Below are positions 1-64,000 of a stretch of 64,000 nucleotides of DNA, piece after piece. Both the position numbers and the translations under genes were made by a program. Location of the stretch: the NCBI GenBank assembly GCA_963717465.1, contig OY970340.1:736001-800000 (forward strand), written 5' to 3'. The DNA is from Candidatus Bathyarchaeota archaeon (lineage in GTDB: Archaea; Thermoproteota; Bathyarchaeia; Bathyarchaeales; Bathycorpusculaceae). The notes under the pieces were generated by a model that made no database searches, was not told the DNA's origin, and saw only the letters and a list, made by a program, of their open reading frames with translations. How positions within the stretch are numbered: the stretch's first letter is position 1; every line of letters begins with the position of its first letter.

Positions 1-529
1 GTGCAACTAAATAAAGGCCCGCTTCCAAACATGGTCCAGCAACGATTGCTCCTCGATGGTATTCTTTTTCTAACCTTTCAAGATGCTCGAATGCTTCCTT
101 TACAGAGTGCGGTTGAATAAGAGGATGGTCTCCTCCAATCATAACTGCTGATTCGTAGCCTCTTTTGAAAACGTTTCAAAAGACATTGCAATGCGATCGT
201 TAAAGTTGTTACCGCTTGTCGTAAAAAGTTCTATTGAATCCTTTGGCAAGCCTTGCATGTCTACTTTTTCAAGTAATTTCCTTCAGTTTATCCTCTTGTT
301 CTTTGGGTTCATAAGCGATAAACAGCTTGTTTTCCACAGTTGGTTTTTCTTCTTTGAATGACTTTATGACTTTTAAAACAACTTCCATCGTATCCATTAA
401 TGAAGCTTTGTAAAATGTTGCTGCCTCTTCAGGTGTTAAGAATCCTCCCTCTTCTTTTGCTGTAAGCCGAGTTTTAGTGTAGCCAGGCAATGGAACTCGC
501 GTAAAAAGAATTGAGGCTAATTTATTCAA
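1..529 (-). CDS. DUF2064/TIGR04282-like CofC-related glycosyltransferase, frameshifted, runs off window start
   Basis: N-terminal ILFTRVPLPGYTKTRL motif; continues in other frames after apparent indels near 270 and 175 (RGYESAVMIGGDHP...AGPCLEAGLYLV). Confidence 0.7.
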
Positions 530-642
530 ATGATTTGCACCTTTTTGTCCCGATAAAGTTGCTTCTCACTTTTAAAGTTTAAGCTATTCAACATCGAAGG
601 GTTTTCTGTTAATGTTAAGACGTTAATGGAATTCGTGAAATT

Positions 643-1693
643 TCATCTTTTGACAAATTCTTCTCTTTTTTCCTGTGTCATACTACTCGCGTAATCGTGT
701 GTTGCTTTAACCAATTCTTTAAGCCCTTCCGCATCATGCTCGTAAATTTCGGAAAGTGGCTGATTGCTATTTTCGGCTTGTTGAATCGATCTACCTACTG
801 CTATACCACTTTCAGCGGCTAAACGTATGCCTTCCCCAGTAAACGCATTACAGAATCCAGCCGCATCCCCAGCTAGAATCACGTTACCTTTGCCAACCAG
901 TTGATAACCGTATGGTACGGCAGCTGCGCTTTTCCGCTTTAGTTTCAATGGTTCAAACGCAAATTCTCGATTTAACCACTCCTTAAAATTGTCTATGCAA
1001 TCGGATGCTGGGACGAGCAAAAGTTGCTAGTAGATCCAGTGCCAATTATTATTTCTTCGTCTTTCGGTATGACATAACCGTATGTTGGGGTAATGTTGCC
1101 GTCAAGAAAGAAGTAAAAAAAATCTTTGAAGTCGCCTTTTGCTTGCCAATGTTCTTGCAAGACAGTCATTATTTCTGTTCGTAAATTAGGATAAAGACAT
1201 TTTTCTTATTTTAGAATGAACACCGTCGGCGCCAACTAGATAACGTGTAGTAAACTTCTTAGTGTGTCCTTTGGTTTTGGCAAGTACTGTTAAGCCTTCT
1301 TTTTTTTCTTCAAAACTCACAAACTCTGTGTTAAATGAGACTTCTGCTTTTTCGCTTTTTACAACCGAATCTTGCAGCCATTCATCAAATTTGTCGCGAT
1401 TTAAATTTAATAGCTTGTAATTTTTGGGAGATCCGCTATTTCTTCTGCCACTTGGCGGAACGTACATTAGACCTAAAGATTCAGGTGAACTCATGACGCT
1501 TGTGGGAATATCTAAACCTATCTCTTTAAAAACATCGATGCCTACCGTTGGCATAACTCCGCCGCAGGGTTTATGGCGACCATATCGATTCTTTCTCAAG
1601 CACAAGCACATTGAAGCCTGCCTTAGAACAGGCTAATGCGGAAGTGCAGCCTGCTATGCCGCCGCCAACGATGATAACGTCAAAATCTTGCAA
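643..1693 (-). CDS. Geranylgeranyl-reductase-like FAD oxidoreductase (LipT-like by context), frameshifted
   Basis: TTG start, DVIIVGGGIAG Rossmann motif, KPCGG, LVGADG, LAGDAAG...GEGI across ORFs 1186-1611 and 643-1020. Confidence 0.8.
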
Positions 1694-1698
1694 AGAAT

Positions 1699-3281
1699 TT
1701 ACCTTTTCACTTCTTTTGCCTGTGTTCCTTTTAGTAGTTTGGATAGAAGTTCCATTTTAAGCTGTGTTTGGACGTCAAAATTGCCTCTGTAAGCTTCATG
1801 GTCTTTGCCTAAATCATAGCACGTCTTGTCATCAATGTCAATAATTATTCCTGGCATACCTGCCTCTTCAAGTTCATCTTGATGTTTGCAGTAGAATGCT
1901 TCGCAACAGCAGCCGATAAAGCCCTTTGCGCCTGCTTTCTTTTTCTCAGATAGCGTGTCTCATTAAATGCTCGAAGTTTTGGATTGTAATTACGTCTTTT
2001 AGCCCAAGTTCTTCAGCCCATTTGTACACTTGCCCAACTGAGCATCGTCCGCATTTATTACAGCCTTCTATCCACTTGTACTTGCAATCGCTGGGTTTGG
2101 CACAGTAGGGTAAAAGGAGAAAATCATACCCGTTTTGCAATAGTTTTTTGTATTGGTTAGTTACGGGGTAAATGTGATTTGCATCTGGTAAACTGATTCC
2201 GAATGTTTCAAATGATGTTTTGTCGATTGCTTGAAGAATTAGCTGCAGAATTATTTCAGGTGTCACACCGGGCAAGCTGAATTTTTTTTTGAGCAAAGAA
2301 GTCAAAGACAATTTTCCTGATTTCATATGCGTCGCAGTGGACAAATTTCATGGTTGCTTCAAAGTCTAATATCGCTTTTGATGGGAAAACGAAGAAGTCA
2401 CCCGTTACAAGGATGCTCTTTATGATGTTGGTTCCTCTGTCAATCGCTAGTGAAACTCGAATTAGTCCTCCAGGAGTTTTAGCTATGGCGTGAACGACTG
2501 CTGCTTCGTTTAATGGTCTGCGGTCAAGGTAAATCCATTCTTCCGACTTAAAGTATGGCAATTTTTTTTCAAAAAGTTTCTTTTCGGCAATTTTTAGTTT
2601 GCCTGGTTCAAGTTTAATGTTTAATGTATGCTCAAAGCTTTTTTTTATGGCGGTTTTTATTTCTTCCAAGTTTGAGCTGTGTCCAAGTTCGCGGTCTATC
2701 CAAGTTACTCTTTCTTTGGCTGATTTTAGCTCCTTATCCTTCAGTTTTGCAATTGGGATTCTTAAGGCTCGAATCATCATCTCAACGTTGAAGTCTATAA
2801 GAAGCGTTCCTTGAAACAGGAAAGCATCTTCTCTTTCGACTCCTCCTGTCCCTGAAATTTTTCTTCCTTTTACTTCTATGTCGTTTTTAGGGCGGTAAGT
2901 TGCTGGGATGCCGATTTTTTTTAATGCTTCAATTGCACCCTTGCACATTAACTGAAAAAGCCTTTCAACGTTAGTGTATTCAGGTACCGATTTGCGCAAT
3001 GCTACGATTTCCCATCCGAGCACTTTTTCGTCAAAAAGCAGTGCGCCTCCTCCTGTTAATCTTCGATTGAAATCAATGTTGTTGCTTTTGACGTAGTCAA
3101 GGCGGACTTCATGTTCAATGTCTTGATGATAACCCACTAAGGCTGCTGGAGGACTGAATTGGAGAAAGCGAAATGTGTTCGGGGCGATATGTTTTGATAC
3201 TGCTTCCAGAATTATGTCATCAAGTGTCATGTTTTCTGCGGCAGTCATATGTCCCGTGTCTAAAAATCGCCATTTCTTCAC
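1699..3281 (-). CDS. lplA: Lipoate-protein ligase fused to a Cys-rich DUF116-like C-terminal domain, frameshifted
   Basis: RRLTGGGA, KNDIEVKGRKISGTG, KTPGGLIR, GDFF; continues via 1946-2344 (LPYCAKP..C..GCNKCGRC) and GFIGCCCEAFYCKH to TAA at 1699. Confidence 0.85.
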
Positions 3282-4330
3282 CTTACAAGCCGCTCCGTCG
3301 ATGAATCGATTATTTCTTGCTTGTTCTTTAAAGATTCAATATCCTGCCAGATAAGCGAGCAGCATTCTTCGTGGAAAATTGTTTTTAGTCCTGCTTTCAT
3401 GGCTGTTTTAGGGGCTTCTTCGCTTGGGTAAGCGATGCCGTTTATTCCTGCCTTAATCGCCAGCACGTCAGTTTTAACCCTGTGAATCCCTCCAGGTCTT
3501 GCGCATCCTAATAGTATTGGCTTATTAGGCATAAGATGTCTGCAAGCCAAAATCACACGAGCAACATCTAAGGCAGAAGGAGGTTTCACTTGCTCCATTG
3601 ACGTGTTTTTTAGCGGTTTTAAGGCGACAATAACTACTGCAGTGGGGTTTGTTTCCGATATTATTTGAACAGCTTTTTTTTCGCCTTTAAGTTTGCCATA
3701 ATGTATCCCAACCACTATATGGGGCACCGTTGGAATGTTGTTTTGCTGTAATGAAATAAGCGATTGCTTAAAAACATCTATGTCGCAATCAAGATGGTAA
3801 ACGTCCTTAATTGTTTCTTCATTACCTAGCACATCCAGCATTGCCGCATCAATATGTGCTTTGGCTAATGCTTTGGCGAGTGAAGGCGAAATAAGCCCAG
3901 TGTGAACAACAACCTTTAGGTCGAGTTCCTCTTTTACTCGCTTTATTGTGGGAACAAATTCTGTTAGTGGAACAGCGCCTTCCTTTTGGCTTCCGCCGCT
4001 TATAAGACACCCTTGACCTCCAAGTTGTTTAATTTTTAGGCATTGATTGAATAATTCTTGAGGATTAGTGGCGGGAATCATGCTTTCAAGCAATGATTTT
4101 TTGCAGTGTTCACAGTTTAGTTGACAATTTTTTCCGGTAACCGAAATTGCAGGAAAACTTTGGCAGTTCTTAGTTTGGTAGACCTGTGTGTCATACTGTA
4201 CCATGCTTGGAATGTAAAAGTGGATTTCGTCTGAAAAATTTTTACACCTTAAGGCAATGGCTTCATCAAATAGAGTCTTCAGACGGTTGAAGGGTTCGTT
4301 GAAACATTGGTTAATGGTTTTTTCAGCCAA
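3278..4330 (-). CDS. lipS1: Radical SAM lipoyl synthase subunit of the LipS1/LipS2 type (GCAR and CC motifs)
   Basis: CQLNCEHC radical SAM motif, LGCARP and C-terminal EECC; adjacent to lipoate ligase. LipS1 vs LipS2 label assigned from recalled motif definitions. Confidence 0.75.
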   Translation of the reverse strand: MAEKTINQCFNEPFNRLKTLFDEAIALRCKNFSDEIHFYIPSMVQYDTQVYQTKNCQSFPAISVTGKNCQLNCEHCKKSLLESMIPATNPQELFNQCLKIKQLGGQGCLISGGSQKEGAVPLTEFVPTIKRVKEELDLKVVVHTGLISPSLAKALAKAHIDAAMLDVLGNEETIKDVYHLDCDIDVFKQSLISLQQNNIPTVPHIVVGIHYGKLKGEKKAVQIISETNPTAVVIVALKPLKNTSMEQVKPPSALDVARVILACRHLMPNKPILLGCARPGGIHRVKTDVLAIKAGINGIAYPSEEAPKTAMKAGLKTIFHEECCSLIWQDIESLKNKQEIIDSSTERLVR

Positions 4331-4361
4331 ATACGACCCATCTTTTAGCAGAATGCCTGAT

Positions 4362-5481
4362 TTATGACAAGCAACTTATGCAGTTGCTGCATCCGAGTCC
4401 TTCCGCCCATTCTTTAACTGGGACATCGGAGTAGTCCAGCAGTTGTTTTCTAATTACTACTATGTCTTCGTTGTTAGGCGTGAAGGGATAATTTCGCATT
4501 TCACCCATGTAAGCTTGATACGGAGTGTAGTCTCCAAAGGGTCTGTTGCAAGCGTTATCTTTGGTTTTACTGGCACATCCCGATGTCATAAAGGGTAATC
4601 CACCCTTTATTTCATCGTTCAAGATTTCTTTGTCGACATTGTAGTTTGTAACTTTGCCTTCATCATTAAACGAGATCTGGTTTATAGTGATTTTTCCTTT
4701 ATTAATGAGATATCGCGCAAGCTGTACCCGACGATAATGCCCAATGGGTGGTTGAAGACAATCCTGCATTTGCGACTCTTCTTCTGCGAAGAACGAGAAC
4801 AGGTGAGTTGTCGCCCCGAGGTCATACGCGTTTTGGATTGCTTGTATCATTTGCTTTTCAGTTTCGCCTAAACCGACAATTAAGTGTGTTCCGACGTTGT
4901 ATTGCCCGAAGATTTCTACTGTATCTTTAACTATTTTCCAGTAGTGTTCCCATTTATGTGGGCCTTTGACGCCTTTGCCTCGGAACTTATCAAACAATTC
5001 CGGAGTGACAGCGTCAATGGCTATTCCTATCTTGTCTGAGCCTGCATCTTTGAGTTTAGTTAGCCAGTCTTTGTTAATAATTGTAGGCGCTACCAATGTG
5101 GAAATAGCATCCGTTTTTTTCCGTAATTGTTTAACAATTTTTAGTGTATCTTCTTTTGCTCTCACGTTTGTAACCATCGAAACACAAACCCGTTCAATAT
5201 GAGAGCATCCTTTACTACCCATTCTTTCCAAGATTTCGTTCAAGCTTACGGTTGGCCAGTCAACCCTGATGAAACTTTGCTGATTCCACTTCTTAGAATT
5301 ATGTCGTCGCGCCTGATAACCCGCAGTATGCGCATTTTCCAACGCAGCCTTCGTTGTAGGTCAGTAATAGGTTGAGGCAGTAGAGTTTTGCATCTCGAAA
5401 GAATTTGCCTTCTGCTAAGCCCATTGTCATGGCTGCAGCATGGCTTACGCGCACGTATTCTGGGGATTCGTAACTATTCAA
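4362..5481 (-). CDS. lipS2: Radical SAM lipoyl synthase subunit of the LipS1/LipS2 type (TxGC...CNRP motif), frameshifted near 5310
   Basis: SPEYVRVS, CVGKCAYC, FIRVDWP, HLIVGLGETE, TSGCASKTKDNACNRP; ORFs 5299-5481 and 4362-5342. Confidence 0.75.
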
Positions 5482-5954
5482 TTCTTGGCACCTTTCAGAA
5501 TTGTAATATCCTGTGATATATGAACTGGTGCTCCATTCTGCAGGGCTCTTAATGCGAAACTTGAGTTCTTTGTTATTTCAACGCATCTTTGGGCTCTAGC
5601 TTTGTCGGCTTCATTTGCTGTTTCAACATGAAAGACGGCGTCGACGCCGATTAATTCATAGCCGTTGGCGCCTAGTTTGACTACGGCGTTGACTGTAACT
5701 TTTAGGCTTTTAATTTTAAGTCTCATTCTCTCCTTCGTGTACAGGAAAGTTGTTAGTAAACAACCTCCAATTGACGAGAAGAAGAGTGCACATGGGCTGA
5801 CAAATTTGCCTTTTCCACCAAACTCAGTAGGCCTGTCTAAGCTAAACTCATGAACAGGGCTTCCTTGATTATCGCCAACATGTACTTTTCCACCGCTTTT
5901 TCCATCCCACTCAATCTCAGCAGAATACTCCAAACTATTCGGGATGGAAATCAA
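5478..5954 (-). CDS. OsmC/Ohr family protein
   Basis: DRPTEFGGKG..SP..LF.SSIGGC motif. Confidence 0.8.
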   Translation of the reverse strand: MISIPNSLEYSAEIEWDGKSGGKVHVGDNQGSPVHEFSLDRPTEFGGKGKFVSPCALFFSSIGGCLLTTFLYTKERMRLKIKSLKVTVNAVVKLGANGYELIGVDAVFHVETANEADKARAQRCVEITKNSSFALRALQNGAPVHISQDITILKGAKN

Positions 5955-6016
5955 AAACTTCAGCCTTTAAAAAACTAAAATTATTGGTTGTGTTTTACTG
6001 GAAAATATAAGAGGGA

Positions 6017-6445
6017 TTATTTTTTGACTCTTGTTTCAATTTCTTTTTTGTACCATTCAACGGATGCTTCGCCATGTACCAAGGCTTCCATTTCTTCAGG
6101 CTTTGTTGGCTTTAATATGGCTATCCAGCCTTCACCGTAAGGGTCATCGTTAATCAATTTTGGTGTTGCTCGTAGTTTTGCATTTACTTCATCAACTGTG
6201 CCTGTAACTGGAGATTCGACTGCACCAACCCATTTTTGGCTTTCAATGTTTGCGACTGCCTTCCCTTGTTCGATTGCTGTGCCTTTTGGTTTAGCGCGGA
6301 CAAACATCAATTGTTGAGCAAGCTTTTGTCCTAAATCAGTTATTCCAACTCTTATTCTGCCGTCTGGTTCTTTTTTTGCCCAAGTTACTCCTCTTGGCCA
6401 ATAGTTAAGGTCTTCTTTAAGTTCATATTCTCCAACTTTAACCAT
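6017..6445 (-). CDS. gcvH: Lipoyl-carrier GcvH-family protein, LbpA-like
   Basis: RVGITD, IESQKWVG lipoyl-lysine motif, SPVTG.V.EVN, INDDPYGEGW. Confidence 0.9.
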   Translation of the reverse strand: MVKVGEYELKEDLNYWPRGVTWAKKEPDGRIRVGITDLGQKLAQQLMFVRAKPKGTAIEQGKAVANIESQKWVGAVESPVTGTVDEVNAKLRATPKLINDDPYGEGWIAILKPTKPEEMEALVHGEASVEWYKKEIETRVKK

Positions 6446-6711
6446 ATCTCTTCAACCCATTCCTTAAGTGTTAAGTTGTTATACCTTGTTCTTAGTTGAT
6501 AAATATTTTGGGACTGACCTAATATTGATTTCTAAATAAGGCTCAGTAAAATTGTCGGCAAAACTACTCAAGTAAAAATTCGGTGGATTAATAGATTATT
6601 CCATGTGATGACCTGATATTTTTTCAATATCTTCGTGATTTGTAAACATCTTCGAATTTACCCATAAGGTTCTTTTTGGAGTTTAAGAATATATTACAAG
6701 AGGAATAAGAA

Positions 6712-7230
6712 ATGGAGTTTGATAATGTTGTTGCTTCAAGGAAGAGCGTTCGAGATTTCTTGAGCAAGGACGTTGAAGATGAAAAATTAATGAAGATTTT
6801 GGAGGCGTCGAGATGGGCACCTTCTTGGGAGAACCATCAAAGCTGCCAGTTCATTGTAGTGAGAGATAAAGCTATCATACAAAAATTGTGCCTTTTTGAA
6901 AATGTACCTGTTCTTTTAGTTGCTTGCGCGAATCCTGAGGAGTCAGGCCAATTGAATGGCATGGACTATTATCTTGTGGATGTTGGCATATGCACCCAAC
7001 AGCTTGTTTTAGCTGCAACTAATCTGGGTCTTGGAACATGCTGGACAGGCTTTTTCAACGAGGAAGATACCAAGAAAATGTTGCAGGTACCTGAAAATAT
7101 TAAGATAGTAGCGTTAATACTATTAGGTTATCCTGATCCCGCTGGCACCATCGGCAAAGACTTGAGAGAAATGGTTAAGGGTGACACTAGAAAACCGCTT
7201 GAAGAAATGATCCACAAAGAAAAATGGTGA
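6712..7230 (+). CDS. Nitroreductase family protein
   Basis: RKSVR, WAPSWEN.Q, LGLGTCW. Confidence 0.9.
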   Translation: MEFDNVVASRKSVRDFLSKDVEDEKLMKILEASRWAPSWENHQSCQFIVVRDKAIIQKLCLFENVPVLLVACANPEESGQLNGMDYYLVDVGICTQQLVLAATNLGLGTCWTGFFNEEDTKKMLQVPENIKIVALILLGYPDPAGTIGKDLREMVKGDTRKPLEEMIHKEKW

Positions 7231-7485
7231 CAAATCGGACTAAACGCTAAAGCTTTGCCAGTTCACCTACACTTCTTGTAAACTCATCTTGTTTTAAAGC
7301 AGCCCCTGCATGCACCAAATCAGGGCATTCACCCGGGACTTTACGGAACCCTGAATAAGCAGCCAAGTGAATGCATTCCATCTTCATCTGAATCTAAATT
7401 GCGCTTGCCTAATTATGCGCTTAGTTACCTGGATGGCGGGCAAGCTAAGTTTTGCAAGCAAGAAAAAATAAGCAAAGATGTGCGA

Positions 7486-7968
7486 TCAAAAGCGAGGTTG
7501 AAATAAACCATCGTCAATGTTATTTTTAATATCCGCTGGTGGTGGCTGTGGCTTTACAGGTGGTAGACCTGGAAACTCTTTTCTTATGGTCATCCATGCT
7601 ATCTTTAATGGTCTTTCCATGCTCTCTAGAAAGAATACGACGTCATCGTTTCCACCTAAAGTTACCAGTATCTCGCTGTTTATTAACAGGGCAACCATGT
7701 AAGACTCTCTGCCTTCCAAGCAATGTTTCAGTATCTGCACTGCTACATATTCCATAATCAGTGTTGGCTCTTTTACTGCTCCTTTGTGTACTGTTATTTT
7801 GTCTTGATGTGCTTCAATTTGCAAGTTGGCTTTAGGGCAATCTGCAAACCGGATTTCAACAACCATTTCACAGCCTTTAAAGGCTTCAAGAGCTGCAGGG
7901 TCTACACTAGCAATCGTGAATAATCGATGCATGAAGTCCAATAGCTTTGGTTCAATATCAGTTGACAT
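7486..7968 (-). CDS. SCP2 (sterol carrier)-like protein, paralogue of 11808-12227
   Basis: SCP2-like pattern (KITVHKGAVKEPTLIMEY); aligns by eye with 11808-12227 from KLLDF to EFPGLP. Confidence 0.55.
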   Translation of the reverse strand: MSTDIEPKLLDFMHRLFTIASVDPAALEAFKGCEMVVEIRFADCPKANLQIEAHQDKITVHKGAVKEPTLIMEYVAVQILKHCLEGRESYMVALLINSEILVTLGGNDDVVFFLESMERPLKIAWMTIRKEFPGLPPVKPQPPPADIKNNIDDGLFQPRF

Positions 7969-8064
7969 ATCATGTCCTCAACACTTTGATATTTTAACTA
8001 AGTACAATAAAAAGGTAATAAAAAAATTTAACTTATTTATGATAGTCTTTCAGGCTTTCCAAGA

Positions 8065-9093
8065 TTACTTCTTCGGTACGTACTCTTTAGCTGCTTCGAC
8101 GAAAGCTTTTACGTTCGCAAGTGGGACTACTGATGAGATTCCGCATCCTGGCTCCAGCAAATCAGCGCCTGCCTGTAATGCATTCATTGCTTCAGCTTTT
8201 ACTTCAGCCGGTGTACCAAAGACTAGTGTCTTCTTTGAGGATACGTTGCCTAAGATTTTAACGTCACCGACTAAGTTCTTAATGTTAGCAATGTTTACAG
8301 CTTCTTCTATGCTTATGCCATCGAACCCTGAATCGACCATTTCAGGAATTAGTTTTTCTGTTCGCCCGCAAATGTGCAAGACTCTAATTCCGCCTAAGTT
8401 GTCAGTTAAATCGAGTAGTACGGGTTTTACAAATTTCTTGTACCAATCTACGCTTATCATTTCAAGTGACGCCATTGGCTCAGCAATACATACAATGTCA
8501 GCACCTGCTTGAAATTGCGCTTTTGCATATTGCAAAACGAAATCGTATCCAAATTTAGTGTATGCCTTGATGTTGTCAGGAGATCTTACAATCCATTTCA
8601 AGAAAGTTTCTATTCCTGGTAACTCTCCGGCAATTGTGAACGGTCCAACTACGTGACTTGCAATTGGTAGATAATCGCCTACTTGTTTCCTTAATAGTCT
8701 GATGGCTTCCAGCACAACGGGAATTCTGCCTAATTCGAGAATGTTTTCAGGCATTTTTAAGTCTTCGGGTTTCGCAAAGGGATGTCCTTTTACTGCAGGA
8801 AGATGCTCGGGGCTATCGAACCATTTGACCTCGCATCCTAATGCTTCAGCTTCTACCACGAAATCGAAGGGAACCCTGACACATTCGACGCCAGCTAATT
8901 CATAGCTAGCTATAGCTAGTTTTGCCATCTTTTCCGCGTTTTTGTGGGCGTCTGGCCAGAATATTCCAGTAGCGTTTTGCATATCAACGTTAACTGTTCC
9001 TCCACATCCCGCAACTGAAGTCGCTGGTATCCTATCAACAGGCCCTCCTAACAGGGCAGCCATAACTCGTCGTTTAGGGCTAAATTTTTTCAA
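8065..9093 (-). CDS. mtaA: MtaA/CmuA-family methylcobamide methyltransferase (URO-D fold)
   Basis: PFDFVVEAEALG, GPFT.AG, Zn ligands LHICG and PGCG. Confidence 0.85.
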   Translation of the reverse strand: MKKFSPKRRVMAALLGGPVDRIPATSVAGCGGTVNVDMQNATGIFWPDAHKNAEKMAKLAIASYELAGVECVRVPFDFVVEAEALGCEVKWFDSPEHLPAVKGHPFAKPEDLKMPENILELGRIPVVLEAIRLLRKQVGDYLPIASHVVGPFTIAGELPGIETFLKWIVRSPDNIKAYTKFGYDFVLQYAKAQFQAGADIVCIAEPMASLEMISVDWYKKFVKPVLLDLTDNLGGIRVLHICGRTEKLIPEMVDSGFDGISIEEAVNIANIKNLVGDVKILGNVSSKKTLVFGTPAEVKAEAMNALQAGADLLEPGCGISSVVPLANVKAFVEAAKEYVPKK

Positions 9094-9476
9094 TTACTTT
9101 CCTCCTTTTCTTTCAAAATTAATCTTGCGTACCTAATAAGATTTCCGTAAAGAAGGCAAAACTATCCTGTGAGCAAAATAATATGGCGGAAAGATGTTTT
9201 TCAGGCAAAGTTCATGGGTTTGTTGTTTTACAAGTTTTCAAATGTTCAAGTTTTCAAAGTTTGCTGGCGAAGTTGCGCTAAGTTAAGAAATAGAATTGTT
9301 ACTTGCTATAGTGTGCATCGTTAAACTTGTTTGGCGTACCCTGCAGCATGTTCTATTGATTGTGCGGGTGAGAAAAGCTTGTTAAAAGTTTTTTTGAAGC
9401 ATTTATAAGGCTTTTGTCGACTTATCGCAAAAATATAAATACCTGCAAGCCCAACCAAGGTATTAGGTGAATAAAA

Positions 9477-11048
9477 TTGAGACTTGGAATTAATATTCCT
9501 AAACGATTCGCTCCACCTATAGCAACAGACGAGGAGCTTATGAAAATCCATCAAGCCGCAATGTATCTATTACAGAACGTTGGAATTGGAGGAGTCACTC
9601 CTAAACTACAGAAATTGTTCAAGGATCTAGGCTGTACTGTTATTGACGAGAAGAAAGGCGTTGTTACGATACCTCAACATCTTGGAATGGAAGGCATAAA
9701 TGCGATACCAACTACGAACATTTTGCCCGGTAGGGTACCCGCAAACGACATTGTCTTGGAAGCTGGAAGCCGAAGATGTTTTGCTGGGGCTTTCGGAATC
9801 ATGGCCCTTTACGCAAAATTTAATCCGAGCAACCGAAACTTTGAGTATCGAGACGGAGTTGATGCTGACAACTGGAGAGAACAGAAGGTTACTGAGTACT
9901 TCCCAGAATTCGACATGGTAAGCCCAATTTACCTGCCTATGGACTTGGCAGAGGCAGGCTTGCCAGTGGACACTCATGACCTCAACAGCACCATTCAGTG
10001 CACTACCAAGCATATTTGGCACATTGACGCAATTGACCATATTGACTGCTACACTGAGTTAGCCGCTGAAGTTCTCGGAGGAATGGACGAAGTTGCGAAG
10101 AGACCATTCATTACTAACCATGGAGACACACCAGGCATCGTTTACGGTCAAAAGACCAGTGACAGAATGTACGCAACTGTAGAAGGCTGGCAAAAAGGCA
10201 GGCCTCTGATGATAGACTTCACTGATGTTTGCATACCTGGGTTCCAGGGTCCCCTTAGCTTAACAGGAGCTTACGCAGTGACCGTTGCTTGCGACATTTC
10301 AATGGCAGTAGGTTTAGCTCTAGGAATGAACGGAGTTGGAAAAGGGCGTATCCCCGACATGACCTACGCACTAGTCATGGCCATGGACGCATACACACAA
10401 CAGTTAGGATGCATGACTGAATTTACCAAGTGTCTAGCTCTACACGCGAACTTCTGGCACCGCAACTACCCAACACCAAAAGCTACCATGTGGCCAGGTG
10501 TAACCATTGGAGGTAACATGGGTAATGCAGATACACAAGGTGGTATGTTTACTTACCATTTGATGAACGCCATGCAGAGCGGTACTGATCAGTTCGGATG
10601 TTGGCCCACAACCGTAGGTCCAAACGGAATTAGGATGGCAAGTCACACCATCAACGCTGAATGTATCCGAATGTTTACACACATGTTCCAAGACCTTGAC
10701 TTCGGCGCTTCAAACTTCGCGTATGAAAAATGGCTCAAGAAAGGTCCAAGAGGCGACTTCATGAAGGAACCTGAAACTCTCAAAGGAATGGCAGACATTG
10801 GTTTCATGCCCATGAGACACGGTTACGGACTATATGAAACAAGGCAATGGCTACGATGGATTGAAGACAGACTCGGCTTAGATGACCGCGCAGAAGCTTT
10901 GACTGCAAAGATTATAAAGGAATATCCAGCTCCACTACCACCAAAAGACGTAGCTGACAAAATGAATGCAATAATCACTAAATACGACAAGGTACTACAA
11001 ATCGGCGGCTATCAAGTAGACGTAAAGGGAACCGGAGCAAGATTCTAA
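9477..11048 (+). CDS. Divergent trimethylamine methyltransferase (MttB)-superfamily protein, no pyrrolysine
   Basis: DEELMKIHQAAMYLLQNVGI, TTKH, GP.SL.GA, ADTQGG, GPRGDFM.EPETL, PLP.DV..KM..II; no in-frame TAG; corrinoid gene follows. Confidence 0.7.
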   Translation: MRLGINIPKRFAPPIATDEELMKIHQAAMYLLQNVGIGGVTPKLQKLFKDLGCTVIDEKKGVVTIPQHLGMEGINAIPTTNILPGRVPANDIVLEAGSRRCFAGAFGIMALYAKFNPSNRNFEYRDGVDADNWREQKVTEYFPEFDMVSPIYLPMDLAEAGLPVDTHDLNSTIQCTTKHIWHIDAIDHIDCYTELAAEVLGGMDEVAKRPFITNHGDTPGIVYGQKTSDRMYATVEGWQKGRPLMIDFTDVCIPGFQGPLSLTGAYAVTVACDISMAVGLALGMNGVGKGRIPDMTYALVMAMDAYTQQLGCMTEFTKCLALHANFWHRNYPTPKATMWPGVTIGGNMGNADTQGGMFTYHLMNAMQSGTDQFGCWPTTVGPNGIRMASHTINAECIRMFTHMFQDLDFGASNFAYEKWLKKGPRGDFMKEPETLKGMADIGFMPMRHGYGLYETRQWLRWIEDRLGLDDRAEALTAKIIKEYPAPLPPKDVADKMNAIITKYDKVLQIGGYQVDVKGTGARF

Positions 11049-11073
11049 GGAGACAAAAAAGAAGGAATCATTT

Positions 11074-11727
11074 ATGGTAACTAAAGCTGAAGTACTTGAA
11101 CACCTCGCAAAAGCAATCATTGACTATGATGAGGAAAAGGCTGTTGCAGCGGCAAAAGAAGCAGTAGAAAACAAGCTGGAGATTATGGACGCTATCGAGA
11201 AAGGCCTATCAGTTGGCATCAAAGAAGTTGGTGACCGCTTTGGCCGCTTCGAATACCCACTACCCTACGTAATCATGGCTGCAAACGCGATGACTGCTGC
11301 AGTTAACTACCTCAAAGAAAAGTATCCCAAAGACAAGCTGCCAAAGGCAAAAGGCATAGTCGTAATTGGCACGGCTTTCGGCGACATCCACAGCATCGGC
11401 AAGAACTTGATTGCTGACATGTTGCGTACCGATGGCTTTGACGTTTATGACTTAGGTGAAGAAATTCCAACCGAGGACTACGTCAAGAAGGCTGAAGAGG
11501 TCCATGCTGATATTGTTGCGATGGGCGCTTTGATGACTAGCAGCATGTCTTATCAGAGAGCGCTGGTTGATACGCTTGTTGAGCGTGGTCTTCGTAAGAA
11601 GTATAAGGTTCTTGTTGGCGGTACTCCGATGACTGATGATTTCTGCAAACGCATTAAGGCTGATACTTGGGGTGCGGACTGCGGAGACGCAATCAAGAAG
11701 GCAAGAATGCTCGTAGGCAAAACTTAA
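11074..11727 (+). CDS. Methyltransferase cognate corrinoid protein
   Basis: Cap domain plus GDIHSIGKN (DxHxxG), GALMTSS, VGG. Confidence 0.92.
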   Translation: MVTKAEVLEHLAKAIIDYDEEKAVAAAKEAVENKLEIMDAIEKGLSVGIKEVGDRFGRFEYPLPYVIMAANAMTAAVNYLKEKYPKDKLPKAKGIVVIGTAFGDIHSIGKNLIADMLRTDGFDVYDLGEEIPTEDYVKKAEEVHADIVAMGALMTSSMSYQRALVDTLVERGLRKKYKVLVGGTPMTDDFCKRIKADTWGADCGDAIKKARMLVGKT

Positions 11728-11807
11728 ACAAACTGCAAAACCGAAAAACAAAAATATCTATCCTCTTTTTCTTTTCTCTGTATAAAATCTAAAATTTAAA
11801 ATGAAAG

Positions 11808-12227
11808 GTGGAAAATGTTATGTCTTATGAAGATAAGTTGATGAATTTCGCGTATAAGTTGTATTCTAAGCTTGCTGATGATCCTGCTATTATTGATGCG
11901 TGTAAGGATCAGGAGAATGACATGATTGTTGAACTAAGTATTGGTGATGTTCCTGATGTTGTTTGGCAGATTGGTTCGAAGGGTAAGAAGTGGGTTGTGA
12001 ATAAGGGTAGTGTTGATGAGGCTAATGCGGCTATTCAGTATCTTAAGCTTAAATACTTGAATGATTGGTGGTCTGGTAAGATGGGTGCTGACGCGTTGTT
12101 TTCGCAAGGAGCCATGTCACTGTTGTCTGGTGACCTGGGTGATCTGGGTTTCATGGCGCCAGTTGAAGAGCCATTAAAGAAAGTTTATCAGCAGATTAAA
12201 GGCGAATTTCCAGGTCTACCAGAGTAG
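11808..12227 (+). CDS. SCP2-like protein
   Basis: KGSVDEANAAI...WWSGKMGADALFSQGAMSLLSGDL resembles the SCP2 G..D...AF..G.L...GD signature. Confidence 0.6.
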   Translation: MENVMSYEDKLMNFAYKLYSKLADDPAIIDACKDQENDMIVELSIGDVPDVVWQIGSKGKKWVVNKGSVDEANAAIQYLKLKYLNDWWSGKMGADALFSQGAMSLLSGDLGDLGFMAPVEEPLKKVYQQIKGEFPGLPE

Positions 12228-12295
12228 ACTGCAAAAATCCTATATTTTTATTTTTTTGTCGTTTAAAACATTGTTCTCTCAGAGAAAATAAGGCA

Positions 12296-12877
12296 CTATT
12301 TCTTAAGGTCAAAACCTATAATAACAGTGCCTAGTTTTCGGTTAAAGATGTCTATTCCCATCCTGCTTTTTTGATAATTATCAGAATGGGGCGTTGGGGA
12401 CCCTACTATAGCATTGCAGGCGCCTGAGACCTTTTCAACTTCGGGACATGGCAAAGGTGAGAAGACCACTTTGGAACGCTCTATAAGCATTTCCTCAGGT
12501 TTAGGCATCCTATCTTTGTAGAGCGCAATGTTCCCCATAAAGATGGCACTCTTATTCTTTTTTAATTCTTCCCGTTTGACAGGGTCAGGAATATCCTCTC
12601 CTATCACTTTTCCTTTCCACTCAACGATCATCATTGGTACAGGAGGCCATTCAAAAACCATATCCGTTACGCAAGCAACTACGACTTCCCGCTTTAGGAC
12701 TTCCTTAACCCCACGGTTATCGCCAAGCCCAAGCCCCATCAATACCTCTCCCTCAGACAGCGCTTCAAGCTCCAAAATCTTCTGTCTATCCTCATTAGTG
12801 AGAACTAATACTTGACGGATACCTTTGAGACTTTTGAGTCTTGATAATACTTCGTTAACTACTTCCTGATGCGACAA
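12296..12877 (-). CDS. Hypothetical protein
   Basis: 193-aa ORF with globular composition; no family recognised. Confidence 0.65.
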   Translation of the reverse strand: MSHQEVVNEVLSRLKSLKGIRQVLVLTNEDRQKILELEALSEGEVLMGLGLGDNRGVKEVLKREVVVACVTDMVFEWPPVPMMIVEWKGKVIGEDIPDPVKREELKKNKSAIFMGNIALYKDRMPKPEEMLIERSKVVFSPLPCPEVEKVSGACNAIVGSPTPHSDNYQKSRMGIDIFNRKLGTVIIGFDLKK

Positions 12878-13025
12878 GAATAATCCCTACGCCATGCCAG
12901 ACGCAATAATAATTATCTATTCTCGTCTATAAATCATTAGGGTATGATCATGCAAATTTGCCAGAATCGAGGTTGACTGCATTAAGTTTGTAAAACAACT
13001 AAAGAACGAGAAAGATTTACTTCTT

Positions 13026-13958
13026 TTAAGACTGCTTGCTTGTTTGTTTTGGCATGATGATTTGGAGTTGATTGGATGGTGTCAATGTTTTGAGTTTTAC
13101 ATGTTCGATTTCGAAGACAACTGAACCTTTTAGTCCCGCATGAAGTCGCCACGTTCTCTTGTCGAAACTTGGAACAAAACCTTGTCGCCATAAATCTACT
13201 ACCGATTGAAAAGGATAACCTGGAAGGTTTAGTTCTTCAGTGTATTTCCATTTTTTGATTTCTGGAAAGAGTGAACCTATGTAAGCCCAGAATGAATCCC
13301 CGACTGAGGCCCTGATTGTATCCCACACTGAGGCTCTGACTGAGGTTCCAACTGCCTCCCAGACTTGAGCCCAGCCCGAAGACATAACTGAATCCCAAAT
13401 TGAATCCCAGAACTCATCCCCGAGTGAAGCCTTGACTGAATCCCAGACTGGATACCATGTTGCTTCCCAGATCGAATCCCCGATTGATGCCCCAACTGAA
13501 TCTCCAACTGAACCCCCGATTGAATCCCAGACTGAATCATAGATCAAAACCCAATTTTGAAGAAGCATTACTTGCTCGTTGGTCACTTTCTTAGGTTCGA
13601 GTTTAAACGGGTGAACCGGTTTACACGCTTCCAAATAATTAAAACCGAACAAATCATTAATTTTTTCCTGCGGAATCTCCTCAACTATGGTCAATTCTTT
13701 GAAACCACATTTCTCTGTATCCTCGACTACTGGTTTTCCTTCAACCAAAAATAACCGAAAAGGAATTTTCGTGACAATAAATATGTCCAAAGGCCTTTTG
13801 CAAGCATGTAACACGCTGTCTGAACAGAGAACTGGCTTAGCTTTATAATTAGGTACTTTTATAATTCGCCCAATATTCTCCGCATAATTAATCGTGTTTC
13901 CACTATGCAAGTCCCATCCTTGAAGGTTGGCTGCTTTATAATAATGGTTGTTCCCCAT
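13026..13958 (-). CDS. Hypothetical protein with W/G-D-S-V/I tetrapeptide repeats
   Basis: 310-aa ORF with GGGGA RBS; repeats DSVWDSIGGSVGDSVGASIGDSIW... Confidence 0.75.
   Translation of the reverse strand: MGNNHYYKAANLQGWDLHSGNTINYAENIGRIIKVPNYKAKPVLCSDSVLHACKRPLDIFIVTKIPFRLFLVEGKPVVEDTEKCGFKELTIVEEIPQEKINDLFGFNYLEACKPVHPFKLEPKKVTNEQVMLLQNWVLIYDSVWDSIGGSVGDSVGASIGDSIWEATWYPVWDSVKASLGDEFWDSIWDSVMSSGWAQVWEAVGTSVRASVWDTIRASVGDSFWAYIGSLFPEIKKWKYTEELNLPGYPFQSVVDLWRQGFVPSFDKRTWRLHAGLKGSVVFEIEHVKLKTLTPSNQLQIIMPKQTSKQS
13290..13545. repeat. Degenerate 12-bp coding tandem repeat
   Basis: Recurrent aatccc(a/c)(g/a)a(c/t)tg units with 12-nt period. Confidence 0.75.
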
Positions 13959-14316
13959 TCCGAGTCCCCTCTACTTTTCTTGCACAGACACCCAAGACCC
14001 ATTCGGCATTCTAATTTTAACTGACATTTGTTTTAACGTGCGACCTAAATAATCCATTCACTCGTCCTTTAATTTTTTTCCTTCTTGTTTCACATTTTGC
14101 TCTCTTTCTAACTTGTTACTTTGATCCTATAGTTGATGCAGACATTTTGAGATTAATGATGCCAAATTTTTAATATTAACGTCGACCATAACTATTCGAA
14201 ATCAATGGAAAACGAAACTGTAAAAATTCTAATCCTCTTTACCAAGATTTCGTTGATGTCCAAATCAAGTTTAGAACACTTAATTGATTGGGTATAACTA
14301 GGCAAGGGAATGTGTC

Positions 14317-15297
14317 ATGTTTAAGTTTAAGGCTTCACAAAAAATCTTCGAAATAGGCAATATGCGTATTGGCGGGCAGCCTGGTGAGCTTCCGAAAGTG
14401 TTGTTCGGAAGTATTTTTTACAGCAAACATAAAATCGTGAAGGATGCGAAAAAAGGGGTCTTTGACAGAAGAAAAGCAGAGATTTTGATAAACAAGCAAG
14501 AAGAACTTTCTGACCTTACCGGCAACCCCTGCGGAATAGATGTTGTATGCACCTCGCTTGAATCAGCTTGCGCACTAATCGATTTTGTCGCAGAAGCAAC
14601 TGATGTGCCGATTTCTACTGATTGCTGGGCTCCAGAGATTAAGATCAAAGTTTTGCGTCACGTTGCTGAGGTTGGTTTGTCACAAAGAATTATTTATAAT
14701 AGTATAATGTCTGTCCCGTTTCCTAAATAAGAAGAACTCAACGCTATTAGAGAATCTAAAGTTAAGGCAGCAATAATTTTATGCTATAACTTGAAGGATC
14801 GGTCAGCGAGCGGGGTTCTGTCTTTACTGAGAGGCACGGAAGAGCAAAGAGGCCTGTTGGAGATTGCACAAGAGGCAGGAATAGAAAAACCGTTGGTAGA
14901 CGCAACCATATTTACATATATTCCGAGCATAGGCGTAGGCGCTAGGGCCTGCTTTATGGTGAAAGACGAATTTGGGCTTCCAGTAGGCGGTTCACCTGGA
15001 AATGCAACAACCGTTTGGAAAAAACCAAAGGAGCTTGGACAAGACATCTATAAAGCCTGTGAAGCAGCTTCAGAAGTCATACCCTTAGCCTTAGGCGCAG
15101 ACTATCTACACTATGGACCAATCGAATCAGCTCCCTGGGTATTTCCAGCATGCGCTGGAATAGACGCAATGATTGCCATGGCAGCACAAACAGAATTCGG
15201 AACAAAGACCCTGACTACTACACATCCATTGAACAAGCTATTCCCAGATATCGTTGAAAAGTTAGAAAATAAAAAAAATCGGTTAGAAAAGCACTGA
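14317..15297 (+). CDS. mtrH: MtrH/MtgA-like methylcorrinoid:tetrahydropterin methyltransferase with in-frame TAA at 14728-14730
   Basis: IGGQPGELP..LFGSIFY..H, IYNSI, LVD, GLPVG..PGNA, GADYLHYGPIE; both ORF halves in the same frame. Confidence 0.85.
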
Positions 15298-15391
15298 AAA
15301 CGCAATAATGATGCACCAATGGATGTCATGACAAAGTTTTTATTATTGAAAAGGAATTAACCCTTTCAAAATTTACTGGGTAGATTAAAGT

Positions 15392-16039
15392 ATGAGTGAA
15401 AATGAAATGCTAAAAAAACTTTCTGATGCGGTTGATGCTGGTGACACGGAAAAGGCTCAGAATGCAGCAAAAGAGTCTCTGGCTAAAGGTGTCCCACCAT
15501 TGAAGGCAATCCTAAATGGACTAGCAGAAGGAATGAGAATAGTTGGTGAAAAGTATGAAAGACAAGAATATTTCTTGCCTGATATGCTTTCGTCAGCAGA
15601 CGCCATGTACGCCGGTCTAGACATTTTAACTCCACAAATTCCTGCATCCGAAAAGACAACTAAAGGAAAGGTACTTCTCGGCGTTGTTGAAGGCGACGTA
15701 CATGACATTGGAAAAAACATCGTTAAAATTATGCTAACAGCTTCTGGATACGAAGTCGTGGACTTAGGCAAAGATGTACCAACACCAGAATTCATTAACA
15801 AAGCTAAGAGTGAAGGCGCGCAAATACTAGCGATGTCAACACTTATGACACCAACACTCATGAACATGAAGGCTGTAGAAGACAAACTAAAGGAGGCAGG
15901 CTTGAAAGGCAAAGTGAAAACAATCATAGGCGGCGGTTCAGTAAGTGAAGAATGGAGAGCAAAAATAGGCTCAGACGCATATGGCAAGGATTCCACAGAA
16001 GCCGTTAACAAAGTTAAGCAGTTAATAGATAGCATGTAG
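15392..16039 (+). CDS. Corrinoid protein (MtaC/MttC-like)
   Basis: GVVEGDVHDIGKNIV, STLMTPT, IGGG. Confidence 0.93.
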   Translation: MSENEMLKKLSDAVDAGDTEKAQNAAKESLAKGVPPLKAILNGLAEGMRIVGEKYERQEYFLPDMLSSADAMYAGLDILTPQIPASEKTTKGKVLLGVVEGDVHDIGKNIVKIMLTASGYEVVDLGKDVPTPEFINKAKSEGAQILAMSTLMTPTLMNMKAVEDKLKEAGLKGKVKTIIGGGSVSEEWRAKIGSDAYGKDSTEAVNKVKQLIDSM

Positions 16040-16044
16040 AGGTT

Positions 16045-17987
16045 ATGAAAGAAGAAAGAACAAAAAAAAGTTCATTGCCGTTTGCCGAAATCGAAATAGT
16101 TTTTCAACCTTATGGCAAACGAGCAAAATTTCCCCCCGGCATCGTAATTATGGATGCAGGTAAGACTTTAGGTGTAGATTTATCTTCACTTTGTTCTGGA
16201 AAAGGCACTTGTGGAAAATGCAAAATTAAGGTCCAAAAAGGGGCTGACGGATTAAGTCCTCTTACAGAAAAAGAACTCAAGCATCTGTCTGAAGAGGAAC
16301 TTAACGCATCCTTTAGGTTAGCATGCCAAGCTCAATTAACTACGCCTTCGGTAATTTATGTTCCATTGATTAGAAGAGTTGGCGTACAAAGGCTGCAAAC
16401 AGAAGGGCTTGATGTACCAGTAAAACCTAACCCATTTGTAAGAAAATACTTTTTGCAAATGCCTCAGCCGACGCTTCATGACAATAGATCCGATGAAGAT
16501 AGACTCCTTGATTCATTAACTAGGCAGTTTGGCCTATCTAACCTTAAAATCGATTTTGAAGCTGCAAAAAGCCTTCCCATTAACCTTCGAAAAGAAAACT
16601 ACGCTGCGACCGCAGTAATCTGGAACAATGAAATTAGAGCTGTTGAACCAGGAGATACGTCTGATAGATGCTATGGGCTTGCTGAGATATTGGGACCACG
16701 AAGTTGGCTGGCTTCTTGATGAATCTTAAAACAGGCAAAGTTGTTTCTGTCGCCGCTAGAATGAACCCTCAAATCCCATTTGGCGAAGATGTCATGTCGC
16801 GGATAACTTATGCCATGATGGGTGAATGGAAAGCCCTTAAAGAGCTTCAAGCAGCTGTTGTTTCGGGAATTAACGAAATAATCGAGGAAAGCTGCAAAAA
16901 AGCTAATGTGAAAATTGAGGAAATATACGAACTCAACTTCGTGGGTAATACGGCAATGCAACTTTTATTTCTCGGCATCTGGCCTCAATATGTTGGATTT
17001 TCCCCTTATCCACCAGTATTACGAAAAGGCGTTGACGTAAACGCTGCAAACTTGGGATTAAAATCTCATCCAAACGCGAATGCACACTTCGTCTCAATCA
17101 TCGGAGGCTTCGTGGGAGCAGATAGCGTTGCAGATATTTTGGCATCAAAAATTTTTGAGTCAGACAAAATTATGATGACCATTGACGTGGGTACAAACAC
17201 TGAGATTCATATAGGAGACAAAGACTATTGCATGGCTGACTCTTGCGCATCTGGACCTGCCTTTGAAGGAATGGAAATAAAATTCGGTATGAGGGCAGCT
17301 ACAGGGTCCATCGAAAAAATAAGCATAGACCCGGACACCTTGGACCTTAACTACAGAACAATAGGGAACGTTCCTGCAGTTGGTATATGCGGCTCAGCAC
17401 TTATAGACGCTCCAGCTGAGTTACTAAAGGCTGGCATAATTAATTTAAGAGGCAACTTTGTCCCTGAAATGACGGCAAAAACCAAAAGATTAAGAAAGGG
17501 ACCTGACGGCGGGGAATTTATTGTTGCAAAGAAGAATGAAACAGGTATAGATACAGACATCGTGATAACTTTAGCAGATATCAGAAAGCTTCAGCAAGCA
17601 AAAGCTGCCATTCATACTGGTGCTGAAATTCTGATGAAAGCAATGAACATAACTGAAAAAGACATTAGTAAACTGGTAATTGCAGGTGCATTTGGAAACT
17701 ATATCGACGCCGAAAACGCAAGAACCATCGGTATGTACCCTGAAATTCCCTATGAAAGAATCGAGTTCTGCGGAAACCTTGCTGGCACAGGCTCCAGGCT
17801 ATCTCTAATTTCAAAAGAGATGAGAGACCAAACTGAAAGAATAAGTGAAAAAGTAAAATATTACGAGCTTGCAGCGGACCCCAACTTCCAAGCTGAATAC
17901 GTGAAGTCTCTGTACTTACCCTACGCTGACCTGAATAAGTATCCAAGCACTAAAGAATTGCTGAAAAGGCTAGGTCGAGTTCCGTAA
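16045..17987 (+). CDS. RamA/RACo-type ATP-dependent corrinoid reductive activase (2Fe-2S + ASKHA), frameshifted near 16685
   Basis: CSGKGTCGKC, RLACQ, DIGTT, NPQIPFGEDVMSRI, IDVGTNTE, CASGPAFEG, GICGS, AGAFG. Confidence 0.9.
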
Positions 17988-18205
17988 AATCTCCTCACTC
18001 CTCAAATTAACCATCCAATACAATATCCATAATCAATAACGCCTCTGCAGCAAGACTAACCGTCACCTGCTGGCTTTTTTTTGATGTTTTTGTTCTTTTC
18101 AATTGCGTTTTGCTCCTCTTCTTTTAAGACGAAAGCATTAAATTTATCGTGCACGCTCATAATAGCGCGCTATGTACGTATTAATTCATTAAATGAGGGG
18201 TAAAG

Positions 18206-19957
18206 ATGTCTGTATCTTCATCGCTAACTGGTCGCCCAACGCCTATCTTATCCAAAGGCTACTCTAGGCTGAGGGACGTTAGAAGAAATAACATTAAGGT
18301 TGCAGTTTGGCTTTCCGAGAGCTTAAAAACAATGTTGGGTCCAAAAGGGATGAACAAGATGCTAGTGGACGTGCTCGGAAAACCACTTATTACAAATGAT
18401 GGAAGAGAGGCGCTGGATAACATGGGTGCCACTAATCCTGTTGCCAAGATGATCATAGAAATTGCGAGAACCCAAGATTTCGTAGCTGGTGACGGCACGA
18501 AAACCTCTGTAATTCTCGCTGGAGAACTGCTAAAAAAAGCTGAAAAACTGTTAAACCAGAAAGTCCATCCAATATTTATAATCAAGGGTTATGAAGTAGC
18601 GTCCAAAAAGGCCCTAACGTTTCTAGATACTCTTGCCACCGGTGTGTCAATCGAAGACGAGGCGACTTTGAAAAAACTTGTCAAAACAGTTATTGGTGGC
18701 AGGCTTGATGAAGACTCTAAGAATCATCTCACTAATCTTATTGTTACTGCAGCCAAGACGATTGCTGAAGAAAAATCAGGCAAAATAGTTGTAGATCCTA
18801 TTCATTTGGACATAAAGAAGCAAGAGGGAAAAAGCGTAAAAGATACGGAACTAGTTAGCGGCTTAGTCCTCACTAGAACGAAGCCTCACATAAAGATGCC
18901 AGATAAGATTGAAAATCCAAAAATTGCATTAGTTAAATTACCCCTTGATCCTCATGCGCACAGAGCTGTAGAAACACGCAAAATAATCATGCTTAATCGC
19001 CCAGAGGATTTGAAGGGAATCAGCGATATGGCAATTGAGCATGCTCAAGGTATTGTGAATCAAGTTAAACGCGCTGGAGCAAACGTGTTGTGCTGCCGCA
19101 AGACGATTAGTGACCTCATTCTAAGTTGTTTTGCAGACGCTGGTATACTCGCTTTGAATCTAGTTTCAGAAGAAGACTTACTAAGACTTGAGAAAGCGAC
19201 GGGAGCCAAGATCGTGATGAGTATGAATGAATTAACTGCTGAAGACTTAGGCCAGGCTGGATTGGCAGAATATAGAAGCTCATCGTTCCATGAACTCCTA
19301 TTTGTTGATCGATGCAAAGATCCAAGGGCTGTCACAATACTAGTTAGAGGTGGCACTGTTCAAATGGTCGCAGAAATAGAAAGGATAATTAAAGATTGCA
19401 TCAAAGCGATTTCGGTGGCAATAGAAGCTGGAAAAGTTATTTCAGGCGGCGGAGCTGCAGAGATTGAAATCGCCCGAAAACTAAGAGCTTTATCAAGGAC
19501 GTATAAAGGCAAGGAACAGTTGGCGATAGAAGCTTTCGCTGAAGCTGTGGAGACTATTCCAAGAACTCTTGCATCTAACGCTGGTTTAGACCCAATCGAT
19601 GTACTGGTAGAGTTAAGGTCAGGTCATGCTAATGGCAACGTGAATCTCGGGGTTAATGGGCTTGGGCGTAAGGTTGAAGATATGGCGGAGAGAGGCTGTT
19701 TAGATGCATTCACCGTCAAGCAGCATGCAATTAAAGTTTCTTGCGAGATTGCCCAGATGATTTTAAGGATTGACGATGCCGTAGCCGCTACGAATCTGAA
19801 GGTAATTAAAGCTGAGAAGAAGAGGAAAGAAGACGAGGTTGCATTCAAGACTAACGAGAGGGTTATTGAAGCAAGTAAAAATCGTGAGGAGTTTAAAGAA
19901 CTCGAAAAGTTTGATAAAGAATTAGACTATAGACAGGAGCATCCAGAAGTTCTTTAA
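18206..19957 (+). CDS. ths: Group II chaperonin (thermosome subunit), divergent
   Basis: LGPKGMNKML, ITNDG, GDGTKT, GGGAAE, NAGLDPI, ILRIDD. Confidence 0.9.
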   Translation: MSVSSSLTGRPTPILSKGYSRLRDVRRNNIKVAVWLSESLKTMLGPKGMNKMLVDVLGKPLITNDGREALDNMGATNPVAKMIIEIARTQDFVAGDGTKTSVILAGELLKKAEKLLNQKVHPIFIIKGYEVASKKALTFLDTLATGVSIEDEATLKKLVKTVIGGRLDEDSKNHLTNLIVTAAKTIAEEKSGKIVVDPIHLDIKKQEGKSVKDTELVSGLVLTRTKPHIKMPDKIENPKIALVKLPLDPHAHRAVETRKIIMLNRPEDLKGISDMAIEHAQGIVNQVKRAGANVLCCRKTISDLILSCFADAGILALNLVSEEDLLRLEKATGAKIVMSMNELTAEDLGQAGLAEYRSSSFHELLFVDRCKDPRAVTILVRGGTVQMVAEIERIIKDCIKAISVAIEAGKVISGGGAAEIEIARKLRALSRTYKGKEQLAIEAFAEAVETIPRTLASNAGLDPIDVLVELRSGHANGNVNLGVNGLGRKVEDMAERGCLDAFTVKQHAIKVSCEIAQMILRIDDAVAATNLKVIKAEKKRKEDEVAFKTNERVIEASKNREEFKELEKFDKELDYRQEHPEVL

Positions 19958-19973
19958 TCATTAAACAATGGCG

Positions 19974-20603
19974 TTAGTAGAAACAGGGGATGTATTCTCT
20001 AACCCTGAATTTAACCGCTAGCTCCTTTGTGACAGCCTCAACTTTCTGTATATCAACTTCTGGCATCCGTACAGCAGTGACTTCAACATCAAGCACGTCC
20101 TTTGCTCTTCGAATGAAATCGAGCACTTCTTCGTAAGCATCGTCAAAAGTTGGTCTGCAAATCTCATTGTACGTTCCTTTTTCGCCTGCGTTCAGGCTGA
20201 CGCTGACTTTATTGATGCCTGCGGTTTTTAATTCATCAGCTATATCTCTGCCTGGATTAAGCTTGTAGCCATGCCCGTTAGTGTTAACTCGAAGTTGAAC
20301 TTGCCTCCAAAAATTACTTCGTATCCACCTGGCGACCTCTAATAAACCATCAAGCCTCGCAGTAGGCTCTCCAAATCCGCAAAAAACGATTTCCGACCAG
20401 TTTCTCATATACAAAACATCGCTCAGTTCAGAAGTAATGTCCTCTATCGATGGGTCTTCACTTAATTTTAGGTTAAAGCCACCTACTCCACGCCTAAAGT
20501 TCCTAAGGCAAAAAAAGCAATTGTTTGAGCAATGGTTAGTTATATTGAGGTAAAGCTTGTCTTCCATCCAGTAAACAGTGACCGGTTTTTCACAATTACT
20601 CAT
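19974..20603 (-). CDS. TatD-associated radical SAM protein
   Basis: LYLNITNHCSNNCFFC, VFCGFGEPT, RVNTNGHG, VSVSLNA. Confidence 0.85.
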   Translation of the reverse strand: MSNCEKPVTVYWMEDKLYLNITNHCSNNCFFCLRNFRRGVGGFNLKLSEDPSIEDITSELSDVLYMRNWSEIVFCGFGEPTARLDGLLEVARWIRSNFWRQVQLRVNTNGHGYKLNPGRDIADELKTAGINKVSVSLNAGEKGTYNEICRPTFDDAYEEVLDFIRRAKDVLDVEVTAVRMPEVDIQKVEAVTKELAVKFRVREYIPCFY

Positions 20604-20818
20604 GTTTTTCCCATATTACTAAGCTAATACACTCAAACTTTTATTTTAATGTAAAAGACTGCCCCAAAACATCTTTACGTGCGTCAGCTTTTTTAACTGC
20701 TTCTTCAGGGCTTATGCGCTTTTTTCATCTTATTTTAATGATTTTCTAACAAAATTTTTAGTGGGCGCATCAAACGATTTAAATAATAGTTTTGGAATAA
20801 ACCCAAAGGGAGATAAAA

Positions 20819-21061
20819 ATGAGCTCGCCTGAAGAAAAAATAATAAAGAAAATAAATGCACATATGAAGCAAGAACGGGGGAGAGTAAGATTCCAAAGTC
20901 TATCCCTGCTCATGATGGAAGTCACCATGGACGACTTATTCACCATACTTAAAAAGATGAAAACAGAAGGATCAATAACTTTCGGAGACGAAAACGGTCC
21001 AACCTCAGAAGTCCCCGCACTTCCAACACCAGCCTTATACGTTTACAGCACAAATAAGTAA
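20819..21061 (+). CDS. Small hypothetical protein
   Basis: GGGAG RBS and TTTAAATA TATA-like box upstream. Confidence 0.55.
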   Translation: MSSPEEKIIKKINAHMKQERGRVRFQSLSLLMMEVTMDDLFTILKKMKTEGSITFGDENGPTSEVPALPTPALYVYSTNK

Positions 21062-21292
21062 AATAGGTCTCCACTAGAGCGCGTTCTTCCACGCTCCTTT
21101 CTTATCATTTTTTTTATTGCCAAAACATAACCTAAACTGTTATTTTTTGCCGCAGTCTCATTACTGGAAGCAAGCACAAAGCAAAAAAAAGCCGTTATTT
21201 GAGCAATAAATGGTAATTCTTAGGCAAATGAGTAAACTCGTCCAAAATGGTTTTACTTCACCACAATAGAATATTTATCAAGTGAAGTTGAA

Positions 21293-22162
21293 GTGCCGTT
21301 AATCACTAGTTTCGACCCTTGGCGTAGTGGTCTTTGTACTTGTCCAATCAAACTTACTTTTAACCCTTATACTGGCTGCGACCACAAATGTGTCTACTGC
21401 TATGCATCAAGCTACATCCGCAACTTCACTGATTGCCACCCAAAAAAGGACATTTACGAAGCCCTCAAACGTGAAGCAACAAAACTTAATGGAGAAATAA
21501 TCTCCATATCGAACTCTTCTGATCCTTACCCGAAAATTGAAGTTTCAATCGGGCATACACGGAAATGTCTTCAAATCCTTTCAAAAAGTGATTGCAAAAT
21601 CCAAATAATAACAAAAGGCGATATTGTTACGCGAGATGTTGATTTGCTACTTGATGTTCCTTCAACAGTTGCGTTAACAGTAATAACCGACGATGATTCA
21701 ATCGCTAAAATTCTTGAGCCAGAAGCACCCTCACCAACTCAGCGCATAAGTGCTGCTCAAAACCTTATAAAAAAAGGAATTCCCGTCTCAGTGCGCATTG
21801 ACCCAATAATTCCATTCGTTAATGATAACCAAGAAAAACTTGTTGCTGCACTGTCAAGCATCGGTGTTACGCATATAACAAGCTCAACCTACAAGGTTAA
21901 ACCAGACAATTGGAGGCGTCTTTGCACGGCGTTGCCTAAAGCAGCTGAAAAATTGAAGCCGCTTTATTTTCAACAAGGCGAAAAAGTCGGCGGCAACATG
22001 CTTTTGCCAAGAGACTTGCGGTTTAAACTGTTGAAAAACATTCGTGACTTAGCCGACTTGCACGGCATTAAATTTGGCGTTTGCAGAGAAGGCATACCTA
22101 AACTTAACACAGCATCCTGTGATGGTTCATGGTTAATCCATAAGAAACGGTTGGAAGCCTGA
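21293..22162 (+). CDS. Spore-photoproduct-lyase-like radical SAM protein
   Basis: NPYTGCDHKCVYCYA, SNSSDPYP, ITK, EP.APSP.QR, RIDPIIP. Confidence 0.85.
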   Translation: MPLITSFDPWRSGLCTCPIKLTFNPYTGCDHKCVYCYASSYIRNFTDCHPKKDIYEALKREATKLNGEIISISNSSDPYPKIEVSIGHTRKCLQILSKSDCKIQIITKGDIVTRDVDLLLDVPSTVALTVITDDDSIAKILEPEAPSPTQRISAAQNLIKKGIPVSVRIDPIIPFVNDNQEKLVAALSSIGVTHITSSTYKVKPDNWRRLCTALPKAAEKLKPLYFQQGEKVGGNMLLPRDLRFKLLKNIRDLADLHGIKFGVCREGIPKLNTASCDGSWLIHKKRLEA

Positions 22163-22167
22163 AAATC

Positions 22168-23269
22168 ATGCAAGCCCGTGTTATCATGCTGGTTGACTTC
22201 GATTACTTCTTTGCGCAATGCGAGGAACTTCGAAACCCAGCTTTGAAAGAAAAACCCGTAGTTGTCGGAGTCTATTCAGGTCGCACGGAAGATAGTGGCG
22301 CCGTAAGCACCAGCAATTACATTGCTCGAGAATATGGCGTTAAATCAGGGATGCCCCTGTTCTTGGCAAAGCGAAAACTTGAAGGCAAAGACGCAGTTTT
22401 CTTGCCAGTTGACCATACCTATTATGAACAAATAAGCGGAAAAATAATGGGGTCGTTACGAGGCTTTGCTGAGGCGTTTGAGCAGGTAAGCATAGACGAA
22501 GCTTACCTTGATGTATCATCGAAAGTCCAATGCAGTTTTGAAAATGCACGAATTCTTGCTCAAAAAATGAAAAATGAAATCAAGGGTCAGCTAAGGATAT
22601 CTTTTTCGGTTGGTATTGGGTCTAACAAGCTCTTGGCTAAAATTGCATGTGACAGCCAAAAACCAGACGGCTTAACCGTTGTCACTCCGCAGGAAATTCA
22701 TGATTTTCTTTCGCCCTTGCCCGTTGACAGATTGCTCGGTGTTGGAAAAAAGATTAGTGCTAAGAATGGCAGAATTAAGCATTAAAACAATCGGCGACTT
22801 GGCAAATTATGATGTGCAGATTCTAGTGGATGTCTTCGGAAAAACGTTAGGCGTTTACTTCCATAATGCCGCTAACGGCGTTGACGATGAACCTGTGGTG
22901 GAGCAAGGGGAAGCTGAATCCATCAGTAGAATAGCCACTCTAAAAAGCGATACACACGACCTCGCGTTTATTTTGCAGAAAACTGACCAGCTTGCTAACG
23001 AAATCGGTAAGGAACTTATGCAGAAGGACCTGAGTTACAAGCAAGTCACAATTATAGCCATCCTGACTGATTTAAGCACGAAAAGCCGTTCAGTAACACT
23101 TGAACATGCCACTAAAGATGCTGAAATAATCATGCACTCGGTAAGGTTGCTTCTTGAAAAGTTTCTGGGTGAATCAACACTTGATATCCGCAGGATAGGC
23201 GTAAAAGTCTCAGGTTTTTGCAAAGAAGAAAAAGGACAAAAACAGCTAACAAGTTTTTTTTCGAAGTAA
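22168..23269 (+). CDS. dinB: DNA polymerase IV (Y family), frameshifted near 22765
   Basis: VDFDYFFAQ, YIAREYGVKSGMP, SIDEAYLD, KPDG, GVGKK, RRIGV. Confidence 0.92.
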
Positions 23270-23330
23270 ATAATTACTTTTCAGAAAACTTTTTTTCGAA
23301 GGAAAACAAGATTTCTAGAGGTTTTTACAT

Positions 23331-23924
23331 TTGTCTTCTGAAAATCAAAATAGTCTACCTCCTAACCAGACAGAAATAAAACGACTTTTACGCTGGGGGA
23401 AAGATCATCCTGGAATAAAATCAGCCACGCCACAATTAAAACTTGAAACATACCAATTAACCATCGATGGAGAAGTGCAAAATCCAGTGCGGCTTAAATG
23501 GGCTGACTTCTTAGCGTTGCCTCAGTCAGTGTCTGTGAGCGATTTTCACTGTGTCGAAAGTTGGAGCGTTAAAAACCTCAAATGGGAAGGAGTTCGCATT
23601 AGAGATATAGAAAAGCTCGTTAAGCCCTTAGACGTGGCAAAAGCTGTTACTTTTGAATCCGCAGACTCCTACAAAACTTCACTTTACCGCAATGAACTAT
23701 CAGGCGACGACGTTTTATTAGCCTACAAACTTAACGACGAGGTACTTGAGGAAGGGTACGGCTTTCCAGTGCGACTAGTTGTACCATCCAAATATGCCTA
23801 CAAAAGTGCCTTGTGGGTTATTGCTTTACATTTTACTCGTGATAAAGAATTGGGTTACTGGGAGAAACGCGGATACAGCGACAGCGCTGACGTCTGGAAG
23901 AACGACCGTTACAAACGATCATAA
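23331..23924 (+). CDS. Sulfite-oxidase-like molybdopterin-binding oxidoreductase
   Basis: DFHCVESWS, WEGV, GFPVRLVVP.KYAYKS..W, GYWEKRGY. Confidence 0.88.
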   Translation: MSSENQNSLPPNQTEIKRLLRWGKDHPGIKSATPQLKLETYQLTIDGEVQNPVRLKWADFLALPQSVSVSDFHCVESWSVKNLKWEGVRIRDIEKLVKPLDVAKAVTFESADSYKTSLYRNELSGDDVLLAYKLNDEVLEEGYGFPVRLVVPSKYAYKSALWVIALHFTRDKELGYWEKRGYSDSADVWKNDRYKRS

Positions 23925-24031
23925 AGCCCTCATGCAAAACAATGGGTAAAACCAAACATGTCCGCTTTTTATTTTCAGTTTAACTGTTTATATGCCTGTT
24001 TCTGGAATCAATCGTAATAGAGGTTAAACTC

Positions 24032-24478
24032 TTGGATTTCACAGAAGCAAAGTTGGGTAAAATCTTTATTCTCAGATTGCGTGATGGAGAAAGATTGCAC
24101 GAGGTTATAGAATCCTTTGCTCAAAAACAAAAAATCAAAAGCGCATTGTGCTTTTTTTTAGGCGGGGCACAAGATAAAAGCAAAGTTGTCGTAGGACCAA
24201 AAGAAGGCAACGCTATGCCCCCAAATCCAATGGTGACTCTATTGAAAGGAGTACATGAAGCGTGCGGTGTGGGCACAATTTTCCTAAATGAAGCCGGAGA
24301 ACCCAAACTGCATATGCACGCAAGCTTCGGAAGAAACGATAACGCAGTCACAGGCTGTGTTAGAATGGGCGTTGACGTCTGGCAAATTGGCGAAGCCGTA
24401 ATTCTGGAGTTATCCGGCGCTTCGGCTAAAAGAGTAAAAGATAAGCGCTCTGGTTTTGAAGTTTTAGAAACTTCCTAA
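24032..24478 (+). CDS. PPC/DUF296 domain protein
   Basis: RL.DGE, GA, G.GT, LHMH.SFG. Confidence 0.82.
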   Translation: MDFTEAKLGKIFILRLRDGERLHEVIESFAQKQKIKSALCFFLGGAQDKSKVVVGPKEGNAMPPNPMVTLLKGVHEACGVGTIFLNEAGEPKLHMHASFGRNDNAVTGCVRMGVDVWQIGEAVILELSGASAKRVKDKRSGFEVLETS

Positions 24479-24621
24479 GCGCCTTAATTCTTTGGGAATT
24501 ACATTTTTTAAAATCCAAATATTTTCAATAAAAATTCAGTTATTTTGCCAGAATTTCTTTTTTGCTAAATAGTTATTCTTTTATATTTCTTTGGTCCCAG
24601 AAAAGGGAACGGGGTGAAGGG

Positions 24622-24897
24622 TTGACGAGCATTAGAAAACGCTTAGACAACGTCTTAAATGAGCTGTCAAACTTAGGCAGAGAGCCTGACGAAAAGGCGT
24701 GCGGTAATATTGCAGCTGAATTAGCTATCATTAGAGGAGCCTTTAAGGAATCATATCAGTTTCCTGTTTGCTGTTTTACTTATGATGCTAACGGTAAAGT
24801 CATCTGTGACATGAACGGTCCATTTGCAATCGAAGAATTCATGAATAAATGCAGACTTTGTCAAGCCCAAATTAAAGAAATTCTTACGATTCTCTAA
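24622..24897 (+). CDS. Cys-containing hypothetical protein
   Basis: GGTGA RBS before TTG 24622; CC...C...CRLC. Confidence 0.5.
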   Translation: MTSIRKRLDNVLNELSNLGREPDEKACGNIAAELAIIRGAFKESYQFPVCCFTYDANGKVICDMNGPFAIEEFMNKCRLCQAQIKEILTIL

Positions 24898-25069
24898 GGG
24901 AAATTATCTCGAAAATAAGGAAAATTCCTTCAAGCCTATGGAAAATCCGGAAAATACCGGAACGCGTCTTCTAATTTATGTTTATTTGCCTACTGCTTTT
25001 GTTATGGTCAGATTACAATCACACAAGTTTAAGCGTTAATTTTACTTTAAATTTTTTAGGTGATTTTAA

Positions 25070-25339
25070 ATGGAAAAATATCTAGTTTTTGTAAAATTGC
25101 ACCCATCCAAAACTGAGCCATTCTTTAATTCTTTAAACGCACTTGATAAGGAGCCGATGGAAGGAGTCAAAGTTATTGCCACTTACAACGTTTTTGGAAA
25201 TTGGGACTTCGCCGTATGGTTCGAAGCCGACAGCAATGATAACGCTTTGCATTTCGTCGGTGACATGATCAGGCCAATGGAGGGCATCATAGAAACTTCA
25301 ACGATGCCGACAAGCCTAATAAAAGAATACAAAATGTAA
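25070..25339 (+). CDS. Lrp/AsnC ligand-binding or GYD-like stand-alone domain
   Basis: YNVFGNWDF...EA, I..MEGIIETSTM; AGGTGA RBS. Confidence 0.7.
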   Translation: MEKYLVFVKLHPSKTEPFFNSLNALDKEPMEGVKVIATYNVFGNWDFAVWFEADSNDNALHFVGDMIRPMEGIIETSTMPTSLIKEYKM

Positions 25340-25475
25340 AATACACCCTTTTTTCTTTAAACCACTTTTGCAAAGTGCACGAACGTTTTTGACGATTAGC
25401 TTAACCTTCCGTCTTTTTGAATCGAAGTAAATGAGAATGTCTCTTTCATACTTCGTCTTTTTTTGAGGCTCGCAC

Positions 25476-26156
25476 TTGAATAAAAAACCAGAGAAAAACC
25501 AGATTCAACTGTGCGATCTGTTAAAGCAGTTTGGCATGCTTTACTCTGAAGAGCTTGGAATAGACGTTGAGAGAGACCCGTTTAAGTGGTTTTTGGCTTC
25601 ATTTCTTTTTGGAGCAAGAATTTCGGCAACGATAGCTAAGAATACTTACAAGATTTATGAACGCGAAGGACTGACGACTCCAAAGAAACTTGCGTTGGCT
25701 GACCTGATGGTTTTGATTCGAATTCATGGGAAAGGCGGTTATGGTCACTATGATGGCGTTACAGCAAGATACGTTAATGCAATAGCGAATAAACTCTTGG
25801 CAGATTACGGTGGAAAAATCACTGAACTAGACAAGCGGAGCAAAAGTCCGACTGAGCTAGAAGCTAGGCTATTAGAATTCAAAGGCATTGGACCTGTTAG
25901 GGCACAGATTTTTCTTAGGGAACTTAGAGGCGTCTGGAATAACGCTGACCCACAGCTAACTGCAATGGAGATTTCAACCGCTAGACATCTAAAGATAATA
26001 GATTCTGACTTTGAAGCTTTGGAAAAGCTCAAAGATTTTTGGCGAAAGAACGCGGTTAAAGGTTTTGATTTTCGAAATTTTGAGAGTGCACTTGTAAGGT
26101 ATGGGTTGAAATTGCGAAGAAGAAAAATCATCAAAGAGCTAGAAATAACTTTGTAG
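25476..26156 (+). CDS. HhH-GPD superfamily-like protein
   Basis: FKWFLASFLFGARIS, GGYGHYD, FKGIGP...IFLRELR..W. Confidence 0.75.
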   Translation: MNKKPEKNQIQLCDLLKQFGMLYSEELGIDVERDPFKWFLASFLFGARISATIAKNTYKIYEREGLTTPKKLALADLMVLIRIHGKGGYGHYDGVTARYVNAIANKLLADYGGKITELDKRSKSPTELEARLLEFKGIGPVRAQIFLRELRGVWNNADPQLTAMEISTARHLKIIDSDFEALEKLKDFWRKNAVKGFDFRNFESALVRYGLKLRRRKIIKELEITL

Positions 26157-26157
26157 G

Positions 26158-26269
26158 CGCCGGGAGGGGGATTTGAACCCCCGTGGCCCCGAGAGGCCAC
26201 AAGCTGATTGGTGCTTTTTATATGTAAGCATCTCCAGGCTTGCTCCCTGCCTGGCTAGGAGACCCCGGC
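26158..26269 (-). tRNA. tRNA-Ser(GGA) with 26-nt intron at 37/38 (26206-26231)
   Basis: GCCGGGG acceptor, CAAGC/GCTTG anticodon stem, CTGGAG loop, long variable arm, GGGGGTTCAAATCCCCC T-arm. Confidence 0.93.
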
Positions 26270-26471
26270 ATTACTAGTCTGGGTGCATTTCTTTTCTGAG
26301 ATTAAATACATAAAGGTTTACTGTTTTTCGATTTATACTTGTGTGTTTGTTTGGACTTTTGATATTGTTAACGATGATTAGTGTTTATAAACGAGGCAAA
26401 AATTATATATGTTGGCAGACAAATAAGCACCTAAAGTAAGCCAAATAATCTGTAAGTCGTAAATAGAAAGG

Positions 26472-27464
26472 GTGGGCTTTTCAACGAAGCGAATAATAGT
26501 TACAGGTGTTGGTGGAGCAGCGGGTATCTCGATACTTTTAAGTCTCAAACGAAGCAATGATTACTACGTAATAGGTGTCGATTCAGACCCGTATGCCACT
26601 GGTCAATTCTTAGCCAGCGCTTTTCATGTTCTGCCAAAAGCAGATGATCCACTTTTCATCCCGTCGCTTCTTAACCTTTCACAAGGATGCGACGCCATGT
26701 TTTGCACTGTAGACGAAGAGATACCCAAAATAAACAGTGAAAAAAAAGCCTTTGGTTGCAAGATTTTTCTTTCAGAAACTGAATCAGTGGAAGCATGCTT
26801 GAACAAACTAAAATCTGCTCAGTTGATGAAAGCAAATAATATTCCAGTGCCGCAAACTTGGGCTTATGAAAAACGAGCGTCAGCTGTAAGAAAGATTGGT
26901 TTTCCATTAATTGTCAAACCAGTCATGGGCCGAGGCGGAAAAGATGTATTTAAAGTTTCTAATTTAAATGCACTTACTGCTGTCAGTTATTTGGTTCAGA
27001 AAAAATTATTAGTGCAAGAATACTTGCCTGAACCTGAATACACGGTTGACGTCCTTGCAAATGAACATTCGCAATTAAGAAAAATCGTGGCAAGAGAACG
27101 AGTTAGAGTAAAAGCTGGTGTTGCAACTGTTAGCAGGGTTGTTGATCCTCAGCCATTTATTGGGCCTGTCAAGCGTATTCTTGCCACATTTGGTTTGAAG
27201 TACATTTTCATGGTTCAATTTAGGTCTAATCCAGTCCAAGTCATAGAAATTGGTCCCAGACCCGCTGGAACACTAATTCTCTCCACCGAAGCCAATGTAA
27301 ACATGCCTCTCATGCTTTTAGAGAACACTTATGATAACAACTTAACGGTTCCATACCAATCCGATGTTTGGTACTACAGGCTAAATCAAGGAATAGTATT
27401 TAAAAGATCAATTCCAACGCCTGTAGCAAATCCCGAGTTATCTCCAAAGGTTGATTTATCATGA
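26472..27464 (+). CDS. ATP-grasp domain protein (CarB-like, glycan-operon type)
   Basis: VTGVGG, PLIVKP..GRGG, VQEYL..PEYTVD, IEIGPRPAG. Confidence 0.82.
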   Translation: MGFSTKRIIVTGVGGAAGISILLSLKRSNDYYVIGVDSDPYATGQFLASAFHVLPKADDPLFIPSLLNLSQGCDAMFCTVDEEIPKINSEKKAFGCKIFLSETESVEACLNKLKSAQLMKANNIPVPQTWAYEKRASAVRKIGFPLIVKPVMGRGGKDVFKVSNLNALTAVSYLVQKKLLVQEYLPEPEYTVDVLANEHSQLRKIVARERVRVKAGVATVSRVVDPQPFIGPVKRILATFGLKYIFMVQFRSNPVQVIEIGPRPAGTLILSTEANVNMPLMLLENTYDNNLTVPYQSDVWYYRLNQGIVFKRSIPTPVANPELSPKVDLS

Positions 27465-28069
27465 ATGTGCTCGTGGTAGCTCCTCACGCCGACGATGCAG
27501 AAATAATGTGCGGCGGAACAATTGTTCATCACATTAGAAACGGCGATAAAGTAACTTTCTTGATTCTCTGCAGTGAATACCTCAATGCTCCAAGCTCACT
27601 AAGACAAGCTGAAGCAAAAGAAAGTGTAAGAAGGCTTGGTGTAAATGAACTTGCCTTTGGAGGGCTAACGGACGGCAGCATCACTGACACCTCAAGCACC
27701 GTTTCCGTTATTGATGAATATATCAAAAAAACCAAGGCAAACCTAATCTACACAACCAGCACAAAAGATAGGCATCAGGATCACAGAAATACGTGCAGGG
27801 CAGTCGAATCTGCAGCCCGCCATGACGTAAACCTTCTCTCATGCGAAATGCCATCGGGCAGTCAAAACTTCTTTCCAACCTTTTTCGTTGACATTTCTGA
27901 TTCAATAAAAGAAAAAATTAATGCTATCGAAGCGCATGTCTCTCAGAACAATGGTCACTCCATAGTGACATCCGTTATTGAAACAATGGCAAAATTCAGA
28001 GGCTCACAAGTTTACACTGAGTATGCAGAAGCATTCGAACCTATACATTACTTAATTAGGCGATTCTAA
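27461..28069 (+). CDS. PIG-L family deacetylase
   Basis: APHADDAE..CGG, R..EA, HQDH, HVSQ, YAEAF. Confidence 0.9.
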   Translation: MNVLVVAPHADDAEIMCGGTIVHHIRNGDKVTFLILCSEYLNAPSSLRQAEAKESVRRLGVNELAFGGLTDGSITDTSSTVSVIDEYIKKTKANLIYTTSTKDRHQDHRNTCRAVESAARHDVNLLSCEMPSGSQNFFPTFFVDISDSIKEKINAIEAHVSQNNGHSIVTSVIETMAKFRGSQVYTEYAEAFEPIHYLIRRF

Positions 28070-29247
28070 CGAAAGTAGCTTGCGTTTTCGGAACTAGACC
28101 TGAAATCATAAAGTTTGCGCCAATAATATGGGCAGCAAAAGATTACCAAGAAATTAACCTGCTACTAATACACACAGGTCAACACTATGACTACTCGCTT
28201 AGCGACACTTTCATAAAGGATTTCAACCTTCCCCAGGCTAATTACAACCTCGGAGTTGGCTCTAATTCATCTGTAAGACAGATAGCTCAATCAATTGTTA
28301 AACTAGAAGAAGTACTTTTATGCGAAAAACCCGATGTGCTTCTGATTCAAGGTGACACGAATACTGTTCCTGCGGCAGCACTCGTATCTAGAAATCTGGG
28401 TATTCCCTTATGCCATGTTGAGGCTGGTCTAAGATCATTCAATGAAAGAAGTTGGGAAGAAATCAACCGAAGAATCGCTGACGTCTGTGCACTTTACCAT
28501 TTTGCACCAACTGAATTTGCACGCGCAATCTTGAGGCGACAAGGGATCGATGAAGAAAGAATTTTTGTCACTGGCAATACCATTGTAGATGTAATAGAAA
28601 GAATGCGTAAAAGGCTCTTTATTCCAGAGTTTTTAAAAAAATTTAGTAAGTCTAAAACTGTTCTAATTACAATTCATCGTGCTGAGAACACTGATACAAA
28701 AAACTTGCTTGAAATAATTTCCGCCGTTGAAAAAATAAGTGAAACGTGCAATGTTGTACTTCCGCTTCATCCAAGGGCACGATTGAAAATTGAAGGTGCT
28801 AATCTATTAGGGCGACTTAATCAAGATAGTGTTCTCATAACTGAACCTCTTGATTACGTTACCTTCATTAGTGTTATGGTAAATGTTGATTTGATAATAA
28901 CCGATTCGGGAGGCGTTCAAGAAGAAGCAGCCATATTAGGAAAGCCCACAATTACAACTAGACCGAGTACTCCTCGTTGGGAAACTCTTTTTGAAGGAAA
29001 CAATAGCCTAGCAAACCCGACGAGTGCATCAATTCTTGATGCTTTCACTCTAGCCATCGAAGAAAACAAGCAAAAAAAATCTTCACCAAATCCATATCTA
29101 TTCGGAGAACCTGGAGCGGGGAAAAGAATTGTAAAAATTCTGCTTGATCTCTGCAAGGCTGCAAAATTAGAATATCCATCGCCGGATTTTGCCGGTAAAT
29201 CGTCAGAGCAAATTTTAGATGAATTATGGCGACATGTTAAATGCTGA
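28069..29247 (+). CDS. wecB: UDP-GlcNAc 2-epimerase (non-hydrolysing); apparent non-canonical start
   Basis: In-frame upstream extension KVACVFGTRPEIIK, HTGQHYD, then QGDTNT, HVEAGLRS, TDSGGVQEEA. Confidence 0.88.
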   Translation, partial: TKVACVFGTRPEIIKFAPIIWAAKDYQEINLLLIHTGQHYDYSLSDTFIKDFNLPQANYNLGVGSNSSVRQIAQSIVKLEEVLLCEKPDVLLIQGDTNTVPAAALVSRNLGIPLCHVEAGLRSFNERSWEEINRRIADVCALYHFAPTEFARAILRRQGIDEERIFVTGNTIVDVIERMRKRLFIPEFLKKFSKSKTVLITIHRAENTDTKNLLEIISAVEKISETCNVVLPLHPRARLKIEGANLLGRLNQDSVLITEPLDYVTFISVMVNVDLIITDSGGVQEEAAILGKPTITTRPSTPRWETLFEGNNSLANPTSASILDAFTLAIEENKQKKSSPNPYLFGEPGAGKRIVKILLDLCKAAKLEYPSPDFAGKSSEQILDELWRHVKC

Positions 29248-30695
29248 AAGCTGTAGTTTTTGACCTTGATGACACGCTCTATGATCAATATGAATATCTT
29301 GCAAGTGCTTTTCGAGAATCAGCCAAGTATCTCAGTGCCAGATTGAATTTTAATGAGAATTACCTGTTGGACAGGTTGCTGGAAATATCGCGAACTATAG
29401 GAAGTGATTCAGGAAAAATCATAGATGCACTTATCCAGTCCTTAGGCGAAAACTTGTATGAAAAAGAACTTGCTGACGGAGCTGTCAATTCTTTCTTATC
29501 TTATCGCCCTGCCAAACTAGAAACATACGATGGCGTAAGAAATGTTCTTGAGAGTTTGAAAGCCAAGAATTTTAAAATCGGAGTCTTGACTGATGGAAGA
29601 AGAGAGATACAGATATCAAAGCTGCAAGCTTTATCTATAATTCATTATTTTGATGCTATAGTTACTTCTGATGATTATGGCAGGGAAAAACGTCGACCCG
29701 CCCCCTTCACGTACCATTTGATCTTGCGTAAACTTGAAGTTAAACCCCAAGAATGCGCTTTTGTTGCAGATAATCCGAAAAAAGATTTTATCACAGCAAA
29801 AAAAATTGGGATAATAACCATAAGAACATTAACGGGTGAGTACCAGAACCTGTCTCTTGTAGAAGAGTATGAGGCAGAATATACTATAAACCAAATTCAA
29901 GAATTAATAACAAAAATAAATGTAATAAATAAAATCTCTTTAAGAAAATATTATGAAGAAGTTGGGTCATTCGAAGAAAAAACTTCTACATACGAATCGA
30001 TACTTCCTTCCAAGCAATTTTTTTTCAAAGAACGGTTAAAAACGACTCTAAAAATAGTAAGCAATTTTGAATCGCCTTTCTTAAACATTGGTTGTGGACT
30101 AGGTGTCTATGAAGAAAAAATCAATTTAGAAACAGTTTCAATCGACATTTCCAAGACTTTTCTCAATAAAGCCAAGAAATCAAACAAACAATTAATTGCT
30201 AAGAAAAGCACGAGTTTTATCCAAGCAGACGTAGCTATGTTGCCTTTTAAAGAAGGCGCATTCAAATCTGTACTCTGTTCAGAAGTTATTGAGCATCTTC
30301 CAGATCCTCCATCTGCCTTTAGTGAAATAAGAAGGGTCGCTAAAAACTCATGCCAATGTGTTATTTCAATACCTTCTCCGTACTCATTCGCGGAAAAAGA
30401 AAGACGCAGCCGGTTAAATAAGAACGGTAAATTCAATGATCATATCAGCCTTTTTACCCCAATGAATTTGCGAGAAACATTAAAAGTCAACAACATGAAA
30501 ATAAGCAACGTTAGGTCTACTTTTTTCTTTCCACCTTTCTCTATAGATTTCTTTAACAGGAATCCCAAACTCTTGAGGCTATTCTTGGTTCAGAATATTC
30601 TTGGGCGATTGCCTATAGTGAGGTATCTGGGCTGGTGCTTGATTTATTCTTTGAAACCCACTAAACGCAAAACTGATAAAGCAAAAATTGACTAG
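29241..30695 (+). CDS. HAD hydrolase fused to class I SAM methyltransferase
   Basis: FDLDDTLY, LTDG, VADNPKKD; then LNIGCGLG, CSEVIEHL. Confidence 0.8.
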   Translation: MLKAVVFDLDDTLYDQYEYLASAFRESAKYLSARLNFNENYLLDRLLEISRTIGSDSGKIIDALIQSLGENLYEKELADGAVNSFLSYRPAKLETYDGVRNVLESLKAKNFKIGVLTDGRREIQISKLQALSIIHYFDAIVTSDDYGREKRRPAPFTYHLILRKLEVKPQECAFVADNPKKDFITAKKIGIITIRTLTGEYQNLSLVEEYEAEYTINQIQELITKINVINKISLRKYYEEVGSFEEKTSTYESILPSKQFFFKERLKTTLKIVSNFESPFLNIGCGLGVYEEKINLETVSIDISKTFLNKAKKSNKQLIAKKSTSFIQADVAMLPFKEGAFKSVLCSEVIEHLPDPPSAFSEIRRVAKNSCQCVISIPSPYSFAEKERRSRLNKNGKFNDHISLFTPMNLRETLKVNNMKISNVRSTFFFPPFSIDFFNRNPKLLRLFLVQNILGRLPIVRYLGWCLIYSLKPTKRKTDKAKID

Positions 30696-30706
30696 GAGCT
30701 TGAAAG

Positions 30707-31996
30707 ATGCTGGATCCTTTTTTCTGGGCTTCTTCTTTCTTGATTGATCTATTTTTCACCTTTTCTTTGGTGACGCTGGTTATTTATGCTTCGCTTTATT
30801 ATATTATGTCGTTTGGAGCCCTGAAAAGAAAAAAAGGGATATTGCCGCCTTTACTAACTGATTATCCTTCAGTTTCAATTATTATCCCAATGCATAATGA
30901 AGAGCTTGTTGTTCCAACAACCATGGAGGCTTTGTCGCTTATTGATTATCCTAACTTGAAAGCTGAAATAATCATAGTGGAGGACAGATCAACCGATAAT
31001 ACACCAGAGTTATTGAAAAAATATGTAAACAATTTTCCATTTAAGTTAAAAATAATCTATAGAGAAGAAAACCAGCGAATGGGGAAGGCGGCGGCTTTGA
31101 ATGATGGAATCAACGCATCCGTTGGTGATGTACTTGTCTTCTTTGATGCTGATCATAAACCTGACGTAAATTGCGTCAAGTTACTTGCTTTTAAACTGGT
31201 AAACTCTGGTCCAAAAGTTGCTGCAGTCCAAGGAGTAACTCACTATCTCAACGAGAACGAAAATATTTGCACAAAAATTGTTGCGTTAAACAGAGATCCC
31301 GGATTTGCAGTTTATCTTGAAGCTGGAAAATGTTTGTTTGTTGCAGGTAGCACATTAGCCATTAAAAGAGAGGTTTTAAATAAGGTCGGTCTTTTTAATG
31401 AAAATTCAGTTACGGAAGATACTGATTTAAGCGTACGCCTGTACTTGAACGGTTTTAAGATAGTTTCTGAAAGCAGCGCTTTTTCTTTAGAAGAAGCTGT
31501 TAACAATTTTAAAGCTATGCGAACAAGAACTTATCGCTGGTCACGAGGGCACGACAGGGTTTTACTTGATTACTGGAAGAAAGTACTTGAATCAAAATTG
31601 CCAAAAGCAAGCAAAATTTACTTAGAGTTTTATCTTGCTTACTTTTTGATTCCGGTTGTAACATTCTTTAGCGGTATCCTGTTCCTTCTTAGCATCCTAC
31701 TTGTCTTCCCAATGAAAGCTTTCTTTATTAATTGGACGACGATTCCCTGGTTAATATTTAGCATTTTTTACTTTCTTTATTGTTTTCTTTCTATACCAAC
31801 ATTTTATTGGGTGGGAATCAAACTTACCGGTAGGCGTTTACGCGGCATTTTTGTCTTTTTGTTTGATGTTCTTTATGCTTTTGTCAACATATGGGTTTGT
31901 ACAAGAGCTTTTTTTGATGAACTTTTTAAACGTAAGTATCTTTGGGTTAAGACTCCTAGAAGTGAGACTTTTTATAAAAATAAAAAAGAGAATTAA
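30707..31996 (+). CDS. GT2 family membrane glycosyltransferase
   Basis: IIPMHNEE, DRSTD, GKAAALN, FDADH, TEDTD, RTYRW; TM helices. Confidence 0.9.
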   Translation: MLDPFFWASSFLIDLFFTFSLVTLVIYASLYYIMSFGALKRKKGILPPLLTDYPSVSIIIPMHNEELVVPTTMEALSLIDYPNLKAEIIIVEDRSTDNTPELLKKYVNNFPFKLKIIYREENQRMGKAAALNDGINASVGDVLVFFDADHKPDVNCVKLLAFKLVNSGPKVAAVQGVTHYLNENENICTKIVALNRDPGFAVYLEAGKCLFVAGSTLAIKREVLNKVGLFNENSVTEDTDLSVRLYLNGFKIVSESSAFSLEEAVNNFKAMRTRTYRWSRGHDRVLLDYWKKVLESKLPKASKIYLEFYLAYFLIPVVTFFSGILFLLSILLVFPMKAFFINWTTIPWLIFSIFYFLYCFLSIPTFYWVGIKLTGRRLRGIFVFLFDVLYAFVNIWVCTRAFFDELFKRKYLWVKTPRSETFYKNKKEN

Positions 31997-32167
31997 TCCT
32001 TTTATTTAATTTTTGACGGCTTGCTTATGGTCGACTCAATAGCTAGACGCATTTTTAGTTTTTTTCTCGCAGATTTTTCAGCAGAAGTTTTGTTCAGCTT
32101 TTAGGGAAAAGTTATATACTTGTGAGTGACAAATAAGCACCATTTGTCTGCCAAATGGTGGAATTAA

Positions 32168-32335
32168 ATGAAACCACAAATATACCCGCTTGAAAGCAAG
32201 AAAAGGTGTACTTTTAGAACAAATCGCGTAACATGGTGCCGAAAACTCGCCAAATTCTGTGACGCACCATATGAATACAATACATGCGGCAGCTACGAAC
32301 CGAAGAAAAATCGAAATTTCGAAGGTAATTTCTAA
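32168..32335 (+). CDS. Small Cys-rich protein (55 aa), below ORF-track cutoff
   Basis: MKPQIYPLESKKRCTFRTNRVTWCRKLAKFCDAPYEYNTCGSYEPKK...; GGTGGA RBS; TAATG overlap with next gene. Confidence 0.6.
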   Translation: MKPQIYPLESKKRCTFRTNRVTWCRKLAKFCDAPYEYNTCGSYEPKKNRNFEGNF

Positions 32336-32661
32336 TGGAAGAATTATCCGATAAATCATTGGCTGGCCCTAAAAACCTGTTCATAATTGGAACACAAACT
32401 GGAGACTGCCCAATTTGCAAAAAAACAAAAACCTTACTCATATTGCGCTTCGGCCTTACCCTTTGTAACGAATGCTTGCTCGTTTGCATGAATATATTGG
32501 AAAATCTGCAGTATGGCGTAACTAAAGAATCTCAGAGAAAAAACTCGAGGATTTTTGCACAGGGTAAAAAAACTTCTAAAGTAACTCAGGCTGAAGAAAA
32601 AACAAATCGGATAACGCAATCCAGAATCCCTAAAACTACAAAGAAACGGGAGTCTAAGTAG
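32335..32661 (+). CDS. Zinc-finger hypothetical protein
   Basis: CPIC...CNEC, basic C-terminal tail. Confidence 0.6.
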   Translation: MEELSDKSLAGPKNLFIIGTQTGDCPICKKTKTLLILRFGLTLCNECLLVCMNILENLQYGVTKESQRKNSRIFAQGKKTSKVTQAEEKTNRITQSRIPKTTKKRESK

Positions 32662-33027
32662 AAATTGTCTTATCAACTTTTTAAGCAAACAAAAAATTCC
32701 CTATCGAACTGCCATCATAAAAAATTAGTGAACAAACAAGATCGCTTTCAGCACGATTATTTTAATAGATGCCCATTGGAGTGGTTAGGAAAATTATTGT
32801 TTTTCTTGGGTTTTCCATCAAATTCGTTTGATGGCTACCTTCCCCTTTGGCAGAAAACTCGACCCAAGAAATCGATATTCCAAATAATCACTCATAAAAC
32901 TAGCTGGGGTGTAAAAAATGTTTACGATATAAATATTTAGAATTGCAATTTGTTCTAATAAGAAATAGCTTGCTGTTCGGAATCGAATTAATTTTTATAA
33001 AGACTTTTTGTTATTAAAGTTGATACA

Positions 33028-33225
33028 GTGAGGTGCAAAATATGTTCTGAAAATAATCAGAAAAAGCGTATAGGCGTAATCATGGCTAGCCCATATTTAG
33101 ATGGCATGGCTGTGTTAATCAAGGATGGACTTTACCAAAGTCATACAGAAATCATCAAGGACGCTTTAAGGCGGCTTTTGCTTCATTATAAAATTGCTTT
33201 GATTGAAGAGCCGATTACGAATTAA
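33028..33225 (+). CDS. Ribbon-helix-helix (CopG/Arc/MetJ) protein
   Basis: LIKDGLYQSHTEIIKDALRRLL. Confidence 0.7.
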   Translation: MRCKICSENNQKKRIGVIMASPYLDGMAVLIKDGLYQSHTEIIKDALRRLLLHYKIALIEEPITN

Positions 33226-33241
33226 CCTTTTTCTTCATCTT

Positions 33242-33445
33242 TTATTCATGAGTTTTATTCTTAGATGCACTGCGTCTTTCAGGTGAAACGTTCAAACCAT
33301 GATATTCATAAAGTATTCTTAAAGCGTCTCTTATGGCCTCGTTTCTGCTGTTGTAAACGCCTTTTTCTATCAGCATATTGAGCAACTCCAGGTACCGTTT
33401 TGTCAATCTAATAGTTATTCTTTCTCTCTTGTTTTCCTCCGACAT
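33242..33445 (-). CDS. Ribbon-helix-helix (CopG/Arc/MetJ) protein
   Basis: RITIRL...LIEKGVYNSRNEAIRDALR; ATG 33445 after AGGTG RBS. Confidence 0.82.
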   Translation of the reverse strand: MSEENKRERITIRLTKRYLELLNMLIEKGVYNSRNEAIRDALRILYEYHGLNVSPERRSASKNKTHE

Positions 33446-33687
33446 TTTTCGCACCTTCGAACTTTTTAACTTGACAATTAAATTACCGAAAGCTAAAGAT
33501 AAGTTCATGTCAGACAAATAATCACTCTTTATCTGCCAAAAATTGAAAAGTCGCAAAGCAAGCAATTTGAAAGTGAAGATTTGACTTGTTAAAATCAGTT
33601 TTGCTTTCCAAATATCTAGTGCAAAATGTCTTATATTTTACTTATGCATCAAAGCACATGACGATTCACGATTTTCTTCACGGTGTC

Positions 33688-34302
33688 CTATTTTTTCGAC
33701 ATTAGCACGCGGTAGCCGCTTTCAATGGCAAGAATGGTGCAATTGCCAAAAGTCTCATTAAAAACTGCAGGAAGAGTTTTCCCGCCGATTTTAGATCTTA
33801 TCACCATTTGTAGAGATGATCCAGCAGCCATTACTTTGGGAGCTTGTTTTATAATAGCTTTCACTGTTTCCATTCCTGCACTTACAGGAGGATTGGAAAG
33901 AACGCAATTGAACTTTAAGTCTTCCACTGGCTCATACAAGAAGCCGTAACGCACTTCAGCATTCTTTACCTTGTTTAATTCAAGGTTTTTTCTAGCCAAA
34001 CGTACCGCACGAAAGTTGACATCCGTCAACAGTACATGTAAATTTGGGTTAAAAGCTGCAGCGGCTATTCCTACTACGCCATATCCGCAACCTATGTCTA
34101 AGACACAGCCATTCTTTGGCAGGACCATCGATTCAACAAGTAGCTGCGTGCCTGAGTCAACTTTTTTCTTCGAAAAAACGCTTGATGCAGTCAGAAACTC
34201 AAAATTTTTACTTTTTATGCTGGTTTTAATGATACCAAATTTTTCTTTGGATTTTGGCAAAGAAGAAAAATAGTGTTCCACGCTTCGATTGTTATTACTC
34301 AT
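33688..34302 (-). CDS. RsmC/MTS-like class I SAM methyltransferase
   Basis: EHYFS, VFS..KVD.GT, LDIGCGYG, SNPP. Confidence 0.88.
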   Translation of the reverse strand: MSNNNRSVEHYFSSLPKSKEKFGIIKTSIKSKNFEFLTASSVFSKKKVDSGTQLLVESMVLPKNGCVLDIGCGYGVVGIAAAAFNPNLHVLLTDVNFRAVRLARKNLELNKVKNAEVRYGFLYEPVEDLKFNCVLSNPPVSAGMETVKAIIKQAPKVMAAGSSLQMVIRSKIGGKTLPAVFNETFGNCTILAIESGYRVLMSKK

Positions 34303-35332
34303 TTGCTTTATCGCTTTTCCAAACTTTCGGGTAGGTCCCTCTTTGCATTAGTACCCTTTGCGATGCTGCAACTGCTCCATGTTTTAGATTTTGCATTTCT
34401 TCAGATGATACTAACGATTTTGCTAACGCTACAGCTTCGCCTTTCAAAGTGAAAACGCTAATGATAGAGTCTTTCTGAATCCCAGTTTCAAGCGACAGCA
34501 CACCTGGAGCTGTAAGGTTTGCTCCGTGGCATATTGCATCAACAGCCGAATCTCTAATTGTTACTTTAGGAAGCAAAGCAAGCGCAGTTTCCATAGGCTG
34601 GATGAATTTATGCAGGACTTTTTGATCCTTTTTTTCTTCCCATTCGTTGAAGTAATATTGTACATCATGTAATGTTACTTTAGTACTGCTACTTTCGACG
34701 AATGGTCCTGCACGAGTTCTGCGTAGTTCTTGCATGTGCGCGCCTACGCCTACGACTTCGCCAATGTCAAAACAGAGTTTTCGAATGTATGTTCCTGCTT
34801 CGCAGCCGACTTTGAAGAGCACGTTGCGTCCCGTCAAACTCCAAAAAATCAATATAGTATATTCTTCTGGTTCGGATTTGTCGTTTAACTGAGGACCTCA
34901 ATGGTGGGCGCTGAAAAATCAGGTCTTCAAATTCCTTGAGAACTTGAATTAGTCGCTCCTTGGTTACGTCTCCATGTAGTTTCATTACGCAAACGTATTC
35001 TTTGCCGCTGTAGAGGAGTGCTTGTACGATTTTTGTAGAGTCCTCTAAGGTGACGGGCAGGATGCCGGTTACTTTGGGATTTCTCTGGCTTTATACTAAG
35101 CCTCTAGAGTCCCGCCGTGACCGATGCTCGTTAAATGCATGATTTTTTTTGCCCATGCAGCAACTTCGTGGCTTGTGGGGCCTGCAGGTTTATCTAAATT
35201 TATTATGCCATATTGAATGTATTCTTTTGCTGGCCGTTCTGAAGGCAGGTGCCCGTATTTTGGGTCGGTTGTGGCTTCAGATTTGACGAGCAGTTCGCGT
35301 TTAATGTCCCATGGAGGGATTGTTCTAGGCAT
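34295..35332 (-). CDS. cbf5: H/ACA pseudouridine synthase Cbf5, with intron 35081-35103 and a probable indel error near 34831
   Basis: LDKPAGPTSHEV, GHGGTL[D]PKVTG after splicing, QRPPLRSSVKR, CEAGTYIRKLC, ELRRTR, PUA domain. Confidence 0.93.
35081..35103 (-). other. 23-nt bulge-helix-bulge mRNA intron in cbf5
   Basis: GGGA CTCT AG^A GGCTT agtata AAGCC AGAG AA^A TCCC; removal restores the GAT codon and the reading frame. Confidence 0.9.
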
Positions 35333-35394
35333 CGAATCGTATTCTCCCTTTTGAATAAGAAAAAGATGTTGTTGAGGTAATTAAAGATTGAATA

Positions 35395-35664
35395 TTACGC
35401 GACTTGTTTCATTTCTTCAATTTTACCTGTGGCTTCAAGTGATTTTATTACGTCCTCGTCTGATGCGCCTCGTTTCACGTCGATTTTTTCTTGTAGAGGC
35501 ATCACATGGTTCATGTTAACTCGTCTTCTTTTAACTCCCGTCACTTTTTTTGGTCCAGTGATTAAAATGAAGCTTTTATCCATGATGTCAATTACTACAC
35601 ATTTCTTTCCGTTTTCTCGTCCAGCTTGTTTTATGCATATTCGACCTATTTCAACAGCAGGCAA
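35395..35664 (-). CDS. rpl14e: 50S ribosomal protein L14e
   Basis: IGRICIK.AGRENGKKCVVID...TGP...GVKRRRVN. Confidence 0.95.
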   Translation of the reverse strand: MPAVEIGRICIKQAGRENGKKCVVIDIMDKSFILITGPKKVTGVKRRRVNMNHVMPLQEKIDVKRGASDEDVIKSLEATGKIEEMKQVA

Positions 35665-35755
35665 TTAACTCAGCTCCTTAAACCAATCTATAACAATCAA
35701 TATTTAAGTTTAACAGGTAAAAGGGTTAGCGCGTAGCTTTTCATTTTCTTAAGCC

Positions 35756-37159
35756 TTAAATAAGAAGGGGTGCAGAAAAATACCTGCTTGAAAAAATTAG
35801 CTCATGAACTTTTTTACTAGTTTCATAAAGCACGGTAGCACCGAAAACTAAGTTTTCAACTGAAATTCTTTCATCGATACCATGTTCACGCTTGATTATT
35901 TTCCCGTTAATTGGTGCCTCAGGATACATGGGTTGAAAACCGTAGCATACGCTTCCAGCTTCTCTGAAAAATCGTGAATCAGTTGCACCTGTCATGAGAG
36001 AGGGTGAAACTGTGCATTTGGGTTCAAAATTTCTGAGACCCTCAGCGATAACCTTGTAAAGCGGCGTTTTTAGTGGCGATTCTGAGCCTTCGTATGCTTG
36101 AATAATCTCAAACGATAACTTGTCCAAATCAGCCTCTGAGATTAAATCCTTAATCAAATCCAACGTTTCAGCGATGCTTTGCCCAGGAAGCAACCGGCAA
36201 TCGAAGACGCATTCACATTCGCCGGGAATAATATTCTCTTTTGATCCACCTTGAATAATTGTTGGATTAATAGTCATGCTGATTCTTGAGCGAAGTTCCT
36301 CTGCTAACGGCTTATTCTTCAAAGCTAATTCTTCTAAGATGGTATCGCTTGATTTTGGGTTTGCAAGTAAACGCGAAATAATCTCTTGCAAATCATTATC
36401 TTGTTTGGCGATGACGTCTAAGAACTGTTTTATTGTTGGCACAAACTCAACTTTTGGACGATAACGATCCAGTCTATCAATAACTCTGCACATACGCAAA
36501 ACTGCGTTGTCAGCCATGTTAGGCGTTGAACCATGACCTGGAAAACCTTTTGCTTTAATTTTGAACCATAAGATTCCTTTCTCCGCGGTGTTTATGGTGA
36601 AAACGTTTCCTTTGGCAGTTTTTATAGCTGATCCTCCACCCTCATTGAGGACATAATCAGCAAAAATTTTCTCACGGTGATTGCTTAGCAAGAATTTTGC
36701 TCCTGCCCAGCCCATGTTCTCTTCATCAGCTGTCGCAGCTAACAAGACATCTCCTTTGAGCTTGACGTTATCTTGTTTTAAGAGCTTCAAAGCAACAGTT
36801 TCTATAGCAGTCATGCCTTTCATGTCCAATGCACCTCTGCCCCAAACAAACCCATCCTTTATTACTCCACCAAAAGGGTCAACGCTCCACGCTTTAGCAT
36901 CAGCTCCAACAACATCCAAATGAGAAAGCAAGAGCAAACTAGGTTTTTCTCCAGTACCCTTCAACCGCGTGATCAAGTTGCCTCTTGATGGTGACGATTC
37001 AATAATTTCACACTTAAAACCTGCTTGGCTAAGATGGTTAGCGACAAACTTGGCTGCTTGTGTTTCATTCCCAGGCGGGTTTGTCGTGTTTATTTTGATT
37101 AAATTGCTTAAGAAACCTGTTACTTCTTCTTCGATTTCATCGCGTGAATCAATATGCAT
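35756..37159 (-). CDS. M20/M25/M40 metallopeptidase
   Basis: SHLDVV, GRGALDMKG, ADEE, NEGG, GHGS, GATD, HGIDER. Confidence 0.92.
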   Translation of the reverse strand: MHIDSRDEIEEEVTGFLSNLIKINTTNPPGNETQAAKFVANHLSQAGFKCEIIESSPSRGNLITRLKGTGEKPSLLLLSHLDVVGADAKAWSVDPFGGVIKDGFVWGRGALDMKGMTAIETVALKLLKQDNVKLKGDVLLAATADEENMGWAGAKFLLSNHREKIFADYVLNEGGGSAIKTAKGNVFTINTAEKGILWFKIKAKGFPGHGSTPNMADNAVLRMCRVIDRLDRYRPKVEFVPTIKQFLDVIAKQDNDLQEIISRLLANPKSSDTILEELALKNKPLAEELRSRISMTINPTIIQGGSKENIIPGECECVFDCRLLPGQSIAETLDLIKDLISEADLDKLSFEIIQAYEGSESPLKTPLYKVIAEGLRNFEPKCTVSPSLMTGATDSRFFREAGSVCYGFQPMYPEAPINGKIIKREHGIDERISVENLVFGATVLYETSKKVHELIFSSRYFSAPLLI

Positions 37160-37291
37160 ATTAACTTGTTCAACCTACTTTATTTCGAGCTATATCAACT
37201 TATTGCTAGCAAATAAAAAGTTTATTAAGTTTTTCTCAATACTAAACAATTAAGTTTATATTTTAGCAAAAAATTCATGATATAAAAAAAG

Positions 37292-37807
37292 ATGATAGTC
37301 ATGAAAGAATTGAAACCAATCGACTATAAGCTCTTGTTCGAGTTAATGAAAGACTCGCATAGAAGCGACCGGCAATTAGCTAAAGCCTTAGGTGTTTCTC
37401 AGCCCACAGTAACTCGAAGAAGAGCAATGCTTGAAGAAAACTATATCGAAGGCTACACAGTTATACCAAAGTTCTTCCAAATAGGGTTCGAAATCTCTGC
37501 ATTAACATTTTTCAAAACCACTCTGAAAAAGCAAAAGGGACAAGAAAAAGAAGAATCAATTAAGAAACTAAAAGAATGGTACATGAAACAAACAGGCGTC
37601 GTCCTATGCATGGATGGAATGGGCATGGGGTGGGATTCGATGTGCTTTTCATTCCACCCAAACTACACAAGCTACATCGAGTTCAAAAAATCTCTAGACT
37701 CAGAATTAGATTGGATAATTGAAAGCCAAACTTTCATCGTCAACTTTAGAACTGACACCGTGTTTAAGCCATTCCACATGAAATATTTAACAATGGACAA
37801 GAAATAA
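37292..37807 (+). CDS. Lrp/AsnC family transcriptional regulator
   Basis: SDRQLAKALGVSQPTVTRR HTH, IEGYT.IP. Confidence 0.88.
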   Translation: MIVMKELKPIDYKLLFELMKDSHRSDRQLAKALGVSQPTVTRRRAMLEENYIEGYTVIPKFFQIGFEISALTFFKTTLKKQKGQEKEESIKKLKEWYMKQTGVVLCMDGMGMGWDSMCFSFHPNYTSYIEFKKSLDSELDWIIESQTFIVNFRTDTVFKPFHMKYLTMDKK

Positions 37808-38003
37808 ACTAAGTCCAAACCATTTTTTTATTTTTTCAAAATTTTCCATATTAGGACTGTTTTCATCTTTTAGATTATTAATCAATTATCTCAAATATAA
37901 CAAGTTTCTTGTTCTCTCTTGTTGGAACGCAACTGCAAATATTTTATAGTATATGATGACACAATAATGTAAGCGCTCCCTATCATTGCAAGAGGCAAAA
38001 CAA

Positions 38004-38549
38004 ATGGCAATAGAACAAACAATTGTTCCGAAAGAGGACACATCAAATTTCACTGCTGTCAAAATCATCGGTTTAATTGCAGACACGCATATTCCTTCAA
38101 AGCAAGTTGCATTCCGCAGGGAGTTTTCAAAGCATTCGAAAAAGCAGATTTCATAATTCATGCTGGTGACTTGGTAGAATTGAAAGTTATCGATGAACTA
38201 GAGCAAATTGCTCCTGTGCTTGCTGTTCACGGTAACATGGACAGTCCAGAAGTTAGTGGTGCTTTGCCTCAACTTGACTCATTAAAAATTTATGATTGGA
38301 AAATAGGAGTTATGCATGACCCGAACACACTTTTTGGAATGAATAAAATGAGGGAAATTGCCAAACAAAACATTTTTAACGTTTTTGTTTACGGGCATAC
38401 TCATAGCTCTAATATTAAGTGGGAAGAAAATATCTTGTATATTAATCCTGGAAGTCCAACTAACCCTTCCTCGATCGTTGACAAGCCTTCTGTCGCAGTT
38501 GTTAAAAATAACGAAAAATGAAATAAAACCTGAAATTATTCATATTTAA
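38004..38549 (+). CDS. YfcE-like metallophosphoesterase, frameshifted
   Basis: IADTH, IHAGD, VHGNMD, YGHTH, INPGS. Confidence 0.85.
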
Positions 38550-38990
38550 CTGCTTTATATCATAGATATGAATGACACGTAAAGGCTCAAGTAAAGCAAT
38601 GTTCCAAGAGCAATTGAAACCAGCCAAAGAATGTACGTAGCCAGCATAAGACGTTTTTTTTGGGAGACAATATTTCAAGTCTTTCCGTAAACGCCATGAT
38701 GCAACTATCCAAATACCAAGAATCCAAGTTAAGGCTCCAACTGCGGCGTGAACGATGACGGTTGCAAAAACTGGACTTGAAAGGTTCAATGCGAAATAGA
38801 TGCTTACTAAAGATGGAATCATAACTGATAAAACCATGGCAGTATGAAGAATTACTGCTGAAAGCATAACATAATCCATGTTGTCCGCAACTTATTTTCT
38901 CTTTTAAGCATGTAGCCAACGATGAGCAAAGCAAGCACAATAAATTGAATAACAAGATTTGTTGATTGCTAAAACAAAAACAAAATCCAT
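38502..38990 (-). CDS. DUF420-like membrane protein, frameshifted
   Basis: Hydrophobic segments with His residues (AVILHT..VMIPS, HAAVG) split across frames. Confidence 0.5.
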
Positions 38991-39118
38991 TATTGGCTTC
39001 ACAATATTAAAGTTAGAAGAATTACTTTAACCCATCTCTCCACGTAACCCGCAATCAGTTACATGATTTCTTTTATTAGGCTTTTTTGCAGAAATTGAAA
39101 TCACTGGAGATACCAAAA

Positions 39119-39259
39119 ATGGAGCAATGTAAAAACCCCTGGAAAAACGAGTGCAAAAGCGAAAACATACAACTCTATATTCTTTACAAAGGTGAAAAAG
39201 TTCCAATCTGCAGGCAATGTTGGAATAGTATAGCTGACAAAGAAAACGATTGGTGTTAA
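39119..39259 (+). CDS. Small 4-Cys protein (46 aa), below ORF-track cutoff
   Basis: MEQCKNPWKNECKSENIQLYILYKGEKVPICRQCWNSIADKENDWC; GGAGA RBS. Confidence 0.65.
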   Translation: MEQCKNPWKNECKSENIQLYILYKGEKVPICRQCWNSIADKENDWC

Positions 39260-39261
39260 AC

Positions 39262-39500
39262 ATGGAAAATTTTAGCTTAAACAGTGCCAAATCCTTCATT
39301 GGAAAAAACGTGAATTTACATTTAAAAGATGGCTCAGTGATAATTAATGTTTATTTAACTGGCATTCAAGGTGGAATTTCAGGAAAATCTAAGTTTATCA
39401 AGTATGTCTCACTCTGGAAATTTGAACACTACAATACCCGTTGAGAAATGTTGCTTGGGCAGAGATGCTAAACACAAATTTAATCCAATTATTTGGCTAA
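39262..39500 (+). CDS. Small Sm/LSm-like beta protein, frameshifted
   Basis: FIGKNVNLHLKDGSVI pattern resembles the Sm1 motif. Confidence 0.45.
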
Positions 39501-39688
39501 ATGCTTTTTTAACTTTTTTCCCAAGCATTATTTTTTTTGAAGAAATTTGTCGAAATGAAATAAAGCTTTTTTGCTTGTGCCTAAAGCAAGTAATAGAGCT
39601 TTTGCGCAGGATAGATGAACAAGCAAGGGCAAGAAGTTCTGATTAGCTTCCAACAGTTTTAAATAATCGAGTTTGAACCTTTCAAAGG

Positions 39689-40693
39689 TTGACCTGTATG
39701 CCTTGCACGGTAATTGTTGGGGCCTTCTGGGGAGATGAAGGCAAAGGAAAAATAATTTCCTACTTAGCTTTGAACGATAAGCTTGATTTTTGCGTTAGGA
39801 CAGGTTCAGTAAACGCTGCGCACACTGTCTGGAATGATGGGAAAAAGTTTGCGTTGCATATGGTTCCAGCAGGTTTTCTTTATGAAAAGTGCCGTTTGCT
39901 CATTGGTGCTGGAGCTAACGTTCAAGTTCCCAAGTTCTTTGAAGAGTTGGAGTTAACCAAAGTTAAAGGTCGAATGGGAATAGACCAGATGGCATCGATA
40001 ATCGAGGAGAAACATGCTGTTTTGGACAAAAGCAGTGCACATTTGAAAGGTATTGGAACGACAGGTTGGGGTGTTGGACCAGCATTGGAAGAACGCGTTA
40101 GAAGAACAGCTAAGCTTGCAAGGGATATTCCAGAGTTGAAGCCTTACCTTACTGATGTCTCAGCCGAAATCAACGATGGGTTAGATGCTGGAAAGAAGGT
40201 TTTGCTTGAAGGTACTCAGGGTTTCATGCTTTCGCTTTATTTTGGCACTTACCCCTACGTGACTGGAAGAGATACAAGTGCATCAGCTATCGCTTCTGAA
40301 GCCGGGGTTGGACCTACAAGGGTTGATAATGTATTGATAGTTTACAAGTCTTTCATAACACGAGTCGGCGCTGGGCCTTTACCTGGAGAAATGACAAAAG
40401 AAGAAGCGGTAAACAAAGGCTGGTTTGAAACTGCTGCTGGAACTGGACGAGACAGGCGTTCTGCACCATTTGATTTTGAGTTAGCCAAGAAGACTGCAAG
40501 GATCAACGGTGCAACCGAAGCGGCAATTACAAAACTTGACAGCATATTTCCAAGTTGCAAGGGCGCTAGGCGTTATGGTGATCTTTCTAAGGAAGCAAAA
40601 GCATTCGTTAAAGAAGTTGAAGCAAAGGCTGGTGTACCAGTGGTTTTAATCGGAACTGGACCTGAGGCTTTAGATATTATTGATAGACGCTGA
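39689..40693 (+). CDS. purA: Adenylosuccinate synthetase (short archaeal type)
   Basis: WGDEGKGK, NAAHT, EGTQG, YPYVT, TRVG.GP, TKLD, GTGP. Confidence 0.96.
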   Translation: MTCMPCTVIVGAFWGDEGKGKIISYLALNDKLDFCVRTGSVNAAHTVWNDGKKFALHMVPAGFLYEKCRLLIGAGANVQVPKFFEELELTKVKGRMGIDQMASIIEEKHAVLDKSSAHLKGIGTTGWGVGPALEERVRRTAKLARDIPELKPYLTDVSAEINDGLDAGKKVLLEGTQGFMLSLYFGTYPYVTGRDTSASAIASEAGVGPTRVDNVLIVYKSFITRVGAGPLPGEMTKEEAVNKGWFETAAGTGRDRRSAPFDFELAKKTARINGATEAAITKLDSIFPSCKGARRYGDLSKEAKAFVKEVEAKAGVPVVLIGTGPEALDIIDRR

Positions 40694-40749
40694 TTTGGGG
40701 CAACTCTTTTATTTCTTGGTAACATGCCCTATTTTTGAGGGCAAATTAA

Positions 40750-41892
40750 ATGAATGCATACAGTGAACCAGTAAAACATACTCGCAGTTTCCTTATTCTA
40801 ATCTTAGTTGCAGGAATACTTGTTGGAAGTATTGTAAGTGTGGCAGTATTTTATTTCCAGAACCAAGATTTAGCCAACCGTGTTACTGATTTGGAAAACC
40901 AAGTTTCGCTTCTTAGTGGTTTTCAAAATGCAACTTACCAGAACATTACGATTTACGAAAATGGTACCTCTTTAGCGGATATTTATGATAGTGTGCATAA
41001 TTCAATAGTTTTAATTATGGGAACAAGCGGCGATGAGACAATACAAGGCTCTGGTTTCGTATACTATGATACTACTTACAATGAAAATGTTGTCATTACA
41101 AATTATCATGTAGTTGATGGCACTAGCGATACGAGTGTTACTTTTTCTGACGGCAACGGTTACGCAGCAACAGTTCTAGGCACTGATCCCTACGCAGATT
41201 TGGCTATTCTTTCTGTCCCAACTGCGCCTTCAAGCGAGTTTACGCCCATTCAAATCACCAGTTCATCAACATTGCGCATTGGCGAGCAAGTTTTTGCAAT
41301 TGGAAATCCATACGGCTTGACAGGTTCTTTAACCACAGGTATAATAAGTGCTCTTGGAAGAACAATAACCGAGGATACCTCTAACGGTTATTCAATTGCA
41401 AACATAATTCAAACCGACACTTTGATCAATCCTGGAAACTCTGGAGGACCATTACTGAATGCAGCGGGAAACGTTGTTGGAATCACAACGGCGATTGCTT
41501 CCAATTCAGAAGGGATAGGTTTTGCCGTTCCATCTGACACGATTTTACGCGAAATAAATGAGTTGATAAGCACAAGAAGTTACAGTGGTCATTCTTACTT
41601 GGGCGTAACAGGAGAAGATATGAGTTATGATTTAGCTCAGGAGTATAACCTTAATGTCACTTACGGTTTTAGAATTGATACAGTTGTAGCTTCAAGTCCA
41701 TCCTCAGGCATCTTATTGTCCGGAGATGTCATCATTGCGATGAATGGAACCAGAATAACAAATGGAGATGATTTAGCAAGTTACTTAGAGGAGAATACTC
41801 TTCCCGGAGATAATTTAGTTTTAACTGTGGTGAGAAATAACGCAGATATGAATGTCACAGTCACGCTAGGAACAAGACCTGCTTCTACATAA
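40750..41892 (+). CDS. htrA: Membrane-anchored HtrA-like serine protease with PDZ
   Basis: N-terminal TM, TNYHV, DLA, NPGNSGGPL, C-terminal PDZ. Confidence 0.92.
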   Translation: MNAYSEPVKHTRSFLILILVAGILVGSIVSVAVFYFQNQDLANRVTDLENQVSLLSGFQNATYQNITIYENGTSLADIYDSVHNSIVLIMGTSGDETIQGSGFVYYDTTYNENVVITNYHVVDGTSDTSVTFSDGNGYAATVLGTDPYADLAILSVPTAPSSEFTPIQITSSSTLRIGEQVFAIGNPYGLTGSLTTGIISALGRTITEDTSNGYSIANIIQTDTLINPGNSGGPLLNAAGNVVGITTAIASNSEGIGFAVPSDTILREINELISTRSYSGHSYLGVTGEDMSYDLAQEYNLNVTYGFRIDTVVASSPSSGILLSGDVIIAMNGTRITNGDDLASYLEENTLPGDNLVLTVVRNNADMNVTVTLGTRPAST

Positions 41893-42178
41893 AAACAAAT
41901 TTTTTCTTCATTTCATTAGGTCTACTTTTCCCCTCCCCTAATTTAACCTTAGAATGCTATTTTCCATAAGTTACTTAATAGACAGGCGGTGACTAGAGGA
42001 CTATATAGTCGTGTAAAACCTTATGTTTTTGCCAATTATGACGAGTTGGATCTTGAATACTGCATTACAAATCAAATTGTGTCGGCAGCTGCAAGAATTT
42101 TAGGTTTTTTTAAGTTAAAGAAGCTTAATTGCTGAGTAAGAAAGAAGAAACAAAAAATCTGCTGGATTTCATGAAAGC

Positions 42179-43321
42179 TTAAGTTATTACATCTTGGAAA
42201 GTGACGAGTTCTACGGTTAGTGATGGTTTTACTGCTTCTGAGACGCGGGATGCGACTATGCGTTTAATTGTTTTTTCGCCTGCGATGTCTACTATTCTTT
42301 GAGTTATTATTCCGTCAAAAACAACTGTTTCTACGCCACTTACTTGCTGTAATCTATCTGCTAGCTGACTAACTGGCAGTCTTTCAATCAATTCAAATTT
42401 TTCATTGAGCAAAACTGCTTCAAGAGTGCCCTGCAACGTTTTCGCTGTTTGAGTGACAGATTCTGGCACTTCTACCTTAACTTTTTCAGGTTTCTTTTGT
42501 TTATAAACTTCAGATATAGGCACTCTGCTATCTAAAGCCTCAGCGATTTCTTTACAGTTGCATTCTTCGATTTCTTTTCCTCTCGGAGCACGACCGACAA
42601 ATTTTATGTTTGTTACCTGCAATAGTTCTTTAAGTATTAAGTCGCCTCCTCTGTCTCCATCTAACAATGCGGTGGCTTCTTTCTCTTTAGTCAACCGTTT
42701 TATTGACTCTGGAACTTTAGCGCCTTCAAGAGCAACTGTATTAACGAATCCGCAACGCATCAGGTTAATTATGTCAGCTCTTCCTTCAACAACAATAATT
42801 TCTTTTGAAAATTCCAATCCTGGTCCAGCGGGTAAATCTTCTGGTCCATACTTGTCTACTTTTCCAATTTTCATTGTATCGGATATTTCTTTGTAGACCT
42901 CGTCGACGCTGGGCATGGATTCAATGTTCCACTTATGAAGTATTTCTTTAGCCCGGTCAATGATTATTTTTCTTCGTGATTCACGGATATCTTCTATCTT
43001 GTCAAGGTTGACTTTTGCTGAGCATGGTCCAACGCGATTTATGCTTTCCACACTTGCCGCAATGAGAGCCGTGGAAACGCGGTCAAGGCTTGTTGGTATT
43101 GTTATTGCACCGTTTGTTCGGTCATTTTTCGAGTGTAATTCAATTTCTATTCTACCGATGCGTCCAGTTTTCTGAAGTTCCCTTAAGTCCAGTTCTGGAC
43201 CGAAAAGACCCTCAGTTTGACCAAAAACTGCTCCTATAACATCTGGTTTTTCAACTACACCCTCAATTTCAAATCTAGCGTGTATAACGTACTTTATAGT
43301 AAATGTTTGGGATGTTCCCGT
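42179..43321 (-). CDS. dnaG: Archaeal DnaG; apparent ACG start at 43321
   Basis: In-frame N-terminus GTSQTFTIKYVIHARFEIEGVVEKPDVIGAVFGQTEG; TOPRIM VVEGRAD, DGDRGG; FDGIITQR. Confidence 0.93.
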   Translation of the reverse strand, partial: TGTSQTFTIKYVIHARFEIEGVVEKPDVIGAVFGQTEGLFGPELDLRELQKTGRIGRIEIELHSKNDRTNGAITIPTSLDRVSTALIAASVESINRVGPCSAKVNLDKIEDIRESRRKIIIDRAKEILHKWNIESMPSVDEVYKEISDTMKIGKVDKYGPEDLPAGPGLEFSKEIIVVEGRADIINLMRCGFVNTVALEGAKVPESIKRLTKEKEATALLDGDRGGDLILKELLQVTNIKFVGRAPRGKEIEECNCKEIAEALDSRVPISEVYKQKKPEKVKVEVPESVTQTAKTLQGTLEAVLLNEKFELIERLPVSQLADRLQQVSGVETVVFDGIITQRIVDIAGEKTIKRIVASRVSEAVKPSLTVELVTFQDVIT

Positions 43322-43553
43322 AAGCGTACACCTTCCTAATTCGAAGTTTATTTATTTAGTTTATTTAGTTAATTTTACTTAATCACATTAACGAGTTATT
43401 CTCGTAATTATGAGATTATCTTTGATTATTCACCTTTAGAATGTAACTGGCTATTTTATAACACTTTTGGCTAGAACCATCCGTACTCACACTTATACTT
43501 ATTAAAATTTGGCCAAAAATCGAAGAACTGTTTACTTTAGAACGAAAAATTAT

Positions 43554-43665
43554 ATTTGGCGGATCAAACGTTATTGACCAAATGCGGATAAACTAAAAAC
43601 ATAGCAGGGGGAAGAGAGAGGAGAGGAACCTTCCGCATTTGAAATCAATTGTTAATCCGCCAAAT
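43554..43665. other. Long imperfect stem-loop upstream of dnaG
   Basis: ATTTGGCGGAT/ATCCGCCAAAT outer and CAAATGCGGA/TCCGCATTTG inner arms. Confidence 0.65.
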
Positions 43666-43855
43666 GCGCTACGTGGGTGGGTCTTGCAAAATAATAGGAA
43701 CTTAAAGAAACATAAAAGAATATGTGACTTCACCCCAATACCAACATTCATCGCACCCACCTGTATTCAATATTCTTAACTGGAGCTTTTATCGTCCAAC
43801 TTAAATAATAATAGTCACAAAGGTACGTTAGCTTGAGAATGCCTGGCGAATTAGT

Positions 43856-44633
43856 ATGAGTTTGCGAGTAAACCCTGAATATGAGAAGTTGTTGCCGAGA
43901 ATGTCAGATCCGGAATTTGGTGAGCTGAAAGAATCAATAAGGTTGGAGGGTCAGCATTATCCCATTATTGTTAATGAAAATCTTGAAGTTTTGGATGGTC
44001 ATCACAGGTTTAAGGCGTGCGTTGAATTGAATATTGAGCCCGATTTTGAGGTTCGTAAATTTGAGGATAAACTTGTTGAGAAAAAATTCGTTATAGAAGC
44101 AAATTTGCGGAGACGGCACTTAAATAATTTTCAACTTGTAGAGTTAGCTGTTCCATTATTAGAAATAGAAAAAGCAATTGCTAAAAAGAAACAAGTTAAA
44201 GTTGTCAAAAACCAAGAGAGTGTCCTATCGGAAGAGATATCTGAAGACCTTGCGCCTGAATTAAGGGCAAAAGCAACTGAAACAGTGACTAAAAAAGCTG
44301 GAGTTTCGCCTCGAACGTTTGAGCGTGGTAAAAAAATTTTGGAAAACGCAAGCGAAGACCAAAAGCAAAATTTGAGAGAAGGAAAAACAAGCATTTCTAA
44401 AGTTTACAGTGAAATCGTTGGGTCCAATGTTAAAAAACGGGAAAAACCCGAGATTGACCCTTTGGATCCACGGTTTGAAAAAAATAAAACTGCTTTTTAT
44501 GCTTTAGTTAGAAGCATGGTTGAGCAAGGGATCTTTTGTCCTTCCTGCGGTAGCAAACTATTCGAATGTAGCTAAATGTCACAAGACACTTCAGGACTTG
44601 GCACAATTACAGTTAAATGATAAGTCTTCTTGA
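43856..44633 (+). CDS. ParB/Srx N-terminal domain protein with C-terminal Zn ribbon; probable indel near 44573
   Basis: LKESI..EG..YPII, LDGHHR, N..RRHL; CPSC...C.KC. Confidence 0.82.
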
Positions 44634-44842
44634 TTTTCGTCAGTGTTGGTCTCTGATCTAATGTTCTAATGTTGTTTTTATGGGAATATCTAGTGAGCCG
44701 TTTAGGTGCAGCATTCCTCTTCTCAATTTACCATTGATTTCGATGGAATTTTGAAAAGTAAAACTAAAACTTGGGTGCGGAAAAGGGGTCATGAATACTA
44801 AAGATTGTCAGACTGTTAAGTTAAGCGATCACGGACACGCGC

Positions 44843-46525
44843 TCAAGCTTTTTCTTTGCACTCTGCCAACTGGTCATCAACAGGTTTGCCACCTCTAAAC
44901 GCTGAGAAAATTGCAGCTATGAAGCACAGGGCGGCACTGATAATGAAAGCTAGCTGAAGTGCACTCATGAAGGGTGCCGAGATAGCGTTTGGGAAAAATG
45001 TTGGTCCTGTTAATTTCGCCATTGCCGATTGAGGTATAGCATTGACTACATATGAGGGCAGTTGGGCCAGCATTGTGTTGATTGGGTTGTAACCTAGGAA
45101 TGCTCCAAATAAAGCGCTCGTCGCAGGTATAGAACTGAAGGCTTGCGCTATTTGTGAAGTTGCTCCAGCGCTCGTCACAGCCGAAGCTAAGGCGCTCGGT
45201 AATGAAGTGTTGAGGGAAATAATTATGATGGTGAAAAATATCGCTAAGCTGACAGTTTGGGCACAATTCTGAAGAGTGGCACGCATGCCTGATGCAACAC
45301 CTCTATGTTCTGCTGGAACACTGTTCATAACTGCTGCCGTGTTGGGCGAAAAGAAGAGACCGTTACCAATGCCCATTATGAAGAGCACGATGCCGAACGT
45401 TAGATAGGCAAAGTTTGCTTGGAAAAACGATAAAGCCAGCAGAGCAAGGCCCGTTATGCAACAACCCAGCGTAGCATAGAATCTTGCTCCATGCTTGTCT
45501 GACAACCATCCGCTGATTGGACCTGCAACTACGAAACCGATAGTCATAGGTATCATGAAAATCCCCGCCCAGAATGGTGCAGACTCGTAGCTGTACCCAT
45601 GAAGCGGAAGCCAAATGCCCTGAAGCAAAATGATAAGCATTATCATCACGCCACCCCTAGCCATGGAACTTAGAAACGAGGCGAGGTTGCCCATACTGTA
45701 CGCCTTTATCCTGAATAAGTCAAGTTTAAACAAAGGCTCTGAAACACGCTGCTCAATAAACGGAAATGCAATGAGCAAAGCAGCTCCGCTGATAAAAGAA
45801 GCAATGACCCATGGGCTGCCCCATCCCATAGGAGAATTGCCATAAGGCATTAAACCATAAGTGATTCCAAGGATAAGAAGCGTTAAGCCAACGCCGAAAG
45901 TTATGTTTCCCCAAACATCCAATTTCTGGTTACGTTTAATTGTGCCATGCTCTTTCATTTTCCAGTAAGACCAGATGGTGCCGAAAGCGCCGACGGGAAC
46001 GCTTACAAGGAAGATCAATCGCCAATCAATGGTTGCCAGTATGCCACCAAGAATCAAGCCAACTAGTGAACCTGCTAGGAAAAAAACACCGTTGATTCCG
46101 AGCGCCTTCCCCCGTTCATTAACGGGAAAAGCATCAGTGATAATTGCGGCGCTATTTGCAAATATGAATGCACCGCCTATGCCTTGAATTATTCGAAAAA
46201 TGATTAGTTCTAATGCACCTAAATTGCCTGTGCTCCACACTATCGAGCAGAGTATTGAGCCGACTGTGAAGATTGCGAACCCAAGATTAAACAGTTTTAC
46301 TCTTCCAAACATGTCTGAAATTCTGCCGAAAGTAACAAGAAGAGTTGCGGTAACTAAGCCATAGCCGAAAAGTAGCCAAAGCATGTAATCGAAAGATGTG
46401 AAAGGATTGATGTTAATTCCCCTGAAAATAGCAGGAAGTGATATCAGAACAATAGTGCCATCTATTGAAGCCATCAAAGTGCCAATGGTGGTGTTGGAAA
46501 GAGCAACCCACTTGTATTCAACCAT
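44843..46525 (-). CDS. DHA2-type MFS transporter
   Basis: [23 protein letters not shown]; many TM segments. Confidence 0.93.
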
Positions 46526-46865
46526 AAATTAGCAGTCTCCTATGTTAATTGATTTTATTGCAGTTCCCGCTAGGTTTTAGGAAATGTTTCAGTGCAATAT
46601 GTTTCATTAGGATATAAGGATTTTCTAAAGCCACTGGCAGGACCCAACGAAATGATGCGAAAAAATGCTTAATATGCGGTCAGCTTTTAAATATTGGCGA
46701 CGCGCGCTAAAAACTATGGTCGAATTCAAATTACTTTGCCCTGCTATTCAAAGAATTGCTAAGCGTTGATAAATTTATTTGCCGAAGATTCAGCACAATT
46801 TAATAGTGTAAGAAACGAACGCAAAAGACCCAAAAGAGAAAAAGTGAGCTTAATTTGATTGCTTC

Positions 46866-47531
46866 TTATTTTATTGAGGCATAAAATTCCTTAACCTTTT
46901 GGGAAGCGTTTGGCATTAGAGGTTCCCCGTGACCGCTTAGTAGTACATCAAAATCAAACGTGGATATCAGTCCAATAGATTCCTTTGCTTTGACCGGGTC
47001 CAAAGTGAAACTTTCAGGTGGACCCGCAATTTTGCGATTTCTAAATGTAATGGCATCTCCAACAAAGATTACTTTCTTTTCGGTGTTCAGAAGGGATATG
47101 CTTCCATATGAATGTCCAGGTGTGTGAATGACTGTTAATTTGCCGATTTTATCGTTATTTTTCAACAGCAAGTCTGGTTCCACAGGTGCTGTTTTTACAA
47201 CTGACGAAAAAGCTTTGAGCAAAACGTTTTTTGGTTTAGGCGGCGCTTTTTTTCCAGCTACAATATCAGCTTCGTTTTCATGTACAGCTATTTTAGCGTT
47301 AGTTTGTTTCTTTAATTTTTGAGCGCTTCCAACGTGATCAATGTGAAAATGTGTCAAAATAATCGTTGATACATCCTGAGGCTCACAGCCTATTGAGTGG
47401 ACATATTTTAGTATTTTTCCATCGCTTCTAGGCATACCGGTGTCGATTAAAATTAACTTGCCCACATCTTTAACAAGGTAAACGTTGCCGTTAATTCCAT
47501 CAACCTGATGAATTCCATCGACAATTTCCAT
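46866..47531 (-). CDS. MBL-fold metallo-hydrolase
   Basis: THFHIDHVG, TPGHS.G, GD, GHG. Confidence 0.9.
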   Translation of the reverse strand: MEIVDGIHQVDGINGNVYLVKDVGKLILIDTGMPRSDGKILKYVHSIGCEPQDVSTIILTHFHIDHVGSAQKLKKQTNAKIAVHENEADIVAGKKAPPKPKNVLLKAFSSVVKTAPVEPDLLLKNNDKIGKLTVIHTPGHSYGSISLLNTEKKVIFVGDAITFRNRKIAGPPESFTLDPVKAKESIGLISTFDFDVLLSGHGEPLMPNASQKVKEFYASIK

Positions 47532-47746
47532 TCAAATTCCTTAAGATTGTTAACACGGTAGCTTGAACTTAAAAAGATTATCACTTCAAGCTGATGGCGG
47601 TTGGGAAAACATCAAAATTGTTTGTCGAATTGTGATCGTTATGCGTCGCTTATTCTTGTTTTTTGTCAATGGAAAAGCGAAAGCTGGGTATTGACAGAGA
47701 AAAGTTAAAGGTGTAATCTGGCAATAGCTTTTAATGGCGAGAGATA

Positions 47747-48088
47747 TTGAAAAAACCAGAAGATGCCAAACAACTCATTGCGCAACCCTCGAAATTGCAA
47801 AACTTAATTGATTATCAAACCAGTTCCGTTGTCAGCCGAACAATAATTGATAAGAAAACTGGTACCGTAACATTGTTTGCGTTTGATAAAGGGCAGGGTT
47901 TAAGCGAGCATACAGCTCCCTATGACGCGTTGGTTTATGTCCTTGATGGAGAAGTTAACGTAACAATATCGGGAAAACCAGTAAAACTAGCACAGGGTGA
48001 AATGACTATTATACCGGCTAACCACCCGCACGCGCTTCATGCAGTTGCCCGTTTCAAAATGTTGCTGATAATGATAAAATCAAACTAA
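47747..48088 (+). CDS. Cupin domain protein
   Basis: LSEHTAP...G.....PAN.PH. Confidence 0.88.
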   Translation: MKKPEDAKQLIAQPSKLQNLIDYQTSSVVSRTIIDKKTGTVTLFAFDKGQGLSEHTAPYDALVYVLDGEVNVTISGKPVKLAQGEMTIIPANHPHALHAVARFKMLLIMIKSN

Positions 48089-48715
48089 TTTTTTACCCCA
48101 AGTGTCCACAAAGCAAAAGTCGCTAAGACTATTTCTTTTGCTTGAAGCTTTTTCAGCTGGGTAGCCAACGGCAATTAACGCTTGAGGCTCTATGTTCTTT
48201 GGAATTTTCAGTGCTTTTCTTACTGTTTGTTTGCAAAAACTTGGCGCTGAAAACCAGCATGCACCCAAACCCTTAGCATGCACCATGAGCAGCAAGTTCT
48301 GTATCGCCGCTCCTAAACTTTGCATGGCTAAGTCTCGTTCACATTTTTTTCTCTTGGCATCATTAAACTTTCTCATATTCTCCAAGCTTAAGCACGCAAG
48401 AATAAGCGCTGGTGCATTTGCAAACCTTTCGACATTGGCCTTACGCTTTGAGGCCTCAATTTTGGCGCCATCTTTAATCAAATCCGCATCCCACGCCTTA
48501 GCCATAGCCTCTGACAACTCCTCTTTCACGGACGCTTTTTCCAATACTATGAATCTCCAAGGTTGCGCGTTGTGTGCTGAAGGAGCCCACCTTGCAGCTT
48601 CCAACATTTCTTTAATGTCTTCTGTGGAGACTTGTTTTGGAACGTATTTTCTGATGCTTCGCCGATCTTTAATTGCCTTGATTATTTTAGACATGATAGA
48701 TGATTTATCTAGCAT
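48080..48715 (-). CDS. Nitroreductase family protein (FbiB C-terminal-like)
   Basis: RRSIRKY, APSAHNAQPW, GAAIQNLLL, GLGACWFSAP.FC. Confidence 0.88.
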   Translation of the reverse strand: MLDKSSIMSKIIKAIKDRRSIRKYVPKQVSTEDIKEMLEAARWAPSAHNAQPWRFIVLEKASVKEELSEAMAKAWDADLIKDGAKIEASKRKANVERFANAPALILACLSLENMRKFNDAKRKKCERDLAMQSLGAAIQNLLLMVHAKGLGACWFSAPSFCKQTVRKALKIPKNIEPQALIAVGYPAEKASSKRNSLSDFCFVDTWGKKLV

Positions 48716-48776
48716 TAGTTAATAAAACTTGAACGATTTCTAATGCCAGAATTTATTTGGTATCGAGGAATGAAGA

Positions 48777-48899
48777 TTAAATTCCAAGAATAGAAAAATG
48801 CATGCAAACCAAGTAACCCAAAATGCTGCCTCCGACAAAACAAAGAAGCATAATCAAGCCATCGTGTTTTCCTTCAGTTGAATCAAACTTTCCTAACAT
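48777..48899 (-). CDS. Possible 40-aa single-TM protein
   Basis: MLGKFDSTEGKHDGLIMLLCFVGGSILGYLVCMHFSILGI; GTGA RBS-like motif. Confidence 0.35.
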   Translation of the reverse strand: MLGKFDSTEGKHDGLIMLLCFVGGSILGYLVCMHFSILGI

Positions 48900-48992
48900 T
48901 AATATCACTTATTATATGGATTCCGTTTCCTTATGAGAAATGTTTTATGAAGGATAAGTTAATATTTCAAATCACAAAAGCTTTTTAGCTAT

Positions 48993-49069
48993 GGGCCGGT
49001 CGTCCAGCTCGGTAAGACGTCGCCCTCACGCGGCGAAGATCACCGGTTCAAATCCGGTCCGGCCCACCA
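48993..49069 (+). tRNA. tRNA-Val(CAC), CCA encoded
   Basis: GGGCCGG/CCGGCCC acceptor, TCGCC-CTCACGC-GGCGA anticodon arm, GGTTCAAATCC, ACCA. Confidence 0.96.
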
Positions 49070-49461
49070 ACTCGTTTCTGTCTTCGCGCATTTTGATTTT
49101 CTTGCAGATGTTGATTAGCATGGGTACGGATAAGCAAGGCCAATGAGAATGGTGACTGTTTTAATTTGCATTCCTAACATGTATGGAACATACAGCTAAT
49201 ACCCTGAAATTCTGTATCGAACTTGGGCAATTTCACTGCTGGGGATGCATACAAGGACTGTAAAGTTGCTGCTTTGAAGACTTCGAGGGCTTGACTAATG
49301 TTCTTTTTTGTTATTTTTTGGTTGCTACTCATTTTTGGCTAAAAAGATTTTTATGTTTGAACTCAGTTTTGAGATGCTACTCATAAATTGGTGGGATTAG
49401 TATTTCAACATTCAACAACTCAATATATTTACAGAATTTAGCTTCAAGACGAAGAAAAGAT

Positions 49462-50004
49462 ATGGCTGCCCTAATTATGGGAGTAGCCGCAGGCGTCATT
49501 GCAATGGTTGCGGAAAGAGTTGACGCAGGATTGACTGGAGGGAACGCAACACCATTAGGCTACATTAACACTTACACTTGGCTTCTAGTTGCCATAGCGC
49601 TGACTGGTCTAAGAGGTGGAATCATAACAACTGAAATTCAAGCAGTGCTGGGACTGGTGGCTTATTCCAATCCGCTTTCTTGGTTATGGCCTTTTATGAA
49701 TTTAGTTTTCGCCTTACTCGCAGGAGTCACTTGGATGGCTGTTACCAAACTCAAATCTTCAGCAGGGCTCAAGTCAAAAATTCTTCTCTCATCCATCTCA
49801 TGCGCCCTTTTGGATATTCCGATGGTGTACGTTGTAATTGTACTAGTGTTAGGCTTGCCCTTTGTTGCCTACCTTGGAGTTTTGCCTATGTACATTGCCC
49901 TTCAAATAATTCCTTCAAGCATACTAGCTTTCTTGATTGTTAAAGTGATCATTCGCTCAGGTGTCTTAGGCAAATCACCTGAAAAAGGAGTAAAAACGGA
50001 TTGA
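49462..50004 (+). CDS. ECF transporter S-component-like membrane protein
   Basis: About 180 aa, 5-6 TM segments, Gly/Ala rich; overlaps start of next gene. Confidence 0.5.
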   Translation: MAALIMGVAAGVIAMVAERVDAGLTGGNATPLGYINTYTWLLVAIALTGLRGGIITTEIQAVLGLVAYSNPLSWLWPFMNLVFALLAGVTWMAVTKLKSSAGLKSKILLSSISCALLDIPMVYVVIVLVLGLPFVAYLGVLPMYIALQIIPSSILAFLIVKVIIRSGVLGKSPEKGVKTD

Positions 50005-51129
50005 GCCAATCATCGCAAAATATTCGAGAAATGTTCATTAAGCTTTCAAAAAGGCAAAACTTAACTGCTGAAGAGGCAAAATTTGCGGCAAATCAAGTTT
50101 TCGGCGAGTTGAAAACAACTGATCCAGCCAGCATATTGCCATTGGTCAGCTTTTTCGGAAGTTTGACAGTTAAGGAAACCACAAATGAGGAACTTTTAGG
50201 CATAGCAAACGCCATGGAAACATCAAGAAATTTTACTTTTAACTTTGATACTAAGAAACCGCTGGTTACCGCTGGTGGAACAGGTGGAGACACAATACCC
50301 ACGATAAATGTGACCACGACAGCAATTATAGTTGCAGCGGCTGCTGGTGCTAATGCATTAAAAAGTGGGTCCTCAGCGTTTTCATCGAAGACTGGGTCAT
50401 CTGACGTGGCTGAGGCAATGGGTATTAATATTTATGCCTCAAAAGAAGTGGTTAAAAAATGCGTTGATGACATCGGTGTTACCGCTTGGGCTTCAGGCGG
50501 CGTTTACCCGTGGATGTATCCTTTAATTGAGCTAGGTTCAAAGCCACCTACAAGCACTGTTATGCCATTGTTGTATAGCTTAAGGTTTGCAATAGCCACT
50601 GGGCTAAACCCGTTTTCTCTTAAACGCCAAGTAAGAGGCGTCAGCAAGCCGATTAATGAAAAAATCGCTGAAGTATGGTTAGGATTGGGCTATGAAAAAG
50701 CTTTAGCAGTTACAGGCTATGGCAAGACTGATGGGATCATAATTGATGAGCTTTCAGTTTATGGCAAAAACCGTATTTCAGAGTTAAAAAAGGATGGCAG
50801 CATTGAAACGTACATGGTTTATCCTGAAGATGCAGGAATAAAAACAGCGGATTCGTATACAAGAAGCTGCGGCAAAGGAAAGCCATGTTAAAAATGCTAA
50901 GGTCTCTATGGACATACTTTCTGGAAAAGACCAAACTTCAAGAAGGGACCTCATTCTATTTAATGCTGCGGCAATTCTTTACGTTGCAGATGAAGTTAAA
51001 ACATTCAAGGACGGATATGAAAAGGCATCGCAAGCAGTAAATGAAGGCAAAGCGTTGGAAAAGCTGCGAAATTTAGTTTTGCTCAGTGGTGGTCAAAGAG
51101 CAAAAACCGATGCCCTTTTGAAGCGATAA
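50001..51129 (+). CDS. Divergent anthranilate phosphoribosyltransferase (TrpD)-family protein, frameshifted near 50860
   Basis: GGTGGD..TINVTT, KSGS...SSKTGSSD, DELS, PED.G, FNAAAILY. Confidence 0.78.
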
Positions 51130-51134
51130 AGAAG

Positions 51135-51365
51135 GTGAAATGGTTGATTGAAAAGTACGAATTAAAGACAGATCATAAAAAATTTGTTAAGCTTGAAAAC
51201 GCAAAGAACTTATTTGAAAAGGATACGGGTAAAAAAATCGAGTTGGCAGATTTTATCGACATGCTAGTTGACACGTTCATATCGTACAGAAACGCTAGAG
51301 GGCCATCTGAAAGCTCCCTTTTAGAAAACTTTGCCAAAAAGCCAAAAACAAAAAATCACTTATGA
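51135..51365 (+). CDS. Small hypothetical protein
   Basis: 76-aa ORF directly downstream of trpD-like gene. Confidence 0.45.
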   Translation: MKWLIEKYELKTDHKKFVKLENAKNLFEKDTGKKIELADFIDMLVDTFISYRNARGPSESSLLENFAKKPKTKNHL

Positions 51366-52027
51366 ACTGAATACCACAAAACCAGTAAACCATCCACACA
51401 TTCCATTCGCTCCAACGTTAAAGCTACCGCATCATCAGAAACTGTAAAGCCCGCACCTTCAACAAGCGTCGGAGCAGTTTTTCCGCCCCAAACATAAGGC
51501 ATAATCCAAACAAACAATTCGTCAACAAGCTTTTCTTTAAAAAAACTCCAGCGTACTTCGCCGCCGCCTTCAATCAGCATCTTTTTCACGCCACGCTTTT
51601 CTAATTCATTTAGAAGCTCTTTCAGATCAACCCTTTCGTTGCTGCTAGTTATCATTACGTCAACGTTTCTGCATTTTAGTTGCAGGATACGTTCTTTTGA
51701 GGCTTTTTCTGATACTGCAATTAGTGTTGATGCGTCGTTATTCAGCACTTTTGAGTTCGGAGGCGTTCTAGCATTACTGTCAAGTATAACTCTTAGCGGA
51801 TTTTTCCCTTCAACAGCACGAACGGTCAACGATGGATTATCCGCTATGACTGTATCAACGCCAATCAATATGGCATCAACTTCAGAGCGAATTTTATGGA
51901 GCATTTTTAAGTGCACCGGAGTCATGAACTTGGTGAATTCTTTCCCGTTTCTGTTGGCAGGTGCGATTTTGCCATCTATACTCATGAATCCGCCTACAAT
52001 AACATTAATGTCATGCAAAGGGTACAC
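51356..52027 (-). CDS. RibD C-terminal-type pyrimidine nucleotide reductase
   Basis: MSIDGKIA, DAILIG..TV..DNPSLTVR, P.RVILDS, IEGGG, GG..APT. Confidence 0.88.
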   Translation of the reverse strand: MYPLHDINVIVGGFMSIDGKIAPANRNGKEFTKFMTPVHLKMLHKIRSEVDAILIGVDTVIADNPSLTVRAVEGKNPLRVILDSNARTPPNSKVLNNDASTLIAVSEKASKERILQLKCRNVDVMITSSNERVDLKELLNELEKRGVKKMLIEGGGEVRWSFFKEKLVDELFVWIMPYVWGGKTAPTLVEGAGFTVSDDAVALTLERMECVDGLLVLWYSVHK

Positions 52028-52196
52028 TTCAATAACAAACCGTTTGTTTTAACATTTAGCTTTTCTTATAGGGCTGTAAGGGGTTTGGGCCGTTTTAGAG
52101 CCCGTTTTGGAAAATGTTTATTAGGACGTGTTGTTATCTATTATTTTTGTCGATATCGAATATCCGATATCGGAATAAAAATTGAGGTGAAAATCA

Positions 52197-52621
52197 ATGT
52201 TTAGTCTCTTCAAAAGAGGCGGACTTCGTGCATGGATACTTGCACTTCTAAGGCAATCTCCTAAGAACGGAACAGAAATAATGGATCATATTGAAATGGC
52301 AAGCCAAGGCTGGTGGAGACCTTCACCCGGCTCAGTTTACCCGTTGCTTGAGGAACTTTCAAGAGATGGATTCATAAGGAAACGTGAAGACGGCAGATAT
52401 GAAATGACGGAAAAAGAGTGTGCTGGAACCCGTATTTGCCGCCATGGGGAAATTATACTAAAGTGCCAAGAACCCCGCAAGAAATTGTCGTCGAAATGGA
52501 ATCCAACATCGCATATTTAGAAGATAAGGTAAGAGTTGACAAAACAAACATCGGGGATTTTGCTGGGCGATTGCAAAACATTAAAGATCGCATAGACGAA
52601 ATCATACAACAAAAAAACTGA
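52197..52621 (+). CDS. PadR family regulator, frameshifted
   Basis: RGGLR..IL.LL...P.NG.EI, WRPSPGSVYPLL. Confidence 0.85.
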
Positions 52622-52715
52622 ATCGGCAAAAAGAAAATAAGCCTAAATGGCACTTTACCTTTTTTTCATTTGTGAGATAAAAATAAATAATTTATATAAA
52701 TTAGCGAAAAAGAGC

Positions 52716-52916
52716 TTATTTTTCTTCTTCGTGTATTTCGCATTTTAGCTTCTTTACTATTTCGTCAACTCTTAACGGTTCAATCTTTAACGTGTACAGT
52801 TGACTTGGTGTTCGAAGCTTCAGTTTAACTGTTTCTTTAAGTCTTTTAACCATGCAATATTTTGCTTTGGCGCTCATCGCCACGAATTTTTCTATATCAG
52901 TAATTTCAGACGGCAT
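52716..52916 (-). CDS. rpl38e: 50S ribosomal protein L38e
   Basis: MP.EITDI.KF...VKR....KLKLRT...LYTL. Confidence 0.85.
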   Translation of the reverse strand: MPSEITDIEKFVAMSAKAKYCMVKRLKETVKLKLRTPSQLYTLKIEPLRVDEIVKKLKCEIHEEEK

Positions 52917-53065
52917 ATGATTTCCTCATTAATGAATGCACTGATGATCTGAAGCTTTTTATCTGTTTTGGTATCACTTGGCTCAAAGAAAAAACATCAT
53001 TTGCTAAGGCATGGTTAGTTCAAAATAAAGAAAAAGGCGAATTCAAGACTTTTGAGCGCATTAGA

Positions 53066-53275
53066 TTAAGTACTTTTTGACCCGTTTTTAGATCGAATCC
53101 CCAATTTAAGATTAACTTCAACATTATATTCATCCTCAATTTTTCCAACAGCGAAATTCCAATTCTTCACGTTAACATCAACATCTTTGAACTGCTCCAT
53201 CAATGCATCTCTATAATCTTGTGCAGTTTGACTCATCTTTTGCATTTTTTCAGAAATATTAACACTTTCAGGCAT
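53066..53275 (-). CDS. Small hypothetical protein
   Basis: GGAGGTG RBS before ATG 53275. Confidence 0.6.
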   Translation of the reverse strand: MPESVNISEKMQKMSQTAQDYRDALMEQFKDVDVNVKNWNFAVGKIEDEYNVEVNLKLGIRSKNGSKST

Positions 53276-53457
53276 AATTACACCTCCTAAGAAAACAAAA
53301 TACCCTATTAACCATCTCACAGCCGAATCGCTTTAAGAATATGTGACTGTGCAAGCACAACAGCATTCAGCTTAAACTAGTAAAAACCGGCAATTACAGA
53401 ATAGCAGGCAAGCTAACCTATATCCAAGAGTCCACGCAATATTTTATAGGGTTTTTT

Positions 53458-54625
53458 TTGAAAAAATATTCTGTAGGCATTTCAGGTTCATATGGCGGAT
53501 TGAATCTTGGCGATGAAGCAATCCTCCAAAGCATCATAACACAGCTACGCTCAACTTTGCCAGTGGAAATAACAGTTTTTACACGCAACACAAATGACAC
53601 TGCCCGCAGACACCAAGTTGACCATACAGTACAGGTTCGAGATTTAACCCGTCTTGAAGTCACTCCTGAAATAGAACGGCTTGACCTTCTGATTCTCGGC
53701 GGCGGTGGAATACTTTTCGATAAAGAAGCAGACGTTTTCTTGCGAGAACTAGAAATCGCCTCGCAACTTGGCGTTAAAACAATGGTTTACGCTGTCGGAG
53801 TAGGACCATTAAACACTGAGTTTTCACGTAAAAGAGTCCAAGAAGTCCTAAACAACGTAGATGTAATAACAGTTCGAGAACGTGAAGCCAAAAAAATTCT
53901 TGAAGAAATAGGTATAAAACGCGAAATCATCGTAACCGCTGACCCAGCACTGCTTTTAATTCCTGAGCCGCTTCCAGAAAACACGCTTAGACTGGAACAA
54001 ATAAGCGGCAAACGAAGATTAGTTGGAATCTCTGTTCGCGAACCAGGTCCAGCAGCACCAGACATTAACTCGACATTTTATCATGATTTACTGGCAAACG
54101 CGGCTGATTTCGTAATTAGCCGTTGGGATGCGGACGTAATTTTTGTTCCAATGGAAAGGCAAGTTTTAGATGTCCAAAATTCGCATGCTGTAATCTCTAA
54201 AATGCTAAAGCCCCAACATGCATGGGTGCTAAAAGGCGAATATTCTCCTGGACAACTCTTATCGTTAATTGAGAATTTTGTGTTCGTTATTGGGATGCGA
54301 CTTCACTTTCTAATTTTTGCCGCTTTGCAAAACGTCCCATTCGTAGCATTACCCTATGCATCGAAAGTCAGCGGTCTGCTCGAAAATCTTCAAGTTCCAA
54401 TGCCACCGCTAAACCAGGTGAATTCAGGCTTAGTTAACGCGTATATTGATCAAGCTTGGGATAGTCGAAACGCAAATCAAAGAAAAAATTAAACAATTGC
54501 TTCCAGAAGTAAAAAATCTCGCCTTAGAAAACAATAGGTTGGCAGTAGATTTACTTAAGAAAAAAAGAACCCTGAAAGAAGATAATAATTGTGTTTCTAA
54601 CCAGACTTTTACAGACCGTAATTGA
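53458..54625 (+). CDS. Polysaccharide pyruvyl transferase (CsaB-like), frameshifted near C-terminus
   Basis: GSYGGLNLGDEAI, GGGG, GVGP, TVRE, ADPA, GMRLH, Y..KV. Confidence 0.88.
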
Positions 54626-54640
54626 TAGGAAGCCAATTTC

Positions 54641-56047
54641 ATGCCGGTTTTAAAACGTCCTCTTGAAACAATCGTGCTCTCGCCAAGAACAGGAAAACTT
54701 GTCTCCGATGTCGACGTGCTCGTGGTTGGTGGTGGACCAGCTGGTTTAGGCGCTGCAATCGGAGCAGCTCAAGCTGGAGCAAAAGTCGTTTTAGCAGAAC
54801 GATATGGTTTTTTGGGCGGAAATGCTACTGCTGGACTAGTTTTATCGTGGGCTTCTTACTTTACTTCGCCTAGTCGCAAGACAGAAACTTTTGGACGAAA
54901 GCGTTTTCCCGTTAAGCAGGGCACTAGCAAGCCTGTCATTGCAGGTGTCCTAGCCCAATTAGTTGATCGGTTAGTTGCTGAAGGCGGAGCCTTAGCGCCT
55001 AGTTTGGAAACTGGGTTTGTTGTTCCGATTGATCCTGAAATTTTCAAGCTTGTTTCCTTAGAGATGCTTGATTCTTTAGGCGTTGAAATGTTGTTTCATG
55101 CTTTTGCAAGCGGCGTAATTGTTGACCGTGAAGTTAAAGGGGTTGTTTTTGAAACCAAATCTGGTCCAGTAGTTATTGAAGCTAAAGTGACTATTGATTG
55201 CACTGGTGACGGTGATGTTGCAGCTTTTGCAGGTGCACCTTTTGAACTTGGTCGTGAAGAAGACGGCTTAGTGCAACCTATGACTTTGATGTTTTTGATG
55301 GATGGTTTTTCTAAAGTAGATTTCAATCGCTTTGTGGCTAAAAATCCAGGCGAATGGTCAGGCGTTCAGGGACTCAAAAATCTTGTGACGGAAGCTATAA
55401 TTAAAGGTGAATTGACGATTCCAAGAGAAGACCTCTTGTTTTTTGATGCGTTTAGGGATGGAAAAGTAAACGTGAATAGCACGCGTATACCCAATGTTTT
55501 AGGGACTGATGTTTGGGATTTAACTCTTGCTGAATTGAAAGGACGAAGGCAAGTTGCCCAATTAACCGCTTTCTTAAGGAAATACGTGCCTGGTTTTGAG
55601 AAGGCATACATTGACCAGACTGGAGCAGAAGTTGCTGTTCGAGAAACAAGACGTATTATGGGTGAATACAAGTTGTCAGCCAAGGATATTTTGGAAGCAA
55701 AGAAATTCAGTGATGTTATTGCTCATGGTACTTACCCTATTGATATTCATAATCCCGCTGGCATGAGTACACTTCTCAGGCGGGTTAAGCCCGGTGATGC
55801 TTATGATGTTCCGCTTAGATGCTTGTTGCCTTTGAAAGTTGAGAATTTACTGGTTGCTGGCCGATGTATTTCTGGAACGCATGAGGCACATGCATCTTAT
55901 CGAATAATGCCCATTTGTATGGCTACTGGGCACGCTGCTGGCGTTTGTGCAGCAATTGCTTGCAAAAAAAATCAAACCCCACGAACTGTGCCTGCAAAAC
56001 TTGTTCAAGAAGAGCTTATTCGTCAAGGTGCAAAGTTGATGCGTTAA
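54641..56047 (+). CDS. FAD-dependent oxidoreductase
   Basis: VVGGGPAG, IDCTGDGD, VRETRRI.G, YDVPLRCL, AGRCIS..H.A. Confidence 0.88.
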   Translation: MPVLKRPLETIVLSPRTGKLVSDVDVLVVGGGPAGLGAAIGAAQAGAKVVLAERYGFLGGNATAGLVLSWASYFTSPSRKTETFGRKRFPVKQGTSKPVIAGVLAQLVDRLVAEGGALAPSLETGFVVPIDPEIFKLVSLEMLDSLGVEMLFHAFASGVIVDREVKGVVFETKSGPVVIEAKVTIDCTGDGDVAAFAGAPFELGREEDGLVQPMTLMFLMDGFSKVDFNRFVAKNPGEWSGVQGLKNLVTEAIIKGELTIPREDLLFFDAFRDGKVNVNSTRIPNVLGTDVWDLTLAELKGRRQVAQLTAFLRKYVPGFEKAYIDQTGAEVAVRETRRIMGEYKLSAKDILEAKKFSDVIAHGTYPIDIHNPAGMSTLLRRVKPGDAYDVPLRCLLPLKVENLLVAGRCISGTHEAHASYRIMPICMATGHAAGVCAAIACKKNQTPRTVPAKLVQEELIRQGAKLMR

Positions 56048-56086
56048 AGCTTGTTTTCTTCTTTGCAAACGTAGAAGACGATTAGG

Positions 56087-56806
56087 CTATTTGGTCGCGT
56101 TGAAGAGTACAGCTGCCCCAAAAGTTAAATGCTTAAAGCTAGCCTTTCGAAATCCCGAGTTAATCAGCAATGAAGTTACTTCTTTTGCTGACTTAAAGTT
56201 AGCGGCAGATGACCCCAAATATTCGTAACTGTCCTTTTGTCTCGATATTAACCAGCCGACAAGAGGCACTAAACGCAGAAAATAAAGATGCAATAAGATT
56301 CTGACAAACTGATTGCTAGGTTGACTTGTTTCAACACAAATGAACCGGCCGCCTTTCTGAAGGGTCCTAGCAATTTCGGAAACGTGCTTTGTTGCTCGGG
56401 GATTTTTATAGAGCAAATTTCGAAAACCAAATGCGTTCCCAACCGTGTCAACGCTGTTTTCTCTGAGCGGAAGATTAGCTGCATCGGCCACAACAAAAGA
56501 TAAACTCGGCACTTCAGCTTTTTTTGCACCGTTTTGATTTTGGCGATCTTGGCGTTTTTTACTTGCCGCTTCCGCAAGCATTTCCTTATTAAAATCTACA
56601 CCGACTAGAAAGACGTCACCTGAGGAATACTCACTTATTGCTCGACTTAAATCTCCAGTTCCGCAGCACAAATCAATTATAACGTGCCCTTTAGCGCATT
56701 CCATAGCGCATTTCTGTCTCCAAACTCGGTCAAGTCCCCCTGTTATAATTGTGTTGATCCAAATGTATTTTCGAGCAATGCTGCTAAATATAGGTCTAAG
56801 TGACAT
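56087..56806 (-). CDS. menG: UbiE/MenG-family methyltransferase
   Basis: F..IA.KY...N...T.GLD..WR, DLCCGTGD, FGFRN, Y.YL..S...F. Confidence 0.8.
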   Translation of the reverse strand: MSLRPIFSSIARKYIWINTIITGGLDRVWRQKCAMECAKGHVIIDLCCGTGDLSRAISEYSSGDVFLVGVDFNKEMLAEAASKKRQDRQNQNGAKKAEVPSLSFVVADAANLPLRENSVDTVGNAFGFRNLLYKNPRATKHVSEIARTLQKGGRFICVETSQPSNQFVRILLHLYFLRLVPLVGWLISRQKDSYEYLGSSAANFKSAKEVTSLLINSGFRKASFKHLTFGAAVLFNATK

Positions 56807-57046
56807 GACATTTTTCTCTCAGGTTCAAAACCGCAAATAGACGCCAGTTCTAAGCGGCAATTGATGAAGTTCAAACTTGGAATCCAATAATTAAACTTTT
56901 TTTAAATGAGGACAAGAAAAAACGGTATGTAAATCCTCTTTACTAACTTTTAACAGCGCATTGGTGCATGATTTGTTTCAGCATTTTCCGTTTTTTAGGA
57001 ACACGGTTGTCATAGCATTTATCTGCTGATCATCCTACCTTTGATG

Positions 57047-59809
57047 TCAATGGTTCAGCATCTGTAATTCGCTGTTCCCACAGCCCTTGTATGAGGACGA
57101 TACAACCTTGGCTTGTCTTCCTTTAGGAGTTACTTCAAATATCAATTTACCAGCACAAGCTAACTCACAGAGATTGCAGCTTGAACAATAATCTTTGTTG
57201 GTATTAGCTTTAAGCGTTTCAACCTTAATTCTTCCCATACATAGCAGTGATGCTGCGCTTGAGGCTGCTGCTTTTGCTTGTGCGATTGTTGTTGTGATGT
57301 CTTTTGGTCCTTGGATTGCGCCTGCGAGGTAGATTCCTGGGGTTGGGGTTTCTACGGGTTTTAGTTTTGGGTGGCTTTCGAGTAGGAATCCGTCTGTGCC
57401 TGTTGGGATTTTGAGTTTGTTTGCTAGTTCGGGGAGGTCTTTGGGTGGAACTGTTCCAACTGCAAGAACAACCATATCAAACTCATGCTCCATCATCTCA
57501 CCCATAACCATGTCTGCGCTTCTTAGGTTGATGTTGTGCGTGTTTGGGTTTTCTGACAGTTCAGAAGGAATTCCTTTGTTGAACTTTACTCCATCTTTCT
57601 GGACTTGATTGTAAAACTCTTCGTATCCTTTGCCAAAGCATCTTAAATCAATGTAGTAAATGCATATCTCGCTTTCTGGATGCTTTTCTTTTAACTGGTG
57701 CGCCTGCTTTAGCGAAGTCATACAACAAGTGTTTGAGCAGTATGAATGTCCTGCCCGTTCATCTCTTGAGCCGATGCATTGGATGAAGGCGATTGAATGG
57801 GGTTCTTTGTTGTCTGAGGGGCGTGCAAGTTTGCCTTCGTTTGGGCCAGAAGCACTAATAAGCCTTTCTAAATCCAAGCTTGTAAGCACGTTGGGGTACT
57901 TCTTATAACCCCATTCATTTTGTGTCTGAGGATCAAACGTATCGTATCCTGTTGCAACGATTATAGCTCCAACATTTAACTCGATAACTTTGCCCTTCTG
58001 TGCAAAGGCAAATTCTTTCTCGTTTACGAAGTTGGCTTTTTTAAGGATTTTTGTGTGGAAGTTGCCTGCTTCGCCGGAGACGTTTAGTATTTCGCTGCTG
58101 GTTAGGAGTGTTATGTTTGGGTGTTTGGTGGCGTCAATCATCTTAGGACCGAGGATGCAGATTGAGCGCTCCATTGTTGGGAAGGTTTTGTCGAGTTGGG
58201 CCATGTGTCCGCCTAATGTTGGTTTTTTTTCTATTATGTAGACTTTGTAGTTTTGGTCAGCTAAGTCGAGAGCTGCTTGGATGCCAGCAATTCCACCGCC
58301 AATTACGAGCACGGATTTTAACGCATGAACTTCTTGTTCTCCTAAAGGCTGAAGTAAGGTAGCTCTATCCAAAGCCATTTTAACTGTGTCTTTAGCTTCA
58401 TGGATGGCTGTTTCAGGCATACTGCAGGGACAAATTAAGTCGCAGGGAGGAAACTCTGAGTATTCCTTTTCGTTAACATTTGCTACGGTCGTTTCAGCTT
58501 TGACTTTGTCCTTATTTAGTAGTGATGCTGCGCTTGAGGCAGCTGCCTTTGCTTGTGCGATTGTTGTTGTGATGTCTTTTGGTCCTTGGATTGCGCCTGC
58601 GAGGTAGATTCCTGTGGTTGGGGTTTCTACGGGTTTTAGTTTTGGGTGGCTTTCGAGTAGGAATCCGTCTGTGCCTGTTGGGATTTTGAGTTTGTTTGCT
58701 AGTTCAGGGAGGTCTTTGGGTGGAACTGTTCCAACTGCAAGAACAACCATGTCAAACTCTTGCTCTGCCACCTCACCTGAAAGCGTATCCTCGAAGCGTA
58801 GCAGAAGGTTGCCCGTCTTCCTGTTTTCAACGATCTCGCTGACTTTACCTCTTATAAAAGTTACAAAGTTGGATCGTGCTCTTCTGTAAAATTCTTCAAA
58901 GCCTTTTCCAAAAGCTCTAATATCAATGTAAAAGATGCAAATTTCGTACTCTGGGTGCTCTTCTTTTAGCAGTATGGCTTGCTTTATGGTTGTCATGCAA
59001 CATGTGTTTGAGCAGTATAGATTTCCCGCTTTTTCATCTCTTGAGCCGATGCATTGGATGAAGGCGATTGAATGGGGTTCTTTGTTGTCTGAGGGGCGTG
59101 CAAATTTGCCTTCGTTTGGGCCAGAAGCACTAATTAGCCTTTCTAAATCCAAGCTTGTAAGCACGTTGGGGTACTTCTTATAACCCCACACATCTTGCTT
59201 TGAAGGATTAAAAGTATCGTATCCTGTTGCAACGATGATGGCTCCAACATTCAACTCGATAACTTTATCTTTTTGTGCAAAATCGATTGCTTTGGCTTCA
59301 CATATTTTCTCGCAAACTTTGCAAGCACCATTGGTGAAGTATAAGCAGTGTTCCTTGTCTATCGTGTAGTTAGCTGGAACTCCCTGTAGGCATGGAGCGT
59401 AGATTGCTTTGCGACTGCTCAACCCCACGTCAAATTCGCTAGGAATTTCGATAGGACAATTTGCTGTACAATGCCCACAGCTAAAGCATTTTTTCTCGTC
59501 AACAAAGTTGGCTTTCTTTAGGATTTTTGTGTGGAAGTTGCCTGCTTCGCCGGAGACGTTTAGTATTTCGCTGCTGGTTAGGAGTGTTATGTTTGGGTGT
59601 TTGGTGGCGTCAATCATCTTAGGACCGAGGATGCAGATTGAGCGCTCCATTGTTGGGAAGGTTTTGTCGAGTTGGGCCATGTGTCCGCCTAATGTTGGTT
59701 TTTTTTCTATTATGTAGACTTTGTAGTTTTGGTCAGCTAAGTCGAGAGCTGCTTGGATGCCAGCAATTCCACCGCCAATTACAAGAACCGATTTTTTTCG
59801 ATTTTGCAT
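57047..59809 (-). CDS. hdrA: HdrA-like flavoprotein with two tandem FAD modules, lacking the N-terminal domain
   Basis: Twice VIGGGIAG..AALDLA, LDKTFPT, IQCIGSRD, YCS..CC, HPKLKP, GPKDI. Confidence 0.9.
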   Translation of the reverse strand: MQNRKKSVLVIGGGIAGIQAALDLADQNYKVYIIEKKPTLGGHMAQLDKTFPTMERSICILGPKMIDATKHPNITLLTSSEILNVSGEAGNFHTKILKKANFVDEKKCFSCGHCTANCPIEIPSEFDVGLSSRKAIYAPCLQGVPANYTIDKEHCLYFTNGACKVCEKICEAKAIDFAQKDKVIELNVGAIIVATGYDTFNPSKQDVWGYKKYPNVLTSLDLERLISASGPNEGKFARPSDNKEPHSIAFIQCIGSRDEKAGNLYCSNTCCMTTIKQAILLKEEHPEYEICIFYIDIRAFGKGFEEFYRRARSNFVTFIRGKVSEIVENRKTGNLLLRFEDTLSGEVAEQEFDMVVLAVGTVPPKDLPELANKLKIPTGTDGFLLESHPKLKPVETPTTGIYLAGAIQGPKDITTTIAQAKAAASSAASLLNKDKVKAETTVANVNEKEYSEFPPCDLICPCSMPETAIHEAKDTVKMALDRATLLQPLGEQEVHALKSVLVIGGGIAGIQAALDLADQNYKVYIIEKKPTLGGHMAQLDKTFPTMERSICILGPKMIDATKHPNITLLTSSEILNVSGEAGNFHTKILKKANFVNEKEFAFAQKGKVIELNVGAIIVATGYDTFDPQTQNEWGYKKYPNVLTSLDLERLISASGPNEGKLARPSDNKEPHSIAFIQCIGSRDERAGHSYCSNTCCMTSLKQAHQLKEKHPESEICIYYIDLRCFGKGYEEFYNQVQKDGVKFNKGIPSELSENPNTHNINLRSADMVMGEMMEHEFDMVVLAVGTVPPKDLPELANKLKIPTGTDGFLLESHPKLKPVETPTPGIYLAGAIQGPKDITTTIAQAKAAASSAASLLCMGRIKVETLKANTNKDYCSSCNLCELACAGKLIFEVTPKGRQAKVVSSSYKGCGNSELQMLNH

Positions 59810-60049
59810 TTTCCTTTTCTCCGGGTGGGTACTATACAGTAAATACCCGTATTACTGCAAATACTAGTATTTTGAGTATATACTAATATATATACTATAA
59901 GTGAGTTCAAATTGTACTAACCTGTTATTTTTATTATTCAACGTTTTCTTTTTTTTTGGAACGCCACATTTGTTTTTCTGAAAGAATTTCGTTTCTTTTG
60001 CCCATCAAAATTGACTTTTGTCTTCCGCACAAAATTTATGTGATCTCAG

Positions 60050-60345
60050 TACATGGCGGATTTTACTCGTATTTCTTAAATTTGCGTTCCCTGTATGTGA
60101 GTGCTCAAGTATATACAAGGTATTCATTGCAGTTTGAGTCACTATATGCATGATTGAATGGGCTACTGTCATCTTGAATGCTCGCAACTCGTATGCGGAT
60201 GTTCAAGCTATATACAAGGTATTTGTCACAGTTTGAGGTGCGCTTTGGGTTCATGGTAGGATGCGTTCACTCCTTCTTAGGTGCTTGCTGCGCGTATGCT
60301 ATTCATGTATATACATAAAATTTGTGGCGTTTTTAAGGTGTCTTG
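60050..60345. repeat. Three degenerate ~100-bp tandem repeats in the hdrA/phoU divergent intergenic region
   Basis: gtatg at 60093/60191/60294, each followed by tca..tatataca..gttt; catg and tctt motifs recur at the same period. Confidence 0.65.
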
Positions 60346-60437
60346 CCTGTTGGTTGAGCTTAGCATATATATTTATCGACATTTATATATAAATAATCTA
60401 AAATAATATGTCAGAGAATACTTGATAGTGAGACAGC

Positions 60438-61454
60438 ATGGAACGAAAAATTATGTCTTTGGGCAAATCGTCCCTCGTTATTTCTCTTCCACATGAATGG
60501 ATGCAGATAAGTGAACTGAAAAAAGGGGACACTGTATCCTTCATAATTCAGAGTGACCGTTCTTTAGTTGTGTACCCAAGCGCCCTAAAAAAGCCTGAAC
60601 AAAAAGAAATAACTCTGAACATTGGTCAAGAAGAAGATGAGATTCTTATCACCCAAAAAATACTCGGTAGTTTTCTTGGTGGGTACTCTGGGATCAGACT
60701 GGTTTCAGCAAAAGTTTTTACCGTTCCTCAAACAAAGGCGATTCGAAGAATTGCCGGGCGACTTTTTCTGAGAGTCATGGAATCAGACTCTAAAGGCGTC
60801 TACTTGCAAAGCCTGACTGACGAATCCAAAGCCTCTCTCGAACAGGCCATTCAAAGAATGCATCTGATTTCGCGTTCTATGTGTGAAGGCGCGATTAGTG
60901 CAGTAAAAAAACGTGATATTGCATTGGCTAAGTCCATTTATTCGCTTGATGACGATGTTGACCATTTCGCTTTTTTCATTCTAAGAATACTGCGTAATGC
61001 AGCTCAAAACCCTATTCTTGCAAACGAATTACACATAGCCCCTTTAGACTGCATGGACTATCAAACACTAGTTTACAGGTTGGAGCACGCCGCTGATTAT
61101 GCTGCTGAAATTGCACGAAGCTTAATAATGATTGATGGTAGCCACCAAAGAATCTCTGATGATCTAACCGACCTCATAGCCGCTACTGGAAACGAAACTA
61201 TTGACCTTTACATTAAAGCCGTTACTGCATTCTTTTCAAAAGATGTCCTTTTCGCCGTTGAAATAATAAAAAGCCAGCAAAGAATGGAGAAATTATACAT
61301 TGAAATAGCTTCGAAGACTTTTTCGACTGAACAGAAAAGCTCTGAGCTTGTCTGTGCTATCTGCACCCTTAGAGATAACATAAGAAGAATTGCTCACTGC
61401 GCATTGAACATAGCTGAAGTTACTATAAACCGTGCTTTCAAAATGAACCCTTAA
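60438..61454 (+). CDS. phoU: AbrB-PhoU archaeal phosphate uptake regulator
   Basis: RKIM.LG.SSLVISLP.EW...L.KGD; DDDVD, LEHAADY..EIA. Confidence 0.88.
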   Translation: MERKIMSLGKSSLVISLPHEWMQISELKKGDTVSFIIQSDRSLVVYPSALKKPEQKEITLNIGQEEDEILITQKILGSFLGGYSGIRLVSAKVFTVPQTKAIRRIAGRLFLRVMESDSKGVYLQSLTDESKASLEQAIQRMHLISRSMCEGAISAVKKRDIALAKSIYSLDDDVDHFAFFILRILRNAAQNPILANELHIAPLDCMDYQTLVYRLEHAADYAAEIARSLIMIDGSHQRISDDLTDLIAATGNETIDLYIKAVTAFFSKDVLFAVEIIKSQQRMEKLYIEIASKTFSTEQKSSELVCAICTLRDNIRRIAHCALNIAEVTINRAFKMNP

Positions 61455-61635
61455 ATGTAACCAGAAAAGCTTCTCACAATCGATAACCGCTACCTTTTCA
61501 CCAATATTTATGGCGCCTTGCATTCAGGAAACCAATCGATGAAGAATTCTGCCTTCTTATTGCTCAAAAGCTTAAATTAAGACGCATCTATCATTTGGAA
61601 ATAATCTTTAAAAACGCGTAGTTCAATTATTTCGT

Positions 61636-62520
61636 ATGGACTACATGGATAGTTCCGAAATTTCTTCATTCCGCACTGAACTGAACGGTTATCTATCCAA
61701 AATTGAAACGGCTATTTCTGAGGAGCTGCATAATTATAGGGATTCCGTGTTTTTCACGCCTTTATCGTATGCTGCACGAGGCGGCGGACGGATAAGACCA
61801 ATTATGCTGGTTCTTGCCCATGAAAGTGTAGGCGGAAAAGGATTATGTCCATTGCCAGCGGCAGTTGCGGTGGAGCTTGCTCACACGGAATCTTTGATAC
61901 ATGATGACATCATTGATAAGGATGACTTAAGAAGGGGATCGGCGGCTTTTCATGCTCTGTACGGATGGGGGTTATCCGCGTTGAGTGCAGATTTTATTTT
62001 ATCCATGATTCTTGATATTGCTGCACGTTATTCAGACGCAAGGGTTACCCGGGCGCTTGCGTTCTGTGCTCGGATGATGTGTGAGGGAGAACTTGAGGAG
62101 CTTGAGGTTCAAGCCAATGAATCTTTAAGCTTGGATAAATTTATCGACATTGTGGAGAAGAAGACTGCTTCTCTTTTTGAGGTTTCAGCAAAGCTTGGAG
62201 CGCTAATTGGCGGTGCTAGCGAAGCAGAGGTTGAAGCTTTATCTGAGTACGGTAAGTTAGTGGGAACCGCTTATCAGATTCAGGATGACATTATAGATTG
62301 GGAGACAAGTACACTGGTGAAGATGGTCCAGCTTCCAAATTCAAGTTTAGAGAAGGCAAGTATTGTTGAGCACCTTGAAAGAATATCTAAGACATGCGTT
62401 CTTGAAGCAAAACAAAGACTTGATAAGCTTGAAGCAAGCAAGGGTAAAGATCTTCTTTACAAGTTGGCTGATTATGTAGCTTTGTCTCATTCGCTTTCGC
62501 CGAATGCAAACGTTAAATAG
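61636..62520 (+). CDS. Polyprenyl diphosphate synthase
   Basis: GG.RIRP, SLIHDDIID.D.LRRG, KTASLF, YQIQDDIID. Confidence 0.9.
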   Translation: MDYMDSSEISSFRTELNGYLSKIETAISEELHNYRDSVFFTPLSYAARGGGRIRPIMLVLAHESVGGKGLCPLPAAVAVELAHTESLIHDDIIDKDDLRRGSAAFHALYGWGLSALSADFILSMILDIAARYSDARVTRALAFCARMMCEGELEELEVQANESLSLDKFIDIVEKKTASLFEVSAKLGALIGGASEAEVEALSEYGKLVGTAYQIQDDIIDWETSTLVKMVQLPNSSLEKASIVEHLERISKTCVLEAKQRLDKLEASKGKDLLYKLADYVALSHSLSPNANVK

Positions 62521-62570
62521 TTATTACACCTAAAAGGGCAAATGTAAAAAAAGTAGCTATAAGGATTGCA

Positions 62571-63474
62571 TTAAAGCATTAGTATGCTACGACTATCCCA
62601 ACGGTCATAAGCGTGGGTGTTAGCAGAACTGTTAGAACGTTGGATTTTAAGGCTGGCACCAATTTTCTCTATATTTTCAGGGTATTTTAGAGTTAGGTTG
62701 ATGGCTTGTGCTGCTAATGGTATGGTTAGCAGAGCGATTAATGTTGTTATAGGAAGAATATGGAGCGCTACTGGAATAATTATGCTAACATAAGTTAAGA
62801 TAGAAAGTGTTGCGTAGATTTTAGCTGCTGTTTTTCGTCCAAAAACTATGGGAATGGTTCGTGCGTTTGCCTGAACGATCAGCTTCAACGTCAGGAAACT
62901 CGTTTAAGAAGAGCAAGTTGCAAACAAGGATTCCTGGTGCAATGCAGGCTGCAATCGCTGGTATTGTGTATGTTCCGGCTGTTTGGGTTAGGTATGTGCC
63001 TAAAACTACTAGGGAGCCAAGGTTTAGTCCAGCTGCGAATTCTCCGATCGTCCATTTAGCGAAATGTGTTGTGTAAAAATAGATTGAGACGGCTGCGATG
63101 ATGACTAAGGGAATCAGTGCAAGTGGATAAACGAGTACAAAGTAGACTCCGATTATGAGAGCAAGGATTAAAGTAGCAACTCCGAACTTGTAAACGCTTT
63201 TTGGATTTAGGGCTTTGGCTGGAAGGATACCGCTTCCGCCGCTGAAAGGAGTTTTAGGGGTGCGCAGATCTATGCCTGACTTAAAGTCAAAGTAATCGTT
63301 TATGACATTAACGCTAATGTGGCCTAAGACTACGCCTACAAGAGCTAAAGCGAGGTATAGTATGTTGAACGTATAACCGTTATAAGCGGCTAAGGCAGCA
63401 CCTACAGAGACAACAATTGGATCTAGGATTAAGAATTGTGGCCTTGTCTCCTTAAACCAAGTTTTCAAGTTCAT
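62571..63474 (-). CDS. menA: MenA/UbiA-family prenyltransferase, frameshifted near 62865
   Basis: W..ETRPQFL, NVINDYFDFKSGID, GGSG, NEFPDVEAD, RTIPI.FG. Confidence 0.82.
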
Positions 63475-63646
63475 ATGAAACCCACGATTTAATTAAGTAT
63501 CTTTAAATAATTCGGTTCTGAATAAAAATGTTACGTACTCATGTATTTGATTACAGCAATCGGGTGAGCGGATGGATAAGAAAGTTTGGACATGTAAAAA
63601 AGTCGTCTTCTGTCTAAAGATGGTGTCTCGGCTTCGAGCCAATCTG

Positions 63647-64000
63647 ATGTCAGAACCGCGGATTGGAGTTTACATTTGTCATTGTGGAGGAAACATTAGC
63701 AACACAGTGGATGTTGCGAAAGTAAAAGAAAATGTAGCTAAACTGAAAGGGGTTGTGGCTGCTGAGACGTATGAGTATGTTTGTAGTGACCCAGGACAGG
63801 ATATGATTACTAAAGGCATAAAAGAGCTGGGACTTAACCGAATAGTAGTGGCTTCATGTTCTCCACGTATGCACCTTGACACTTTCAGGAAAAATTTAAC
63901 ATCAGCTGGATTGAACCCGTATTTTCTAGAAATGGCAAATATCCGTGAGCAATGCAGTTGGATTCATGATGACAAAGATATTGCCACAGCAAAAGCCATT
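63647..64000 (+). CDS. hdrA: HdrA N-terminus (runs off window end)
   Basis: MSEPRIGVYICHCGGNI, VCSDPGQ, VVASCSPRMH, ANIREQCSWIH. Confidence 0.9.
   Translation, partial: MSEPRIGVYICHCGGNISNTVDVAKVKENVAKLKGVVAAETYEYVCSDPGQDMITKGIKELGLNRIVVASCSPRMHLDTFRKNLTSAGLNPYFLEMANIREQCSWIHDDKDIATAKAI

Follow-up and report, generated by a model that had tools for sequence, protein, structure and literature searches.

A corrinoid methyl-transfer locus encoding predicted SCP2-fold proteins in a Candidatus Bathyarchaeota genome and its possible role in demethylating poorly soluble ring compounds

Gene content of the locus

The locus lies in a 64,000-nucleotide stretch of DNA (hereafter, the window), in which all of the open reading frames named by an initial annotation (scpA, mtaA, an mttB-like gene, a corrinoid protein gene, scpB, mtrH, a second corrinoid protein gene and an activase gene) are present, followed by a thermosome gene:

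7486..7968, minus strand: scpA, predicted SCP2-fold protein, 160 aa; 32% identical to scpB (over 133 aa, E 8e-22) and aligned among the sequences folded as SCP2
8065..9093, minus strand: MtaA/CmuA-family methyltransferase (MT2); TIGR01463, 342 bits against a cut-off of 235
9477..11048, plus strand: MttB-superfamily methyltransferase (MT1), pyrrolysine-free, 523 aa; PF06253, 61.8 bits against a cut-off of 25
11074..11727, plus strand: corrinoid protein, cognate to the MttB-like protein; PF02310 and PF02607
11808..12227, plus strand: scpB, predicted SCP2-fold protein and final gene of the mttB operon; AF2, Foldseek and VIA
14317..15297, plus strand: MtrH/MtgA-family MT2; PF02007 on both halves, in-frame TAA at 14728-14730
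15392..16039, plus strand: second corrinoid protein; TIGR02370 above cut-off
16045..17987, plus strand: RACo/AcsV-type corrinoid reductive activase; PF00111, PF17650, PF17651 and PF14574, frameshift near 16684
18206..19957, plus strand: thermosome paralogue, directly after the activase; NF041082/NF041083

None of the five genes in the mtaA and mttB operons is disrupted. Between the mttB operon and the mtrH half, however, lie two unrelated minus-strand ORFs (12296-12877 and 13026-13958), so that the locus consists of two blocks rather than the single island initially described. Nor is that island complete, given the stop codon in mtrH and the frameshift in the activase gene, although spare copies are present elsewhere in the genome: an mtrH paralogue (82% identical) at C1:1652629 stays open where the window gene has TAA, and an intact 638-aa paralogue of the activase is found at C1:1655442. 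The mcrA and mcrB genes of the host are also frameshifted, which points to assembly error. The activase, moreover, is of the 2Fe-2S, RACo/AcsV type (AcsV E 5e-108 vs RamA E 3e-28; TIGR04270 98.5 against a cut-off of 500) instead of the RamA type first assigned, and RamA proper is encoded at C1:2303673 (609 bits).

Within the first block, the corrinoid gene starts 25 bp after the mttB-like gene, the start codon of scpB is probably the ATG at 11820, and scpA lies 96 bp downstream of mtaA, its product being 70% identical to an independent homologue (P0031). The mtaA product exceeds the NF004889 cut-off and falls under that of the MtaA equivalog model (358 vs 400), and is likely to be a methyl-corrinoid:coenzyme M methyltransferase, with coenzyme M as its presumed acceptor. 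The second corrinoid protein is 36% identical to the first and 78% identical to a copy near mcr. The left neighbour of the locus is a lipoate-assembly cluster (LplA-LipS1-LipS2-OsmC-GcvH, 2256-6445), about 1 kb from scpA, and no KstD, MtmB-like or Mo-enzyme neighbours are found at the window locus itself. The thermosome possibly belongs to the methyl-transfer system, because a thermosome gene is also present in four of six mttB-corrinoid-SCP2 loci of another archaeal class. These copies are 42-46% identical to that of the window, near the 31-43% seen with the other thermosomes of the host genome, and orthology is therefore not established.

SCP2-fold proteins and their linkage to methyl-transfer genes

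SCP2-domain proteins carry hydrophobic ligands for soluble enzymes. The products of scpA and scpB are predicted to adopt the alpha/beta SCP2 fold, in keeping with their initial description as SCP2-like. Support for this assignment is provided by an AF2 model of scpB (pLDDT 94, pTM 0.88), computed from an alignment that took in two clear SCP2 sequences from a profile search; only scpB was modelled, and scpA is assigned by homology. Foldseek matches the model to the SCP2 fold (E 9.5e-6, or about 1e-5), VIA aligns it with human SCP2 (Z 11.6, rmsd 2.5 over 109 residues), and each of the ten top VIA matches is an SCP2-fold domain. Neither protein alone reaches the gathering score of PF02036, and the homologues P0033 (22 bits) and P0035 (54 bits) exceed its cut-off of 21.3. 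Compared with SCP2-domain proteins such as human and yeast SCP2, UbiJ, the alkyl sulfatase C-domain and A. fulgidus AF1534, the predicted fold is the same (Z 7.8-11.6, rmsd 2.5-4.1) whereas sequence identity is 8-21%; scpA and scpB form a separate subfamily under the Pfam cut-off.

The mttB-corrinoid-scpB cassette occurs in five copies in the host genome. Of the 26 SCP2-like genes, 17 have an MttB, MtmB or corrinoid gene within 3 kb, a count that includes paralogous copies rather than independent events, whereas 5000 random draws gave 1.4 on average and never more than 7; the link between SCP2 and methyl-transfer genes thus exceeds chance. In addition, 7/10 MttB-family genes have an SCP2 gene within 2 kb. 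No acyl-CoA dehydrogenase is found in the host genome, indicating that the SCP2 set does not serve beta-oxidation.

The congeners searched lack the linkage, which more distant lineages do have, so that the expectation of finding it in related genomes is borne out in part. PF02036 has 10 matches in the host, compared to one in 87/94 congeners, two or three in six and none in one; none of the 30 congener SCP2 loci checked has a methyl-transfer match within 1.5 kb, and the mttB-corrinoid-SCP2 cassette was not found in the 119 congeners searched. A metagenome contig (L017), by comparison, encodes an MttB of the window clade (47% identical), a corrinoid protein and then an SCP2-like protein of another subfamily. 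This same subfamily directly follows the corrinoid gene of a distant non-pyrrolysine MttB in 6/7 genomes of the other archaeal class, with mtaA next in five of those six, but the six genomes represent one family and hence about one event. Two deeply separated MttB clades have different SCP2 subfamilies at the same operon position. The linkage is non-random and recurs in another class, a hydrophobic substrate is the likeliest reason for it, and to this extent the initial proposal of a hydrophobic methylated substrate holds.

The MttB-like methyltransferase and related systems

Judged from its sequence, the window MT1 is a member of the MttB superfamily, within which our tree places it in an unassigned clade, and it is one of nine close paralogues in the genome (66-73% identical). 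These paralogues differ most in three segments, residues 76-100, 351-375 and 401-425, where mean column conservation is 0.69-0.72, compared with 0.93-0.97 for residues 151-225. Its best solved relative is the Methanosarcina MttB (PDB 7XCL; E 2e-15 with a single sequence, 3e-25 with a profile), and the MttB/MttC/MtbA/RamA system resembles that of the window in MT1-corrinoid gene order, a coenzyme M-type MT2 and an MCR-containing host. We rejected a pyrrolysine-dependent trimethylamine MttB, however, because the window gene contains no internal stop or amber codon, no match to PylS is present in the host genome (the control query is positive in Methanosarcina), and the TIGR02369 score is 113 bits against a cut-off of 525.

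Pyrrolysine-free MttB-superfamily enzymes with an adjacent corrinoid protein are described, in the portions of PMC13080624 available to us, for Desulfitobacterium hafniense (MtgB/MtgC/MtgA) and Eubacterium limosum (MtcB, MtyB, MtpB and MthB); as in the window, these quaternary-amine systems employ MtrH/MtgA- or MtaA-type MT2 proteins and a reductive activase. According to the same text, all characterized non-pyrrolysine MttBs use small acidic quaternary amines and conserve the Arg-312 of MtgB, the phosphocholine enzyme MthB included, although the substrates of most superfamily members are not known. The window MT1 differs in matching MtgB at only E about 1e-8, in a variable insertion of 4-5 residues at the pyrrolysine-equivalent loop, in having SCP2 genes in its operons and in pairing nine close paralogues with a single corrinoid type. 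The active-site residues were mapped through alignments with roughly 20-25% identity. In these, the Tyr-97 position of MtgB maps to Phe in the window clade, so that an aromatic residue would be kept, but Arg-312 and His-348 are replaced and Phe-356 appears unmatched. His-348 corresponds to Trp in 16/18 clade members and Phe in two, Phe-356 corresponds to Gly within a weakly aligned loop, and Arg-312, in the strand-7 register of a low-identity alignment in which most clade members have a lysine one position earlier, corresponds to Ala (Thr in one) in all 18 members aligned. The missing Arg-312/His-348 anion site speaks against a betaine or phosphocholine head group as substrate, and with both residues replaced in 18/18 members the lipid-bound choline or betaine of the initial annotation is not supported.

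Corrinoid systems acting on hydrophobic rings offer another comparison. AbeABC of Phosphitispora sp. TUW77 and EmtAB of Denitratisoma carry out steroid C-19 demethylation and methylation (PMC11912376; bioRxiv 10.1101/714501, in the parts accessible to us), and these systems, like that of the host, comprise corrinoid methyl-transfer genes with multiple paralogous MT1 and corrinoid copies. AbeA and EmtA belong to the MtmB family, however, whereas the window MT1 is of the MttB family; TUW77 transfers the methyl group to tetrahydrofolate rather than coenzyme M, and a search of TUW77, the characterized Abe host, gave no matches to annotated SCP2. The host has six MtmB-like genes without pyrrolysine, which by motifs compared by eye appear to group with AbeA. 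Three of them directly adjoin a KstD-like gene, and the gene set at C1:2170-2176 kb (kstD, mtmB-like, coxG and a corrinoid gene) matches the abe locus of TUW77. One MtmB-like/KstD-like locus shares a 20-kb island with an mttB-corrinoid-scpB cassette, and genes flanking sister cassettes encode pyrrolysine-free MtmB-like proteins, Mo/W enzymes resembling acetylene hydratase, CoxG, a BaiCD-like flavoenzyme, SDRs and a KstD-like protein. The MtgABC lignin O-demethylase of Ca. Baizosediminiarchaeum ligniniphilus, which probably belongs to the same class as the host, demethylates plant aromatics by corrinoid chemistry, but in the available text of PMC10989822 no SCP2 is reported and its MT1s, about 300 aa long, are not homologous to any known MT1. 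The 523-aa, MttB-family window MT1 was accordingly rejected as a bathyarchaeial MtgB-type O-demethylase.

Proposed function and alternatives

We propose, with a probability of roughly 0.55, that the locus takes a methyl group for methanogenesis from a ring compound of low solubility, steroid/terpenoid-like or polyphenol-like, which SCP2 proteins would carry in the cytoplasm. SCP2 would bind the hydrophobic substrate or product, as its predicted fold suggests, and the MttB-like MT1 would, by analogy with family chemistry, transfer a methyl group to the Co(I)-corrinoid. MtaA may then methylate coenzyme M, from which MCR of the same genome would release methane, while MtrH might divert methyl groups to the pterin pool. 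Oxidized cobalt would be reset by RACo or RamA, the local activase copy being split and intact copies lying elsewhere. The nine MttB paralogues may act on related substrates while sharing a corrinoid protein that hardly varies (seven genomic copies, 94-100% identical). Both the identity of the methyl donor and the function of SCP2 are inferred; no characterized MttB acting on steroids, terpenoids or polyphenols, and no link of SCP2 proteins to corrinoid enzymes, was found in the literature searched. Consistent with methanogenesis, mcrA is present in the host alone among 120 genomes of the genus, its product being 63-66% identical to McrA of genome G568, and MtrE was not found in the host genome. 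With no anion site and with lipid-carrier genes alongside, this MttB clade points to methyl donors of a different kind, insoluble in water; if this is true, recalcitrant plant lipids or polyphenols would be a direct source of methane. Co(I) assays are established and the proteins involved are small and soluble, so that the substrate question is open to experiment now, and the SCP2 gene could serve as a marker for finding further hydrophobic-substrate methyltransferases in genomes.

More tentatively, steroids, terpenoids and similar insoluble ring compounds from plants or microbes may supply a methanogenic host with methyl groups. The rings would be activated by enzymes of the KstD-like, BaiCD-like, SDR and selenocysteine acetylene-hydratase-like types, AbeA-like MtmB and the new MttB clade would move carbon- or heteroatom-bound methyl groups onto corrinoids, and some 26 SCP2 proteins would ferry substrates and products, with MtaA and MCR yielding methane. 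If so, methanogenesis would gain a new class of substrates, steroid-type C-demethylation would be seen for the first time in an archaeon, and SCP2 would have its first role in corrinoid chemistry. The KstD-like gene is absent from the four other-class genomes tested and MtmB from G568, implying that MttB-SCP2 operons do not in general have steroid-type surroundings.

It is unlikely that SCP2 instead pairs with the corrinoid protein or takes up the product after demethylation, the donor perhaps being modestly soluble. The scpB-type gene does follow the corrinoid gene by 70-88 bp in 5/5 cassettes, as the other subfamily does directly in the 6/7 genomes above, and three cassettes with MttBs only 71-72% identical keep both corrinoid and scpB at 99-100%, so that SCP2 does not closely track MT1 specificity. 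Nevertheless, the cassette at C1:1206 kb combines a 99% identical corrinoid protein with a 67% identical SCP2, 7/21 corrinoid genes have no SCP2 gene within 3 kb, and some SCP2 genes adjoin Mo enzymes and SDRs with no corrinoid gene nearby. Moreover, the pyrrolysine MttB and MtbB-like blocks of G568, corrinoids included, have no SCP2, implying that its presence follows enzyme class.

Still less probable is a model in which a lipoyl thiol arm on a protein (LplA, LipS1, LipS2, GcvH) replaces coenzyme M as methyl acceptor, with SCP2 providing its octanoate or lipoate. The adjacent lipoate-assembly cluster and the fact that other SCP2 genes adjoin GcvH-like, corrinoid and UroD-like genes fit this model, but those SCP2s are of a subfamily other than scpA/scpB, inspection of ORF lists by eye finds no GcvH or LipS ORF beside SCP2 in 4/5 cassettes or in the other-class loci, and 26 SCP2 genes seem many for a single C8 ligand. 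That SCP2 presents lipid-bound choline or betaine head groups to the MT1 for demethylation, as first suggested, is also improbable when the altered active site is considered: the aromatic residue at the Tyr-97 position, tryptophans near the pocket and the use of choline by a non-pyrrolysine MtmB, MtqB (PMC13044021, in the part available), are compatible with it, but sister-cassette neighbours are ring-modifying redox enzymes, not lipases. Finally, we give very little credence to SCP2 being a passenger in a recently acquired, duplicated and partly decaying cassette, as whole-cassette DNA identities of 72-83%, the stop in mtrH, a TGA in one MttB paralogue and the absence from 119 congeners might suggest, given the recurrent operon position of SCP2 in two MttB clades, the five intact window genes and the apparent assembly errors in mcrA and mcrB.

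Short pieces of the host genome are also present in a peat metagenome.

SCP2-like proteins in the methyltransferase locus

Inspection of open reading frames shows that all the genes named in the initial annotation are present in the window. They lie, with their neighbors, as follows.

Features at the methyltransferase locus (window positions)
2256-6445, minus strand: lipoate-assembly cluster (LplA, LipS1, LipS2, OsmC-like, GcvH), ending about 1 kb left of scpA
7486-7968, minus strand: scpA, small protein of predicted SCP2 fold
8065-9093: MtaA/CmuA second methyltransferase, MT2 (family scan)
9477-11048: 523-residue MttB-like methyltransferase, MT1 (PF06253, family scan)
11074-11727: corrinoid protein (family scan)
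11808-12227, plus strand: scpB, small protein of predicted SCP2 fold
12296-12877, minus strand: 193-residue protein
13026-13958, minus strand: 310-residue open reading frame
14317-15297: MtrH (family scan)
15392-16039: second corrinoid protein (family scan)
16045-17987: RACo-type activase (family scan)

The two divergent operons have internal gaps of 96, 25, and 92 bp. Describing the island as complete was too strong, as mtrH is interrupted by an in-frame TAA (14728-14730) and the gene for the activase is frameshifted near 16684; moreover, the family scan makes this activase RACo-type and not RamA-type as first named. Frameshifts are common across the assembly (two in mcrA, mcrB also frameshifted, and two of six MtmB-like and two of five KstD-like genes split), so that in the activase gene may be an assembly error. 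The mtrH stop, a substitution, may be real. The sole public DNA run containing this DNA (share 0.09) yields contigs that span neither site, and the listing gave no RNA run that contains it. Other parts of the genome encode RamA, an intact RACo, and another mtrH copy that is frameshifted at its end. The 310-residue frame contains a low-complexity W/D/S/V repeat, has a weak DUF7666 match and no paralogue found in the genome, and has the appearance of an insert separating the two blocks of the window locus. The 193-residue protein has two distant paralogues (C1:1707091 and 2908440, in contig coordinates of the source genome), matches no known family in Pfam or NCBIfam, and returned nothing from the atlas search.

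The scpA and scpB proteins are homologous to each other, and sequence searches of Pfam, NCBIfam, and the PDB left both unnamed. Among 1.84 billion representatives, a profile search picked out eight proteins, the last being a clear SCP2 (E 2e-4), and SCP2-bearing clusters came up at 0.93 in the ESM atlas, where 12% and 53% of their members carry PF02036. A single-sequence AF2 model of scpB had low confidence (pLDDT 51) and gave no meaningful Foldseek result; an 18-sequence alignment gave pLDDT 94 and pTM 0.88, and Foldseek then returned 38 matches with E < 0.001, SCP2 domains at the top. In an independent wide structure search, human SCP2 ranked first (Z 11.6, rmsd 2.5, 109 residues), and all nine rows with Z of at least 8 were SCP2-fold. 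The SCP2 assignment, on which the initial annotation had staked its reading, has therefore withstood these model-based comparisons.

Cassette copies and SCP2 linkage

The 3.05-Mb genome encodes nine MttB paralogues (66-73% identity), seven copies of the corrinoid protein (94-100% identity), and six members of the scpA/scpB family, and the gene order mttB-corrinoid-scpB occurs five times. Profiles identify 26 SCP2-like genes, comprising the scpA/scpB family and two further subfamilies, ten of which exceed the Pfam cut-off. Seventeen of the 26 are located at most 3 kb from an MttB, MtmB, or corrinoid gene, and the other nine are not; random placement gives a mean of 1.4 and a maximum of 7 in 5000 draws. 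In other genomes of the genus, one PF02036 match is present in 87 of 94, and none of the 30 such loci checked has a methyl-transfer neighbor. This single SCP2 gene, located after a cofE-like gene, had no counterpart in the host by one query (C1:605982-606733). Across three cassettes scpB is 99-100% identical beside MT1s that differ by about 29%, so that specificity is not set by scpB, which would at most carry a broad range of compounds. Regulators of an Lrp/AsnC-like family, assigned by eye, lie beside most mttB cassettes and the Mo enzymes (for example C1: 118833, 126763, 176698, 1209135, and 2812953) and are absent at the window copy. In one MttB paralogue (C1:1121408-1122982), codon 334, a variable position, is an in-frame TGA. 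Pyrrolysine was rejected here, given the TGA codon and the absence of PylS, and the stop is probably a lesion because the site is not equivalent to that of pyrrolysine.

The window MttB clade has no match in 119 other genomes of the genus or in 400 genomes drawn from the class, and was not found in 399 of 400 genomes of the phylum, the single match being G568, an MCR-bearing genome of another class. No scpB was found in 40 relatives. Metagenome homologues of the clade share 48-72% identity, and the clade is rare but real. Related-locus profile searches gave one locus apiece. An MttB homologue (P0022, 59%) and a "putative sterol carrier protein" (P0030) are each found on a JGI contig of 7288 bp, probably the same one, and on contig L017 a window-clade MttB and a corrinoid gene are followed by an SCP2-like gene that belongs to the second subfamily. 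Locus L016 is part of G568, which has mcrA and pyrrolysine enzymes, and in which the window-clade MttB and corrinoid genes are located at a contig end. The only PF02036 match in G568 falls in an operon of non-Pyl mttB, corrinoid, SCP2, mtaA, MoxR, vWA, corrinoid, thermosome, and mttB genes, with RamA. This type of SCP2 is present in 7 of 62 genomes of that class and directly follows a corrinoid gene in six, all from one family, the seventh being without such context; mtaA comes next in five of the six, so that these five match the window in all four parts. In a quick tree (SH-aLRT only, with a long-branched pyrrolysine MttB row), the MttBs of these six genomes form a separate deep clade, and thus two distant MttB clades are accompanied by SCP2. 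Operons of non-Pyl mttB-corrinoid-SCP2-mtaA-MoxR AAA-vWA-corrinoid-thermosome with RamA were seen in one MCR-bearing archaeal family (L064:9570-19975, L088, L090, L091, and L092), and their MoxR/vWA pair and additional thermosome suggest that assembly receives dedicated assistance.

Predicted methanogenesis in the host and a proposed role for SCP2

The host carries an mcrBDCGA operon (C1:1660046-1665078) with methanogenesis marker genes, and is the only one of 120 genomes of the genus with mcrA. Its McrA is canonical-looking and 63-66% identical to that of G568. The surrounding region (C1:1645-1677 kb) contains hdrABC as well as a further three mtaA genes accompanied by mtrH, corrinoid, and RACo genes, these names being read from the sequences and mcrA confirmed by PF02249. 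Neither MtrE nor acyl-CoA dehydrogenase was found in the genome (88% complete), which, given the MCR genes, fits methyl-reducing methanogenesis lacking beta-oxidation as the predicted physiology. Alkyl-CoM/alkane oxidation was rejected on the McrA identity and the missing acyl-CoA dehydrogenase. A peat metagenome run contains short, near-identical pieces of the host DNA.

The genes, their predicted folds, and their linkage are established by this analysis; the substrate, ligand binding, direction, and flux are inferred. In the cytoplasm, an insoluble ring compound would be bound by the SCP2 proteins; the MttB-like MT1 would pass the methyl group of this compound to the corrinoid protein that the cassettes share, from which MtaA would transfer it to CoM for MCR. 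We consider this reading slightly better than an even bet (about 0.55). That SCP2 instead acts as a partner of the corrinoid protein, behind whose gene it repeatedly lies, or as a product sink is possible but improbable, and service to the lipoyl-arm cluster that ends 1 kb left of scpA is unlikely.

Lipid head groups as methyl donors are more doubtful still. According to PMC13080624, betaine is contacted by Y97, F356, H348, and R312 in MtgB, the betaine MttB of Desulfitobacterium hafniense, and R312 is common to all characterized non-Pyl MttBs, including the phosphocholine enzyme MthB. In 18 window-clade members, low-identity alignments place F at Y97, A (T in one member) at R312, and W (F in two members) at H348, with F356 unmatched; the arginine at the R312 position is also missing from the second SCP2-linked MttB clade. 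The case against betaine or phosphocholine head groups is fair but, because identity to MtgB is low, not firm. MT1 has no amber codon, PylS was not found in the genome, and MT1 differs from the 300-residue bathyarchaeial MtgB described in PMC10989822. That the SCP2 genes are passengers is very improbable. Anabolic lipid methylation was considered, but nine paralogues, MtaA, and MCR better match catabolism.

Our literature searches found no link between SCP2 and corrinoid methyltransferases, matching only Emt/Abe work, and no published description of the window MT1 clade; subscription papers and bioRxiv supplements lay outside their scope and may bear on novelty. The available text of PMC10418091 makes no mention of sterol, SCP, lipid, or steroid. 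The four-part architecture is already known; relative to the literature searched, the addition of SCP2 and the clade of the MT1 appear to be new.

Sister-cassette neighbors and substrate class

Neighbors of the sister cassettes suggest a substrate class. Two cassettes adjoin pyrrolysine-free MtmB-like genes, one with a regulator gene between, and a 20-kb island (C1:1206-1224 kb) holds mttB, corrinoid, scpB, regulator, acetylene-hydratase-like, and BaiCD-like flavoenzyme genes, followed by SCP2, SDR, corrinoid, KstD-like, MtmB-like, and SCP2 genes. The best solved relative of the KstD-like protein is 3-oxosteroid 1-dehydrogenase (E 1e-82), with aligned motif tyrosines that we take to be catalytic; the protein falls below the KstD equivalog cut-offs and scores close to cyclohexanone-type dehydrogenase. 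Three of the five KstD-like genes in the genome are directly beside an MtmB-like gene, and two are near SnoaL-like genes. The three pairs (L031:14061-19169, L032:2171-7495, and L068:2452-13039), whose neighbors include corrinoid, CoxG, SCP2, BaiCD-like, SDR, or lipocalin/CrtC-like genes, are candidate archaeal Abe-type steroid demethylation loci. In Phosphitispora TUW77, according to PMC11912376, KstD makes a dienone and AbeA, which is MtmB-like, transfers the C-19 methyl of the steroid onto a corrinoid, the locus reading abeA, coxG, kstD, abeA, corrinoid, abeA in the supplement. The gene set at C1:2170-2176 kb of the host is that of this locus. In addition, by eye, the host MtmB-like proteins share R-x-N-L-A and then G-I-x-P-W with AbeA1', whereas Methanosarcina MtmB lacks these motifs. 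Named relatives of the host proteins come from Deltaproteobacteria, Myxococcota, Halieaceae, Binatia, and Asgard archaea.

A general steroid reading is opposed by several observations: the window locus has no KstD-like, MtmB-like, or Mo/W-type neighbors, KstD is absent from all four genomes of the G568 class tested, TUW77 has no annotated SCP2, and a non-Pyl MtmB can use choline (PMC13044021). That the system marks steroid- or terpenoid-fed methanogenesis is possible but less likely than not. The host Mo/W enzymes are nearest to acetylene hydratase (E 1e-102), which PMC7028382 gives as the closest characterized relative of catechol dehydroxylases, and on this analogy polyphenols and lignans may also be in play.

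All 11 acetylene-hydratase-like Mo/W genes of the host, among them L030:6780-9092, L031, L033, L035, and L106-L110, carry TGA where the metal ligand is encoded, which is Cys141 in acetylene hydratase. Also present in the host are two tRNA-Sec calls and a SepSecS scoring above its cut-off, which together with these codons make selenocysteine use likely. No literature on Bathyarchaeia methanogens with both mcrA and selenocysteine was found; to our knowledge, selenocysteine use is unusual for this archaeal group.
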